Part shown: piece by piece, positions 1 through 57,796 of the stretch
Layout: the number at the start of each line of letters is the position of its first letter
Numbering within the stretch: the first letter of the stretch is position 1
NCBI GenBank assembly: GCA_035273585.1
Contig: DATEOX010000746.1
Location: forward strand, 1-57,796
Length of the DNA stretch: 57,796 nt
Source of the DNA: Thermoanaerobaculia bacterium
GTDB taxonomy: Bacteria > Acidobacteriota > Thermoanaerobaculia > Gp7-AA8
Direction: 5' to 3'
The notes under the pieces: model-generated
Databases searched by the model: none
What the model was told of the DNA's origin: nothing
The model's input: the letters and a program-made list of their open reading frames with translations, nothing else
Position numbers and translations under genes: made by a program

Positions 1-834
1 GTTGTCGCGACTCAGTCTTTTCGCGATGAGCAGCAACATCACGATCCCGAGCGCATTCGTGATCGCCAGAATGACGAGAACGTTCGGGTCATCGAAATTC
101 TGCGTGGCGATGAGCACGCCTGCGGCAGTATTGCGCTGCGCGGTGCCGAGCCCTCCCACGTCCTCGAGGTGGTCTTTTCCGCGGCCCATCCAGTAGCCGA
201 TGCCGAATGCGGCCCCGACGAACAGCAAGCCCAGCAGAATCGCGCCGGAGCCGGCGATCGCCATCATGTTCGGGAAATAGCCGATCAGCGTTGCGGCGAG
301 AAGAACGTACAAGGTGATGTTGGCCAGTTTCCCGACGAACGGCTGAATCGTTCGCATACTGCGGGGGAGAAAGCGAACGGCCAGCATGCCCATGGCGATC
401 GGAAGGAGCATCTGGACGGCCAGTGTTTTCGCGATCACCAATCCGTCGACGGCGACGCCGAACATGACCAGCGGCAAGACGATCGGGACATAAATCGCGG
501 TCGTCGCAATGAGAAGGATCATGACCGCGGCGCCGAGCGCGATGCTGTGGTCCGCGGTCTGGGTGAGCTTGATGAGAAACGGGGCGCCCGCGGCGAGACT
601 GAAAATGAGCAGTCCATCTCGAACGGCGGGATCGAACGACGTGAACGTGAGCGCCGCGATCATCAGCAGCGGCGCGAGCACGAAATTGGCGAGCAGCATC
701 CGGAGGACGAACGAATGGTCCTTCAGGTGCGCAACGACCTCCGACAACTTCTGCGTCAGGCCGACATTGAGCATCGCAGAGATCACGAACAGGGGAGCGG
801 CGACCTCGACGACGGTTCGGAAGAAGGCGAACAT
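1..834 (-). CDS. Bile acid:Na+ symporter (BASS/SBF-like) family transporter; C-terminus cut by the window edge
   Basis: Absent from the ORF track because the frame runs off the window. Reverse translation from ATG (complement of 832-834) is open for all 278 codons: MFAFFRTVVEVAAPLFVISAMLNVGLTQKL...LIFSLAAGAPFLIKLTQ...GTAQRNTAAGVLIATQNF. Polytopic, hydrophobic, GC-rich third positions. Confidence 0.75.
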   Translation of the reverse strand, partial: MFAFFRTVVEVAAPLFVISAMLNVGLTQKLSEVVAHLKDHSFVLRMLLANFVLAPLLMIAALTFTSFDPAVRDGLLIFSLAAGAPFLIKLTQTADHSIALGAAVMILLIATTAIYVPIVLPLVMFGVAVDGLVIAKTLAVQMLLPIAMGMLAVRFLPRSMRTIQPFVGKLANITLYVLLAATLIGYFPNMMAIAGSGAILLGLLFVGAAFGIGYWMGRGKDHLEDVGGLGTAQRNTAAGVLIATQNFDDPNVLVILAITNALGIVMLLLIAKRLSRDN

Positions 835-1018
835 TGGCCTCTCGTCGGTCGCCGGACGTGCGATGACCGTGCCCGAAGAATCTGTGCACGTCCGGAGTCA
901 GCCGAGTCCTCGAGTCGAGGTCATAGAGCCGTATACCGGCTGCAAACTTGCAGGCGAGCGTCACGCCAGGCGGCGCGTAGACGATGCACGCCCGCTCCGC
1001 CCGTGACGAGGGGCTCTC

Positions 1019-2914
1019 ATGACGACGAGGCCATGGTCACTGTTTTTTTCCATTCTTCTCCTGTCTGGCTGCAACCGGAATGCGACGCCGGAACGACAGG
1101 CGCAACCGCATGAGGCGCGACAGGCCGCGGGCGCCGAGGACGGCTGGCCGAGCTACAACCGGACGCTCGACGGCCAGAGGTACTCGCCGCTGAAGGAGAT
1201 CACCGCGGCCACCGTGTCGCGCCTTCGGCCGGTATGCGAGTTCGGGATGGGAGAAGAGGGAGGCTTCCAGACCGGCCCCGTGGTCATCGGCGAGACGATG
1301 TTCCTCACCACCGCACACACGACGGTCGCTATGAACGCGGCCACCTGTTCGCCGATCTGGCGGTACCTCGACCCCGCGCGGAAAGACGATCCGTTCCCGA
1401 TCAACCGCGGGGTGGCGTATCTCGACGGGCGCGTCTATCGCGGAAGCCCCGGCGGAAGACTGGTTGCGCTCAATGCTGCCGACGGCAAGGTCGTCTGGGA
1501 GCAACAGGTGGCGAACGGCAGCGTCGGAGAATTTCTCAGCAGTGCGCCGATTGCCTGGGAGGGCATGGTGTTCATCGGCCTCGCGGGCGGCGACTGGGGC
1601 ATCCGCGGCGCCATGATGGCTTTCGACGCCGCCACCGGAAAGCAGCGATGGAAGTTCTACACGATTCCCGTCGGCAACGAGCGCGGTGCGGAAACGTGGA
1701 AGATTCCGGAGACCGCGCACCGCGGCGGCGGTGCGATGTGGACCTCATATACGCTCGATGCCGCCACGGGTGAGCTCTTCGTGCCCGTCGGCAATCCCGC
1801 TCCCGATCTCAACCCCGCCGTCCGGCCGGGCGACAACCTCTTCACCAATTCCGTGATCGTGCTCGACGCGCGTACCGGCGCGCTGAAGTGGTGGTACCAG
1901 ACCGTGGCGAACGACGGGTACGACTGGGACATGAGCGCCGCGCCCGCGCTCTACACCACCTCCGCCGGCCAACGCCGTGTCGCCGTCGCGGGCAAGGAAG
2001 GAATGCTGGCCGGCGTCGACCGAACCACGCACGCGCCTGCGTTCAAGATTCCGATCACCACGATCCTGAACGCCGACAAGGCTCCCACGCCCGAAGGCAT
2101 CCGCGCCTGCCCCGGCGTCCTGGGCGGTGTGGAGTGGAACGGACCCGCCTTCGATCCCACCTCGCAGACGCTCTACGTCGGCTCCGTCGATTGGTGCGCC
2201 ACCTTCACCTCGGGCGCGCAGGAGTACATCGCCGGGCAACTCTACATGGGCACCGGCTTCAAGCCGGACCCTCTGGAGCAGGCCACGGGATGGATCCATG
2301 CGGTCAACGGCAACGACGGAAGCGTGCGCTGGAAAAAGAAGATGACGCATCCGATGGTGGCCGGCGTCACGCCCACGGCCGGCGGCATCGTGTTCACCGG
2401 AGACATCGACGGCAACTTCTTCGCCTTCGACTCGGCGAATGGCAACGAGCTGTTCCGGTACCGTGCCGACGGCAGCATTGCCGGCGGTGTGGTGACGTAT
2501 ACGGTTCGCGGGAGGCAATACGTGGCCTTCACTTCGGGCAACGTGTCGCGCGGCACGTTCGACACGAAAGGCAGCCCGAAGGTCACGATCATGGCGCTGG
2601 ACGCGCCCGAGACCGCTCTCTACACCGTTGCGCTTCCCGAGGCGAATGGGCGGGGACTGGTCTCGAAGCAGCCGCCGGTGGTGCGGGGCGAGATGGTGTT
2701 TGCAGGCTTCTGCGCCGCGTGTCATGGCGCGAGAGGGGAGCAGGGAGTCGCGACGTCGAAGAAGCGCACGGTCGCGGAGCTGGCGGCGTTCGTCAGAAAC
2801 CCGACCGGAACGATGCCGAAGCTGTATCCCGCTCCGCTGGACGAGGCCGAGGTGACGGCGGTAGCGACGTACGTGCACGAGGTGTTGCAGCAGAGCGGCA
2901 CGACCCCGCGATGA
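1019..2914 (+). CDS. PQQ-dependent quinohemoprotein dehydrogenase (alcohol-dehydrogenase type), lipoprotein, with C-terminal cytochrome c domain
   Basis: 631-aa ORF. Lipoprotein signal LLLSGC. Propeller-type repeats (GKVVWEQ, GKQRWKFYT, DGYDWD, GGVEWNGPAFDP). C-terminal haem-c motif CAACHG. Confidence 0.88.
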   Translation: MTTRPWSLFFSILLLSGCNRNATPERQAQPHEARQAAGAEDGWPSYNRTLDGQRYSPLKEITAATVSRLRPVCEFGMGEEGGFQTGPVVIGETMFLTTAHTTVAMNAATCSPIWRYLDPARKDDPFPINRGVAYLDGRVYRGSPGGRLVALNAADGKVVWEQQVANGSVGEFLSSAPIAWEGMVFIGLAGGDWGIRGAMMAFDAATGKQRWKFYTIPVGNERGAETWKIPETAHRGGGAMWTSYTLDAATGELFVPVGNPAPDLNPAVRPGDNLFTNSVIVLDARTGALKWWYQTVANDGYDWDMSAAPALYTTSAGQRRVAVAGKEGMLAGVDRTTHAPAFKIPITTILNADKAPTPEGIRACPGVLGGVEWNGPAFDPTSQTLYVGSVDWCATFTSGAQEYIAGQLYMGTGFKPDPLEQATGWIHAVNGNDGSVRWKKKMTHPMVAGVTPTAGGIVFTGDIDGNFFAFDSANGNELFRYRADGSIAGGVVTYTVRGRQYVAFTSGNVSRGTFDTKGSPKVTIMALDAPETALYTVALPEANGRGLVSKQPPVVRGEMVFAGFCAACHGARGEQGVATSKKRTVAELAAFVRNPTGTMPKLYPAPLDEAEVTAVATYVHEVLQQSGTTPR

Positions 2915-2938
2915 AACGAGTGATCGCGTTGACCTGGG

Positions 2939-3508
2939 TCACCGGACGTAACGGAAGCCGGTCTTCGTGCCGTGCCCGACGACGTACCCGAGCTGAATGT
3001 TCAGGTAGCCGAGCGTCTCCAGCCACCGCGCGTTCTGCAATGGCCCGGCACTGACGGCGTCGAAGCCGATGTCCTTCGCCAGCGCCAGGACGGTGTCGCG
3101 CGCGCCGTCGTCGTCGCTCGCAACGAGCACGGTCAGGGTCTGCCCGTTCACCTGGCCGCTGTCCATGTGCTCTGCGAACTGCGTATTGAATGCTTTGACG
3201 ACCCTGGCCTGCTTCGCTTTCTTCTGCAGTTCTTCGGCGCCGCTCGTGGTGCAGCCGATGGCCAGGCCCATGTTCTCGTCGAGCGCGTTCGTGACGTCGA
3301 CCACAACCTTGCCGTTCACGGCGTCACCCATCGTCGTCACCGCGTCGTCGACGCCTCCGAACGGGACGGCCAGGATGATCACTTCGCCGAACTGCGCGGT
3401 CTCCCGCACGTTCTCCCGGCCCGTCGAACGAACGTCGTGTCCACCGCGCCGGAGGCCGCGCTCGAGCGCGCTTCCGACGTTCCCGTTTCCGATGATCGCG
3501 ATCTTCAT
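2939..3508 (-). CDS. NADPH-dependent F420 reductase-like NAD(P)-binding oxidoreductase
   Basis: Only the last 189 codons of the 556-aa track ORF are credible. Starts MKIAIIGNGNVGSALERGL (Rossmann GxGxxG). The rest of that ORF is antisense to the USP gene. Confidence 0.78.
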   Translation of the reverse strand: MKIAIIGNGNVGSALERGLRRGGHDVRSTGRENVRETAQFGEVIILAVPFGGVDDAVTTMGDAVNGKVVVDVTNALDENMGLAIGCTTSGAEELQKKAKQARVVKAFNTQFAEHMDSGQVNGQTLTVLVASDDDGARDTVLALAKDIGFDAVSAGPLQNARWLETLGYLNIQLGYVVGHGTKTGFRYVR

Positions 3509-3595
3509 GCGTTCGGCGAAGCAACAAGCGTGCAGACGGAGATTCGTTGCTCGTCGTGGTATACCACCGCGAGGCGAAGAGAAACGGAGGATGTG

Positions 3596-4894
3596 ATGAC
3601 GATCATCTGCGGTACCGACTTCTCGACCGTGGCGGAGCATGCATGCCGCGTTGCCGCACTGCTGGCCGCGCAGTACGACGCGCCCCTCGTGATCGTCCAC
3701 GCGATCGCTCCCGTGACTGTGCCGCCGGCGCCCGGTCTCGACAGAATGCTCGAGGACGTGAAAGCGTCCGCCGACCGCGCCATGGCCGATCTGAAGGCCC
3801 GCCTCGGAAACGAGCGACTGAAGCTGACGACCGTGGTCAGGGCCGGCGCACCCGCCGACGTGCTGCTCGGGGAGACCGCGCACGCGCACGCGCGCCTGGT
3901 GGTGCTGGGATCGGTCGGCCAGCGCGAAAAGAGCTGGCTCCTCGGCAGTACGAGCGACGCGGTCGTGTCGCGCAGCGACGTGCCGGTACTCGTGGTGCGC
4001 GATCGCTTCCCGGCCGACTCCTGGCTCCACGAGCGCACGCCGCTCCGCGTCACCGTGGCGGCGGAGCTCGCGCCGAGCACCGATCCGGCCGTCGAGTGGG
4101 CTGCCGGTCTGACCCAGCTCGGCCCCTGCCAGTTCACCCTGGCCCACGTCTCGTGGCCCCCCGAGGAGTACGAGCGGCTCGCGATCGAAACGCCCATGCG
4201 GCTCGATCGTACGCACCCGCTGGTGGAGGAGGTGGTCCGCCGCGAGCTCGACGCCGCGGCGTCCCGACTTCGCGGCGAGGGGGAGACGAAGATCGTCGTG
4301 CAATCGAACATGGGCCGCACAGGCGAAGCGATCTCGCTCGTTGCGAAAGACGAAGGATCGGACCTGCTCGTCGTCGGCAGGGGCCGGGCCGAGGGGCGGG
4401 AATGGTGGGAAAGGTCCGTCTCGCGTGCGGTCGTGCGCAACGCACCGCTCAGCGTCGTCTGCATCCCTGATACGACGGAAGCGGAAGCATTGCCGACGCC
4501 CCAAATCCGGCGCGTCCTCGCCGCGACGGATTTTTCGCCGCTGGGCAATGCCGCGGTGGCATATGCGCTCAGCATCACGCCCGACGGCGGAGAGGTCCTG
4601 CTGGTGCACGCCATGGAGGAGTCAGCCGGCGAGGACGAGCGGAACCAATCCCGTGAACGGCTCGAGCGCCTCGCGGCCGGACAGTCAGGACGATGCCAGG
4701 TGCAGACCAACGTGCTGACCGGCGACGATCCGGCGCGCTTGATCAGCGCCTCGGCGGAACGGTTCGGTGCGGACGTGATCTGCGTCGGCTCGCGCGGCGG
4801 TTACGGCCTGGCCAAAGCGCTCCTCGGCTCCGTCTCACAAAGCGTGTTGCTGCGCAGCCGGCGTCCGGTCCTGGTGGTGCAGTCGCCCCCGTGA
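3596..4894 (+). CDS. Universal stress protein with three tandem USP domains
   Basis: ATG at 3596 follows GGAGG (3586-3590). Three repeats of the USP pattern (MTIICGTDFS...VLVV; LRVTVAAEL...VVCIP; RRVLAATDFSPLG...GSRGGYGL...PVLVV). Confidence 0.85.
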   Translation: MTIICGTDFSTVAEHACRVAALLAAQYDAPLVIVHAIAPVTVPPAPGLDRMLEDVKASADRAMADLKARLGNERLKLTTVVRAGAPADVLLGETAHAHARLVVLGSVGQREKSWLLGSTSDAVVSRSDVPVLVVRDRFPADSWLHERTPLRVTVAAELAPSTDPAVEWAAGLTQLGPCQFTLAHVSWPPEEYERLAIETPMRLDRTHPLVEEVVRRELDAAASRLRGEGETKIVVQSNMGRTGEAISLVAKDEGSDLLVVGRGRAEGREWWERSVSRAVVRNAPLSVVCIPDTTEAEALPTPQIRRVLAATDFSPLGNAAVAYALSITPDGGEVLLVHAMEESAGEDERNQSRERLERLAAGQSGRCQVQTNVLTGDDPARLISASAERFGADVICVGSRGGYGLAKALLGSVSQSVLLRSRRPVLVVQSPP

Positions 4895-4930
4895 CGCTGT
4901 ACGCGTTCCGCATCCATTTCTCGCCCTCCG

Positions 4931-5500
4931 TCAGTGCCGGTGCGCTCGCGCTTTGGCCAGCAGAACCATGACGCCGAAAATCGGATCGCGCGAGCCGGCA
5001 GCGCGGACCACCTCCCAGTTCTCGGAGATGTAGCGGTCGACGTACGCGACGACGTCGGAGAGCATGATCTTCAGATAGGGACTCGGCTCGTCGGAAGACG
5101 TTCCGAAGGCCACGAGCCGTACCTGATGTCCTACACGCGTGTCGGCCTGGCCTTTTGTGAGGAGGGACCGTGCGTAGCCCTTCGCCTCTTCCGCGCTGCA
5201 ACGGCCGAAGCGCCGCAGGATCTTGGTCACCACGTCCGGATCGGTCGCGGCCTCGTTGATCATCGCCCGCCCTTCCTTCACTTCCCCGATGATCATGTCG
5301 GCCTTGTCTCGCGGAACCTGCAGCACGGGATCGGGCGCAAAGTCCGGCTCGCCGCCGGGTAGATGATATGCGGCCATGTCCACCTCCGTCAGCGTTCGGA
5401 TCATCCCGCCGCTGATTTTGCGCACCACTGGATACTCGGTGATCGTGAAATAGCCATTGAGCTGCAGATACGCTCGAACGAGCGCCACGGCGTTGTCCAT
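4931..5500 (-). CDS. Hypothetical protein, possible PD-(D/E)xK nuclease-fold
   Basis: 189-aa ORF. N-terminal VRAYLQLNGYF, then EVDMAAY ... IGEVKEG, which resembles a D...ExK motif. The fold assignment is inference only. Confidence 0.55.
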   Translation of the reverse strand: MDNAVALVRAYLQLNGYFTITEYPVVRKISGGMIRTLTEVDMAAYHLPGGEPDFAPDPVLQVPRDKADMIIGEVKEGRAMINEAATDPDVVTKILRRFGRCSAEEAKGYARSLLTKGQADTRVGHQVRLVAFGTSSDEPSPYLKIMLSDVVAYVDRYISENWEVVRAAGSRDPIFGVMVLLAKARAHRH

Positions 5501-5607
5501 GAATACCTTTTACCGCAGGACTCGAGCAGGCGTACGCCGATGCCTTGTTCGACTACGACACCGTGCGCCGGAACTGGTGAAGACGCATCCGCTAAACTCT
5601 GTCGCGC

Positions 5608-6813
5608 ATGCTGTTCCCCAACGTCGAGCGCCGCGCCTGGCGTGCTCTCTTCGCCGCGCAGGCCGGCTGGATGCTCGACGCGATGGACTTTCTGCTGTTC
5701 ACGTTTGCGCTCCTCCCCATCCAGAAGGAGTTCGGCCTGACCAGCGCGCAGATGGGCGGCCTGACCACCGTCGCCCTCATCGCCAGCGCCGTCGGCGGGA
5801 TGGTCTTCGGCCGGATCGCGGACCGCATCGGTCGGGTGCGGGCCATGACCGTCAGCATCCTCCTCTACTCCGGCGCGACCGCCGGGCTGGCCACGTCGCA
5901 CGCGGCGTGGCAGCTCGTCGCCTGGCGCGTCCTGGTCGGCTTCGGGATGGGGGGCGAGTGGTCGTGCGGCTCGGTGCTCGTGGCCGAGACCTGGCCGGCG
6001 GAGCATCGGGGCAAGGCCATGGGCCTGATGCAGTCCGGGTGGGCCATCGGCGCGCTCTTCGCCGCGGCGCTCTCCGCGCTGATGCTCGACCGCTTCGGCT
6101 GGCGCGTGCTCTTCCTCATGGGAGCATTGCCCGCCGCCGCGGCGTTCTTCATCCGCCGCACGGTCGAGGAGCCGCCGATCTGGCGCGACCGCCCGCCCGA
6201 GGCGTCGCGCTTCAGTGAGATCTTTGCCGCTCCGTTTCTCCGCCGCACCGCCATCGCCACGATGCTCTCCAGCAGCGTCCTCATCGCCTACTGGGGCCTC
6301 ACGTCATGGCTGCCGTCGTTCCTCGCGTCGCCCATCGAGAAGGGTGGCGCGGGCCTGACGCTGACGAAATCCGCGACCTGGGTGATCCTCCTCCAGATCG
6401 GCGCCTTCCTCGGCTACACGACGTTCGGCTACATCGCCGACCGCATCGGCCGCCGCCCGGCGTTCACGCTGTTCATGATCGCCGCGACGCTGGTCGTGCC
6501 GCTCTTCGCCTTCGGCGCGCGCACGACGCTCGCGCTGCTCGTCCTCTGCCCGCTGGTCGGCTACTTCGCCCACGGCTACTTCTCCGCGTTCGGCGCCATG
6601 CTGGCCGAGCTCTTCCCGACGCGCATCCGGGCCACGGCGCAGGGCTTCTGCTACAACGGCGGCCGCTTCGCCTCCGCCTTTGCCCCGCTGGCCATCGGCG
6701 CCGCCGCCTCGCGCTACGGGCTCGGCGTCGTCATCGCCGCCTCGTCGCTCTTCTTCCTCGTCGGCGCGGCGCTGGTCTGGCTCCTCCCCGAAACGAAAGG
6801 AGCGGAGCTGTGA
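5608..6813 (+). CDS. MFS transporter
   Basis: 401 aa, about 12 hydrophobic segments. MFS signature-like GRIADRIGRVRAM between TM2 and TM3. Confidence 0.9.
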   Translation: MLFPNVERRAWRALFAAQAGWMLDAMDFLLFTFALLPIQKEFGLTSAQMGGLTTVALIASAVGGMVFGRIADRIGRVRAMTVSILLYSGATAGLATSHAAWQLVAWRVLVGFGMGGEWSCGSVLVAETWPAEHRGKAMGLMQSGWAIGALFAAALSALMLDRFGWRVLFLMGALPAAAAFFIRRTVEEPPIWRDRPPEASRFSEIFAAPFLRRTAIATMLSSSVLIAYWGLTSWLPSFLASPIEKGGAGLTLTKSATWVILLQIGAFLGYTTFGYIADRIGRRPAFTLFMIAATLVVPLFAFGARTTLALLVLCPLVGYFAHGYFSAFGAMLAELFPTRIRATAQGFCYNGGRFASAFAPLAIGAAASRYGLGVVIAASSLFFLVGAALVWLLPETKGAEL

Positions 6814-7517
6814 GAACGATCGACATCAGCGCCGACCTCGGCGAGTCCGCGCCGGATGAAGACGCGATCTGGCCCCTCATCACCTCCGCGAACGTGGCTT
6901 GCGGCGGCCACATCGGCGACGCCGCCTCAATGCGCGAGGCCGCCGAGCGCGCGCAAGTCCTCGGCGTACGCCTCGGCGCCCACCCGTCGTACCCCGACCG
7001 CGCCAACTTCGGCCGCGTGTCTCTCTCCCTCCCGCCCGACACGCTCCGCGCCTCCCTCATCTCCCAGATCGAGTCTTTGCGCGCCTTCGCCCCGTTGCAC
7101 CACGTGAAGCCGCACGGCGCCCTCTACAACGATGCGCATCGCGACTACCCCCTCGCCGAGGTCGTGATCAGCGCGTTGCAGGGGCTGGCCATCGTCTGCC
7201 CCGATCATTCGCAGATGGCCGCCGCCGCCCGCGCCGCCGGCGTCCCGGTCATCCGTGAGGCCTTCGCCGACCGCCGCTACGAGCCCGACGGCTCGCTCAT
7301 GTCGCGCAAGCTCGCGGGCTCGCTGCTGACGGTGGAGGAGGCCGCCGCCCAAGCCGCCCTCCTGGTCAGCGAGGGTGCCGTGATCGCCCGCGACGGCACC
7401 CGCGTGCCAATCGCCTTCGACACGATCTGCATCCACGCCGACATGGCCGACGCCCTCCCCCGCCTGCGCGCCGTCCATGCTAGAATCCGCAACCTTTCCC
7501 GCAGCACTGTGGTGTAG
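6810..7517 (+). CDS. pxpA: 5-oxoprolinase subunit A (LamB/YcsF family)
   Basis: GTG at 6810 overlaps the MFS stop (GTGA). VRTIDISADLGES...NVACGGHIGD...HVKPHGALYN is typical of PxpA. The upstream part of the 403-aa track ORF is an alternate frame of the MFS gene. Confidence 0.82.
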   Translation: MRTIDISADLGESAPDEDAIWPLITSANVACGGHIGDAASMREAAERAQVLGVRLGAHPSYPDRANFGRVSLSLPPDTLRASLISQIESLRAFAPLHHVKPHGALYNDAHRDYPLAEVVISALQGLAIVCPDHSQMAAAARAAGVPVIREAFADRRYEPDGSLMSRKLAGSLLTVEEAAAQAALLVSEGAVIARDGTRVPIAFDTICIHADMADALPRLRAVHARIRNLSRSTVV

Positions 7518-7583
7518 CTCAGTTGGTAGAGCGCCGGATTGTTAATCCGGTGGTCGCTGGTTCGAGTCCAGCCGCCACAGCCA
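7508..7583 (+). tRNA. tRNA-Asn (anticodon GTT), with encoded CCA
   Basis: Cloverleaf read by eye. Acceptor TGTGGTG/CGCCACA (one G-U pair), D-arm AGCTCAGTTGGTAGAGC, anticodon stem CCGGA/TCCGG with loop TTGTTAA, T-arm GCTGG-TTCGAGT-CCAGC, then G-CCA. Overlaps the pxpA stop by 10 nt. Confidence 0.92.
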
Positions 7584-7639
7584 GTTTCCTTTCAGAGACT
7601 TAGCAGAGATCCGCAGCGTCCGATCGAACGGATGCGCGA
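7539..7639 (+). repeat. Direct repeat copy A (anticodon loop to 3' end of tRNA-Asn plus 56 bp downstream); att-like
   Basis: 96/101 identical and gap-free with 15347-15447 (offset 7808 bp). Confidence 0.9.
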
Positions 7640-7800
7640 CCTTCACAACGCACGCCGCCGCGCCGGCAGCAGAAAGGTCCGCGCGCATCTCCGGCTCGCG
7701 ATCGCGCGCATCAACCAACTGCATTACATCCTGACACGTAGCGGTTCAGATGCGAGATCGCTCCGTATGCTAGGCGGCTTCCGCGCTCGCACCGGGGCGG

Positions 7801-9222
7801 TTAGTGACGGTCCCGGGGCGCGAGCGGTATTCTGACCGTGAACGTACTGCCTGCGCCGGGTGCGCTCTCCACCGTGATGCGACCGCCGTGTGCTTCGACG
7901 GCGAGCTTGCAGAAGGCGAGGCCGAGACCAGTGCCGACCCTGCTCGTAGCGTCGACCTGACCAAACTTTTCGAAGATGCGCTCGAACGCGTCGCCGGGGA
8001 TCCCGCGACCGGTGTCCGCAACCGCGAATCGGACGGACGGTCCGTCGCTGGGGCCTGCAGTGATCGTCACTGCACCGCGTGGTGTGAAACGAATCGCGTT
8101 GGCGATGAGATTCACCAGCGTCCGGCTCAACTTGTTGGCGTCGCCAGCGAAAGGCTCGAGTCCCTCTTCGAGCACCGTCACAAGCGAGGTTTCACTGGCT
8201 TCGGCGAGGGTGCGAATCTCGCTGATTGCGTTCGCAACCAGCGTCGCGGCCGAAAGTTCTTCGTATCGAAGTCCCATCATGCCGGCCTCCATCTTCTCGA
8301 CGTCCAACAGATCGTTGATCATCCCGAGCAGAGTCCGGCCGCCGCCCGCCGCGATCGCGATCATCTCGCGTTGCAAATCGTCCAGGCCGTCGCCCCGGCC
8401 GAGCATGTCCACCCCGGCGATGACGGCCGTCAGCGGCGATCGCAGGTCGTGAACGATCATGTTGCGAAGGTCATCGCGGTGCTTCTCGGCCTCCTGCAGC
8501 CGCTGGTAGTTTTCCCGCAGCTCGGCGAACAGCAGCGTCTCGCGGTCCCGGCTTCGTTTTTTCTCGAGACAGGCGCCGATGCGCGCCTGCAGGAGCGTCG
8601 GATTGAAGGGCTTGCCGAGGTAATCCTCGGCGCCCGCCGCGATACAACGAACGACGGAGTCCAGCTCATCGACTGCGGAGATCATGACCACGGGGATGTG
8701 CCGAAGGCGATCGTCGGACTTGAGTCGCCGGAGCACTTCGTAGCCGTCCGTGTCCGGCATCATGATGTCGAGAAGCACCAGATCGAACGGCGTCTCCAGC
8801 ATCACCGCCAGCGCGTCATCGCCATTGTTCGCCGTCACCACCGTGTGTCCCTGGCGGGTGAGGCGTCGCGAGAGGACCTCCCGGTTCGTAGCCTCGTCAT
8901 CGACGACGAGCAGCATTCCGGGCGCGACGGCCGGTGTCGTCGCCGCCACCGCGAACTCGACCGGGACAGCGTCCGACCGGCGTCGCGCCGATCCCGACTG
9001 GTCGCGCTCAGTCACAGAGGTGAAGTTCTGCTCGATCAGCCTAAGGATGCGATAGCCGGCCGCGCGGATTTTTTCCAGATCGCCGGTCAGTCCGTCCCGC
9101 TCCGAACCAGCTTCCTCGCAAAGCATGTCGGAGTAGCCAATGATCTGGTTCAGCGGTGTGCGCAAATCGTGGAGCAAGTCCGCGGTCACGCTCGTCCTCG
9201 CCAGTTGAGGGACGACCGTCAC
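7801..9222 (-). CDS. Hybrid sensor kinase: orphan HisKA-like box, REC, HisKA, HATPase
   Basis: GTG start overlaps the upstream stop (GTGA). HDLRTPLNQIIGYSDML; REC (LLVVDDEATNR...DLVLLDIMMPDTDGY); second H-box VHDLRSPLTAV; DTGRGIP and GTGLGLAF ATP-lid motifs. Confidence 0.85.
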   Translation of the reverse strand: MTVVPQLARTSVTADLLHDLRTPLNQIIGYSDMLCEEAGSERDGLTGDLEKIRAAGYRILRLIEQNFTSVTERDQSGSARRRSDAVPVEFAVAATTPAVAPGMLLVVDDEATNREVLSRRLTRQGHTVVTANNGDDALAVMLETPFDLVLLDIMMPDTDGYEVLRRLKSDDRLRHIPVVMISAVDELDSVVRCIAAGAEDYLGKPFNPTLLQARIGACLEKKRSRDRETLLFAELRENYQRLQEAEKHRDDLRNMIVHDLRSPLTAVIAGVDMLGRGDGLDDLQREMIAIAAGGGRTLLGMINDLLDVEKMEAGMMGLRYEELSAATLVANAISEIRTLAEASETSLVTVLEEGLEPFAGDANKLSRTLVNLIANAIRFTPRGAVTITAGPSDGPSVRFAVADTGRGIPGDAFERIFEKFGQVDATSRVGTGLGLAFCKLAVEAHGGRITVESAPGAGSTFTVRIPLAPRDRH

Positions 9223-9602
9223 GAGGCTCTCTCCGCCGTCCGCGTCAGCAGCGCGTCGATCTTGGCCATGAGGCGCGGCATGTCGATCGGTTTCGTATCG
9301 AAGTCGTCGCAACCCGCTCGCAGTGCCTTTTCGCGATCGGCGGCCATCGCGTGCGCACTGAGCGCAATCACCGGGATCTGCCGGAGTGCGGCGTCAGCTT
9401 TGAGCCGCTGCGTGGCCTGCCATCCGTCGACTGCGGGGAGAGACAGGTCCATCAGGATGAGATCCGGTCTGCGTGCGGCCGCCGCGTCGATGCCGCCTTG
9501 CCCGTCGACGGCCAGGATGATCTGGAACCCTTTTTTTTCGAGCCGGCGCGACAGCATGTCGCGGTTCATCTCGTTGTCTTCCACGATCAGGATCGTCGTC
9601 AT
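9219..9602 (-). CDS. Single-domain CheY-like response regulator
   Basis: ATG at 9602 overlaps the upstream stop (ATGA). MTTILIVEDNEMNR...DLILMDLSLPAVDGW...KPID. The longer track ORF start lies inside the upstream gene. Confidence 0.85.
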   Translation of the reverse strand: MTTILIVEDNEMNRDMLSRRLEKKGFQIILAVDGQGGIDAAAARRPDLILMDLSLPAVDGWQATQRLKADAALRQIPVIALSAHAMAADREKALRAGCDDFDTKPIDMPRLMAKIDALLTRTAERAS

Positions 9603-11662
9603 GCGCTGAGAGCGTTCTGCAGCGGCAGCCGCGGTGCATGGTTGTCGGTGAGAGTGTCGCGTACCTGCTGCAGGATCGACTCCCGCGATGCGCCCTGCTT
9701 CTGAAGGATCGCTTCGACGTACCCATCGAGCTGACGGCGGTCGTCGGCGGTGAGGTCCTGTGAAGTCATTACGATGATCGGAATCGAGGACCACTCAGGA
9801 TGCTGCCGCACTGCCGCGGCAAACTCGAACCCGTTCATGACCGGCATGATCAGATCGCAAAAAATCAGGCTCGGACGCTGGATCTCCATGCTCTTCAGAG
9901 CGGCTGCTCCATTTGCAGCTTCGGAAACCGACCACCCCTCCTTTTCCAGGATTGCTCTGGTCATGGCGCGGACGGACTTGTCGTCATCGACGAGGAGGAC
10001 GGGAGAGGGTGCATCGGGGCTCATATGTTTTTTCATGAGCTGCGACAGCCGCACGCGGTTGACCGGCTTCGTCGCATAGTCGGCGGCGCCTAGTGCGAAG
10101 CCGCGCACCGGGTCGTCGACCATCGTCAGCATGATCACAGGCACATCACGCAGCCCTGTGTCGGCTTTGAGCGCCGCCAGGACACTCCAACCGTCCAGGT
10201 CCGGCATCATTACGTCCAGCGTGATCGCCGCGGGGACGAATTGCCGGGCCAGCCGAAGACCCTCGACACCGCCGCTCGCAGTGCGCACGATGAAACCCTC
10301 TTTCCGGAGGTAGCGCTGCATCAGATCGCGCTGTACCGGATCGTCGTCGACGACGAGCACGCAGGTTCCCGGCGCAGGAAGCGAAAACGTGTCATCGGCG
10401 CCGCTCGTGTCGACGACCGCTGAGACCCGCCGGCGCTCCTCGCCGTCATGCAGTGATGGGTCAGGCACGATCGCCGGCAGCTTGATGCTGAATACACTGC
10501 CTTCGCCCGGCGCGCTGTGTACCGTGACGTCGCCGCTCATGATCTGGCAGAAGCGCCGCGTGAGAGAGAGTCCGAGGCCGGTGCCGCCGAACTTTCGCGT
10601 CGTCGACGCATCGGCCTGCGTAAACGGCTGAAACAGTCGAACGATCTGATCGGGCGTCAGTCCGATGCCGGTGTCGGAGATACGGAAGACGATCCAGTCC
10701 GCACCGTCCATGACCAGCCGCTCCGTTTCGACCTTGATCGATCCAGCATTCGTGAATTTTGCCGCGTTCGAAACGAGGTTGAAGAGGCCCTGCCGCACTT
10801 TGCTCAGGTCGGCGACCATGAAGCCAATGTCCGGCGGGCAGAGGATTTCGAGTCTGTTTCCGTTCTGCCTGGCCTGGATCGCAATCGTCGACGCCACCTC
10901 GTCGATGAGGTCCGCGATTTCGAAACGCTCCAGATGCAGCTCCATCTTGCCTGCCTCGATCTTCGAAAGGTCGAGGATCCCGTTGATGAGTCCGAGCAGA
11001 TGCTTGCCGGCCGCGGAGATCTTCGAGAGGTCCGCGCTGAACTGCGGCAGGTTCAGCTCCGCGACTTCCTCCAGCAGCATGTCCGAGTATCCGAGAATCG
11101 CGTTCAGCGGCGTCCGCAGCTCGTGGCTCATGTTTGCGAGGAAAAGACTCTTCACGCGATTTGCCGTTTCGGCAGCTTCCTTCGCCTTCGCGATTTCTCC
11201 TTCACCGCGCCGTCGATCGGTGACGTCTTCCATTGCCAGGACGAGCAGCTCTTCGTGCCGCCCCTGACGAAGCTTGCGCGCATTGAGGAGCATCACCCGT
11301 CGTCCGATCGACGGGAAGTCGTGCTCGAGCTCGAAGTCGTTGAAAACGGAGCTGGCAGGCACGATGTCTTCGAGCAGCGTGCGGAGCGCCGTGATGTTCC
11401 ACTGCCCGTTCCCGAGCTCGTAGATCAGTTGGTGTTCCGTGTCCGCCGCCGAGACATGGAACGCCTCGTAGAATGCACGGTTCGCTGCGTGAACCCGTAG
11501 TGTGCCGTCGAGGATCAGCAGCGGTTCGCGGAGCGTATCAAACAGATCCTGCGAGAATTCAGGAGCCCCGCGCGTCTCGGGCAAAGGGCCGTCGATCGGG
11601 TGGTTTGCGTCGCCAGCAGCGGGCGTACTTCGAAAGCGTTGCGGGTGGAGAGGTTCAGTCAT
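9599..11662 (-). CDS. PAS-containing hybrid histidine kinase with two C-terminal receiver domains
   Basis: 687 aa. H-box SHELRTPLNAILGYSDML; DTGIGL and GGTGLGLS; two REC domains (VLVVDDDPVQRD..., VLLVDDDKSVRA...). Confidence 0.9.
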   Translation of the reverse strand: MTEPLHPQRFRSTPAAGDANHPIDGPLPETRGAPEFSQDLFDTLREPLLILDGTLRVHAANRAFYEAFHVSAADTEHQLIYELGNGQWNITALRTLLEDIVPASSVFNDFELEHDFPSIGRRVMLLNARKLRQGRHEELLVLAMEDVTDRRRGEGEIAKAKEAAETANRVKSLFLANMSHELRTPLNAILGYSDMLLEEVAELNLPQFSADLSKISAAGKHLLGLINGILDLSKIEAGKMELHLERFEIADLIDEVASTIAIQARQNGNRLEILCPPDIGFMVADLSKVRQGLFNLVSNAAKFTNAGSIKVETERLVMDGADWIVFRISDTGIGLTPDQIVRLFQPFTQADASTTRKFGGTGLGLSLTRRFCQIMSGDVTVHSAPGEGSVFSIKLPAIVPDPSLHDGEERRRVSAVVDTSGADDTFSLPAPGTCVLVVDDDPVQRDLMQRYLRKEGFIVRTASGGVEGLRLARQFVPAAITLDVMMPDLDGWSVLAALKADTGLRDVPVIMLTMVDDPVRGFALGAADYATKPVNRVRLSQLMKKHMSPDAPSPVLLVDDDKSVRAMTRAILEKEGWSVSEAANGAAALKSMEIQRPSLIFCDLIMPVMNGFEFAAAVRQHPEWSSIPIIVMTSQDLTADDRRQLDGYVEAILQKQGASRESILQQVRDTLTDNHAPRLPLQNALSA

Positions 11663-11971
11663 TGATCGCTCCTGGTTTTCAACCGGACGCGATCGTCAGG
11701 CGCGGTCAGTCGTAGATCTTGAGACGGGAGACAACTTCGGTCCTGCAAGTACTGAGCCGTGCGGGGAAGGGCTTCGCTTTCACGCTTCGTTGTACGACCG
11801 CGATCCGGCTCGCAGTCGCGGCATTCCGCAGAGACAACGCGTCACGATTCGGAGCGGCGCCGGAACTGACGAATTTATGCCGCAGGTGAGCAGTCGGAGG
11901 CGTAAGATCCAACCACCCTCCGGGTCCTCCCGCAGCTTTGCGGTTGAAGACCTGCAGGTTCCGGAGGCTGG

Positions 11972-13443
11972 ATGCAGGACGAAATCGCACCGACTGGGAT
12001 CGCCGGCCTCGATGAAATCCTGCGAGGCGGCCTGCCCAGGCACCAGATGTACTTCGTACAGGGCGACCCGGGTTCCGGAAAGACGACGCTGTCATTTCAG
12101 TTTCTCCTGGAGGGAGTGGGTCGCGGCGAAAAAGCGCTTTATGTGACTCTGTCCGCTTCCGCGCGCGATCTGGAGCGCGTGGCGCGCTCCCATCGATGGG
12201 ACATCTCCTCCATCGACGTCTACGAGCAGTTTCGAAGTGCCAGATCCGCAGACACGACGATCTTTCGGCCATCCGAGGTCGAGCTGGCGAAGACCGTTCA
12301 AGCAATCCTGGCCGCCATTGATGATCGCCAGCCGGACCGGGTGGTGATCGACTCCCTCGGAGAGATTCGCCTTCTCGCCGAGAGCCCGCTTCGGTATCGA
12401 AAGCAACTGTTGGTTCTGAAGGACTTTTTCGCGACAGACAAATCACGGCGCTCGTACTCGATGACCACACGCTCGCGAAGGGCGACTCCGAAGTGCAGGG
12501 TCTCGCCGAGGAGGTGATCACACTCGGAGTCACGGCGCCGACATACGGCAACACGAGACGCACTCTCCAGGTGGTGAAGATGCGCGGCGTGTCGTTCCGC
12601 GGCGGCTTCCACGACTTCACGATTGAAAAGGGCGGGTTGATCGTCTTCCCACGACTGAGCGCAGGTCAGCACACGAGCAGCCGCGAGGCCGGTGCGATCA
12701 GCAGCGGCATCGCGGAGATCGACGCGCTCGTCGGCGGGGGACTGGAGCGCGGCTCCACCACAATGGCGATGGGACCGGCAGGGGTGGGCAAGTCATCGCT
12801 GGCCTTGCAGTTCGCAACGACCGCGGCGCTCGCTGGCGAGCGCGTGGTGTTTTTCATCTTCGAGGAACACCGCACCGTCTTCATGAAGTGCGCGGCATCG
12901 CTCGGCTTCGACCTTCCACCTCTGATCGAAAGCGGCCGCTTCACGGTTCAGCAGATCGATCCGGCGGAGATGTCGGCCGGCGAATTCGCCTACACCGTCC
13001 GCACGGTCGTGGAGAAAGACGAAACCTCGATGGTCATCATCGACAGCCTCAATGGCTACTTCAACGCCATGCCGGAGGAGCAGTTCCTCACGCTCCACCT
13101 GCACGAGTTCTTGAGCTATCTCAACGACGCCGCTGTCACCACGATCCTGATCGTGTCGCAGCATGGAGCACTCGGTCAGGTATCCTCGCCCGTCGACGTC
13201 AGCTACCTCGCCGACGCGGTGATTCTGCTCCGCTACTACGAGACCCGCGGCGCCTTCCGGCGCGCGATCTCGATGCTGAAGAAGCGGACGAGCGCCCATG
13301 AGCAGAGCGTTCGAGACTACCAACTGAGCTCGAACGGCGTTCGCGTCGGTGCGGCCCTTGAGGAGTTCCGCGGCATTCTCGCGGGGATGCAGTCAACGGA
13401 GGCTTCACCGCCGCATCCGAAGGCGAGAGAGAACGATCGCTAG
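11972..13443 (+). pseudogene. KaiC-like double RecA-superfamily ATPase, interrupted by a frameshift near 12430
   Basis: Two Walker A motifs (GDPGSGKTT; GPAGVGKSS). Track ORFs 11972-12517 and 12493-13443 are adjacent halves in different frames. LKDFF / RDRQITALVLDD join only if one base is added near 12430. Confidence 0.75.
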
Positions 13444-13451
13444 TGCGCGGG

Positions 13452-14648
13452 CTAGGTCGCGCCGTGAGCGACGTTCGCCAGCGGCAGCGACACGACGAAC
13501 TCCGACCCTTTGCCCGGACCTTCGCTGAACGCTTCAATCGTCCCGCCGTGACTCTCGACGAGATGCCGAACGATCGCCAGACCCAGACCCAGACCGCGCT
13601 GTGGCGTGTCGCGCGTTGAGTTCTCCTGACGATACCGCTCGAATACGTGCGGTAACAGGTCGCTCGTCATGCCGCGGCCGGTGTCACGCACGCAAATCTC
13701 TGCTGACGCGTCGGTGCGACGCAACTCGACGTGGACTGAACCCCCGCGCGGCGTGAATTTGATCGAGTTGGACAGCAGGTTCCAGCCGACCTGCTGGAGA
13801 CGAACCTCATCCGCAAAGACGAAGATTGGCTCCGCTGGAAGATCGGCCGTCAGATCGATTCCCTCCAGCTCCGACACGGCCCGAAAGGTAGCGACGACGT
13901 TGTTCACGATCGGGCTCAGTTCGACCAGCTCCTGCGCGATCATCGCCTTGCCCGCGATGATGCGCGACACATCCATCAGTCTTCGATGATGTGGGCCTGC
14001 ACCTTCGTGCTCGCCTCGATCATTGCCAATGCCTCGGCCGCCTCGGTGGCGTCGAGTTCCGCAGTTCTCAGGATCGCCACCCATCCACGGATCGCGGTCA
14101 TCGGAGAGCGTAACTCGTGCGCGAGCGTCGCCAAAAACTCGTCCTTCGCGCGATCCGCCGCCTCGTGCGCGCGCGCGATCTGCACCGCCGAGTCGGCCAG
14201 CTCATCGAGGAGGCGCTTGACCTGGTACTGCCGACGACGGCTGCGCAGAGCCGCTTCCGCCGCGCTGATGAACGTAGCGAGTCCGACCGGGCGTTCGAGA
14301 ATCAGAACCTGCACGCGTTCGCCGAGGATCTGCTTTACCTGCGCCGCTTCCTCTTCGCCGCCACTACCCAGCAGCAGAACCGGGATCTCCGACCACGGCT
14401 CCTGTGCATCGCAGAGTTCTCTCAGCGACGTGCAGCAGTCAGGGTCGTTCAACGCCTCGGAAGCGATGAGCACCATCCCAGCGCCTTTCTGCCACCTCGG
14501 CAGCCAAGGCTGAGGTGTCGTCCACGGCGACCACGACGAAGCCGTGGCCGCCGAGAGTTTGCGCGATCAGCGGCGCGTCGTCGCCCGTAGGCGCGCGTAC
14601 GAGAATGCGTTCGGTCAACGCACGGCCGGCGGTCCGTTGCTCATCCAT
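13452..14648 (-). pseudogene. Histidine kinase with receiver-like N-terminus, split by two frameshifts (about 13980 and about 14480)
   Basis: Three collinear pieces in three frames: MDEQ...ILVRAPTGDD (REC-like); H-box AHELRSPMTAIRGW; DTGRGM and GLGLGLAIV HATPase. HIIED|LMDVSRIIAGK needs one extra base. Confidence 0.75.
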
Positions 14649-14886
14649 GGTCGATCATTGCGGCTCGTCCCGGAGCTGACTGTCTCGCCGTGCAGTTGTG
14701 AGCTGACACGCGCGCAACTCCGCTGTTGGAGGTCAAGTTCCCGAGTCCATTTGGTCATGGTATGACAGCGCCCGTACGCCTTTGATCCGCGATCCGCTCT
14801 GTCGTTCTTGTTCCCAGATGCCGGGTGGCTGGTGCCGTCATCGAAGATGCTCAGCGCGAGCCACATGACTTTTAAGCGCGGCGGCC

Positions 14887-14949
14887 GCGAAAACGGCTGC
14901 CCGGGCCTCGAAAACGGCTCGCGAGACGTCAAAAACAGCTCCGGGCACA
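14887..14949. repeat. Three tandem 21-bp units with core C(G/A)AAAAC(G/A)GCT
   Basis: cgaaaacggctgcccgggcct / cgaaaacggctcgcgagacgt / caaaaacagctccgggcacat. Lies in a stretch (14650-15346) with no credible CDS. Confidence 0.7.
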
Positions 14950-15346
14950 TCGATTAGGCTTCCCCAGGCAGCTCGCCGGGGTCGATGGTGGGTGGTCCGC
15001 GGTCGTTTAGCGCTGAAGGCGTCGGGTCCGAAACCACACGGGCATCGCTTGGATCCCGCCCATGCGCGATGGAGTCCAGCGCGCCTCGTAACCGACGACG
15101 GCTCGACTCCGAGATACGTGCGCCGCGATGCCGTGGCGCTGCTCTCGTACACCACCCAATGTCACGACCTCGCCGACGTTCGGCCGGCCTACGGCCGTCA
15201 ATGATCCGCGGCAGCTACAGTTCGGCATCCGGGTGCTCTTCTAAATCTTCCTGGTGGTATGCCGCCAACGCGACCGATTGACCGCGGCCATGGGATTCAT
15301 TCCATCGGCCGCGGGATCGATCTGGAACGTCCAGCGGAGATGCCAG

Positions 15347-15447
15347 TTGTTAATCCGGTGGTCGCTCGTTCGAGTCCAGCCGCCACAGCGAATTTCCTTT
15401 CAGAGACTTAGCAGAGATCCGCAGCGTCCGATCGAATGGATGGGCGA
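15347..15447 (+). repeat. Direct repeat copy B: partial tRNA-Asn (anticodon loop to 3' end, T-stem mismatch, no CCA) plus downstream flank; att-like
   Basis: 96/101 identity with 7539-7639. No matching tRNA 5' half upstream (ggagatgccag instead of the anticodon stem). Confidence 0.9.
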
Positions 15448-15584
15448 TGAGTGACGTCGAACGGCTGGGTCAACCTACCAAACCGCCGCGCCGAACCGAG
15501 AGTGAACTGGAGCGATTCTCCTGTCGGAGCTACGGCCGGTACAACGCGTCCGCCGCCAGCGGCAGACGCATGGGAGATCCTCCG

Positions 15585-16020
15585 ATGAAAGGCCGGATTC
15601 CAGGTTTCAGCTACAACCCCAAGAAGCACGTCGCTCACTTCTCACTGTACTTCCCGAGACCAACGGCAAGGTACGTCGCGAAAAGACGGCGCACGCGGAA
15701 TCGCGCGAAGAGGCCATCCGGTTGTGGCAGGCCTTCCGCGACGAGATCAGCGGTAAGCCGCCCGAGCCCCAAGCCCGCCGCACAACCCAAGGCGATGACG
15801 TTCCGAACATTTGTCACTGAGTACCTGCAGAAGATCTGCGCACGACGCGCGGAGAAGACGCTCGCCATCTATCGCACAATCGCCACCACAAGCCTCATTC
15901 CGTACTTCGGCGAGAAGCCTCTCGACAGCATTCGCTCATGCGACGTCGAGGACTTCATGGCCTCGATGCTCACCGAGTGCAGTCCCGCGTACGTCAACAA
16001 CTGCGTCCGCATGGCGATCG
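15585..16020 (+). pseudogene. Tyrosine-recombinase (phage integrase) remnant: N-terminal arm and core-binding region only, frameshifted, catalytic domain deleted
   Basis: MKGRIPGFSYNPKKHVAHFSLYFP | ETNGKVRREKTAHAESREEAIRLWQAFRDEI (other frame) | TFRTFVTEYLQKICARRAEKTLAIYRTIATTSLIPYFGEKPLDSIRSCDVEDFM (SAM-like core-binding). No R..HxxR..Y catalytic region follows. Confidence 0.6.
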
Positions 16021-16029
16021 CCGGGAGCG

Positions 16030-16377
16030 GCAGCGAGGTGCAGGTGGCCGACGCGCGGGAGTTCTTTCGCAGTCTCGCCGTCTTCATCGCGCCGCTGTTT
16101 GCGGGCGGCGGGATGCACATCAAGGTCCTCGAGGCGATGTCCCTCGGCACGCCGATCGTCGCAACCCCCCTCGACGCGGGCGGCATCGACGCGACCCACG
16201 AACACGACCTCCTCCTCGCCGAGGATGCGGAGTCGTTCGCGGATGCGATCGTGCGCCTGCTGCGCGATCGCGAAACGGGCCCGCCGCCTCGGCCGCAACG
16301 CGCGGGCGACCGTCGCGGCGCGCTACGATCGCGACACGCTCGCGCGCGATCTGCTCAGCTTCTACGAATCGCTGTGA
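16030..16377 (+). pseudogene. Family-1 glycosyltransferase C-terminal fragment (frameshift near 16265)
   Basis: FIAPLFAGGGMHIKVLEAMSLGTPIVATPLDAGGID...LLLAEDAESFADAIVRLL, then RRLGRNARATVAARYDRDTLARDLLSFYESL in another frame. Fused in frame to the integrase remnant in track ORF 15447-16415. Confidence 0.6.
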
Positions 16378-17138
16378 GCACAGCCCGTGCGACGCGCCCC
16401 CACGCCTTGCCGTAGTGCGCCGTCCCCCACGTCAGCAGATCGTCGCGGAGCCGCACCGGATCGTGCCGCCGGATATGGTCGGGAGCGATGGTGCGGCCAT
16501 GGCCGTGCGTCACGCGCGCCTCGTCGACGATCCGCACGCGCCACCCCGCGCCGCGCGCGCGCAGACAGAATTCGAGGTCCTGACAGTAGAAGCGGTAGCG
16601 CTCGTCGAGCGGCCCCGCATCGCGCCAGACCTCCGCGCGAAGCGCCATCGCCGCGCCGCTGACCCAATCCACGTCGCTCGTCGTCCGCGCTTTCCCTCGC
16701 CGAAAGAAGCGTGCGTACTGCCCGAGCCCCGTCACCGCCGCACGATCCAGGCGAGCGTCGGCGTCGCCCACCGCTCCACTGCGGCGTGCCGTCGTCATTG
16801 AGCAACCGCGCGCCCGCAACGCCGAGCGTAGAGTCGTTCGCGAATGCCTCCTCGAACGCGCGCAACGCCTCGCCGTCGACGATGGCATCGCTGTTGAGCA
16901 GCAGAATCAACCCGCCCCCCGCCTCCCTTATCCCCCGGTTCGCCGCCACCGCAAACCCGCCATTCGCCTCCATCCGAACGACCCGCACCCAAGGCACCTC
17001 CCGCGCCAGCAGCGCCGCCGTCCCATCGCTTGAGCCGTCATCGACGACGATTACCTCCACCGCCGCGCCAACCGCACGGCAGCATTGCAAGGTCATCGCA
17101 GCGGTGTTGAAGGTGGGGATGACGACGGAGAGGCTCAT
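16355..17138 (-). pseudogene. Family-2 glycosyltransferase, frameshift near 16770
   Basis: MSLSVVIPTFNTA...VVDDGSSDGT...LLNSDAIV (GT2 N-terminus), then VDWVSGAAMALRAEVW...YCQDLEFCLRARGAGWRV in the overlapping track ORF 16355-16888. Confidence 0.7.
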
Positions 17139-17318
17139 GAACGCGCGCCCTAGTATTCACTGACGTGCGATCCGGTGGTGGTCGACAGGCTGACGAGGCC
17201 GTCCGTCACCATCAGCCGGCCGGCGCCTCCGTCGGCACGCGATGGCGTCGGAACATTTTTTCCTTCGCTGCCCCCACTTATTTGTCCGGTCCGTGTCTGA
17301 AGAGCCGAGGAGCTTTTC

Positions 17319-17858
17319 ATGCGAGTCCGATCGGTCGTTTTCGTGCTGTTGTTGTGGCTTTGCGTGCCCGCGCTGCTCGCGCAGGCCGATTCTGCCGGCG
17401 GTAGCGAAGGAGCGACCGCGGGCGAGACCGTGGAGACCTCCGACAGCCGCGGCGACGTGGCGCCGAGCACGCCCGTCGCACCGGTTCCGGGCTGGGTGCA
17501 CGTCGTCCGGCTTGCGGCGTTGGCGGGCCCGATCGCGTTTCTCGCCGCGGCGTGGCTCGCCGGCGGCATCGTCCACTACCGGCTCGTCCGCCGCGAGCAC
17601 GATCTCTTTCCGGCTGTGCGCGGCACGCGAATTCCGCAGACGATGCCGATGCTGATCAGCGCGGCGCTCTTCTTCGTGCCGGTGGCGCTTTTCGTCTTTT
17701 TCGAAATCCGCTCGCGCTGGGAGATCGCGCGGCACATCGGCGGCGTCGTCGACCAGTGGCATCCGGTGACGGCCCGCGCGTGGATGACGCTCTTCGGCTG
17801 TCTGGTGCTGGCGATCACTCCGTGGCTGTTCGCGCGCCGCGCCGACTCAGTGCGTTGA
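17319..17858 (+). CDS. Cluster gene 1: exported/membrane protein (signal peptide plus about 3 TM helices)
   Basis: GAGGAG precedes the ATG. MRVRSVVFVLLLWLCVPALLAQA signal, acidic linker, three hydrophobic segments. Stop lies 11 nt before the next start. Confidence 0.6.
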   Translation: MRVRSVVFVLLLWLCVPALLAQADSAGGSEGATAGETVETSDSRGDVAPSTPVAPVPGWVHVVRLAALAGPIAFLAAAWLAGGIVHYRLVRREHDLFPAVRGTRIPQTMPMLISAALFFVPVALFVFFEIRSRWEIARHIGGVVDQWHPVTARAWMTLFGCLVLAITPWLFARRADSVR

Positions 17859-17869
17859 GGAGAGGAACG

Positions 17870-20800
17870 ATGGCGAACTACCTGATTGCGGTGGGCGGTA
17901 CCGGGCAGCACGTCGCGCTCGCGGTCGCGGATTTCATCGCGCTGGCGCACGAGATCTTCCGCACGCCGGACGAATTTCCCGCCGTGAATCTGATCCTCGT
18001 CGACGCCGACCAGGCAGGCGGCGCCGATCAGGCCTCGGCGTGGCAGGAGGCGCGGGCGCGGCTCACGACGCTCGGTCTTTTCGGCGGCGACAGTTTCGAA
18101 TGCGTGCCGCTTCCCGTGCACTCGACGTTCGCCGACACGCGGAAGATGTACGAGTTCGTGAACCGTCTCGGCGCATCGTTCGGCCCGAATGCCGCCGACG
18201 CGCTGCTCCTGCACGAACAGCGCGAGGTCGACGTCACCAGCGGTTTCTACGCGCAGCCGCGCGTCGGCGCGATGATGGCCGACTGGCTCTTCGGCGAGGT
18301 CACGCGCGGCGAGGCCGTCAACCCGCAGCTTGCGCGCATCTTCCATCTCGCCGGTGATCCCGGAAACCGCATCGTCGTCGCCGGCTCGGGCGTCGGTGGC
18401 ACCGGAGCGGGGTTCGCGCCGGCGCTCCTCCGCCGCCTGTCGTCCGCGAACGGCGCCGGCGCCAGGCTGATGGCGCTGATGGCGACGGAGTGGTTCCGGC
18501 TCGCCGGCGCCTGCTCGAACCGCCTGTCGGAGTCGGTGCAGAAGACGAACGCGAACTCCGCGCTGTGGCACGCCGCTCACTCCGGTGCGGCCGCCGGCGT
18601 GCGGACCGTCCTGTTCGGACACCCGGACGTCTCGCGCGCGCCGGAGGAAGCGTGTCAGAACGGTGCGCTGCAGGCGCGCAAGGACAACCTGACCATTCCG
18701 TATTACGCCGCGGCGGCAGCGACGACGTTCTTCGCCGGCGACAACAGCGGCGGCACGCACATTCCGGCTGCGGCGTTCTCCGGCGATGCGCTCGCGCTGC
18801 CCGGCACGTTGCGGGTCACGCCGCGTCTCACGCTGAACGATCTGGTGCGGGCGAACGTCGAGGCGGTCGGCCGGCTGACGCTCGTCTCCGAGTACCTGCG
18901 CGAGCCATACCGCGGCTTCGTCATGCCGTTCCCGACGCTCACCGGCCGCATCGACGCGCTCGATGCGACCGAGCAGCCGCGCATAGACGCGGCGCTCGCC
19001 GCTAAGCGCGCGGCGCTCGCGAACCTCGGCAAGTCCGACGAAAAGCTGCCGGTCGCGCCGCGCCATCACCGCGGCCTTCCGACGCTGCGCGGCTGGATCC
19101 GCGGCAAGGTCGACGGTCCGTACGACCTCTGGAAAGACGCGCCGGTGCCGCAGCAGACGCCGGAGAGTCGCGCCGAGACCGTCGCCGCGGACGCCGACAG
19201 TGCCACGCTCCTCATCCGCAGGATCGGGTTCACCGGCCGCGTCGTCGGCGGCAATCTCGTCCCGGTGACGCAAGCGCAAGTCCGCGATCTGGTCACCGTC
19301 GACGACGTCGACGTTTCCAAAGTTCCGGCGTCCGACGCGGCCTCGCTGACCCTCGGCCACATCTTCCGCAGTTGGGAAGCGCGCGATGTCGAAGAGAAGC
19401 GGCAGATCGCCGACTCGCTCGTCGACGACGGCCGCGCGCGCCGCCCGGTGCTCGTCTGCGGCGACCACGGCGATCGTCCGCGTCAGTGGCTGAACCGCTG
19501 GCTGCTGCTAACGAACTTCCTCGTGGAAGGCCGCTTGACGGTGGAGCAACGCCCGCTGCCGTTCACCGCCGGGAAGGTTTTGTCGTATCGCGGCACGCCG
19601 GTCGGCGAGCTGTCGCGCGAATGGATTTGCCTGCCGCTGGTGAACGGCTACTGGAACGACGAAGCGACCGTCGCGGCGATGCACAGCGTCGCGTCGCGCC
19701 TCGAGACGCTGGCCACGTGGTGCCGCAACACCGCCGCGGTCGCGCGTTGCAAATCGTCGCGCCTGCCGGCGTGGCTGGACGTGCTCTTGTTCGCGACCGC
19801 CGACTTCGCCGGTGCGGCCAAGCAGCACACCGCGCAAAGTGTTCCCGTGCAGTGGACGGACGGCAGCACCGTGTCGCTCCCTCTGCCGAACGGCGTGAGC
19901 GGCGGGAACGACTGCGTCGCCGCTACCGCCGAGGCGTTCGGCGTGCTCGTCGAGCAGCCGCCGCCCGATGCGATGTCGCCGAAAGTGCGTGAGATCGTCG
20001 ACGAGATCTCGCGCATCGCGTTGACCGTGCCGAGCCTCGACGGCGGTGAAGCGAAAAGCGTGGTGTTCTCCGAGCTGCTGTCGCCCGCCGCGCGCGACTG
20101 CCTCTTCGGCGAGGTCATCGTCGACGTCGACGCACAGAAAGCCTGGCGTCTCACGTCGTCGTCGCGCATCGTCACGTCGGTCGCCGGTGAGGTGCTGACG
20201 GAGAACGTCGGCTGCTTCCGCACCGAGCAGCGGGCGAAGTGGCTCACGCCGGTCCGACACTCCTACATTCCGCTGCTGAAGTCCGGCGAGCTCGACGTGC
20301 GCACCGACGAACGGGGACAGGAGCTGCGCGTCACGCTGTCGCTGCACGGACGAACGTTCATGGAGTCGTACGCGGCGTCGCGCGTGCGGACGATCAATCC
20401 GCTCCTCCTGCACTGGCCGTCCTCGGTCGCCAGCGCGTCGGCGGATGTGACGGTGTTGTACGACGTCGCCGGCCACGGAGCAGGTCCGCAGACGCTCGAG
20501 GTGGTGATGCACGACGCCGCCTCGCGGTCCTGGAGCCGCTCACCGCAGCTGAGCCAGCGGCATTCGCTGCACTACGTCGCGACCGGATCGCGCATCCCGT
20601 ACGGCCTGACGTTCGAGCTCGAGAAGCGCGACGTCGGCTTCCTCAAGCTCGAGCGCAATCTTCGTCCTCTCGACGACGGCACGCAGCGCGTCGCCGTCGA
20701 CTTCGGCACATCGGCGACCGTCGTGGCGATCGAGGGCGGGCCGACTAATTCGCAGGTCGTCGACCTTCTGGAACCGCGCGCCGATGCGACCGCCGAGATA

Positions 20801-22156
20801 TGGAAGGGGAGCGAGCTGGCCGCGTTTCAGTGGTACGGCACGAGATCTGTCGACCCCGAGATCGTCACGAAGCGGCGCGCGCCGAGTGCGCTCGTCTACC
20901 TCGGCTCGCCCAACGACGAGCGTCCGAAACAGCCGCGGTACGGCGATCACGTGCTTCTCGACCAGGACGACTGGCGGTGGGAGAACAGCGATGCGTCACT
21001 GATGTTCGACATCAAGTGGACTCGCGACGCGGCGTACCGGCAGACGTATCTGCTTCATCACCTGGAGCAGTGCATCGCCGCGGCACTGAGCAAGGGGACA
21101 CTGCACAGCCGCAGCCTTTCCGTGACGTTCACGATGCCTCTGCGGCAGCGTGCGCGTGCGGAGGACTTCGTGCGCGAGATCGAGGCGGTTACAGCGGAGC
21201 TCGTCCGGCGGACCGGCGTCGCGATCGAGCCGCGCTTCGCGTACGAGTCCGAGGTCATCGCGCCGCCGGAAGCTCCGCGGGAGGACGTCGACGCGATCGT
21301 CGTCGCCGATCTCGGCGGCGGCACGCTCGACGTTTTCGCGAAGTACTTCGGCGCGGCGCGGCGGGCGGATTCGAACGAGGTCGTTTTCGATAGTGCGCGC
21401 ATCGGCGGCCATTCGCTCGTGGAGTGGCTGACCCGGGACATGCGCGGGGCGGAGCTTGCCGACTACCGGCGCCTCCTCCGTCTCGGGCAGGTCCGGCCGC
21501 TGGACGACAACTCGTCGCGCGTCGCGCGCGATTACTTCGACGTCGTGAAGCGCTTCACGGCCCTTTGGATGGATTCGGTCTGGCGGTACTGGACCGGCGA
21601 GGCGCGGCCGGGCCGGGTGCACGTGCAACTGCTCGGAATGGGGTGGTCGTTGCCTGGGTCCCCCGGCGATCAGATCGCGCTGCACCTCAGCGACATCGCG
21701 CGTGCCGTCGATTCGCCGCTGACGTACACGCGGTTCGAGGACGCCCTCGTGCGCGTCAATCCTAAAGAGCTTTTGGCGATGCGCGCGCTGCGCTGCCGCG
21801 GCGCGTCGAGCAGTGACTTCGTCAACTTCGCTCCAGCGTCGGTGAACGGAATTGAAGTGACGGTCGCGGGGCAGATCCGCCGCGACGACGAGGCGCTCGT
21901 CGGCCTCGGCGCCAACTCGCCCGTGGTGACGATCAGCCGCGCCGGCCTCGCGCGTCTCGGCAAGTTGACCGGCGCACGCGAGGAGATCGTCGCCGAAGTC
22001 CGCGACCGCACGCGCGGCTGTCTCACCTCGCGCTCGAACGGTGTCGACGTACACGATGGCGCCGTCATCGAAGGGACGAACATCTGGGTTGCCAGTCCGC
22101 TCGCGATTGCAGCGGAGATGTACACGCGGCAAGTGCTGCTGCACGTGCACGGGTGA
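17870..22156 (+). CDS. Cluster gene 2: 1428-aa fusion of an N-terminal FtsZ/tubulin-like GTPase domain and a C-terminal Hsp70/actin-like (ASKHA) ATPase domain
   Basis: Start MANYLIAVGGTGQHV follows GAGGAGAGG. Four collinear FtsZ-like motifs: IAVGGTGQHVA (FtsZ IGVGGGGGNAV), LILVDADQ (AVNTDAQ), SGFYAQPRVGAMM (GAGANPEVGRNA), VVAGSGVGGTGAGFAP (AAGMGGGTGTGAAP). ASKHA motifs: VAVDFGTSATVVA (20690-20728), VVADLGGGTLDV (21299-21334), IGGHSLVEWL, VQLLGMGWSLPG. Confidence 0.75.
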   Translation: MANYLIAVGGTGQHVALAVADFIALAHEIFRTPDEFPAVNLILVDADQAGGADQASAWQEARARLTTLGLFGGDSFECVPLPVHSTFADTRKMYEFVNRLGASFGPNAADALLLHEQREVDVTSGFYAQPRVGAMMADWLFGEVTRGEAVNPQLARIFHLAGDPGNRIVVAGSGVGGTGAGFAPALLRRLSSANGAGARLMALMATEWFRLAGACSNRLSESVQKTNANSALWHAAHSGAAAGVRTVLFGHPDVSRAPEEACQNGALQARKDNLTIPYYAAAAATTFFAGDNSGGTHIPAAAFSGDALALPGTLRVTPRLTLNDLVRANVEAVGRLTLVSEYLREPYRGFVMPFPTLTGRIDALDATEQPRIDAALAAKRAALANLGKSDEKLPVAPRHHRGLPTLRGWIRGKVDGPYDLWKDAPVPQQTPESRAETVAADADSATLLIRRIGFTGRVVGGNLVPVTQAQVRDLVTVDDVDVSKVPASDAASLTLGHIFRSWEARDVEEKRQIADSLVDDGRARRPVLVCGDHGDRPRQWLNRWLLLTNFLVEGRLTVEQRPLPFTAGKVLSYRGTPVGELSREWICLPLVNGYWNDEATVAAMHSVASRLETLATWCRNTAAVARCKSSRLPAWLDVLLFATADFAGAAKQHTAQSVPVQWTDGSTVSLPLPNGVSGGNDCVAATAEAFGVLVEQPPPDAMSPKVREIVDEISRIALTVPSLDGGEAKSVVFSELLSPAARDCLFGEVIVDVDAQKAWRLTSSSRIVTSVAGEVLTENVGCFRTEQRAKWLTPVRHSYIPLLKSGELDVRTDERGQELRVTLSLHGRTFMESYAASRVRTINPLLLHWPSSVASASADVTVLYDVAGHGAGPQTLEVVMHDAASRSWSRSPQLSQRHSLHYVATGSRIPYGLTFELEKRDVGFLKLERNLRPLDDGTQRVAVDFGTSATVVAIEGGPTNSQVVDLLEPRADATAEIWKGSELAAFQWYGTRSVDPEIVTKRRAPSALVYLGSPNDERPKQPRYGDHVLLDQDDWRWENSDASLMFDIKWTRDAAYRQTYLLHHLEQCIAAALSKGTLHSRSLSVTFTMPLRQRARAEDFVREIEAVTAELVRRTGVAIEPRFAYESEVIAPPEAPREDVDAIVVADLGGGTLDVFAKYFGAARRADSNEVVFDSARIGGHSLVEWLTRDMRGAELADYRRLLRLGQVRPLDDNSSRVARDYFDVVKRFTALWMDSVWRYWTGEARPGRVHVQLLGMGWSLPGSPGDQIALHLSDIARAVDSPLTYTRFEDALVRVNPKELLAMRALRCRGASSSDFVNFAPASVNGIEVTVAGQIRRDDEALVGLGANSPVVTISRAGLARLGKLTGAREEIVAEVRDRTRGCLTSRSNGVDVHDGAVIEGTNIWVASPLAIAAEMYTRQVLLHVHG

Positions 22157-22998
22157 TCGCGATGACGAGATCACCACTGCTCGCGCTGCTGTTCCTGCTC
22201 ACGTTCGCCGTGTCGTTCGCCGATGGCGCGCCGAGCCTGAAACCGCCGGCACCCGCGGCGCGAGAAGCCGCGTACGCGCCGGCCCCTGCCGCGCCGTCGG
22301 TCGCCGCCATCCCGTGGCAACTGACCGTCGGCTCGCTGGTGAACGCGTTGCTCATCGTCCTCGTGATCGTCGGTCTCGTTCTGCAGCTGCGTAGCGCGGA
22401 GCGGCGGTTGGTCGCGACGCTGAGATACCAGGACCGCGACGCTGCAGAACGCGAAAAACGGCAGCAGACCGACCTGCAGCACTGGAAGACGGAGCTGCGC
22501 AAGGAAATCGAATCGCTGCATGCGGCGCTCGCGCAGATTCCGGCGGACACCGAGCGGCTGATCGCGTCGAAGTTGCCGAAACAGCAGCAGACGCCGGCGC
22601 AAGCGGCGTCGTCGCGGCTGGCGTCCGCGGTGCTCGACGTTCGCGATGAGCGGCGTGGCGAGGATGGGCTCGCGCAGTTGCTGGTCGCCGCGAACCGCAT
22701 CGTCCAGGAGAGCTCGATGACGCTGGAGACGTTCCGCGAACGGATGGCGGGCGTGTCGTCGCGTGTGTTGCCGTACGGGCAGGTCGTGGCCGATGCGCCC
22801 GTCGCGTTCATCGTCGAGCACGGCGGGTCGGCGTACGCGGTGCCGAACGTCGTGAAGCCGACGCGGTTTCCAAACGACTGGTTCAACCGCGCCGACTTCG
22901 GCGTGAACGACGAGATCCGCCGCGTTGTCTCGCTGCCCAGACTACGGCGACGCGGTGATGGGTTCGACGTCGTGGAGCGGGGAGTATTCGAGCGATGA
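22153..22998 (+). CDS. Cluster gene 3: membrane protein with signal peptide/TM, coiled coil and C-terminal globular domain
   Basis: GTG overlaps the gene 2 stop (GTGA). LLALLFLLTFAVSFADG; TM LVNALLIVLVIVGLVLQL; heptad-like charged region. No recognised family. Confidence 0.6.
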   Translation: MIAMTRSPLLALLFLLTFAVSFADGAPSLKPPAPAAREAAYAPAPAAPSVAAIPWQLTVGSLVNALLIVLVIVGLVLQLRSAERRLVATLRYQDRDAAEREKRQQTDLQHWKTELRKEIESLHAALAQIPADTERLIASKLPKQQQTPAQAASSRLASAVLDVRDERRGEDGLAQLLVAANRIVQESSMTLETFRERMAGVSSRVLPYGQVVADAPVAFIVEHGGSAYAVPNVVKPTRFPNDWFNRADFGVNDEIRRVVSLPRLRRRGDGFDVVERGVFER

Positions 22999-24389
22999 GC
23001 GTGCTCTCGCTGCAGTCTGCGACGCACGCTCGCGCCCGCCGGACGTTCTGGGAGCCGTGGGCGGCGCTCGCCGTCGCCGGGGCGCTTTACTTGCGCGCGG
23101 CCGGCGCGCAGTGGGGCGGCGTCGTCGCACTCGGCGTCGAACTGCTCCTCGCCGTCGTCATGCGAGCGCGATTGCTCCGACGCGCGGAGGAGGAGATCGA
23201 ATGGCTCGATGAGCACCTTCCGCGGGAGCTGGCCATCGGCGACGCCGATCGCCTGATCGGCAGCGCCGCGGAACGGGTGGAGGGGATGTTCGGCACCGCC
23301 TCGAGCACCGTCCTCGCGACCGGCATGGCGGCGTCGGCGTTCCTCCTCTTGTTCTACGCCGGTGCGGGGGTCACGGGCGGAATCGTCGCCGTCGCACCGA
23401 AGGCGTTTGTCGCGACTGGTTACGCCATCCTCTGCGCGCTGGCGTTCACGCGCGACGCGCATCACCTCATCGCCGGCACGATCGAGCCGCTGCGCCGCAG
23501 GAAGCTCGACGAAGCGGGCCGCAACGGCGGCATCGTCAGCGTCGCCGTTGCACCGCCCGCCGAGCCGCCGGTGGCGTCGAAATTCGAAGACTTGATCTCG
23601 CAGCTCATCTCCATGCAGATCGCGCATCTGCGGGAGCTGAACGAGACCAACCGCCTTCTCTCCGCCTCCGCGTCGGAGCGCATCGACGAGGACTCCGGCG
23701 CCGTCCGCGTCAAGCTGTCGAAGGGGCTGACGGAGTTTCGGAAAGGCGTCGAGCGACTCGGTGAAACCGTCGAGTCGCTGAACGGCAGGCTCGACGCGCT
23801 GACGACCGACGAATCGGCGCTCTTCGAGCACCATCGCCGCGAGCTCGTCGCCGAGATCGCACAGCTGCCGCAGCAGGTCGCCGACCGCGCCGCCGGCATG
23901 ATGAGCGGATCGATCGCGCAGGTTGAAGAGCGCGTGCGGCAAGCGCTGCAGACCGTACATGAGGATGAAAACCGCCGCGCGCGCGACTACCTCACGAACG
24001 AGTTCGCGAAAATGCGCGACCAGTTCGAGCTGACGGAGCGTTCCGTGTCGGCGATCGCGACGCGGTTCAACGTCGTCGTCGGATCGCTCGACGAGCTCGC
24101 ATCGGCATTCGACCGGAGCGCGAAATCGGTCGTCACCAGCGCCGCCGACTTCACGCGTGAGGCCGAGTCGCTTGCGACGTCCGTTACCACCGCGCTCGGC
24201 CAGCTCGAGGACGCCGGTGCGACGAAGGCGTCGCTGCTCGCGCCGTTGACCGAAGCCGCGACGGCGGTGCGGAAAGCGTCATCCGTGGTCGCCACCGACA
24301 TGCGCAAAGTCGCCGCCGAACGCGAGCGCCTCGGGCGGGTGCGGCTCAAGATCCTCGAGCTGCTCCCGAATCAGCAGGGCAACTCATGA
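22995..24389 (+). CDS. Cluster gene 4: MotA/ExbB/TolQ-like channel subunit with about 300-aa C-terminal helical tail (ZorA-like architecture)
   Basis: ATGA overlap on both sides. Four hydrophobic helices. GMFGT (23283-23297; ExbB GLFGT) and VAPKAFVATG (23391-23420; ExbB VAPGIAEALLAT) are collinear. The remaining residues are helical and low in proline. Family call rests on weak motif similarity. Confidence 0.55.
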   Translation: MSVLSLQSATHARARRTFWEPWAALAVAGALYLRAAGAQWGGVVALGVELLLAVVMRARLLRRAEEEIEWLDEHLPRELAIGDADRLIGSAAERVEGMFGTASSTVLATGMAASAFLLLFYAGAGVTGGIVAVAPKAFVATGYAILCALAFTRDAHHLIAGTIEPLRRRKLDEAGRNGGIVSVAVAPPAEPPVASKFEDLISQLISMQIAHLRELNETNRLLSASASERIDEDSGAVRVKLSKGLTEFRKGVERLGETVESLNGRLDALTTDESALFEHHRRELVAEIAQLPQQVADRAAGMMSGSIAQVEERVRQALQTVHEDENRRARDYLTNEFAKMRDQFELTERSVSAIATRFNVVVGSLDELASAFDRSAKSVVTSAADFTREAESLATSVTTALGQLEDAGATKASLLAPLTEAATAVRKASSVVATDMRKVAAERERLGRVRLKILELLPNQQGNS

Positions 24390-25090
24390 TCGGGCGCGGC
24401 GTCAACTACTGGATCTCGTGGGCCGATCTCACGTTCATGCTCTTCATCGCCGGCCTTGCCACCGTGGCGATCAGCGAGGAGCATCGCGGCGACGCGGAGC
24501 GGCAGCTCGACGCCGCCCGGGTCGAGATCGCCCGGATGCGCAGGACGATGAATCCCTGCGCGAACGCGGAGTCCTTTCTGAACGGCTTCTCGGCGTGCGT
24601 CGCGCGGACCACCGGGCGCCGGCAGGCGCAGCGCAGCGGCTGTTTCGTCACCGTCGGCGAGGACGTAATCCGCTTCGCGAACGGCAAGGCCGTGCCGATC
24701 GACCCGGCGTCGGCGGATTCGGTGGCGGGCTGTCTTTACAACAATGCGCTGCAGTTCGCGGCGGCGGATCCCGGCGCGTTCGACGCGATCACCATCAACG
24801 TTGACGGACACACCGATTGCGTCGGCGATGCGAGCGACAACCAGGCGCTCGGCGCCGACCGTGCGCTGAGCGTCTACTCGCGCGTGCTGGCGCGCGCCGA
24901 GGATGACAGGAGCTGGACGACCGCCGACGCCAAGCGTGGATTCCTGAGCCGCATCGCCGTCCGCTCGTTCGGCGAGACCCGGCCGGTGGAACGGTCGCGG
25001 TGCACGACCGCGACCGGGTGGGCGGATGACCGGCGGGTCGTCGTCTCCGTGCAACTCGCGACCGAGCGCGCGAGGGACGGCCGCTCGTGA
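24386..25090 (+). CDS. Cluster gene 5: MotB-like stator/anchor protein (TM Asp plus OmpA-like peptidoglycan-binding domain)
   Basis: YWISWADLTFMLFIAGL parallels MotB WKIAYADFMTAMMAFF (Asp codon 24425-24427). NVDGHTDCVGDASDNQALGADRALSVYSRVL is the OmpA/MotB C-terminal signature (24797-24889). Confidence 0.8.
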   Translation: MIGRGVNYWISWADLTFMLFIAGLATVAISEEHRGDAERQLDAARVEIARMRRTMNPCANAESFLNGFSACVARTTGRRQAQRSGCFVTVGEDVIRFANGKAVPIDPASADSVAGCLYNNALQFAAADPGAFDAITINVDGHTDCVGDASDNQALGADRALSVYSRVLARAEDDRSWTTADAKRGFLSRIAVRSFGETRPVERSRCTTATGWADDRRVVVSVQLATERARDGRS

Positions 25091-25100
25091 GGAGAACCGC

Positions 25101-25280
25101 GTGATCTCGATCCTGTTGATGGTGTCGGTCGCCGTGCTCCTCGCTGTCGTGCTCGTGCTGGCGCGCCGCACCGGTCAGCGGCAGACGCGGCTCGAGCTCG
25201 AAAACCGCGCGATGCAGGTCGAGCTCGATCGCCATCGCGACGTCGCGCATTCAATTCTGCGGGAACTGCAGAGCCCATGA
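25101..25280 (+). CDS. Cluster gene 6: 59-aa single-TM protein
   Basis: GTG 7 nt after GAGGAG. ISILLMVSVAVLLAVVLVLA plus a charged helix. Stop overlaps the next ATG (ATGA). Confidence 0.45.
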   Translation: MISILLMVSVAVLLAVVLVLARRTGQRQTRLELENRAMQVELDRHRDVAHSILRELQSP

Positions 25281-26491
25281 AGAACGTCGTCGTCATCGCA
25301 GCTCTCGTGAGCTTCGCCGCATGCGATCCCGCCGGCGGCGAGCGACCGCTGATCGCGACTTGCAGGCCGGCCGTCACGGTGCTCTTTCCGGCGGCGAAAC
25401 CGGCTTCGGTGAAAGCGCCTTCCGCGCCGCAAGCCGGCGAGGTTGTCCAGGTGTACTGGGACGTTTCGCGCTCGATGCACGACTTTTCGGTGACCCGCCG
25501 CGCCGAGGAGTTGACGGACGATCTCGCGCCGGTCGTCGCGGCACTCGACAGCGGCGTCCTCCTGCAGGCGCACGCCGCGAGCATCGAGCACTACGGAGTC
25601 GGCGAAACGATCGTGCCGCTGCCGAGCGCGCGCGCCGCACTGCATCCCGCCGCGAAGCGTACCGCGCTGCATCTTGCGGCGGAGCAGATCGGCGGCGCAC
25701 TCGCGAACGGCGCCGCGCAGGCCGCACTCGTCGTTTCCGACATGGAGGTCGACGCGGTGCCGCGGACGTCCGCGGGCGATGCGACGGTCTGCGGCAACGT
25801 GCCGCTGCCGAGCACCGGCCAGGCAGGGCCGCTCTTCGGCCGCTGTTTCGAAAGCGCGGTGCTCGCATCCGGCGCTTCCCGCACGCGCGCCAGCCTGCTT
25901 GCGCACGTGTTCCGCAAACGCTCGCACGGCCGCGAGCTGTTCATCCTGCTGCTCGCGACCGATCGCGCGTTCGGGACGCGCATCTCGAACGAGATCGCCC
26001 GCCGCCTCGACTTTACGCGTCACGTCATCTTCGATTCCGGCTCCGTTTCGGCCGGCAACGTCGCCGGCTGCAGGATGGCGTTGTTTTCGGAGGACATGAA
26101 CCGCAGCCGCACAACGTGCGGCGTTAAGTGCTTCGATCCCGAGCTCGCCATTCAGGCGGAATGCGACGTTCGCCGCGACGCGATGAATGCCTGGATCGAG
26201 CCGGTCGGGCAGGGCGGCGACGGCGTCAGCTACGAGTCGGTACCGAAGAAGCGCGGCGACCGCGAGCAGCAGGCGGTCGTCCGCTTCGCGGTTCCGTGCA
26301 GCGCGCGGGCGGGGCGCTTCCAGGCGACGGTGCCGTATTCATGGCGGCAACAGACTCCGTGGTCCGCGGATCGCGCGGACCCGTTCGCGCAGCGCCCCAG
26401 CGTCCGCGATCTGTTCGACAGTCTCGCCGACGCCATCGTCCGCACCGTCGCGCCGCCACGACTGCGGATCGGGATCGATCTCGTCAAATGA
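25277..26491 (+). CDS. Cluster gene 7: vWA-like lipoprotein
   Basis: Lipobox-like VSFAAC. MIDAS-like VYWDVSRSM (DxSxS, 25460-25474) and ALVVSDMEVD. Cys-rich C-terminal part. Confidence 0.55.
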   Translation: MKNVVVIAALVSFAACDPAGGERPLIATCRPAVTVLFPAAKPASVKAPSAPQAGEVVQVYWDVSRSMHDFSVTRRAEELTDDLAPVVAALDSGVLLQAHAASIEHYGVGETIVPLPSARAALHPAAKRTALHLAAEQIGGALANGAAQAALVVSDMEVDAVPRTSAGDATVCGNVPLPSTGQAGPLFGRCFESAVLASGASRTRASLLAHVFRKRSHGRELFILLLATDRAFGTRISNEIARRLDFTRHVIFDSGSVSAGNVAGCRMALFSEDMNRSRTTCGVKCFDPELAIQAECDVRRDAMNAWIEPVGQGGDGVSYESVPKKRGDREQQAVVRFAVPCSARAGRFQATVPYSWRQQTPWSADRADPFAQRPSVRDLFDSLADAIVRTVAPPRLRIGIDLVK

Positions 26492-26607
26492 ACGGCGGCG
26501 CTTCTCCGGCAGTCGATCGCGCGATCAGTTGCGGACTCGCGGTCGCGATCGTCTGCATCGCGCTCGTTTTCGCCGCCGTACTGCTCGTCGGTGCGCTTGC
26601 TGACTGA
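26488..26607 (+). CDS. Cluster gene 8: 39-aa single-TM peptide
   Basis: ATGA overlap with gene 7. CGLAVAIVCIALVFAAVLLVGAL. Below the track length cutoff as an independent ORF. Confidence 0.4.
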   Translation: MNGGASPAVDRAISCGLAVAIVCIALVFAAVLLVGALAD

Positions 26608-26616
26608 TGGCTCGTC

Positions 26617-27087
26617 ATGACTCGTGAAACTGCCATCACCGGCGCGATTCTCGGCGAGCTTCTCCCCGAGCTGCAGTACGCCGCGCCTGTTCTCCTGGAG
26701 CGCTCCGATCGCGGCGATCCGCTCGTCGCGTCGACCTCGCCGGCCGACATCGGGTTCGAGACCGGTGCGGTCGATTCGGTGCTGCTCGAGCTCTTCAAGA
26801 CGCTCGTGCCGTACGTCAAGGCGGCGCTCGGGTGGGGCGTGCTGCGCGTCGTGCAGACGTGGCTGGCGTCGCAGCGCGAGTCGCGGCACCACGCGGAGCT
26901 GGTGGCGAGCCTCACCGCGCTCCTCGCGGAGAACGCGAAGCTGCGGCAAGCGTTCGAGAGCATCGCGGCCGTGCGGAGCCGCCGTGAGGGAGTGGCGGCG
27001 TCGACGGCGGACGTCGTCGATTCGATCGCCGACGCCGCCGAACGGATCGGCGACGCCGCCGATCCCGACGAACCGCAGCGCGACTGA
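26617..27087 (+). CDS. Cluster gene 9: hypothetical soluble helical protein
   Basis: 156-aa ORF, 9 nt after gene 8, GC-rich third positions. No recognised motif. Confidence 0.55.
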   Translation: MTRETAITGAILGELLPELQYAAPVLLERSDRGDPLVASTSPADIGFETGAVDSVLLELFKTLVPYVKAALGWGVLRVVQTWLASQRESRHHAELVASLTALLAENAKLRQAFESIAAVRSRREGVAASTADVVDSIADAAERIGDAADPDEPQRD

Positions 27088-27097
27088 AGACGCGGCA

Positions 27098-29851
27098 ATG
27101 AGCCCGATCGCCCTCGTCGCAGTCGTTCTGATCGGAGCCGTCGCGGCTTTCGACCGTCCGGCGCGAACGCCCGGAAATCTCACGCCCATTCAGCTGATCA
27201 GCGCCCTCGGCGCATGGGCGCTGATCCTCGCGAACGCCTCGGCCGTCGCGATCGCGATCCGGGACGGCTCCGGCGTTCTCCTTTGCACGGCGACCGGCAC
27301 GATCGCGATCGCGATCGTCTCGATGATTCGCCAGAGCACCGCCGCTCTTCCCGACCGGGACGCGCCGCAGTCGTTGACGCTCGTCGTCGATGATCTGAAG
27401 CGCCTGCTCGGCGGCGCACCGCGGCTCGGAATGGCGTCGCTCGACGCCGTGGTCGTTCATGGCCGCTGCCCCGGCGTCGGGGTGGCCGTGGCGCGGCAGG
27501 GACGGGTTGAAGTACGTGTCCGCCGCGACGTTGCGGAGTGGCTCGAGAGCCACCGCCGGCGCGGCGGCGCCGGGGCGGAGGTGGTGGCGAGCTTCGCGCG
27601 GTTCATCGTCCTGCACGAGGTCGCTCACGTCCTGAACGGCGATCACCGGACGTTTCGTTTCGTGCGCAGTGTGCTGATCGCGCAGCTGGTGTGGCTGCCC
27701 GGCGCCGCGGCGGCGGCCGCAGCCCGCGGGGTCGATTCGGGCGCATCCGGCACACCACTCGCGGTCGCCGCGTCAATCGCGTTTCTGCTCGTCGCGCAGA
27801 GCCTCGTGGCGCGGAAGTTCATCGCGGAGCGCGAGCGATGGGCGGACTGGCGAGCGATGCAGACGCTGCCGCCCGCCGATTCGGCGCGATTGCTGGAGCG
27901 GCGGGGGCGGCGGCGAAACGGCCGGAATCCGACCGAGCTCGAGAAGTTGATGAACGATCTCAAGGTCCACGCGTCGTCGGGCGGCGACGCCGGTCTGCTC
28001 GCGCGACTCATCGCGCTCGTGTGGCCGGACGGCGACGCCATTCATCAGCGGTCGGAGAGACTGGAAGGCGATCGCGCCGGCGGCGCACCGCGGCCGATGC
28101 TGTGGGCGGCGCTGACCGGCATGCAGTGCGGCTTCTTGTCGCTGTCTGCGTTGATGACCGTGATGCTCGCGATCCCTCCTTCGATGCATTTGCCGCCCGC
28201 CACCGTCGCGATGGCGCTCGTTACATGGATCACCGCGCCCGCCGTGACGTTCTGCGCCCTCCGCGTCGACCTCGCGCGCATGGCCGTACGCACGCTCGCG
28301 CTCACCGGCAGGCGTGTTCGCGTCGGCGGCGCCTTCTATCTGGCGTTCGCCGCCGCCGCGCTGACGTTGAACGGATTCCAGGCTCGCTTCGACGCCGCGC
28401 CGATGCCGGCCGTACTGCTGTTCGCGCTCCTGCTGATGGTCGCCATGCTGGTCGGTCTCTGTGTTTGGGCGTCGACCGTAGTCGGCATCCGCGACGGCGG
28501 CGGCGAGCTGCGGCCGACGCCGCGTGCGGCGTGGGTCGGCATGTTCCCGATTCTCGCCGGCATGGCGCTGGTGCAGGTTCCGTTGAGCGTGGCAGCCGCG
28601 CAATGGGTCGGCGCCGGTTCGTTTCGGAGCGGCAGGTGGGTTCCGGTGGTCCTTCTCTCGTTCGCGACCTTCGCGGTCAGCAGCGCGATGGCGAGGAGCA
28701 CGAGCCGGGTACTGCGCACGGCCGCTCCGATGGCGCTGCTCGACACGCCGCCGCCCGTCTACGGTTTCCGTGTTTTCTGGTGCAACTTCTATATCGATCT
28801 GTCAAAAACGACGCTGGCGCGCGCCGCGGCGGGCGCGATGGCGGTGCAACTCGCGACGGTGCCATTCTTCGTGCTCACAGCAGCCTTGATGATGCAGGCG
28901 GCGCTGCGCGGATTCGGCGCGGAACGCGCGATCACGGTCGCGTTCGTCGGCGCGTTCGGAGTGATGGCGCTCATCCTCGTCATTCCCGATCGCTACAGCG
29001 CGTACGGCGGCCCATCAGCGCGCCTGCTCGACACCGATCGGCTGCGGCTGTTCGAAGACCTTCTCGCCGCCGCGCGGGCCGCAAATCCGGCGGCGGCGGA
29101 CCGCCTGAACGCGTCATTCGCGCGGTGGATTCGCGACGACCGTTTTCCCGATGCGCTTCTCCCGCATCCGGAGGCCGTCTGGCCGCTCGCGCCGCTTCTC
29201 AGCCTCGTGCGTCTCGCGAGCGCGACCGGCGAGAGCGCCGCCGTCGGGCGCTGGCGCGGCCGGATCGAGCACGCTCTCCGGCAGATCGTCGTCGACGACG
29301 CAGTGGCGGTCGCACCGCGCCAGCCTCCGTCGCTTTACTGGACCGTGCTCGCCGCCACGATCATCGAGCAGGCAAACCTCCGCGCTGCGTTCCCGTTCGA
29401 GGCGATGCTCGACCGGATCGAGACGTTGGTCGAAGAGCGTTTGGAACGCGGCACCGCGAACCTCGTCGCCGATCTGGTCGCGGCGTCGCAGCTGCTGCGC
29501 CGCCACCGCCGCGCCAGCCCCGATCCGCAGCGCGTGCACGAGCTCGTGCGCACGTCATCGCTCGTGTCGCGTCCTCTGTTGCGCCAATCGCTGGCGGAGC
29601 TCGCCGAGCTCGCAGAGCTGACCGGCGATGCTGCGTTGCGCGAGCGGCTCGGGCCGATCGTCCGCTCGCGGATGTGGGAAGGCCTGCAACTGAATCCGCG
29701 GAAGGACGTGCTGCTGGTGCTCGACTGCTATCTCGCCGCCGCATCGCTCGGCCAACAGGACGGACGTCACGACGCCGCCGGCCTCGTCGTCGGCGAGCTC
29801 GCCGAGCGGATGTCGGAGGAGCTGAGTGCAGTCGTCGATCGCGTTCAGTAG
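27098..29851 (+). CDS. Cluster gene 10: polytopic membrane HExxH metalloprotease (M48/M56-like) with large C-terminal helical domain
   Basis: ATG at 27098, within the 1075-aa track ORF whose first part is an alternate frame of gene 9. LHEVAHVLNGDH (HExxH at 27614-27628). More than 10 hydrophobic segments. C-terminal 300 aa are Leu/Ala-rich and helical. Confidence 0.65.
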   Translation: MSPIALVAVVLIGAVAAFDRPARTPGNLTPIQLISALGAWALILANASAVAIAIRDGSGVLLCTATGTIAIAIVSMIRQSTAALPDRDAPQSLTLVVDDLKRLLGGAPRLGMASLDAVVVHGRCPGVGVAVARQGRVEVRVRRDVAEWLESHRRRGGAGAEVVASFARFIVLHEVAHVLNGDHRTFRFVRSVLIAQLVWLPGAAAAAAARGVDSGASGTPLAVAASIAFLLVAQSLVARKFIAERERWADWRAMQTLPPADSARLLERRGRRRNGRNPTELEKLMNDLKVHASSGGDAGLLARLIALVWPDGDAIHQRSERLEGDRAGGAPRPMLWAALTGMQCGFLSLSALMTVMLAIPPSMHLPPATVAMALVTWITAPAVTFCALRVDLARMAVRTLALTGRRVRVGGAFYLAFAAAALTLNGFQARFDAAPMPAVLLFALLLMVAMLVGLCVWASTVVGIRDGGGELRPTPRAAWVGMFPILAGMALVQVPLSVAAAQWVGAGSFRSGRWVPVVLLSFATFAVSSAMARSTSRVLRTAAPMALLDTPPPVYGFRVFWCNFYIDLSKTTLARAAAGAMAVQLATVPFFVLTAALMMQAALRGFGAERAITVAFVGAFGVMALILVIPDRYSAYGGPSARLLDTDRLRLFEDLLAAARAANPAAADRLNASFARWIRDDRFPDALLPHPEAVWPLAPLLSLVRLASATGESAAVGRWRGRIEHALRQIVVDDAVAVAPRQPPSLYWTVLAATIIEQANLRAAFPFEAMLDRIETLVEERLERGTANLVADLVAASQLLRRHRRASPDPQRVHELVRTSSLVSRPLLRQSLAELAELAELTGDAALRERLGPIVRSRMWEGLQLNPRKDVLLVLDCYLAAASLGQQDGRHDAAGLVVGELAERMSEELSAVVDRVQ

Positions 29852-30510
29852 GTGTTGACGCCGCACGAGAACATCAGCTGGAGCGCGACGCGCGGAGAAC
29901 CGTGGATGCTCTCCTTCACGATCGCGCGGTCGAAGAAGCGCTGATCGACGTCCGGCAATACGGCCCTGACGGCGTCGGCGATGCAGCGGCATTGCGGCTC
30001 CCCATGCTGTCCCGAATACGCCTCGACACAACCTGCAACGAAGCGCGAACTGCCGGAAGTTCGCTTCAGGTAGATGACGATGCCGCGCGCGAGGAGCGCC
30101 GCTTCCGGTCCGTTGCACGGAATGTCGTCCATCAGCGACGTTCCTGCCGCGAATACCGACGCGCGATCGGGCGGCGACGGCAGGCTTTCCTGAAGGCGTG
30201 CTTGCCGCTTCTGCAGGCCGATAGACAAAGCCGCCGCGCCGGTGAACCGCTCCACCAGCGCGCGGCCTTCCACGTCCCGCGGCAGCTTGCAGGACGTTCG
30301 CAGCCGCTGTGCAATACCCGCCAGGAAAAACTGCTCGTTCTGCGTGAACGCGTAGCGGCAACTTTCCTCGACGGCAAAGCGGGCGTCGCCGAACGGGAGG
30401 GATCGATAGCGTTCCGGTGTGGGGCCGCAGGCAGTCTGTGCGTTGGCTGCAACGCTAACGAAAGCCGCCGCTGCGACGATCGCGGCGCGAACATGCTGCG
30501 CCTTCGTCAA
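29845..30510 (-). CDS. Secreted Cys-rich protein
   Basis: Proposed TTG start overlaps the upstream stop (TTGA), giving MTKAQHVRAAIVAAAAFVSVAANA signal and 10 Cys. The 3' end overlaps the gene 10 stop by 7 nt (convergent). Start choice is uncertain. Confidence 0.5.
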   Translation of the reverse strand: MTKAQHVRAAIVAAAAFVSVAANAQTACGPTPERYRSLPFGDARFAVEESCRYAFTQNEQFFLAGIAQRLRTSCKLPRDVEGRALVERFTGAAALSIGLQKRQARLQESLPSPPDRASVFAAGTSLMDDIPCNGPEAALLARGIVIYLKRTSGSSRFVAGCVEAYSGQHGEPQCRCIADAVRAVLPDVDQRFFDRAIVKESIHGSPRVALQLMFSCGVNTY

Positions 30511-31907
30511 CGAAGCTCCGCACTCTGCAGCGCCGCGGCGTTTCGGACGAGCACGTCGTCGACATGCCTGACCGCTTTGTCGAGATCCCAGAAGCAGCGT
30601 TCCGCCCGCGGGTTTTCGCGAAAGAGAGCGCAATTCCCCGCCGACAGGGACGGCGGGCAGGTTGTTGCGCACCAGAAGTTCGCAACGGTCAGGAATCGTA
30701 CGGTCTCAGTCTCCTCGGCCTTCGCCAACGGCAGTCGTTCGTCGAGATCGCGCAGCACGGCGACGCATCCGTCACGCCACCGCACGTACGACGTCACGAA
30801 TTCGTCCGCTGTCCGCGAGCCGTACAGTTTCCGCAGTGTCTCGCCGTCAGCCCTGCATTGCGCGAGAAACGGCCGCAGCCGCGCTCCTTTCGAGAGCGGG
30901 CGCGGCTGCGCGGCGACGACGGCGGGCGGATCCGCCGGCGGGCGACGGGAACAGATCGCCAGCGGCATCGCCCTCGCGGCGCCGTCGACGTTCGCCTGCG
31001 TCGCGTTGCGTGTGAAGGGATCGCGGTTCGTCCGGATCCAACGGAGCACCGTTCGTTCGATGTCCACCGAGAGCTCGTTCACCGTCACGATTCCGGTCGG
31101 ATCGCTTCCGGCGCGGCATTGCAGCGCATCGAGCACTGCGCCGGTGAACACGCCGTTCTGCCGGACGTCATCGTCATATGCCCACTTTCCGGCGGCGGCG
31201 CCGTAAAGCACGACCTGGCCCGCCGTCAGTCCCATTTGCTGGATCAGGGGCGCGGCCGACAGCGCCTCGGGCGCCGTCGAGCGTTGCCGCCGCACGCGCT
31301 CACGGCAGGTGTCGATCAGGACGAGCGAGCGTGTGGCGATCGATGCAGCGACGAGGTCGAGAACTCTGGCGGCCGGAATTGCGGTGTTGGGCTCGCGAAA
31401 GAGCGAGTTCGCGGCCAGCAGGTACTGCGCGCCGTCGTCAGTGAAACCGTGCGTTGCGAACGAGACGATGAAGATGCCGGAGGCGCCGGCCAGGCCGGCC
31501 TGCCGGTTGAGGAGCTTCAGGATCTGGGACTGGCTCGCGGGCGCGACGACCGCGCCGTTTCGCTTCAGTTCCGCGAGCCGCCCTTTCGAGACTTCCTTGC
31601 GTGGGTTTTCGTCGGATAAGGCGAGCGCGACGCGATTCGGCCGCACCAGCGCCACGCGAGGATCGAGCGCGAAGACATACGCGAGATCGACGGCGTCGTC
31701 GACGGCATATGGCACGTTCTGGAGGGATTCGTCGTCGCCGAAAGTGCCGATTCCGACGAAGAGCGCGACGGATTGCGCGGGATCGAACGCGCTGCGCGCG
31801 AGCGTCATCGCGCCGCTGAGTGGCCGGACCGAACGCCCCTCCTGAGCGCTCGCAGGGAGCGCGAGCAGGACCGCCATGCCGCCGAGGAGCGGGATCAGCC
31901 TGTTCAT
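30507..31907 (-). CDS. Secreted caspase-like (peptidase C14 fold) protease with Cys-rich C-terminal domain
   Basis: Start MNRLIPLLGGMAVLLALPASA (signal). VALFVGIGTF..., His in FIVSFATHGF (31449-31451), Cys in LVLIDTCRE (31305-31307). This is the caspase His/Cys dyad arrangement. Confidence 0.7.
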   Translation of the reverse strand: MNRLIPLLGGMAVLLALPASAQEGRSVRPLSGAMTLARSAFDPAQSVALFVGIGTFGDDESLQNVPYAVDDAVDLAYVFALDPRVALVRPNRVALALSDENPRKEVSKGRLAELKRNGAVVAPASQSQILKLLNRQAGLAGASGIFIVSFATHGFTDDGAQYLLAANSLFREPNTAIPAARVLDLVAASIATRSLVLIDTCRERVRRQRSTAPEALSAAPLIQQMGLTAGQVVLYGAAAGKWAYDDDVRQNGVFTGAVLDALQCRAGSDPTGIVTVNELSVDIERTVLRWIRTNRDPFTRNATQANVDGAARAMPLAICSRRPPADPPAVVAAQPRPLSKGARLRPFLAQCRADGETLRKLYGSRTADEFVTSYVRWRDGCVAVLRDLDERLPLAKAEETETVRFLTVANFWCATTCPPSLSAGNCALFRENPRAERCFWDLDKAVRHVDDVLVRNAAALQSAELR

Positions 31908-32031
31908 CGCGTCGCTTTGAAAAGACACGGAAACGCCGTGAACGTGGGGGAACTTCGCCCGCGCGGCCCACAAACCAAAACGGCTGGTGTCTTTGAAAGG
32001 TACCGCCACTCGACACATCTCAGGAGGTCCG
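31908..32031. promoter_or_regulatory. Divergent intergenic control region between the caspase-like gene and operon 2
   Basis: 124 bp non-coding. CTTTGAAAAGACAC (31915-31928) and GTGTCTTTGAAAGG (31987-32000) share CTTTGAAA(A/G)G and an inverted GTGTCTTT arm. AGGAGG at 32022-32027. Confidence 0.35.
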
Positions 32032-32508
32032 ATGCCGCGTCCGATTCTCGGGGTTGAAACCCGCAGTCCTTCGCTCACCGTGAGCGCGGGGCCGCCGCAC
32101 GCGAAAACGAACCTCTCTCCGCCACAGATCGCGCAGCGTCTCCGCCAGAAGCGCTCTGCCGCCTATCTCGCGTCGATGCAACGTCTCGACGCCGGCTCGC
32201 ATGAACGAAATGCTGCCGGCCTGCAGGAGTTGCTCGACGCGATCTCCGCGGAGTTTCCGGAGCTCGGAGTCGACGAACGCCCGCTGGGCATCGTCTCGAA
32301 GTGTTTCCTTGGCGATCCATTCGAAGTGCACATCTGTGACCTCGCGGGCGGCATCATCGAGCATTTCCGGCGCGGGCACTCCATGCCTCCGCTGTTCGAG
32401 CGCGCCCGGTCGCTGGCGAAGCACGGCGCCTACGCATTCATCGAGATCTATGTCGGAACCATGCGCGCCGTCGCGGCGGACGGTTCCGTGTCGGTTCTGA
32501 ATCCCTGA
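32032..32508 (+). CDS. Operon 2 gene 1: hypothetical protein with N-terminal RPILGxE motif
   Basis: ATG 4 nt after AGGAGG. MPRPILGVETRSP.... No recognised domain. Confidence 0.5.
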   Translation: MPRPILGVETRSPSLTVSAGPPHAKTNLSPPQIAQRLRQKRSAAYLASMQRLDAGSHERNAAGLQELLDAISAEFPELGVDERPLGIVSKCFLGDPFEVHICDLAGGIIEHFRRGHSMPPLFERARSLAKHGAYAFIEIYVGTMRAVAADGSVSVLNP

Positions 32509-32525
32509 CCAGAGGAGAACGGTGT

Positions 32526-34247
32526 ATGTCGAATATCGTTGATCTGAGCAGCATCCACGCGCACCTCAACCGCATCGGGCACGACCTCGACGTCGTCAAC
32601 ACCAACGTCGGCGCGGTGTCGGAGCAGGTCGTCGCCGTGTACCGGCAGCAGGAGCTGACGAAAGATCGGCTCGACGACCTTCATCAGCAATTTCAGGAGT
32701 TCGTCGCCGCGGACCGGAAGGACAAGCAGAAACAATACGCCGCGACCGAGCTCGTACGCGTGCGGCAGGAGATCGAGCAGAAGTTCGGACACCACGAAAT
32801 CGTCCGCCGCACGACCACCGGCATCCTGCAGGCCACCGACATTCAGATGATCCGTCAGAACACGATTCATACCGTGACGGAGCAACTCATGGTCACCACG
32901 CCGAATTATTGGCTTGCGCCGGCGCTGGTGGCGTTGTCCGCCTGGGTCAAAGACGACCGCGCGCTCGCCGAACGAGGCGTTGCCGAAGCGATTCGCCGGG
33001 ACGACAACAAGACTTCGCTCTTCTTCGCGCTCGTCTGTCGCCGCGGCCGGCGCAGTGAAGCGCTGACGCGGTGGCTGAGCCGCTATTTTCAGATGCAGAA
33101 CCCGATGGCGATCGACCGCGAGGTGGTGGTCATGCTCGACGGCCTCGCGAACGGCGTGTTTGGCGGCGCTGCTCTGGTCGCCTGTTCGGGCGTCATCGAG
33201 CAATGGCTGGCCGAGCTCGAGGAACAGGCCGGCTTCCTCGACGATCAGCGGAAGCGCTGGGCAGCGCAGCTCGACGTGATGACGCCGAAGCCGGCTGACC
33301 GCGAGTACCCGACGCTCCGCAAATACGCCGGCAACGCGCCGCAGCTGCTCAAGGCGCTATGTGCGGCGCGCCGTAATCGCGTCGTACACGATTTTTTCAG
33401 CACGCTGTTCACCGGCGAGCTGATCGTGCCGCCGTCGATCGAGGCAGCATGTGATGCTCTGCTCGACTCGCTGGTCGCGAATTACGACGACGAAGAATTG
33501 CCGTTTCGCCGGGAGGAGCGCCTGCTCGCGCTGATCAAGGAAGATGACGGCGACAGGGACGTGGCGAAAGCGCGTTTCGACGCCGAGGCCGAAATCCATG
33601 AGGCGAGCACGAATTTCGCGGCGGTGCTCACCAATTCAGCCATGCATCCCGAACAGCTCGGCGCGACGCGCGCGACGCAGCGATACGCGGTGTCGCGGTC
33701 GCGCGAGTGGATCATGGCCGCGCACAATGACCTCGTCGCACGCGACCGGATGGACGTGCCGCGGCAAGCGCAGCTGACGGTCGCATCGTGGTCGGGAACG
33801 AGCGCCGACGGTGCGAACGAGAAAGTGCTGGCGGGCGATCTCCGGCGGCATTACGACGCGAAAATCGAATCGGCTGTCAATGCGGTGTCGCTGACTCCCG
33901 CCGCCTGGATCGTGCTGATCGCGGGCGTATTGATCGGCGGTCTGATCATGACCGGCGGCGGTACCGCGATTGCGGTCGGCCTCGTGCTCATCGCCGCAGC
34001 GGCGGCATTCTTCTACTGGAAGTACAACAATCTCGATCGGCAGCGCGGGGAGGCGCGGCAGGCACTGCAGACGGAGCACGATCAGGCCGCCTCCGTGCTG
34101 AAAGCCGCTCTTGCGGAGCTTGCCGATTATCGCCGCGAAGTTGCCGTCGAAGACGCGCGCTCGGCCGATGTGACGACGCTGCTCGAATCGCTCAGCTCTC
34201 CGCAGTTCGTCCTGCAGCGCCCCGAACAGCGCGTATCCGTTGCGTAA
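32526..34247 (+). CDS. Operon 2 gene 2: 573-aa helical protein with C-terminal double TM anchor
   Basis: Coiled-coil N-terminus; NYWLAPALVALSAW...KTSLFFALV region; AAWIVLIAGVLIGGLIMTGGGTAIAVGLVLIAAAAAFFYW hairpin. Family not recognised. Confidence 0.6.
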   Translation: MSNIVDLSSIHAHLNRIGHDLDVVNTNVGAVSEQVVAVYRQQELTKDRLDDLHQQFQEFVAADRKDKQKQYAATELVRVRQEIEQKFGHHEIVRRTTTGILQATDIQMIRQNTIHTVTEQLMVTTPNYWLAPALVALSAWVKDDRALAERGVAEAIRRDDNKTSLFFALVCRRGRRSEALTRWLSRYFQMQNPMAIDREVVVMLDGLANGVFGGAALVACSGVIEQWLAELEEQAGFLDDQRKRWAAQLDVMTPKPADREYPTLRKYAGNAPQLLKALCAARRNRVVHDFFSTLFTGELIVPPSIEAACDALLDSLVANYDDEELPFRREERLLALIKEDDGDRDVAKARFDAEAEIHEASTNFAAVLTNSAMHPEQLGATRATQRYAVSRSREWIMAAHNDLVARDRMDVPRQAQLTVASWSGTSADGANEKVLAGDLRRHYDAKIESAVNAVSLTPAAWIVLIAGVLIGGLIMTGGGTAIAVGLVLIAAAAAFFYWKYNNLDRQRGEARQALQTEHDQAASVLKAALAELADYRREVAVEDARSADVTTLLESLSSPQFVLQRPEQRVSVA

Positions 34248-34259
34248 AGGAGAAATGCC

Positions 34260-34427
34260 ATGACGACACCCGCACGACCGATTCTCGGAGCCGAGGTGGT
34301 TACACCGAAGCCGCCGGCGCCGCAGACGAATGTCCCCGCCGAGTTGCCCATTGCGAAAGAGCTTCCGCCGTGGGATCTCGTTCCGTCCGACCTGCTGCTC
34401 GTCCGGCGCCGGCCGGTGAAGAAATGA
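34260..34427 (+). CDS. Operon 2 gene 3: 55-aa Pro-rich peptide with RPILGxE motif
   Basis: GGAG lies 7 nt upstream. MTTPARPILGAEVVTPKPPAPQTNVPAELPIAKELPPWDLVPSDLLLVRRRPVKK. Stop overlaps the next ATG (ATGA). Not in the track (under 60 aa). Confidence 0.45.
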   Translation: MTTPARPILGAEVVTPKPPAPQTNVPAELPIAKELPPWDLVPSDLLLVRRRPVKK

Positions 34428-34954
34428 CGGCCACGGCGGCGCCGACGACGTACGCGGAGTGGCTGCCGCTCCTGGAGCGCTTCCGCGACGGCGATGACTC
34501 GGTGATCGAGCTCCTGCTCGCCGGCACGCTCGAGTGGACGAACATCGTGGCGGAACGCTGGACCGCCCGTGTCGCCGATGCGTTCGACACGAGGCTGAAG
34601 AAGGTGTCGTCGGGATTGCAGCTCGCGCTTGACCGCTCGCGAGGCGATCTCTTTTCAGTGTCGCAGGCGCTCCTCGGTGCACGCCGCGCGCTCGCGCCGC
34701 TCCATACCGCGGCCGCGCTCTCCTGCGCGCCGGAAAACGTGCGCGCACACTTCGCCGGCGAAGTGGCGCGCTTTGCGGCCCGAACGCAGGAGTCGCTCGA
34801 AGCGAGCGCGAAGCGCAATCGCGCCGATCTCCTCCTCAAGGCGCTCCGCGACAATCCGTTGACCGTCGTCATCCCTCCGCCGGTCTCTGCTGAACCTCAC
34901 TCCGCGACCGGTTCCGCCCCGCAAGACGGCCGGCGCCGCCGCGTTCTCATCTGA
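34424..34954 (+). CDS. Operon 2 gene 4: hypothetical all-helical protein
   Basis: MTATAAPTTYAEWLPLLERFRDGDD..., 176 aa. This is the in-frame tail of track ORF 33788-34954, whose upstream part is an alternate frame of gene 2. Confidence 0.55.
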   Translation: MTATAAPTTYAEWLPLLERFRDGDDSVIELLLAGTLEWTNIVAERWTARVADAFDTRLKKVSSGLQLALDRSRGDLFSVSQALLGARRALAPLHTAAALSCAPENVRAHFAGEVARFAARTQESLEASAKRNRADLLLKALRDNPLTVVIPPPVSAEPHSATGSAPQDGRRRRVLI

Positions 34955-34960
34955 GCGACC

Positions 34961-36508
34961 ATGCCTGACTTTCAAACGTGCCGGCAGACGATGCTTCTGT
35001 ACCTCAAGGCGAGGATTCCGTTCATCTCGTTCCGTACTGATGAACGCGACCGTGCGCTTGATCTCCTGCGGCAGCTCGCGCCGCAGTTGAACATTCCGAT
35101 TTACTTTCACACGCTGTCGCAGGGAACCCGCGACATAGCGACCAGTCGCGTCGTCAATGACGACCGTTCCGTGCCGGGCGCGCTCGATTTCGCCAGCCAG
35201 CAGATCGTGCAACGGCAGAATCTGACGTTCGTTCTGACGGAGACGCAGGATCTCGGCGACGACACGCCGACAAGTCGACAGCTCCTCGATGTTGCCGCCT
35301 CGGCGACGGAACGCGGCGGGATGATCATCGTCATTACGACATCGCCGATCTGGCCGCGGCTGCAGAGGCAGGGGATGAGCCTCACTCTGGACCCGCCGCA
35401 TGAGGACGAAATGCGCGAGATCATCGCGGAGTGCCTCGCACCGTATCGCGGCGGCGTACCGATCGAATGGCAAGACGCGGAGCTGTCCGAGGCCGCCGCG
35501 ATTCTGGCGGGCGTGACGCGGGTCGAAGCGGATAACGCGATCGCTACGCTGTTGGCGAAAGGTTCGATCGCGAAAGCCGACCTCAATGAGCTGGCGAAGG
35601 TGAAGGACCGCATTTTCTCCGACATCTCCGGCTTGGAGCGGGTAACGGTGGCGCCGGGTGACGTGTCGATCGGTGGTCTCTCCGGCCTGCGCGCATGGCT
35701 CGACAAGCAGCGGCCGCTGTTGACGATGGATCTGCGCGACCGCGGGCTCCGTCCGCCGCGCGGCGTGTTGCTCGTCGGTGTTCCCGGTTGCGGAAAGTCG
35801 CTGTCGGCGAAGGCGATCGCGGAGAATTGGAGCCTTCCTCTCTATCGCCTCGATCTCGCGAATATTCACGGCCAATACCTCGGCCAGTCAGAGGGACGTT
35901 TGAAGGAAGCGCTGGCGACGGCTGATCGCGTAGCGCCGTGTGTTCTGTGGATCGACGAGATCGAAAAAGGCCTGGCAGGGTCGGGCGGGAGCGACGGCGG
36001 AACGTCGTCGCGCATCGTCGGACATTTTCTTTATTGGCTGCAGGAAGGCCGCGCCCGCGTGTTCGTGGTGAGCACGGCGAACGACATTACGAAGCTCCCG
36101 CCGGAGCTGTTCCGCCGCGGACGATTCGATGAGCTGTTTTTCGTCGATCTGCCGACCGTGGCGGAGCGCACGGAGATCATCGCGCTGTACCTCCGAAAGC
36201 ACCTGAGGCGGACGTTCGACGACACCCTCGTCGCCGACCTCGTGAACCTCTCCGAAGGCTTCGCCGGAAGCGATCTCCAGGCCGCGGTCGCCGAGGCCGC
36301 ACGCGAGGCGGTATTGAAGGGCGACGACACGGTGGATGACGAGTATTTGCGGAAGGTGTTCCGCAACGTCGTACCACTGTCGAAAACGAATCCGGAAGCA
36401 ATCGAAAGCATCCGCGCGTGGGGACGCGAGCGCGCGGTGCCGGCGTCCGGCGTGCACGCGGCCCCAAGCGAAGGCCAGCAGCGCGCGCGGAGGTCGGTGC
36501 TGGTGTGA
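34961..36508 (+). CDS. Operon 2 gene 5: AAA+ ATPase, classic clade, Ycf46-like (degenerate N-domain plus one active AAA module)
   Basis: Walker A GVPGCGKS (35777-35800), Walker B VLWIDEIE (35942-35965), VSTANDITKLPPELFRRGRFDELFFVDLP (second region of homology). Overall length and layout match the Ycf46-type ATPases as I recall them. Confidence 0.85.
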   Translation: MPDFQTCRQTMLLYLKARIPFISFRTDERDRALDLLRQLAPQLNIPIYFHTLSQGTRDIATSRVVNDDRSVPGALDFASQQIVQRQNLTFVLTETQDLGDDTPTSRQLLDVAASATERGGMIIVITTSPIWPRLQRQGMSLTLDPPHEDEMREIIAECLAPYRGGVPIEWQDAELSEAAAILAGVTRVEADNAIATLLAKGSIAKADLNELAKVKDRIFSDISGLERVTVAPGDVSIGGLSGLRAWLDKQRPLLTMDLRDRGLRPPRGVLLVGVPGCGKSLSAKAIAENWSLPLYRLDLANIHGQYLGQSEGRLKEALATADRVAPCVLWIDEIEKGLAGSGGSDGGTSSRIVGHFLYWLQEGRARVFVVSTANDITKLPPELFRRGRFDELFFVDLPTVAERTEIIALYLRKHLRRTFDDTLVADLVNLSEGFAGSDLQAAVAEAAREAVLKGDDTVDDEYLRKVFRNVVPLSKTNPEAIESIRAWGRERAVPASGVHAAPSEGQQRARRSVLV

Positions 36509-36540
36509 GGCGATGTCGCTTGGCGGAGGACTGAGCGGCA

Positions 36541-36930
36541 TTACGGATTCTCCTCAAAGACGCGGCCCGCGAGGGGCAGCGCTGAATTCGCCGTCGGCCA
36601 CCCGGAGTAGAAGGCGAGGTGCGTGATCGTTTCGATCAGCTCGTCCTTCGTCACCGCCGTTGTCGAGCGCTCGCTTCAGATGGAACGGAAGCTCGTTCGT
36701 CCTGTATCCGGCGACGAGCGCCGCGACCGTGACGAGACTCAGATCGCGCGGAAGGCTGTGGCACGCGGAGCGCGCGCCGGGCTCGAACGTCACAGACCCT
36801 CCGGCGGATCGCGTCGCCTCCGTCGCGTCGCAGAGGGGAGTGATGCGAACGGCCGGTGAAGGTTGCGGCCGACCCCTGCTGACGGCGCGCCAGCCGCTTC
36901 GCATGATGACGTTGTTTGCGCATCTACCGT
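36541..36930 (-). pseudogene. Mosaic remnant: cupin N-terminal fragment joined to a carboxymuconolactone-decarboxylase-family C-terminal fragment, with frameshifts
   Basis: FTGR... / VRITPLCDATEATRSAGGSVTFEPGARSA (cupin-like), then LVTVAALVAGYRTNELPFHLKRALDNG | VTKDELIETITHLAFYSGWPTANSAL (CMD-like; needs a 1-nt correction near 36655). Confidence 0.5.
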
Positions 36931-37172
36931 GGTGGCGGAAATCGCGGCGATCAAGCAGGCAATGCAGCGCGAGCTCGAACGCCATCGCAACGTTGCCGGC
37001 TCGAAGCTAGAGGAGTTGCAGAGCTCATGAAGAAGCAGGCCGCACAACGATGGCACGTGCCGCTGTTCGAGCCTCGCCGCTACTCGTCCTCGCCATGATT
37101 CTCGTCAGCCGCGAGATACGACCAAACGAGGTCCGGGATTGGAGGGGGTAGCGTATGGAAGCGGAGGACGCG

Positions 37173-37934
37173 CTAGCGCCGTTCGATCGGTGCTTCGACG
37201 ATCTTGGTGATCGTGCCGACGAGGAACCACTCACTGCGATGGCCGAGCCGAACGGGGTCGTAATCGGGGTTGTGCTTGTCGAGCACGACCTGCCCTTTCG
37301 ACTCCTCGCGCCAGTAGCCGATCATGCCGCCTTCCGCGCGTACGTAAACCGCAACGACGTCACGGTCGCGCGGGCTCTGCAGGCGCGTGTCGACGAGGAC
37401 CTTGTAGCCACTCTGGAAGAAGTCCGCCATCGAATCGCCGATCACCCGGATCACCTGCAGCGCACCGTTGCGCACGTCGCGAATCGAATGGAGCACCTCA
37501 GTCGTGAGGAGCGGCCGGTCGGCTTCGATACCTGATGAGCCGGCGGCTGCCGGCATGTCCGGGACGACCCAGGCGTGCAGTGCTTGTGGGAAATCGAATT
37601 CGCGCTCGATGAATCGCTCGGGGCGGATAGGGAAGCGGTATTCAGGCACGGACCGCGGCTCGTCGAGCGTGTCGAGGCTGAGACGCTGGCGAAGGAATTC
37701 GACCCAGTCGCGGATCCTGCGGCGGTCGCTGATCGTGATGTCCAGCGTGACTTCGCCGAGAAGATCGCTCACCGTGGTGTCGAGGCTTTCGGCAATTCGC
37801 TTGACGGTGAAGACGCTCGGCTCGGCCGCGGGGCCTCGCTGCTTCTGCTCCGCGCGCTTGCGATACGGCTCGTAGTCCGGATCGTTTTCGAGGATCCGCG
37901 AGATTTGCGTTGTCTTTCTTGAACGCGGCGGCAT
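37173..37934 (-). CDS. Phage-type repressor: HTH plus S24 (LexA/CI-like) peptidase domain
   Basis: 253 aa. FTVKRIAESLDTTVSDLLGE helix-turn-helix-like segment. VIRVIGDSMADFFQSGYKVLVD is the S24 Ser motif. Confidence 0.75.
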   Translation of the reverse strand: MPPRSRKTTQISRILENDPDYEPYRKRAEQKQRGPAAEPSVFTVKRIAESLDTTVSDLLGEVTLDITISDRRRIRDWVEFLRQRLSLDTLDEPRSVPEYRFPIRPERFIEREFDFPQALHAWVVPDMPAAAGSSGIEADRPLLTTEVLHSIRDVRNGALQVIRVIGDSMADFFQSGYKVLVDTRLQSPRDRDVVAVYVRAEGGMIGYWREESKGQVVLDKHNPDYDPVRLGHRSEWFLVGTITKIVEAPIERR

Positions 37935-38174
37935 TTACGACCTCCCACTCGCGCATGCGGCGGTGGATTGCCCGTGCGAGGGCGATCATTTCCGGCCGTC
38001 GGCCCCGCATCGGACATGACTCCGATAGGTTACTTATCATTCGATACGAGCCTGCGAGGATCTTCTGATCAAAGGGCGCGCGATGTCATCGGCTTCGTAG
38101 CATTCGCGATGAAGTGCATGACTGGAACGTATACGTTTCTTGAATCGGCCGCGGTCTCGGTGCACGTTGCCGGC

Positions 38175-38375
38175 ATGAGGTTACACCACTGGGAGCGCCG
38201 CACGATCACGCTCGTCCTGCTCACAGCGCTCGGCGCGCTCCTCGTCCACGAACGCAACCCACCGACCCTCGCCATCGCCCTCTCCGCCGTCGGCGCGCTT
38301 CTCGCGCGGATCATCGCGTTCTACTTCCCACGACCGCGCGGAGGAAGAAAAAAGCCGCCCGAGGCCGGCTGGTGA
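38175..38375 (+). CDS. Small two-TM membrane protein
   Basis: MRLHHWERRTITLVLLTALGALLV...LAIALSAVGALLARIIAFYF. Strongly GC-rich third positions, divergent from the repressor. No homology recognised. Confidence 0.45.
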   Translation: MRLHHWERRTITLVLLTALGALLVHERNPPTLAIALSAVGALLARIIAFYFPRPRGGRKKPPEAGW

Positions 38376-39040
38376 GTGGCTTGGAAGGGTCGGGCGGCCG
38401 GGGCTCGCTCGCGCGACCTTCCCGTTGACAGGGTGGATTTCGCGCTCGGCCACTATAGGCGAGCGGTTGCCGACGGAGTTGACGACCCTTCGCGCGACGG
38501 ATTTGAACCGATCGTAACAATCGTGAACGAAGTTCGCAGACATGCGCTCAGGCCGCGATCGTTTCGGCTGCAGAACCGCCGAAGGCCCCAGCGTCGGGCT
38601 GAGACGGTGGGGTCGTCGCTTTTCTGCGCGTGTCCGCCACTGGCTCGTGAAGCACGGTTCGACATTAGTGAGGTCTACGTCGAAGTCGCAGCCGGCGCTG
38701 ATCCTGACCAACCACGCCGCGCAGATCACGAAGGTTTTGGAGTCGCGCCCGGCATGTGCCGCGCGCAGGGCAATGGCGTACACCTCCGGCTGTGCGCCGT
38801 TCGCGCTGCCAGCGCCGCAGCACGCGCCTTTGCCGCGCGCTCTTTTCGTGACATCACTCGCTCCGCAGTTTCGAGACCGTCGGTGCTCGATTCCGCCGCC
38901 GCTTTGACGCTATTTCTTTTGCGTGGAACGCTCGCTCCGGTCTGTATCGCGCGCTTTTGCGGCGGTCCGTGCTGGGTTTCGCGTCCGAGAATCGCGACCT
39001 TACGAGTCAGCTTGCGAGTAACAAATTTTAAGCGAACCCA

Positions 39041-39071
39041 CTGAAAACACGAAAGCCGCCAAGTGGCGGCT
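39041..39071 (-). terminator. Rho-independent terminator downstream of the tRNA-Asp remnant
   Basis: On the minus strand: AGCCGCC-ACTT-GGCGGCT hairpin (39054-39071) followed by TTCGTGTTTT. Confidence 0.6.
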
Positions 39072-39087
39072 GGTGAGCACTTTAATT

Positions 39088-39145
39088 TGGCGGGGCCGAG
39101 GGGGCTCGAACCCGCGACCTCCAGCGTGACAGGCCGGAGGGCTAG
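39088..39145 (-). pseudogene. tRNA-Asp (GTC) 3' fragment: anticodon arm, T-arm, acceptor 3' strand, CCA; 5' half absent
   Basis: Reverse complement ...CCGGC-CTGTCAC-GCTGG-AGGTC-GCGGG-TTCGAGC-CCCCT-CGGCCCC-G-CCA closely parallels E. coli tRNA-Asp. One T-stem mismatch (C-C). No GGGGCCG acceptor 5' strand or canonical D-arm upstream. Confidence 0.7.
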
Positions 39146-39368
39146 TGCGCGGAACTCTTCGTGCTCTCGGAAAGCGTTCGAAAAGTCTACGAGCAGTGGT
39201 CGTTAAGGTGCTGATTCCGAGGAGCTTAGCGGCGAAATTCGCGGACCTTGCGACTCACCTTGCGACTCGGAAATCGGCTCCGTTCGTGAGCGAAGTTCGC
39301 GCGTGGAACACTGCGGGATGGCGTGGAACATTCGTGCGGGCGGTGCGCGGACCGCGCCGCGCGGTGCC

Positions 39369-39782
39369 TCAGAAGTACGCGGCGAGGCCGAACGTTGGGA
39401 GTTTGTTCGCGAGCTTGCGGTCGAAGGTGGCGACGGCGTCGTATCGGTTCGTGATCGCGAGGGCGACGACGGCGGCGTCGGTGACGCCGGCGAGGGGATC
39501 GGGCCAGAGCTCCAGCACGCGCTTCCACGGGCAGTCATCGACGATCTGCATGCCGGGGAACTTGGTCACGGCGTCGACGACGGTTGCGGCTTGCCGCGAG
39601 GTGAGGCAGTACTGGCTCTGCAGGACGTACACGATTTCGAAGACGATCGACTGCGGGATGACGCCGGCGATCTCGCTTTCTTCGGCGGCGGTGAGGAGCG
39701 CGAGCGCGGCTTCCTGCTGCGCTTTGTTTCGCTCGACGAAGAAGGAGACGAGGACGTTCGCGTCCGCTACGACGCTGCGCAC
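39369..39782 (-). CDS. vapC: PIN-domain toxin VapC
   Basis: GTG start 1 nt after the vapB stop. VVADANVLVSFF (first acidic residue)...FEIVYVL...TDAAVVALA...ATFD. Confidence 0.8.
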   Translation of the reverse strand: MRSVVADANVLVSFFVERNKAQQEAALALLTAAEESEIAGVIPQSIVFEIVYVLQSQYCLTSRQAATVVDAVTKFPGMQIVDDCPWKRVLELWPDPLAGVTDAAVVALAITNRYDAVATFDRKLANKLPTFGLAAYF

Positions 39783-39783
39783 G

Positions 39784-40029
39784 TCAGACGCGCCCGCGCG
39801 TCTTCCGCGCTTCGGCGACGGCGGTGAGCGCGTCGGGGCCGTGCTTGATGAAGCCTTGCAGGGCGTAGAGCGCCGGGCGTTCGGTGGTGATCGCGACTTT
39901 GCTGCCGCGCACTTCCCAACGCAGTTTCGTGCCGGGCTCCAGGTCGAGCGCTTCGCGTACTTCCTTCGGGACGGTCGTTTGTCCCTTGCTGGTCATGGTC
40001 GAGACGGGCATTTGCTTCTCCTTACGCAT
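39784..40029 (-). CDS. vapB: AbrB/SpoVT-type antitoxin VapB
   Basis: MTSKGQTTVPKEVREALDLEPGTKLRWEV is the swapped-hairpin AbrB-like motif. Immediately upstream of vapC. Confidence 0.8.
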   Translation of the reverse strand: MRKEKQMPVSTMTSKGQTTVPKEVREALDLEPGTKLRWEVRGSKVAITTERPALYALQGFIKHGPDALTAVAEARKTRGRV

Positions 40030-40065
40030 TGTATCGCACGTAAGGATACACGGCGGCGGGCGCTG

Positions 40066-40320
40066 TTATTTCGGCAGCAGCGACGCGAGATCGCTTTCGT
40101 CAAGGATCGAGACGAGCTTCGCAACTTTGCAATCGAGCGCCACGGCAAGACGAACGAGTGTGATGAGGGTAGGCGACATCTGCCCGAGCTCGATCGCGCT
40201 TACGTGCGTTTGCGGGATGCCGGCTGCTGCCGCAAGCGCCTGCTGCGTTAGCTTCCGCTTCGCGTGCATCTCACGCACGCGCTGGCCAAGGAGCACGGCG
40301 GCCGGTGTCGAGTCCTTCAC
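40066..40320 (-). CDS. XRE-family helix-turn-helix protein
   Basis: LGQRVREMHAKRKLTQQALAAAAGIPQTHVSAIELGQMSPTLITLVRLAVAL. Confidence 0.75.
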   Translation of the reverse strand: MKDSTPAAVLLGQRVREMHAKRKLTQQALAAAAGIPQTHVSAIELGQMSPTLITLVRLAVALDCKVAKLVSILDESDLASLLPK

Positions 40321-40439
40321 CGGGCGCTAATCGCCTTGACTCTTGAAGGTGCGCAGAAAGAATACCGTTGGTGAATGCGGCCCGAATGCGTCCATGCTTC
40401 ATGGAGACAAATGTGATGTTGCTCTCGACGGCGTCGCCG

Positions 40440-41104
40440 AGGTAGGCGAGATCGATAACCGGTCCCTCATAGGTCTTCTCAGGGACGTTGATGACCGGTG
40501 GCAGTCCGGGAGCCGCTTTCCCGACCGCACGCACGCGATACTTCACATGGACATCGCCGGGACGGCGTACGGTATCCCTCCGCTTGCGGACAGTGAGGTC
40601 GCGCCACATGAGCTTCTGAACCGGCCAGACGCTCGTGCTCGCCAGAGGTGCGCCGAGGCATTAATGGATCCCGTGGCCGAACGCGAGGTGCCGGTTGGGC
40701 CGCCGCTCGACATCGAACCGATCGGCGGCGGTGAACGTCGCGTCGTCGCGGTCGGCGGAGGCGAGGACGACATAGACCAGCGCGCCCCTGGGGATCGTCG
40801 TGTTGCGTACGGTGACTTCGCTCGTGGTGTATCGTTCCGTGGCCATCTGGAGCGGGCTGCCGTACCGCAGCATCTCCTCGACCGCCGACTCGATCAGCGG
40901 GGGTCACGTCGAAGGCGATCCATCTGATCGGGGTTTCGAGCAGCGCAAGCGTGCCGTTCCCGATCAAGTTGACGGTCGTCTCATGGCCTGCGATCAGAAG
41001 CGGAAAGCACATGGCGAGCAACTCGTCTGCACTCAGATGGTCACCCGGAGGAACGACGGCGGTGACTCGGTCCGGGGAGTATGCGGCGCCGCTGCCCGTG
41101 GCCG
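40440..41104 (-). pseudogene. Cytochrome P450 remnant: N-terminal half missing, one frameshift (about 40900) and an in-frame TAA (40661-40663)
   Basis: I-helix LLIAGHETT; [11 protein letters not shown] (ExxR region) in another frame; haem loop FGHGIH-TAA-CLGAPLA, where the stop replaces the residue before the Cys ligand. Confidence 0.75.
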
Positions 41105-41111
41105 TTGCCCG

Positions 41112-42386
41112 TCATCGCGCTGCCGCTTCCGATTCGCGCCGCTCGCCCTCGCGCCGCTCCTCGCGATCGGATAGCGTTTCCGTGACCACATCACACAGCG
41201 CGCTGTCTGCGTCGTCCGTCGTGACTCGCGCGTTCGCCAGGAGAGCGCGAAGCGCGGGCGGCGCGACGAAGGTCGTGACCATCACCATCAGCGCCACGGA
41301 GCTGTACAAGCCACTCGACAGCAGGCCCGCTGACAAACCGATCTGGGCGAAGACCAGGCCGATCTCGCCGCGAGGCACCATGCCCACGCCGATGACGAGC
41401 TTTCGCAGCGGACGCCCGAACGCGGCGTATCCTGCCAGCAGCTTCCCCACGACGGCGACGAGCGTGAGAAGAATCCCGACGATGAAATACGGCCGCGTGG
41501 CCTCGTCGAACGGGCTGATGGCCTTCAGGTCTACGGCCACTCCGACCGAAACGAAGAAGATCGGAATGAAAAACTGCGCGACGTCGTAGATCTCGTGTTC
41601 GATGTCTCGGGCGTGATCGGTTCGTGCCAGCACGAGGCCGGCGGCAAATGTGCCGATGATCAGCGCCGATCCCGCGAGGTCGGCGAGGTACGCCATTCCG
41701 AGCGCGAACATCAAGGATGTGAAGAACAGCGCTTTTCGTACGCGCAGCCGCGTGATGAGACCGATCAACCGCGGCGCCAAGACGGAACCGATGACGATGG
41801 CCGCTGCCACGAAACCGAACGCGAGGCCGAAGATCTTCGTGACGCCCATGACCGTGAGCTTTTCGCCCGCCGCGATCGCGCTGACGACGGTCAGAAGCAG
41901 CAGGCCGAGGACGTCGTCGAGGACCGCCGCGCCGAGGATGACCTGCGACTCGTCCGACTTGAGATGGCCGAGGTCGGAGAGCACGCGCGCCGTGATGCCC
42001 ACCGAAGTCGCCGTCAGCGCCGCGCCGAGGAAGATGGCCACCGTCGTCGGGTAGTTCAGGAGGCGGCCCACGCCGAATCCCGCCGCGAACGGCAGCACCA
42101 CGCCGACCACGGCGACGGCCGTGGACGCGCCACCGACCGACATCAGCCGGCGAATGTTGGTCTCGAGTCCGATCAGGAAGAGGAGAAGCAGTACGCCCAA
42201 CTCCGCCAGCAGGTGCAGCACGGGGCTGTGCGCATCGACGAGATGCAAACCCGAAACGCCGACGACGATGCCGCCGATCATCTCGCCGAGAACTGCCGGC
42301 TGGCCGATTCGTTCGGCGAGCTCGCCGAACAGCCTCGCAGCCGCAAAGATCGCCAGTAGCGCGATCAGGAATTGAAACGTCTCCAC
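41112..42386 (-). CDS. Cation:proton antiporter (CPA2/Kef-type Na+/H+ exchanger family)
   Basis: 424 aa. METFQFLIALLAIFAAARLFGELAERIGQPAVLGEMIGGIVVG is typical of the family. About 12 TM. Confidence 0.88.
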   Translation of the reverse strand: METFQFLIALLAIFAAARLFGELAERIGQPAVLGEMIGGIVVGVSGLHLVDAHSPVLHLLAELGVLLLLFLIGLETNIRRLMSVGGASTAVAVVGVVLPFAAGFGVGRLLNYPTTVAIFLGAALTATSVGITARVLSDLGHLKSDESQVILGAAVLDDVLGLLLLTVVSAIAAGEKLTVMGVTKIFGLAFGFVAAAIVIGSVLAPRLIGLITRLRVRKALFFTSLMFALGMAYLADLAGSALIIGTFAAGLVLARTDHARDIEHEIYDVAQFFIPIFFVSVGVAVDLKAISPFDEATRPYFIVGILLTLVAVVGKLLAGYAAFGRPLRKLVIGVGMVPRGEIGLVFAQIGLSAGLLSSGLYSSVALMVMVTTFVAPPALRALLANARVTTDDADSALCDVVTETLSDREERREGERRESEAAAR

Positions 42387-42529
42387 GGGCAGCCTCCAAC
42401 GCAGAACTCAATCGGAAGATCACCTTCCGATCCAAGCGGCGGCCCGACCGCTCAGTGTTCCTGCGAGAAGGTTCTTCTCGCACCCGATGGGCGCCATTCC
42501 AGGCGCGTTCGAGATTGCCCCTGCGCACA

Positions 42530-43170
42530 TCACGCCAAGCCGTGATCGCGCGCGTAGTTCATCAGCGCGTAACGCCCGTCGATGCGCAACTTTTCGTAGA
42601 TGCTGTGCAAGTGAAACTTCACCGTTCCTTCGGTGAGGTCGAGCCGCGCCGCGATCTCCTTGTTCCGCATCCCGCGGCCACCATCCGGGCCACCTCCAGT
42701 TCGCGCGCGGTGAGCGTCGACGATACGGCGGCGACGGCTTGCTCGCGTTGCAGCACCAGGCGGAGAGCACCGGCAATCGCTTTTCCGTTCCAGCTCTGTT
42801 CGCCGTTCGCGACCTGGCGCACGCTCTGAACCAGCAAAAGAGGGGCGGACTCTTTCAGCATCAGCCCACATGCGCCGAGGCGGAACGCTTCCAACAGCCG
42901 TGCATCGTCCAGTGATGCGGTGAGCAGGACGACCTTGGTCGGAGATTGCCTTTCGTGGAGCCTGCGCAGCAATCCGATTCCGTCCAGCTCCGGCATGCGG
43001 ACGTCGAGCACGAGCACATCCGGCCGATACTTCTCGACCGCGGCGAAAGCCTCTTCGCCGTTCGCGCAGCGCGCCACGATCTCGCAATCAGGCTCGCCTC
43101 GAAAGAGCTGATCGAGTCCGTCGAGAATGAATGGATGATCGTCCGCCACGACGATGCGAATGGGCATCAT
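42530..43170 (-). pseudogene. NarL/LuxR-family response regulator with a frameshift near 42665
   Basis: REC (IRIVVADDHPF...DVLVLDVRMPELDG), then LTARELEVARMVAAG | RNKEIAARLDLTEGTVKFHLHSIYEKL in a different frame (one G missing in a G-run). Confidence 0.75.
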
Positions 43171-44924
43171 CCCTCCTCCGCAACCGGAATGCTGACTTCG
43201 ATCGACGCGCCACCGTTCGAAGACTCGACGATGAGGGATCCTCCGAGAGCGCGTATGCGTTCCTTGAGCGTTCTCGGTCCGAGTCCCCGCCGTTCGAGTG
43301 CATCGAGATCGTGCCGTCCAGAGAATGCGAAGCCGCGGCCGTCATCGGCCACGCGGATGTCGATCAAGCCGTTGCGCAGAGCTACCGACACGACGGCGAG
43401 CGACGCGCGACCGTGACGCGCGGCGTTCGAGAGCGATTCGTTCACGATCCGGCAAAGCTCATGTGCGAGCCGGGCGGAGACGGCGATGGGCGCCGGAACC
43501 TCGACCTGCACCTCCAGTCCCACTCCACAGAAAGCGCTCGCGCATTCGCCTCAGCTCGTCCTCGACGATCGTTCGCGCCTCGCGCGCGTCGTGCGGCCGG
43601 AGCTCGCGTACGATCGTGCGCAACTCTCGCTGATCGTGCTCCAGAACAGCCTGCACTCGGCGAAGCTCCTCTTCGGCGTCCTCGTGTCCGGCGAAACGGC
43701 GGCGGAGTCCCGAAACCGTAATCCGACGCCCGCAAGAGACTGGACGATGCCGTGATGCAGCTCGCGCGAGATCCGGAGTCTCTCCTCCGCACTCGCCGTC
43801 TGCCGCACCTGCTGAACGAAGAAAAACTGCTCCAGCGTCGCCAGTACCAGCCGGCCTGCGATGTGCGCGAGGGCCAGCTCGTCTGCCGTCGCCGTGCGCA
43901 CGTCGGGTACGACGAACCGGGCGGAAAGCGTTTCGCTCTTCAACGAGACGACGATCGCGGTTTGGATCGCATATCGATCGCGAAGCTGCTGTCCGATCGG
44001 GTCACCGGCGGTTTCGATGACCGACGATCGCGTGGGGTCGTAAACGAGCATCGATCGGCCGTTCTCGCGAGCGAAGACGCTCGCGCTCAGCGAATCGAAA
44101 GGGGCATCGTACGTACCGGGCGGCACGCGCTCCACACGAAACGCGTCGCGCGAGTAGCTGGCCGCATGGACCCACGGCTCTTCGCTCTCTTCCCACACCA
44201 GCAGGACTCGCGCGGCGCGGACGGATGCGGCATGGGCCAGCGTTCCGCCGAGGACCTCATCCATCCGGGAGGCCAACTCGCGGGGCCATGTGGCCAGCGA
44301 GGCCAGCTCCGGGCGGAGCTTCTGCTGATAGATGCCGAGATGAACCAACAGTGCGGTGAGCAGGCCGAGATAGGTGACCCGAATGACCGCGCGGCCGATT
44401 TCGAATTCCGGGTCGCCGTACCAGGCCACGGTCGCCATCGCTCCGTAGATGGCGATGGCCGCGACGCCCGTGGCGGGGATCCCACGCTATGAAAACCGCA
44501 CCGTGGCGCAGAACAGGGCGAACACGAAGTACAGAAAGAACGGACTGGCCGGCGCTTCGGTGAGATCGACGAAGACGGAGAACAGCACCAGGTCGAGCGC
44601 ATGCGAGAGGAGTCGCCATCGCGTCGACGGCACCCGTGCACGCCATGCGATCGCAGTCGAAGCGAGCGCGTACACGGCATAGATGAGCAGCAGGCCGTAC
44701 GTCACGCTCTGATGGCGCGCCGGCGTGACGGCTCGAGGTAAATCGCCGCGAGCGACGAGGAGGCGAGTACGAAGCGGCCCGTCGCGATCAACCCGTTCGG
44801 CACGTGCATGCGGCACGTAATCGGGGCGAATCGCATTTCCGCTGTTGGATGTCACGTCGCGATCCAACCTATCCGAGCTGACCTGCCTTCCACCCCTATC
44901 CGAAGTCGAGGCCGGCCTCACCAC
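43167..44924 (-). pseudogene. Membrane histidine kinase (HisKA_3/NarX-type) with an in-frame TAG (44487-44489) and two frameshifts
   Basis: VRFS-TAG-RGIPATGVAAIAIYGAMATVAWYG is one continuous frame. H-box RISRELHHGIVQ; QRELRTIVRELRP in a second frame; NESLSNAARHG...DDGRGF in a third. Confidence 0.75.
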
Positions 44925-45008
44925 ATGAACGGCGCAATGGATGATCCGGCTTTCCTAGACTGCGAGCCGGCCGGTCATGGCCGGCACGTCGATCGTTCCG
45001 AGGATGTC

Positions 45009-45587
45009 ATGCGAAAGAAAGCGTTGCTCATCAGCCTCTTGTCCGTGTGCATATTCATTGCTGCCGGCTGCCGTTCCCGCAAAACGGTGCCGCCGCGGGT
45101 GGCACCGCCTGTTGCCACGGCGACGGAATCGGAACCGAAACCGACCGAGCGGGTCGCGCCTCCCCGACTCGACATTTCAACCTCGCCCGACACGCGCGAC
45201 ATGTTGAGCGAGGACATCGCCGAGGCGGATCGCACGGCGCGCGAGCGGGGGTGGATTCGTGATGCCTTCTTCGCTTTCGACGCCTCGACCCTCGACGCCG
45301 ACGCCCAAGAGGCGTTGCAGCAGTCGGCCTCATGGCTGCGCGATCATCCGGGATTCCGCATCCGGGTCGAAGGGCACTGTGATGAGCGCGGCACCGAACA
45401 ATACAACCTCGCGCTCGGGGACCGGCGAGCGGAGGCCGCGGTTTCGTTCCTCGCGGCATTGGGCGTAGATCCCAGCCGGATGCAGGCCGTGAGCTACGGT
45501 GAAGAGCGTCCATCCGAGGAAGGCTCCAGTGAGGAAGCGTGGGCGCAGAATCGCCGCGCACACCTCGTGCTCTCCGGGCGCCGCTGA
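45009..45587 (+). CDS. pal: Peptidoglycan-associated lipoprotein (OmpA family)
   Basis: MRKKALLISLLSVCIFIAAGC lipobox. FFAFDASTL...VEGHCDERGTEQYNLALGDRRAEA... Confidence 0.85.
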   Translation: MRKKALLISLLSVCIFIAAGCRSRKTVPPRVAPPVATATESEPKPTERVAPPRLDISTSPDTRDMLSEDIAEADRTARERGWIRDAFFAFDASTLDADAQEALQQSASWLRDHPGFRIRVEGHCDERGTEQYNLALGDRRAEAAVSFLAALGVDPSRMQAVSYGEERPSEEGSSEEAWAQNRRAHLVLSGRR

Positions 45588-45692
45588 ACGATGACGACCG
45601 TTTCGCGGCGCGCGGTGCACGCGCCGCGAGAGGCAACGCGAGCCGGCGGTACCGGGCTGCCGCCGGCTCGCGACCTTTCGATTGGCCATCCT

Positions 45693-45881
45693 ATGGAATC
45701 AGAAACGATTGGCGCCTCGATCGCGCGTTTGCAGTCCATCGCGGTCGACGTGTCCGGCTTGCGACGGGCACTCGATGCCGAAGCGCTGTCGGTCAGCGAT
45801 CGTCAATACTTGTCGCGTTGTTTCGATCTCCTCCAAATGGAGCTCGACGCGCTGCGGCAATACCTCGACGGTTTGTCGTGA
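45693..45881 (+). CDS. Small hypothetical helical protein
   Basis: MESETIGASIARLQSIAVDV..., 62 aa. Start chosen inside the 96-aa track ORF. No family recognised. Confidence 0.35.
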   Translation: MESETIGASIARLQSIAVDVSGLRRALDAEALSVSDRQYLSRCFDLLQMELDALRQYLDGLS

Positions 45882-45896
45882 CCGGATGCGGCGGCG

Positions 45897-46148
45897 TCAC
45901 CGCCGGTTTCTATCCACGATGGCGATGATGATCACGATGAAGGCGCTCAGTCGGAGGAGATAGAGGAGTGCCTGCTGCTCGAGGTTGTCCTGCGTCAAGG
46001 CGATCGCGAGCCGCTGGACGGCGAGCACGGTGAACGCGGCGGAAAACAAGACGAACAGGCGATCGCGCGTTTTCGTCCAGAACCGAAGGAAGAAGAGGGC
46101 GATTGCCGCGTACTCGGCGATCAGCATGCCCGACAGGAGGTCCTTCAC
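45897..46148 (-). CDS. Small 3-TM membrane protein (paralogue of the upstream gene)
   Basis: GTG overlaps the upstream stop (GTGA). LFFLRFWTKTRDRLFVLFSAAF parallels LLFRGYQRSRARLLLWSGVCF. Confidence 0.55.
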   Translation of the reverse strand: MKDLLSGMLIAEYAAIALFFLRFWTKTRDRLFVLFSAAFTVLAVQRLAIALTQDNLEQQALLYLLRLSAFIVIIIAIVDRNRR

Positions 46149-46405
46149 TGCGCCTCCCAGATCAATCCATAGAGCAGCGCTCCGGCGCCGATGACCGCCG
46201 GCACGATACGCCACAACGAAAGATCCATCGCCGCTCCGGCGCGGACGTCGATCACCAGCAGGACGTTGTTCAACGCCAACCCGATGAAGCACACCCCGCT
46301 CCATAGCAACAGGCGGGCGCGCGACCGCTGATATCCGCGGAACAGCAGAATCGCGCAGAGGATACTGGTGACGGCGCAGAGAATGTAGACGAGGTTTCCG
46401 AGCAT
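46145..46405 (-). CDS. Small 3-TM membrane protein
   Basis: 86-aa ORF, MLGNLVYILCAVTSILCAILLF.... Paired with 45897-46148. Confidence 0.6.
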   Translation of the reverse strand: MLGNLVYILCAVTSILCAILLFRGYQRSRARLLLWSGVCFIGLALNNVLLVIDVRAGAAMDLSLWRIVPAVIGAGALLYGLIWEAQ

Positions 46406-46415
46406 GGGCGTCGTT

Positions 46416-46790
46416 CTATTTCTTCAACCTGAATGCGTCCGAGAAGCTTTGAAGCGGGTCGCGGGGCGCCGCCACGGCCGCGGCCACGGCGTCGCGATTC
46501 GTCGTCAGTGCGTCGCGGAGCTCGTCCAGGAGCGCTTCGGTGGCGGCATCGGCAGTCATGTACCGGTAGCGCGGGACGGCGCTCGGTTCAAAGGCGATCA
46601 TTCCCGCCGACGCGAGAAGGAAAAGCCGCATGGCCGCGGTCTCGGGCGCGCTTCGCAGCGCCGCCGCAACTTCGGGCGCGGCCCACGACCGATCGCGATC
46701 GCCACGAAGCAGCATGACCACATCGATCTGCTCGAGTGAGGTGAGTCGCTCCTCGAGAAATGCCTTCAGCGGTTCGGAAACCACGACCAT
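46416..46790 (-). CDS. Hypothetical protein
   Basis: Start taken at MVVVSEPLKAFLEERL. A longer N-terminus (up to 47069) is possible. Confidence 0.45.
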   Translation of the reverse strand: MVVVSEPLKAFLEERLTSLEQIDVVMLLRGDRDRSWAAPEVAAALRSAPETAAMRLFLLASAGMIAFEPSAVPRYRYMTADAATEALLDELRDALTTNRDAVAAAVAAPRDPLQSFSDAFRLKK

Positions 46791-47408
46791 CTCCGGAGGA
46801 ACGATAACAGTGAGCGCCGTTTGCACATGTCCCGTAAAGGGGGTAGACGGAGCACGCGAGCATCCCCCCTTCACCGGATGGACGCCTCCGCTCCGGAGCG
46901 GCATAGTCCTGTCCCGATGATGTTCGTGGTCGAAAAAATGGACTTGACGGACGGGCGCGGTTCTCTCGAATGGAGCCGAACGCCTGCGCCTCGGCGGCAT
47001 TGCGAGATCCTCGGCGCGGATGCGCAGCGCGCGCTGGCCGCGGTCGTGGCTGGCGAAGGCGGCGTCCAACTCGGCGTCGCCGCGACGTATACCGATGGGC
47101 AGGCCATCATGGTCGCGCGGAAAGGCCAGCTCCTTTACGCGCTCCGTGCCGTTCCACGGGAGCCGGTCCGGTCATGACCCACTGGGTGATGAAAAAGCGC
47201 GAGCTGTTCGACACGATCGCGGACCATCGCATCCGGCGCTTCGGACGCGAGCGCGAACGACGCTCTCCTGCGCGCGGACACGGCTGTCGCGGAGCGGGAG
47301 ATCGACGCCATGAGGACGCTGCAGGACGCCGAGGGGAACGAGAATGTCCGCATTCTGGTCGGTGCGGTGGAGCGTAAAATCCGCAAGCGTTCCCGGTGAT
47401 CGCGTGCT

Positions 47409-48278
47409 CTACGATGCGATCCTGCGCGCACGTCGCTTCGGCGTGGCGAGCGCCCGCAGCGCCTCGTCCACAGCCGCCGCCCAGCCGTCCGGCGCGGGCG
47501 AGGGTGCGACCCGGGCACTGCGCAGCTTCTCCAGTAATTGCGGATCGGGCCTCCCATCGGAACCAGGAACGACGATGGCGACGTCGGCGCGGGTCAGAAA
47601 CTCGGCATCCACGGCTGAACCGCCGACTGCGATCGCGATGTCGCATTGCAACTCGTCGCGAATCCGCGCGAACGCCTCTCCTTCGTCGCATTCGCGGCAC
47701 AGGTGGAAGAATCTTCGGCCCCGGCGCACCGAGAACCCGATCTCTGCTGCGGCTCTCCTGATCGACGCCAGTTCTCCACTCTCGATGATGAATGGCTCGC
47801 TGTAGCAGCGATGCGTCGAGGCGTGGAGCATCTGCCCCGAACGGCCCGATGCGAGTGCTGCCGCGGACTCGTCCATCGCGGAGTAGACGAGCAGGTTGGC
47901 GCCGGATCGATCTTCGATTCGGTTCACGACATCGAGGAGCGTCTCGGCGGCAGGCGCGCAGGCCTCGACATCCCATCCTTCGCCGTTCCACCGTGCGATC
48001 GCTCCGCCCGCTTCGATGATCATCGCCTGCTGCAATCCGAGCTCCGACGCGATCGGTGCGATCTCGTCGAGCGTCATGACGGAGACGGGAACGACCGGAA
48101 TGTTCGCCGCGCGCAGTTGCTGAATCATGGCGCGGTTCGCTCCCGCCTCGAACGTGCGCGAATCCAGCAGCGTCCCATCGAGGGCCGTGAAGACGACGAT
48201 GCGATGTCCATGACTGCTCGCAACGCCGGTTCGGCCTTTCGGCCGAATGCGGACGGCAGAACGGGATTTCGATTCCAT
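47409..48278 (-). CDS. Mannosyl/glucosyl-3-phosphoglycerate phosphatase-like HAD-IIB protein lacking the catalytic residues
   Basis: IVVFTALDGTLLDSRTF...LRAANIPVVPVS...GLQQAMIIEAGGAI is collinear with E. coli YedP (LLVFSDLDGTLLDSHSY...). Start is uncertain (ATG 48278 or GTG 48338). Confidence 0.65.
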   Translation of the reverse strand: MESKSRSAVRIRPKGRTGVASSHGHRIVVFTALDGTLLDSRTFEAGANRAMIQQLRAANIPVVPVSVMTLDEIAPIASELGLQQAMIIEAGGAIARWNGEGWDVEACAPAAETLLDVVNRIEDRSGANLLVYSAMDESAAALASGRSGQMLHASTHRCYSEPFIIESGELASIRRAAAEIGFSVRRGRRFFHLCRECDEGEAFARIRDELQCDIAIAVGGSAVDAEFLTRADVAIVVPGSDGRPDPQLLEKLRSARVAPSPAPDGWAAAVDEALRALATPKRRARRIAS

Positions 48279-48344
48279 GCCGGAGGACGATAGTGCGAAT
48301 GCGCCTCCGATCCCATCCGGCAAAGGGGGGAGCGGCACCGGGCG

Positions 48345-48485
48345 CTACTTACAGGCCGGATGTCCGCACGAACAGCGGCCGTTTTCCATCTCTCCATTCC
48401 GGCACGATTCGGAGCAGTATCCGTCGCTCTGAACGTCGTTGCCCGCGCAGTGACATGCTTCGTGTTTGCATTTCGCGTCGTTCAT
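48345..48485 (-). CDS. Prokaryotic metallothionein (SmtA/BmtA-like), 46 aa
   Basis: GGAGG 6 nt upstream. MNDAKCKHEACHCAGNDVQSDGYCSESCRNGEMENGRCSCGHPACK: 9 Cys and 3 His in the SmtA-like pattern (KCACEPCLC...YCSEAC...GCGHTGC). The longer track ORF is spurious upstream. Confidence 0.75.
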   Translation of the reverse strand: MNDAKCKHEACHCAGNDVQSDGYCSESCRNGEMENGRCSCGHPACK

Positions 48486-48681
48486 CGGGAGTTCCTCCGC
48501 CGGATCGTCGTTGCAATGAGGAAGCCGGACGCGACCTTCTCCCCTGTCGACCGGATGTACATCGCTTCCACGTGGCCATAACCTGCGGCTCGTGGATGGC
48601 GACGGCCGCGTCGCGGCGGCAACGGTGAGCACCTCCCGGCCTCTGCCGCGGACGTCGTCGCCCACGCCAGGAGGGAGGCGA

Positions 48682-50955
48682 ATGTCGAATCGTGAAGCAT
48701 CGGATCTGCGGTCGCGTTTGCGGCGCGCGCTCAGCGGGTCGGCGCGGATGCGCGACACCCTGCTCGTGATGGCGATCGCTCTTCTCGTCGCCGGCCTGAT
48801 CTTCGGTCTGCTCTACGACGTGTTCGACTCTGCACTGCGCCGCTGGACCGATCGCGATCTGAACCGGCGCGCGCATCTCATCGGCGTCGCGGTACAGAGC
48901 CATGCGCGCGACCTGACGCCGGCCAGACTTCAGACCGTGCTGTCCGATCTCTCCACCACCGAAGACGCCGCGCATCTCGTCGCCTGCTCGCCGACCGGAA
49001 CACCCATCACGGCCACCGGCATCGCGCGCGGACTCGGGTGCCGATCCGATCTCGCGATGACCGCCCTTCGCGCGGACGGCAAGTCCATGCGCGGGCGGTT
49101 GGGAGCGCACCTCGTCGTCGTCACCGCGCACGCCGTCGGTGAGGGAAGAACGCTGTTCGTCGTGCAGGACCGGACCTTCCTCGATGCGCGCCGCAAGCAT
49201 CTCCTGCAGATTCTGTTCATTTCGGCGGAGCTGGTATTGCTCGCCCTGTTGCTCCTCGCGCGCGCCGGGTGGCGAATCGGCAGCCGGCGAACCGAGGAGG
49301 CCGCGCGATCGATCGTTCGCCGGATGCGCTCCGGTGCCATCGATCCCGCGCCGATTCCCCGCGATCTGCGATTGCTCGTGCGCGACATGCACGAGACCGT
49401 GGAGCATCTCCGCGTCGGAAGCGGGAGCGACAGAGGCGGCGCGGAGCGTCTTCGCGCGGTGGTCGGCGCCCGGATTCCGGACGGCGGCCTGGTGGTGATC
49501 GCCAATCGGGAGCCGTACGCTCACGAATGGGACAGCGGAGGGAAGGTCGTCGTGCAGCGTCCGGCCAGCGGCCTCGTGACGGGGATCGAGCCGATCCTTC
49601 GCGCATGCGGCGGAACGTGGATTGCGTACGGCGGCGGCTCGGCCGATCGCGTGAGCTCGGACCGCACGGGTCACGTGGCCGTTCCTCCCGACGGGCCCGA
49701 ATACACATTGCGGCGGCTCTTCATCGAAGAGGATGCCTACGAGCGCTACTACTCCGGCTTTGCCAACGAAGGCCTATGGCCGCTCTGCCACATCGCGCAC
49801 ACGCAGCCGTCGTTCCGCGCGTCCGACTGGCTCGCGTATCAGGCCGTGAATGAGACGTTCGCCAGAGCGGCCGTCGAGGAAACGAACGCCGATGGATTGC
49901 TGCTCATTCAGGACTATCACTTCGCGCTCGTGCCGAAACTCGTGCGCGATCGGGCCCCGCACATCGTGACGAGCCTCTTCTGGCACATCCCCTGGCCGAG
50001 CTCCGAAGTGGTGGGCATCTGCCCCTCGAAGGAAGAGATCCTCGACGGGATGCTCGGAGCGGACATCGTCGGGTTCCACACGCGGCAGTACTGCCTGAAC
50101 TTCCTCGAGACCGTGCAACGCTATCGCGAATGCCGCGTGGACTTCGAATCGATGTCGGTTACGCACGGCGGACATCGCACCCAGGTCCGCGAGTACCCGA
50201 TCAGCGTGGAGTGGCCGTATCCTGCCGCGTCGCGCGCGGAGGGGGACATTCTGCGGCGCTCGCTCGGGATTCCGCCGGAGGCGCATGTGAGCGTCGGCGT
50301 CGATCGTGCGGACTACACGAAAGGGCTCCTCGAGCGCGTTGCCGCGGTGGAGCTGTTGCTCGAAGAGAACCCGTCGCTCATCGGCAAGTACATCTTCGTG
50401 CAGCTCGCGTCGCCGACGCGTACGCGCATTCGCAAATACCAGCGGCTCGCCGACGATCTGCGCGAGCTCGTCGATCGGGTCAACGAACGCTTCGGAACGG
50501 AGACCTGGAAACCGATCATCCTCGAAATGCGGACGTTCGCACCCGACGAAGTCCGGCGGTTCTACGCGATGGCCGACAGCGCACTCGTCACGCCGCTGCA
50601 CGATGGAATGAACCTCGTTGCCAAGGAATATGTCGCTGCATGCAACGACGGGGATGGGGTACTCGTGCTCAGCACGTTCGCCGGCGCCGCAAAGGAGCTC
50701 GACGGCGCCCTGATCGTCAATCCCTATGACACACAGCAGGTCGCCGAGAGCGTCCTGCGCGCGATCCTCATGCCGCTCGCCGAACGCCGCGCGCGCATGC
50801 AGACCATGCGCGATCAGATCGCGTCGCATTCGATTTACGACTGGTCGGAGAAACTGCTCACCGATATGAGCGAGCTACGGCAGCGACAGACGCGCTTCTG
50901 GCCGCAGCGAACATCCCCGCGCGGGCCGAGACCGCAGGAGGTGGTGGCCGGATGA
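48682..50955 (+). CDS. otsA: Trehalose-6-phosphate synthase (GT20) fused to an N-terminal two-TM sensor-like domain
   Basis: ATG after GGAGGGAGG. TM1 [18 protein letters not shown], about 150-aa loop, TM2. GT20 core VVIANREPY...GLWPLCH...[10 protein letters not shown]...FWHIPWP...GFHT. Confidence 0.85.
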
Positions 50956-51653
50956 GCGGCTCGACTCTTCTGGCGTTCGACTTCGACGGTACGCTCGCAC
51001 CGATCCGTGATGATCCCGGCCAAGTGCAGATCGATCGCGCCGCCGCCGCGCTGCTCGCCGAGACCACGCACATGCGAGGCGTCGTCGTGGCCATCGTGTC
51101 CGGCCGGGATGCGGACGATCTGACGGCGCGGGTCAACGCACCGGGCGCGTACCTCATCTCGTCGCACGGTCTGGAGATCCACTCCCCGGGCGGCGTCCTC
51201 GTCCGCGACATGCCGGCGCTGGCGATCGAGCTCGACTCCGAGCTTGGGCGCGAGATCGCTGCGAGCGGTCTGCGTCTGGAATCGAAGAAGCACGCGCTCG
51301 CGCTGCACTGGCGCGGAGTACCGTATGAGGCGATCGCCCCGGTCATCGAGATGTTCCGGCGGTGGGCGAGGCAGTCGCATCTCGATGTGATCGAAGGACG
51401 GTGCGTGGTAGAAGCGCGCCGGCCGGGCGGCGGCAAGGAGGAGGCGTTGCGATGGCTCGCGCGCGCGGTCGGTGCCGGACGCGTCGTGTACGCGGGCGAC
51501 GACATCACCGACTTCGGACCATTGAAGTTCGCGTCGGAGAACGGTCGCGCGCTCTTTTTCGCCAGCGGGGAGCGGGAGCCTCCTCCGGGCGTGACGGTCG
51601 TTGGCTCGTTCCGCGAGCTCTTCCGTCTCATCCGCGAGGAAGTGATGATCTGA
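50952..51653 (+). CDS. otsB: Trehalose-6-phosphate phosphatase
   Basis: ATGA overlap with otsA. LAFDFDGTLAPI (DxD), IVSGRD, YAGDDITD. Confidence 0.85.
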   Translation: MSGSTLLAFDFDGTLAPIRDDPGQVQIDRAAAALLAETTHMRGVVVAIVSGRDADDLTARVNAPGAYLISSHGLEIHSPGGVLVRDMPALAIELDSELGREIAASGLRLESKKHALALHWRGVPYEAIAPVIEMFRRWARQSHLDVIEGRCVVEARRPGGGKEEALRWLARAVGAGRVVYAGDDITDFGPLKFASENGRALFFASGEREPPPGVTVVGSFRELFRLIREEVMI

Positions 51654-51659
51654 CGACGC

Positions 51660-53069
51660 GTGTTGTCGGTTGCAGTGCCGATTCGAATGTCGAGGAAATG
51701 GCAGAGAAGATTCCTGGCCACGTGGCCTGTGACGGCGGCCGCGCTGGCCGGGCTGCTGCTCCTCATCTACACGTCCGTGGCCACGACGTCGCACAAGGCC
51801 GAGGAGATCTACGCGCAGCTCGATCAGTTGAACACGCATCATCGAGACGTCGAGAGCACGCTCCGCCGTCTCCGGGCGGACGTGTACCTCTCCAGCATCT
51901 ACATTCGCGACTATCTTCTCGATACGGATTCCGCGGATGGTCCGGAGTATCGCCAGCAGTTGACCGAGCTGCGCCAGAAGCACACGGCCTCCGTGAAGGA
52001 GCTTCGCACGCTGCTGCCGGCCACCGTGGCGCAGCGCATGGACAATCTGGATCATCGCCTGGACGAGTACTGGGAGGCGTTCGAGCCGCTGTTCGAGTGG
52101 TCCGCCTACGAGAAGCTGATGCGGAGTGGCCGGTTTCTCCGGCGCGAGGTGCTGCCGCGGCGCGAGGCTGTCCTGGCCATCACCAGCGACATCGAACAGT
52201 TGAACAACACCAATCTCGCGACGCAACGCGCGGAAGTCAGCCGGCGTCTGGCCGTCTTTCACCAGGATCTCCACCGCCGCCTCTGGCGCACGCTTTTTCT
52301 CGGCTTCGTCGTCGCGCTCATCGCCGTCATCCGTCTGCGCATGCTCGAGCGCCGGTCGGAACGACAGCGTCTCCATGCCGAACAGGCCGAACAGGAGATG
52401 CGGCTCCTCTCCCAGCAACTCGTCGCCGCACAGGAAAAGGAGCGAAAGAAGCTCACCCGCGAGCTGCACGATCACGTCGGTCAGATGCTCACCGCCTTGC
52501 GCATGGAAGTGGGTCGCGCCGACCGTGCCCGTGGACATTCAGATGCTCAACTGTCGCAGGCCATCGCCGAGGCCAAGCGCCTTCTCGACACGATCCTCCG
52601 CTCGGTGCGTGATCTGGTGATGGGGCTGCGTCCGAGCATGCTCGACGACTTCGGTCTGCAGCCCGCGCTGGAGTGGCACGTGCGCGATTTCCGGCGGCGG
52701 TTCGGCATCCCGGTCGATCTCACGCTCGCCGGCGACATTGATTCGTTACCCGACCAGTACCGCACCTGCATCTATCGGATCGTGCAGGAGGCGCTGACGA
52801 ACTGCGCGCGTCACGCTCAGGCGAAACGCATCGAGGTCAACGTGCAGCTCGCACAGAACACGCTCGACCTGGTCGTCGCAGACGACGGTACCGGTATCGA
52901 TCCCGGCCGTGCCCGCGGAGTAGGGTTGCTCGGAATCGAAGAGCGCGTCCGCGAGCTCCGCGGAACGTTCGAGATCGGCACGCAAAAGCCGAACGGCACG
53001 GAGTTGCACGTTACGATGCCCATCGCCGTGTCGATCGAGGAGGGCCAACGTGCGCGTGCTACTGGCTGA
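51660..53069 (+). CDS. Sensor histidine kinase (HisKA_3, NarX/LiaS type)
   Basis: Two TM with a periplasmic helical domain. H-box LTRELHDHVGQ; QEALTNCARHA; DDGTGI; GVGLLGIEERV. Confidence 0.88.
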   Translation: MLSVAVPIRMSRKWQRRFLATWPVTAAALAGLLLLIYTSVATTSHKAEEIYAQLDQLNTHHRDVESTLRRLRADVYLSSIYIRDYLLDTDSADGPEYRQQLTELRQKHTASVKELRTLLPATVAQRMDNLDHRLDEYWEAFEPLFEWSAYEKLMRSGRFLRREVLPRREAVLAITSDIEQLNNTNLATQRAEVSRRLAVFHQDLHRRLWRTLFLGFVVALIAVIRLRMLERRSERQRLHAEQAEQEMRLLSQQLVAAQEKERKKLTRELHDHVGQMLTALRMEVGRADRARGHSDAQLSQAIAEAKRLLDTILRSVRDLVMGLRPSMLDDFGLQPALEWHVRDFRRRFGIPVDLTLAGDIDSLPDQYRTCIYRIVQEALTNCARHAQAKRIEVNVQLAQNTLDLVVADDGTGIDPGRARGVGLLGIEERVRELRGTFEIGTQKPNGTELHVTMPIAVSIEEGQRARATG

Positions 53070-53691
53070 CGATCACTCCATCGTGAGGCGCGGAATGCGC
53101 TCCCTTCTGGAGACGGAGGAGTCGGTGGAAGTCGTGGCCGAGGCGGCGGACGGGCTGGAAGCGCTGCGGCTCTGTGAAGAGCATCATCCCGACCTGCTGA
53201 TCCTCGACGTGGCAATGCCGAAGTTGAACGGGATCGATGTTGCAGCGCGCTCCCAGAAGATGCAACCGCCGCCGCTGGCGATCATGCTGAGCATGCATCT
53301 CGACGAGTCGTATGTGATGCGCGCCATCAATGCCGGCGCGCGCGGATATCTCCTCAAGGACGCGACCGACGAAGACCTGTTGCCCGCCATCCGCGCCGTC
53401 GCCGCCGGAAAGTCGTTCTTCAGTCCCGCCGTGAGCGGTGTGCTCGCCGAAGAATACATGGCGCAATTGCAGGAGCGCGGGCTCACCGATTCGTACGACC
53501 TGCTGACCGACCGCGAGAAGGAGGTACTGCAGCTCCTCGCAGAGGGCCGATCGAACAAGGAAGTCGCGGCGCTGCTCGACGTAGGAGTCTCGACGGTCGA
53601 AACGCACCGTGCCAACCTCATGCAGAAGTTGAATCTCCACAGCACCGCCGAGATCGTTCTGTACGCGATGCGCAAGCGGCTGATCGTCTAG
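53050..53691 (+). CDS. NarL/FixJ-family response regulator
   Basis: GTG start. VLLADDHSIVRRG...DLLILDVAMPKLNG. LuxR HTH LTDREKEVLQLLAEGRSNKEVAALL. Confidence 0.88.
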   Translation: MRVLLADDHSIVRRGMRSLLETEESVEVVAEAADGLEALRLCEEHHPDLLILDVAMPKLNGIDVAARSQKMQPPPLAIMLSMHLDESYVMRAINAGARGYLLKDATDEDLLPAIRAVAAGKSFFSPAVSGVLAEEYMAQLQERGLTDSYDLLTDREKEVLQLLAEGRSNKEVAALLDVGVSTVETHRANLMQKLNLHSTAEIVLYAMRKRLIV

Positions 53692-53713
53692 CCGGCAGCA
53701 CCTCGATCCGCGC

Positions 53714-54526
53714 ATGACCACACTCATCGGCACGCAGGGATGGAACTACGCGGCCTGGGTGGGGCCGTTCTATCCGCCCGGCACGCGCGCGTCCGAGTTT
53801 CTCCCGACGTACGCCCGGGCGTTCCGCGCCGTGGAGGTCGACTCCACCTTCTACGCCGTTCCCGATGTGAGAGCGGTGCGCGCATGGTCGGAGCGCACAC
53901 CGCCCGGGTTCACCTTCGCGCTCAAGATGCCGAAGGAGGTGACGCACGAGTTGCGGCTGGTCAACGCCGATGACCTCGCCCGCAACTTCATCGACCGGGC
54001 GCGGGAGCTGGGCCCGAAGCTGGGGCCGATCCTGCTGCAGATGGGTCCTGACTTCGCGCCGGATGAGATGCCGGCCCTCGAGCAGTTCCTTCCCAACCTG
54101 CCGCGCGACCTCCGCTTCGCGGTCGAGCTTCGCCAGAGCCGGTGGATGCGGCCGGACGTGCTGCCGCGGTTGCTGGAGCTGCTGGCCGGGCACGGCATCG
54201 CGCTCGCGCTCAGCGACGGGAGGTGGATCCGGCGCGAGACGATGCTGGAGCTGGTCGAGCGTGCGACGGCCGACTTTCTGTATGTGCGGTGGATGGGCCC
54301 CGACCGGGAGATCACCGACTACTCGCGCGTGCAGTTCGACCGATCGGAGGAGATCCGCGCCTGGTCCGAGGCGCTGAAGCGCGCCGCGCACACGAAGGAC
54401 ATCTACGGCTTCTTCAACAATCACTTTGCCGGCCACAGCCCGGCCAGCGCACGCGAGCTGCAACGCGAGCTCGGCCAGCAGCCCGTCGACCCCGAAACGC
54501 TGCGCGGACAGCGCTCGCTGTTCTGA
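53714..54526 (+). CDS. DUF72 (YecE-like) family protein
   Basis: IGTQGWNYAAWVGPFYP...VEVDSTFYA...FALKMPKEVTH...FFNNHFAGHSP. Confidence 0.8.
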   Translation: MTTLIGTQGWNYAAWVGPFYPPGTRASEFLPTYARAFRAVEVDSTFYAVPDVRAVRAWSERTPPGFTFALKMPKEVTHELRLVNADDLARNFIDRARELGPKLGPILLQMGPDFAPDEMPALEQFLPNLPRDLRFAVELRQSRWMRPDVLPRLLELLAGHGIALALSDGRWIRRETMLELVERATADFLYVRWMGPDREITDYSRVQFDRSEEIRAWSEALKRAAHTKDIYGFFNNHFAGHSPASARELQRELGQQPVDPETLRGQRSLF

Positions 54527-54535
54527 GGATCGTCT

Positions 54536-56554
54536 TCACACGCTGGCCCGCACCGGCAGCACCACCATCGGCACCCCCAGCCACTGCAGGCGGCGCTGGA
54601 TGAGCGTCGGCGTCTCGTTGTGCAGCAGGCGGTTGAACATCCGCTCCTGGCGGAAGACCAGCTTGCCGGAGATGATCGTCGCCTTCGGATACTGCCGCGC
54701 GACGCGCTCGCAGACCTCCGTCGCCTCCGCGACCACTTCGATGCCGATGTCCGTCACCCCCTCGGCCGGAAAGCCGAGATGCCGGGTGAGATCGACATAC
54801 CGCTGCACGTTCGCGTCCGTCTCGCGCTGGAGCGCTTCGATCTCTTCGCGGCCCTTGAAGTGCCCGGAGTCGACGACGGCGATGGAGACGAAGATGAACT
54901 GCTTGTAGAGGCCGGGAAAGAAACGGAGGGTGGAGAGCACGGTGTGCACGCCGAGGCCGTTGAAGCCGCTGACCAGGATGACGGCCGTCGGCGCGTTCGG
55001 ATTGAGCGGCTGGTCATTCGGCGTGCCGGTGGTCGGGATGGCGCCGAGGATGTCGTCAAGCTGGCGGAGGCCGGCGCGGATCGAGTCGTAGTGCCGGCGG
55101 ACGCGCAGGCAAAGCAGAACGAAAAGCGTCGTGATGACCACCGTGACCCAGCCGCCGTGGCCGAACTTCTCGAACGTGGTGATGGTCAGAATGGCGGCGC
55201 ACATGATCAGCGCCAGGCCGTGGATGAAGATGTGGTAGCGGCGCTGACGCTCGCCGCCGCGCGGCCACCAGAAGCGCCACATCCCGAGCTGCGAGAGCGT
55301 GAAGGTGAGGAACACGTTGATCGAGTACATGACCACCAGGACGTGGATGTTCCCCTTCGTGTAGAAGAGCATGGCCAGCGCGGCGCCGCCCATCAGGATC
55401 ACGCCGTTGTGCATCGAGAGCTGCTCGGAGAGCGCGGCGAAGCGGTGCGGGAAGAAGGAGTCGACGGCCATGTTGGCCATCACGCGCGGGCCGTCGATGA
55501 AGCCCGCCTGCGCGGCGACGAAGAGGAGCAGGCCCTCCGAGATCAGCGTGACCAGCACGAGCCAGTAGCCGACCGGGACGCCGCCCAGCCGCCACCCTCC
55601 GAACGCGGTCTCGGAGAGGACGGCGTTCATCGTCTTGCTGTCCACAGGGCGCGTCTGCAGGAGGAGGTACGCGACGAGGATGCCGGACGCGGTGAGCGCC
55701 AGCGAGACGGCCATGTAGACCATCGTCTTCTTCCCCGTCTGCACGCGCGGCTCGCGCATGATCTGCAGTCCGTTCGACACCGCCTCGATCCCAGTGTACG
55801 TGCCGCCGCCCAGCGAGTAGGCGCGCAGGAACAGCAGCAGCATGCCGCCCAGGCCGAGCGTCGCCAGCCCGTTCGCGTATTCGGTCGAAAGCCGGTGCGA
55901 GACCTCGGGGATGGCGCCGACGTGGGTGAAGATCGAATAGCCGATGAGCAGCGCGTGCGTAGCCAGGAAGACGAGGAAGATCGGCGTCAGGATCTTCACC
56001 GACTCCTTCACGCCGCGGAGGTTGAGAGCGATGAGGAGGACGATGGCCGCCACCTCCACGGACATCTTCCAGGCGTGCCACGACGGCGGCAGGAAGCTGA
56101 AGATCGCGTTGCCGCCCGACGCGATCGAGACGGTGATGGTCAGGATGTAATCGACGACGAGCGCGCAGCCGGAGACCACGCCGATGCGCGGCCCGAGGAG
56201 GCGCGATGCGACGACGTAGCCGCCGCCGCCCGTCGGGAACTGCTCGATGATGCTCGAGTACGACGCCGACAGGATCAGCACCGTGATGCCGGTGGCCAGC
56301 GCGAGCCCGAGGGCGAGGTAGTGATGCCCGCCAAGCGCGCGGAACGCCTCCTCGGGGCCGTACGCCGAGGAGGAGAGTCCGTCGGCGCCGAGGCCGACCC
56401 AGGCCAGGAAGGCGATGAGCGAGATCTTGTGCAGCGCGTGCGGATCGGTGACGTCGCGTCGCTCGCCGAGAATTTTCCGCTGTACGCGGTCGGCGAGCGA
56501 CTCGGCCGGAAGCAGGGATTCGGGGGACTCTTCGGGTTTCGGTGCGGTCGACAT
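54536..56554 (-). CDS. APC-superfamily permease with C-terminal cytoplasmic domain
   Basis: 672 aa. SYSSIIEQFPTGGGGYVVASRLLG is typical of APC/amino-acid permeases. About 12 TM, then about 200 soluble residues. Confidence 0.85.
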   Translation of the reverse strand: MSTAPKPEESPESLLPAESLADRVQRKILGERRDVTDPHALHKISLIAFLAWVGLGADGLSSSAYGPEEAFRALGGHHYLALGLALATGITVLILSASYSSIIEQFPTGGGGYVVASRLLGPRIGVVSGCALVVDYILTITVSIASGGNAIFSFLPPSWHAWKMSVEVAAIVLLIALNLRGVKESVKILTPIFLVFLATHALLIGYSIFTHVGAIPEVSHRLSTEYANGLATLGLGGMLLLFLRAYSLGGGTYTGIEAVSNGLQIMREPRVQTGKKTMVYMAVSLALTASGILVAYLLLQTRPVDSKTMNAVLSETAFGGWRLGGVPVGYWLVLVTLISEGLLLFVAAQAGFIDGPRVMANMAVDSFFPHRFAALSEQLSMHNGVILMGGAALAMLFYTKGNIHVLVVMYSINVFLTFTLSQLGMWRFWWPRGGERQRRYHIFIHGLALIMCAAILTITTFEKFGHGGWVTVVITTLFVLLCLRVRRHYDSIRAGLRQLDDILGAIPTTGTPNDQPLNPNAPTAVILVSGFNGLGVHTVLSTLRFFPGLYKQFIFVSIAVVDSGHFKGREEIEALQRETDANVQRYVDLTRHLGFPAEGVTDIGIEVVAEATEVCERVARQYPKATIISGKLVFRQERMFNRLLHNETPTLIQRRLQWLGVPMVVLPVRASV

Positions 56555-56597
56555 CTCGTTTTGAGTCTATCTCGCTATGTCATTGATCTAATGGACC

Positions 56598-56990
56598 TTA
56601 ATGGTTTCTTAATGTCTGTCGGCTGGCGAAGAGCGCGGGCGCGAAGACCCAGACGAAGAGAAAGACGTTGCGCAGCAGCGGACGGTCGGGCGTTCCGATC
56701 AGTGAGTACCAGCCGTGCCCGATACGGCTGGTAATCGCAATCTCGGCGACGATCGCCAGCACCAGCCAGGCGATGCCGACGCCGAGCGCGTGCGAGATGC
56801 CGGCGCCGCGGGCGCACAAGCGCGTGTAGAGCCAGGCGACGACGATGATCGATCCGACGGTTGCGCCGGCGGCGCTCGAGGGCGACAGCACGTCGAGCTC
56901 GAGGTGGCACGCACCGGCGAGGACGGCCGCCGCGATCCAGAAGAGGAAGACGAGCATTGCGGTGGCGGCCGGGCGATGACTCATGCTCAT
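56598..56990 (-). CDS. Hypothetical 4-TM membrane protein
   Basis: 130-aa hydrophobic ORF with GC-rich third positions. Confidence 0.5.
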   Translation of the reverse strand: MSMSHRPAATAMLVFLFWIAAAVLAGACHLELDVLSPSSAAGATVGSIIVVAWLYTRLCARGAGISHALGVGIAWLVLAIVAEIAITSRIGHGWYSLIGTPDRPLLRNVFLFVWVFAPALFASRQTLRNH

Positions 56991-57061
56991 CGCAACACGG
57001 GAGGAAATCGGCGCTCGTTAAGAAAGCCGAAGGATTGGCGTCGGAAAGCCGAAATGGTTGC

Positions 57062-57754
57062 TTAAGAGATCACCGGCTCGGCGATGAAGCGATAGCCGAC
57101 CCACGGCTCGGTCACGATGTAGCGTGGCGACGACGGGTCGGGCTCGATCTTCTTGCGCAGGGAGCTCATGTGCACGCGGACGGTGTCGGCCGTGGTGCCG
57201 GGCGCATCGCGCCAGATGCGGCCGATGATGTGGTCGGTGAACATCGGTCTGCCGGCGTTCGTGGCCAGCAGCTCGAGGAGCGAATACTCGGTTGGGGTGA
57301 GATGGATCTCGCGCTCGCCCTGCGTGACGCGGCGACGCTCCAGATCGATGGACAGCCCATCGAATGCGAGCGCCTTCGCCGCGGCCGTGGTCCGGCGCAA
57401 CTGGGCGCGAACGCGGGCGAGCAGCTCGGCGACGGAGAACGGCTTGGTGACGAAATCGTCCGCGCCGAGGTCGAGGGCGCGGATCTTGTCGGCATCGTCG
57501 CCGCGGACGGAGAGGACGAGGATCGGCGTGCGTGATTTCGCCCGGATGGCGCTGATCAATTCGAAGCCGTCAGCGCGAGGCATGGAGAGGTCGGTGAGGA
57601 CGAGGTCGGGCGCGCTCGCGTCGAACGCGCGAATGCCTTCCAGCCCGTCGCTTGCCGAGACGGTCGTGTAGCCGCGCTCGTGCAGCTCACGCTCCAGCGA
57701 ATGGCGGATGGAGGGGTCGTCGTCGACCACGAGGATCACAGGGACGAGGCTCAT
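57062..57754 (-). CDS. OmpR/PhoB-family response regulator (KdpE-like)
   Basis: ILVVDDDPSIRHSL...DLVLTDLSMPRADG...KPF. Winged helix LTPTEYSLLELL...VRVHMSSLRKKIE...VGYRF. Confidence 0.88.
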   Translation of the reverse strand: MSLVPVILVVDDDPSIRHSLERELHERGYTTVSASDGLEGIRAFDASAPDLVLTDLSMPRADGFELISAIRAKSRTPILVLSVRGDDADKIRALDLGADDFVTKPFSVAELLARVRAQLRRTTAAAKALAFDGLSIDLERRRVTQGEREIHLTPTEYSLLELLATNAGRPMFTDHIIGRIWRDAPGTTADTVRVHMSSLRKKIEPDPSSPRYIVTEPWVGYRFIAEPVIS

Positions 57755-57796
57755 GATGCGGCGATCTCCGGGAGCGGCGCGGACGGCACGTCGAGC
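57751..57796 (-). CDS. 3' end of an upstream gene (probably the cognate sensor kinase), truncated by the window
   Basis: Open frame ...LDVPSAPLPEIAAS-stop, overlapping the regulator ATG (ATGA). Identity is inferred from context only. Confidence 0.3.
   Translation of the reverse strand, partial: LDVPSAPLPEIAAS

Follow-up and report, generated by a model that had tools for sequence, protein, structure and literature searches.

Classic-clade AAA+ unfoldases include Cdc48/p97/VAT, PAN, FtsH (which has TM helices at its N-terminus and an M41 zinc protease at its C-terminus) and Vps4/CdvC. Ycf46 is an AAA protein of cyanobacteria and plastids whose mechanism is not known. The adaptor SspB docks on ClpX by means of an LRVVK tail at its C-terminus. 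IetAS/IteA, said to have been described by Gao and colleagues in 2020, is reportedly an anti-phage system. EACC1-caspase, tubulin-GTPase and FtsH-vWA-MoxR systems were described by Kaur et al. 2020 (PMC7159879), where nothing matches the five-gene cassette considered here.

This cassette occupies positions 32032-36508 of a 57,796-nucleotide stretch (“the window”) of contig DATEOX010000746.1 from a Thermoanaerobaculia bacterium. It is an autonomous five-gene unit of ~4.5 kb, co-inherited across at least five phyla, with flanks that are unrelated between hosts. In the literature searched (accessions, Ycf46, and AAA+, satellite or antiphage terms), the cassette is undescribed and no report of phage protection was found.

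Results

The five ORFs are all on the plus strand: g1 (32032-32508, 158 aa), g2 (32526-34247, 573 aa), which is the signature protein of the cassette, g3 (34260-34427, 55 aa), g4 (34424-34954, 176 aa) and, as the last gene, the AAA+ ATPase g5 (34961-36508, 515 aa). Neighbouring genes are, in order, 17, 12 and 6 nt apart, except that the g4 start overlaps the g3 stop (ATGA). A putative Shine-Dalgarno sequence read from the DNA, AGGAGG (32022-32027, plus strand), lies 4 nt 5' of the g1 ATG, within a divergent intergenic region of ~125 nt that is common to a minus-strand caspase-like gene. A promoter scan of the region found no sigma-70-type consensus promoter, terminator-like sites were no more frequent than in shuffled sequence, and an Rfam scan of 31000-37500 gave zero matches. 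Because each protein is conserved, in register, across phyla, the ORFs are real genes rather than chance ORFs. The initial annotation had described an intact operon of five closely spaced same-strand genes that ends in an AAA+ gene and whose other members have no recognised family; ORF positions, spacing and motifs agree with this description, and family models of Pfam, NCBIfam, PADLOC and PHROG assigned no family to g1, g2, g3 or g4. By these profile comparisons, the four partner proteins belong to no described family. Against PADLOC-DB v2.0, g1, g3 and g4 had zero matches, and the sole match of g2 was LeoBC (0.0065), spanning the TM and coiled-coil region.

Classic-clade AAA+ proteins are recognised by a Walker A motif (GxxGxGK[ST]), a Walker B motif (hhhhDE), a sensor-1 Asn, Arg fingers in a second region of homology, and a pore loop of the form aromatic-hydrophobic-Gly. 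All of these are present in g5: Walker A GVPGCGKS (aa 273-280), the pore loop YLG (306-308), Walker B LWIDEIE (329-335), sensor-1 TAN (372-374) and the Arg fingers RRGRFDE (385-391). GVPGCGKS, WIDEIE, TAN, RRGRFDE and YLG are invariant across 14-16 orthologues. Pfam AAA (PF00004) is matched at 6.5e-28, together with AAA_lid_3. By its motifs, g5 is thus a classic-clade AAA+ ATPase, and the single active module foreseen from GVPGCGKS and LWIDEIE is intact in all its catalytic and pore-loop motifs. These motifs also point to a working hexameric, substrate-threading unfoldase. The protein is unusually conserved: sequences from Acidobacteria and Betaproteobacteria are 64-92% identical, both inside each group and from one to the other, and identity to Streptococcus is 51%.

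The g5 protein starts with an N-domain (aa 1-235) and continues with the classic AAA module and the lid; a variable linker then leads to ARRSVLV (nt 36485-36505), the C-terminal tail. The N-domain had been called degenerate, and it does lack a Walker A motif; an AAA-like fold, the other part of that claim, is only faintly indicated by an hhalign match between N-domain and AAA module that is weak (E 0.002, probability 13%) although in register, pairing IIVITT with VFVVSTAN and LDPPHEDEMREII with VDLPTVAERTEII. The N-domain profile found no relative in PDB.

In the AlphaFold model, g2 is made up of an 80-residue N-terminal helix (aa 8-87, pLDDT 83.7), a bundle (aa 90-410) and a beta-hairpin (aa 415-426). 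A hydrophobic helical hairpin (TM) follows at about aa 459-498 (nt 33900-34019) by Kyte-Doolittle analysis, with an outer loop of only 5-8 residues, and the C-terminal part is a long helix and then a tail. Where the initial annotation had placed a coiled-coil N-terminus and a C-terminal TM hairpin, a long N-terminal helix and a TM hairpin are recovered. Neither a signal peptide nor secretion genes are present, and predictions place all five proteins in the cytoplasm or the inner membrane. The model suggests that g2 is a membrane protein with a short helical-hairpin anchor and a large helical domain in the cytoplasm. Across phyla 73 residues are invariant and the TM hairpin is conserved. The family has a uniform length of ~570 aa and is large, with 470 clusters at 50% identity (E<=1e-30) or 894 (E<=1e-3); its oral streptococcal members form 90%-identity clusters with ~600-700 members. 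A sequence-profile search of PDB gave no match to g2, and a Foldseek search of its model against PDB and BFVD gave no significant one, the best PDB matches being pore or pre-pore chains of SmhB, AhlB and MakA (probability up to 0.91, non-significant).

The N-terminus of g1 is disordered and has a conserved M-x-R-[PS]-I-L-G. The alpha+beta domain that follows contains a YAFIEIY strand and, in KCxLGxPxEVH...IIxH, the invariant residues Cys91, His100 and His111; the AlphaFold model of g1 (pLDDT 73) had no Foldseek match in PDB, and its sequence profile found none there either. The proline-rich and probably disordered g3 has an N-terminal RPILG and a conserved core, LPxWDLxP...LLVRRRP (nt 34362-34424), and some relatives are longer, with an added double zinc ribbon. 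In g4, a helical domain (TYAEW...) is followed by a variable linker and RRRRVLI at the extreme C-terminus (nt 34931-34951); there was no match in PDB or Pfam, and hhalign found g4 unrelated to g2 and to the g5 N-domain. Basic-hydrophobic peptides recur in the cassette: RRxVL/IL is C-terminal in g4, g5 and most g2 proteins, RxIL is N-terminal in g1 and g3, and g3 also has VRRR. The RRxVL-type terminal peptides are conserved although the preceding linkers vary, which suggests that they contact the motor as adaptors or handles; the g4 proteins of Streptococcus and Fusobacterium are without the C-terminal tail. The roles of the tails and the direction of regulation we infer throughout.

The five genes were found together in ~35 loci from Acidobacteriota, Beta- and Alphaproteobacteria, Firmicutes and Fusobacteria, in a constant order except for circular permutation in Streptococcus and Fusobacterium. 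Betaproteobacterial cassettes share 74-84% DNA identity across ~4.5 kb, whereas their flanks have 0 bp in common between genera and likewise between two Achromobacter species, so that insertion sites differ inside one genus. Most copies are chromosomal. Komagataeibacter plasmids of 26 and 38 kb carry the cassette between IS3 and an integrase, with a RelE/ParE pair adjoining, and the S. oralis cassette lies beside an integrative element and what is left of an integrase at the rpsD 3' integration site. At one locus (L034) the flanking block is conserved and the cassette is absent, which is a presence/absence polymorphism. Sequence comparison of these loci indicates that the cassette is horizontally mobile.

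A cassette placed within the Streptococcus satellite Javan368 was considered as satellite cargo, and this was rejected as an artefact of the record boundary: Javan368 8844-14257 is 97.5% identical to the chromosome of S. oralis Uo5, which is without the satellite, and the match begins at the last 15 nt of rpsD. Streptococcal g2 had no match in IMG/VR, and the acidobacterial profile found one “viral” contig there, whose neighbouring genes are cellular or conflict genes, without phage structural genes.

The neighbourhoods give mixed evidence for a defence role. Conflict or mobile genes surround the cassette at L002, L026, L035 and L036, on the plasmids and in the window. They include BREX PglZ/BrxC, GmrSD and PIN-MazE in Luteitalea, a Gabija-like pair (L035), PLD-SNF2 with an MmeI-like methyltransferase (L026), an E2/E1-JAB set (L036) and, in the window, an EACC1-type caspase, PIN and an S24 protein. 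A HerA-like three-gene set adjoins the cassette in four loci and is unrelated to the upstream genes of the window. Metabolic or miscellaneous genes surround L027 and L029, and the pooled flanks of 14 other loci (121 ORFs) are mostly housekeeping (ABC, MFS, IDH, SDR, TPR) with few defence matches.

Discussion

Our leading reading, which is speculative and to which we give somewhat less than an even chance, is that the cassette is an autonomous AAA+-driven membrane module that serves as a conflict or defence system, such as one against phage. If so, g5 would unfold or thread a substrate using ATP, with g2 as its client or partner; the three small proteins would have adaptor or regulatory roles; the terminal peptides would be docking handles or unfolding-initiation tags; and by using ATP to remodel an inhibitor or g2 itself, the motor might switch g2 between an inert form and a membrane-perturbing oligomer. 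We counted for a defence role the co-inheritance, discrete edges, polymorphism, mobile or island sites and conflict-gene neighbours, as well as the invariant AAA+ residues, the conserved terminal peptides, and the invariant residues and hairpin of g2. Counted against it were partners that match no known defence family, mostly housekeeping flanks, the artefactual satellite location, and the high conservation of g5, which also fits a housekeeping-like machine. The missing g4 tail in Streptococcus and Fusobacterium was likewise counted against this best explanation.

A different and less probable account, in our view unlikely, is an accessory membrane-homeostasis or stress module with no part in immunity, in which g2 would be a hairpin-anchored scaffold that the AAA+ protein assembles, extracts or recycles, with the small proteins as adaptors. 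The manner of action proposed has parallels in FtsH-HflKC, Msp1 and Vps4 on ESCRT-III/PspA. Consistent with it, most proteobacterial and several acidobacterial cassettes have ordinary metabolic or transport genes as neighbours, purifying selection on g5 and the g2 core is very strong, and the short outer loop of the g2 hairpin leaves no obvious external sensor. However, the distribution is patchy across five phyla, insertion sites vary in one genus, small plasmids carry the cassette, presence is polymorphic, conflict genes adjoin it repeatedly, and there is no similarity to SPFH, PspA, Snf7 or FtsH partners. The same small plasmids, with their toxin-antitoxin pair, could instead speak for a toxin-like membrane effector used in plasmid or island maintenance or in competition, g2 being an alpha-helical pore-former of the ClyA/Smh/Ahl/MakA kind that is checked by the AAA+ protein and the small proteins. 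The identity of the top Foldseek matches (SmhB, AhlB and MakA) and the succession of beta-hairpin and hydrophobic helical hairpin beside a long helical bundle point the same way. Yet those matches have E 0.03 or worse and TM-scores of 0.27 or lower, neither a signal peptide nor secretion genes accompany proteins predicted to stay in the cytoplasm or inner membrane, and copies are mainly chromosomal; we regard this account as improbable.

Two further proposals fare worse. An ESCRT-III/Vps4-like remodelling system, with g4 or g2 as the polymer and g5 as the Vps4 analogue, would be in keeping with the layout of g4 (helical core, linker, C-terminal motif), which recalls ESCRT-III with its C-terminal MIM, and with the AAA clade that g5 shares with Vps4/CdvC. 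Nevertheless, g2 and 21 g4 homologues have no Snf7 or PspA_IM30 Pfam match at E up to 0.1, ESCRT-III, PspA and Vipp1 are absent from the top 50 Foldseek matches of g2, g5 reaches 72.6 bits against the CdvC cut-off of 650 and has no MIT domain, and g5 carries the same tail as g4. ESCRT-III/PspA-like partners thus find no support by sequence (g2, g4) or by fold (g2), and such a system is very improbable. The cassette also adjoins an operon in the window (17.3-29.9 kb) that the initial annotation read as tubulin/actin-like and of which it took the cassette to form the remodelling or disassembly arm, on the understanding that independent occurrence would make the two separate systems. The 917-aa family from that side does stand repeatedly beside the cassette, in varied arrangements, in one Thermoanaerobaculia lineage (L004-L009, L035), the only lineage in which upstream window genes accompany it. 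In contrast, every locus outside Thermoanaerobaculia has the cassette but not the operon, including those of Luteitalea, Variovorax, Achromobacter, Comamonas, Symbiobacterium, Peptococcaceae, Streptococcus, Fusobacterium and the Komagataeibacter plasmids, even those of 26 kb. Conversely, L034 has the 917-aa/275-aa/caspase block and Tubulin_2/VWA genes with no cassette within 10 kb, and L033 has the 917-aa family, likewise with no cassette within that distance. That family has only 56 clusters versus at least 466 for g2, and Pfam gave no tubulin or actin domain in the window ORF 17552-22156. The two gene sets occur independently of each other; therefore, the functional link is unsupported, and this last proposal is hardly credible.

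Returning to the AAA+-driven conflict or defence module, we would suggest, more tentatively still, a widespread and undescribed class of AAA+ machine, with partners from four families whose folds are unknown, a common terminal-peptide code of the RRxVL type and control of a hairpin-anchored membrane effector; it may be a new immune/abortive-infection or membrane-remodelling system without a catalogued defence counterpart. The large g2 family spans soil Acidobacteria, opportunistic Achromobacter, oral streptococci and Fusobacterium, and four of the five cassette proteins have neither a model in the four databases nor a recognisable fold. A defence system would add a new AAA+-gated membrane mechanism; a homeostasis machine would give some of the enigmatic Ycf46-like AAA proteins a client and a set of partners. 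Whichever role the cassette has, the conserved terminal peptides offer a handle on partner recognition by the motor and, as the cassette is self-contained, 4.5 kb long and present in culturable strains, it is directly clonable and testable.

Compared with known systems, the cassette resembles IetAS/IteA in being a mobile group of several genes that includes a classic AAA ATPase, and PADLOC IetA models match the g5 AAA core (2e-24). Identity with IetAS/IteA was rejected: g5 scores 72.6 bits on NCBIfam IteA_antiphage against a cut-off of 510, there is no IetS serine protease, and the partners are unrelated. Assignment to any other PADLOC-DB v2.0 system was likewise rejected, as the partners match no defence model. 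Phage relatives of g5 (phrog_8638; Corndog-like and PaMx31-like AAA-ATPases) are without the four partners. The layout of g4 may be likened to that of SspB (folded domain, variable linker, short basic-hydrophobic C-terminal peptide); however, g4 is unrelated to SspB by sequence or family, and the motor here is not ClpX and itself bears a similar tail. The ClyA-family toxins SmhB, AhlB and MakA are like g2 in having a long helical bundle, a hydrophobic hairpin and an adjacent beta-hairpin, but g2 exceeds them by ~250 aa and lacks an export signal, and its best match in this family is non-significant (E 0.029, probability 0.91, TM 0.17/0.27).

The motor itself differs from the classic-clade unfoldases in having a single active module behind an N-domain without Walker A and without a relative in PDB, and in having no protease, MIT or Cdc48-N domains. 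All NCBIfam scores of g5 are far under the family cut-offs. FtsH was ruled out, as g5 reaches 92 bits against a cut-off of 600, over the AAA core only, and neither a TM segment nor an M41 domain was found (Pfam). At the same time, its module aligns with both p97 D1 and D2 (~95 and ~93 bits per domain; 8e-55 overall), and it likewise has Walker A/B, the Y-L-G pore loop, sensor-1 and the SRH arginines. In UniRef, g5 orthologues bear the automatic name “Uncharacterized AAA domain-containing protein ycf46”. Neither Pfam nor NCBIfam holds a curated Ycf46 model, and the literature searched has no Ycf46 with partners of the g1-g4 type, while in overall build g5 is of the same length class as Ycf46 and has the same layout, an N-domain followed by one AAA module.

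Organization and distribution of the cassette

All five same-strand genes described in the initial annotation at 32032-36508 were found on the + strand: g1 (32032-32508, 158 aa), g2 (32526-34247, 573 aa), g3 (34260-34427, 55 aa), g4 (34424-34954, 176 aa) and g5 (34961-36508, 515 aa). The intergenic gaps are 17, 12 and 6 nt, g3 and g4 overlap by an ATGA, and an AGGAGG is located upstream of g1, 4 nt before its ATG. The − strand at 30507-32078 encodes a caspase-like protein (NCBIfam "caspase, EACC1-associated type", 1.2e-17). The true start of this gene is likely around 31907 (MNRLIPLLGG..., resembling a signal peptide), which would leave a divergent intergenic region of roughly 125 nt common to it and g1.

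Wherever a locus extends far enough to reveal the full set, the five genes are consecutive. The hosts include Acidobacteriota (Thermoanaerobaculia, Blastocatellia, Granulicella, Bryobacterales and Luteitalea sp. TBR-22), Betaproteobacteria (Variovorax, Achromobacter and a 643-kb plasmid of Comamonas antarctica), Alphaproteobacteria (two Komagataeibacter nataicola plasmids of 26 and 38 kb), Firmicutes (Symbiobacterium, Peptococcaceae and Streptococcus oralis) and Fusobacteria (Fusobacterium vincentii). Streptococcus and Fusobacterium keep all five genes, in a circularly permuted order (g2-g3-g4-g5-g1), and clustering of ORFs across distant loci yielded no sixth family in common. The betaproteobacterial cassettes are 74-84% identical to one another at the DNA level along about 4.5 kb, while their flanks show no similarity between genera, nor between A. 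xylosoxidans and A. denitrificans. As the cassettes align within unrelated flanks, these results indicate that the five genes constitute one discrete, mobile unit.

The motor and its partners

The assignment of g5 to the AAA+ proteins held, with a Pfam AAA match (6.5e-28) plus AAA_lid_3. Its motifs (GVPGCGKS, a Y-L-G pore loop, LWIDEIE, a TAN sensor-1 and RRGRFDE) include those originally quoted, and all are invariant in orthologues from five phyla. The protein is nearest to p97/Cdc48/VAT modules (8e-55 overall) and scores far below the curated cut-off of each of the CDC48, PAN, FtsH, CdvC and IteA families. No PDB relative was found for its first 235 residues; they align only weakly, albeit in structural register, to the protein's own AAA module, which is consistent with a degenerate AAA-like domain. 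UniRef automatically names the orthologues "AAA domain-containing protein ycf46". A PHROG of unknown function, phrog_8638, matches g5 over its full length (1.5e-99); these phage relatives have about 32% identity and occur without the four partners.

The four partners, previously noted as lacking a recognizable family, indeed had no Pfam, NCBIfam, PADLOC or PHROG match, and sequence profiles of g1, g2 and g4 gave no PDB match. The AlphaFold model of g2 (mean pLDDT 83.7, from 32 homologues) is all-helical apart from a beta-hairpin, with an 80-residue N-terminal helix followed by a large bundle. Near the C-terminus, two hydrophobic helices with a Gly-rich turn between them (aa 459-498) precede a long C-terminal helix, in line with the coiled-coil N-terminus and C-terminal transmembrane hairpin proposed earlier. 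As g2 has no signal peptide, and Lys/Arg residues come after the second hydrophobic helix, its large domain and C-terminus are predicted to be cytoplasmic. A search for known folds among the partners, as had been suggested, gave no significant Foldseek match for the g2 and g1 models; the top matches of g2 were weak (TM-score ≤0.27) and fell on the ClyA-family pore-forming toxins SmhB, AhlB and MakA.

More than 466 homologues of g2 (90% clustering) were collected, all of about 570-590 aa and all annotated as "hypothetical". A profile search of 1.84 billion representatives at 50% identity returned 470 clusters at E≤1e-30, rising to 894 at E≤1e-3; these are almost uniformly 555-625 aa long and without fusions. 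From Acidobacteria to Streptococcus, 73 residues are invariant, mostly within aa 94-245, where the conserved stretches GILQAxD, YWLxPxLVALxxW and KxSLFFxLxxRR are found.

Among the small partners, g1 keeps Cys91, His100 and His111. Short basic-hydrophobic peptides recur, mainly at the protein termini: LPxWDLxP...[LF]x[VI]RR in g3; R-x-R-R-[VIN]-I-L at the C-terminus of g4 and [RK]-x-R-[RK]-x-[VL]-L-[VG] at that of g5, each preceded by a variable linker (probably disordered in g4); an RR[IV]L-like C-terminus of g2 in Proteobacteria, Streptococcus and Fusobacterium; and M-x(0-4)-R-x-[ILM]-[ILM] at the N-termini of both g1 and g3. By analogy with adaptor tails such as that of SspB-ClpX, these peptides may serve the motor as handles for docking or engagement, although the absence of the g4 tail in low-GC versions of the cassette weakens this idea. 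In some Acidobacteria, g3 carries an additional double zinc ribbon, DZR, at its C-terminus (loci L012:2210-2557, L014:5628-5924, L025:11780-12130 and L026:11755-12258), and in L025 and L036 standalone DZR/TPR/TPM proteins are clustered downstream of the cassette.

Relationship to the upstream genes

The initial annotation had linked the cassette to a tubulin/actin-like operon at 17.3-29.9 kb. The upstream set (the ORF at 26.6-29.9 kb, a 275-aa ORF and the caspase-like ORF) stands beside the cassette only in close Thermoanaerobaculia relatives (loci L004-L009; rearranged in L008). The long ORF at 26617-29851 (+) is probably two genes, encoding 156 aa (26617-27087) and then, up to 29851, a protein of 917 aa. 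The family of this second protein (56 clusters) is confined to that Thermoanaerobaculia lineage; it is often duplicated, gives a weak M48/HtpX-like metallopeptidase signal, and in relatives neighbours CHAT, nSTAND3, caspase and Tubulin_2/VWA genes. Of three more distant members inspected, one (L035) lies directly downstream of a cassette, another (L033) has two paralogues and no cassette, and the third (L034) accompanies Tubulin_2/VWA giant proteins and homologues of the 275-aa and caspase ORFs, with no cassette within 10 kb. As the cassette also occurs without the upstream set, each gene set exists without the other, the outcome that the initial annotation had named as its refutation, and the proposed link was not upheld; co-occurrence is limited to one Thermoanaerobaculia lineage, and a lineage-specific tendency to share one island is what remains. 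The 1534-aa ORF at 17552-22156 (+) has no tubulin, actin or other Pfam domain at E≤0.01, and the Tubulin_2/VWA proteins of L034 gave no tblastn match to it, so the "tubulin/actin-like fusion" label needs its own check.

Genomic neighbourhood and possible function

On the small Komagataeibacter plasmids, the cassette is found beside IS elements, an integrase and a toxin-antitoxin (TA) pair, and in S. oralis it is flanked on one side by an integrase remnant at the 3' end of rpsD and on the other by an integrative element. Conflict genes are neighbours in several loci: BREX/GmrSD/TA in one and PLD-SNF2 plus a type IIG-like methyltransferase in another. Two metagenomic loci have such genes less than 10 kb from the cassette, namely a Gabija-like pair (OLD-TOPRIM ATPase and UvrD helicase, L035:18308-21216) and a Prok-E2_E plus ThiF/JAB set (L036:17426-19522). 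In the window itself, the EACC1-type caspase is accompanied by PIN and S24 proteins. Its sole tRNA gene, tRNA-Asn (7508-7583, +), is followed at 8-16 kb by a stretch of lower GC (62-63% versus 64-70% elsewhere in the window), which may be an integrated element and is unrelated to the cassette.

In four acidobacterial loci, a three-gene set directly adjoins the cassette, either upstream (L025:5124-9404, L026:5352-9455 and L036:5590-9388) or downstream (L028:14289-18657). It encodes a small transmembrane protein, a HerA/DUF87-like ATPase (about 960-1014 aa; PADLOC HerA, 1e-12 to 1e-19) and a third protein (about 240-295 aa) bearing an HExxH-like motif (HEYRHAEQ), and is unrelated to the upstream window genes. 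The set may represent a further conflict system absent from the catalogues, or it may work together with the cassette.

A location inside the satellite phage Javan368 was rejected. Positions 8844-14257 of the Javan368 record (MK448457.1) are 97.5% identical to 9172-14584 of the locus in S. oralis Uo5, which lacks the satellite; the aligned stretch opens with the final 15 nt of rpsD, likely the att core. The GenBank record appears to overrun its right end, its last 5.4 kb being chromosomal DNA, which places the cassette outside the satellite proper. Between rpsD and the cassette, both streptococcal strains carry a 65%-identical integrase remnant.

We conclude that the cassette is an autonomous AAA+-driven membrane module. 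Its probable, though not proven, role is that of a conflict system, in which g5, acting as an unfoldase, would switch the hairpin-anchored g2, or an inhibitor of g2, between states. Arguing for such a role are a patchy distribution of HGT type, insertion sites that vary, location on small plasmids and next to an integrative element, and conflict-gene neighbours in several independent loci, the HerA-like set among them. Counting against a conflict or defence role are the failure of the Javan368 location, the very strong conservation of g5 and the dominance of housekeeping families among 121 neighbours pooled from 14 other loci. The main rival explanation, an accessory membrane-homeostasis machine, draws on the last two of these points.

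No description of this five-gene set was found in the literature, defence catalogues or family databases. That it represents a genuinely new class of system seems rather unlikely to us. Systems that combine an AAA+ motor and membrane partner proteins on mobile DNA are known as a kind; these partners and their arrangement are not.
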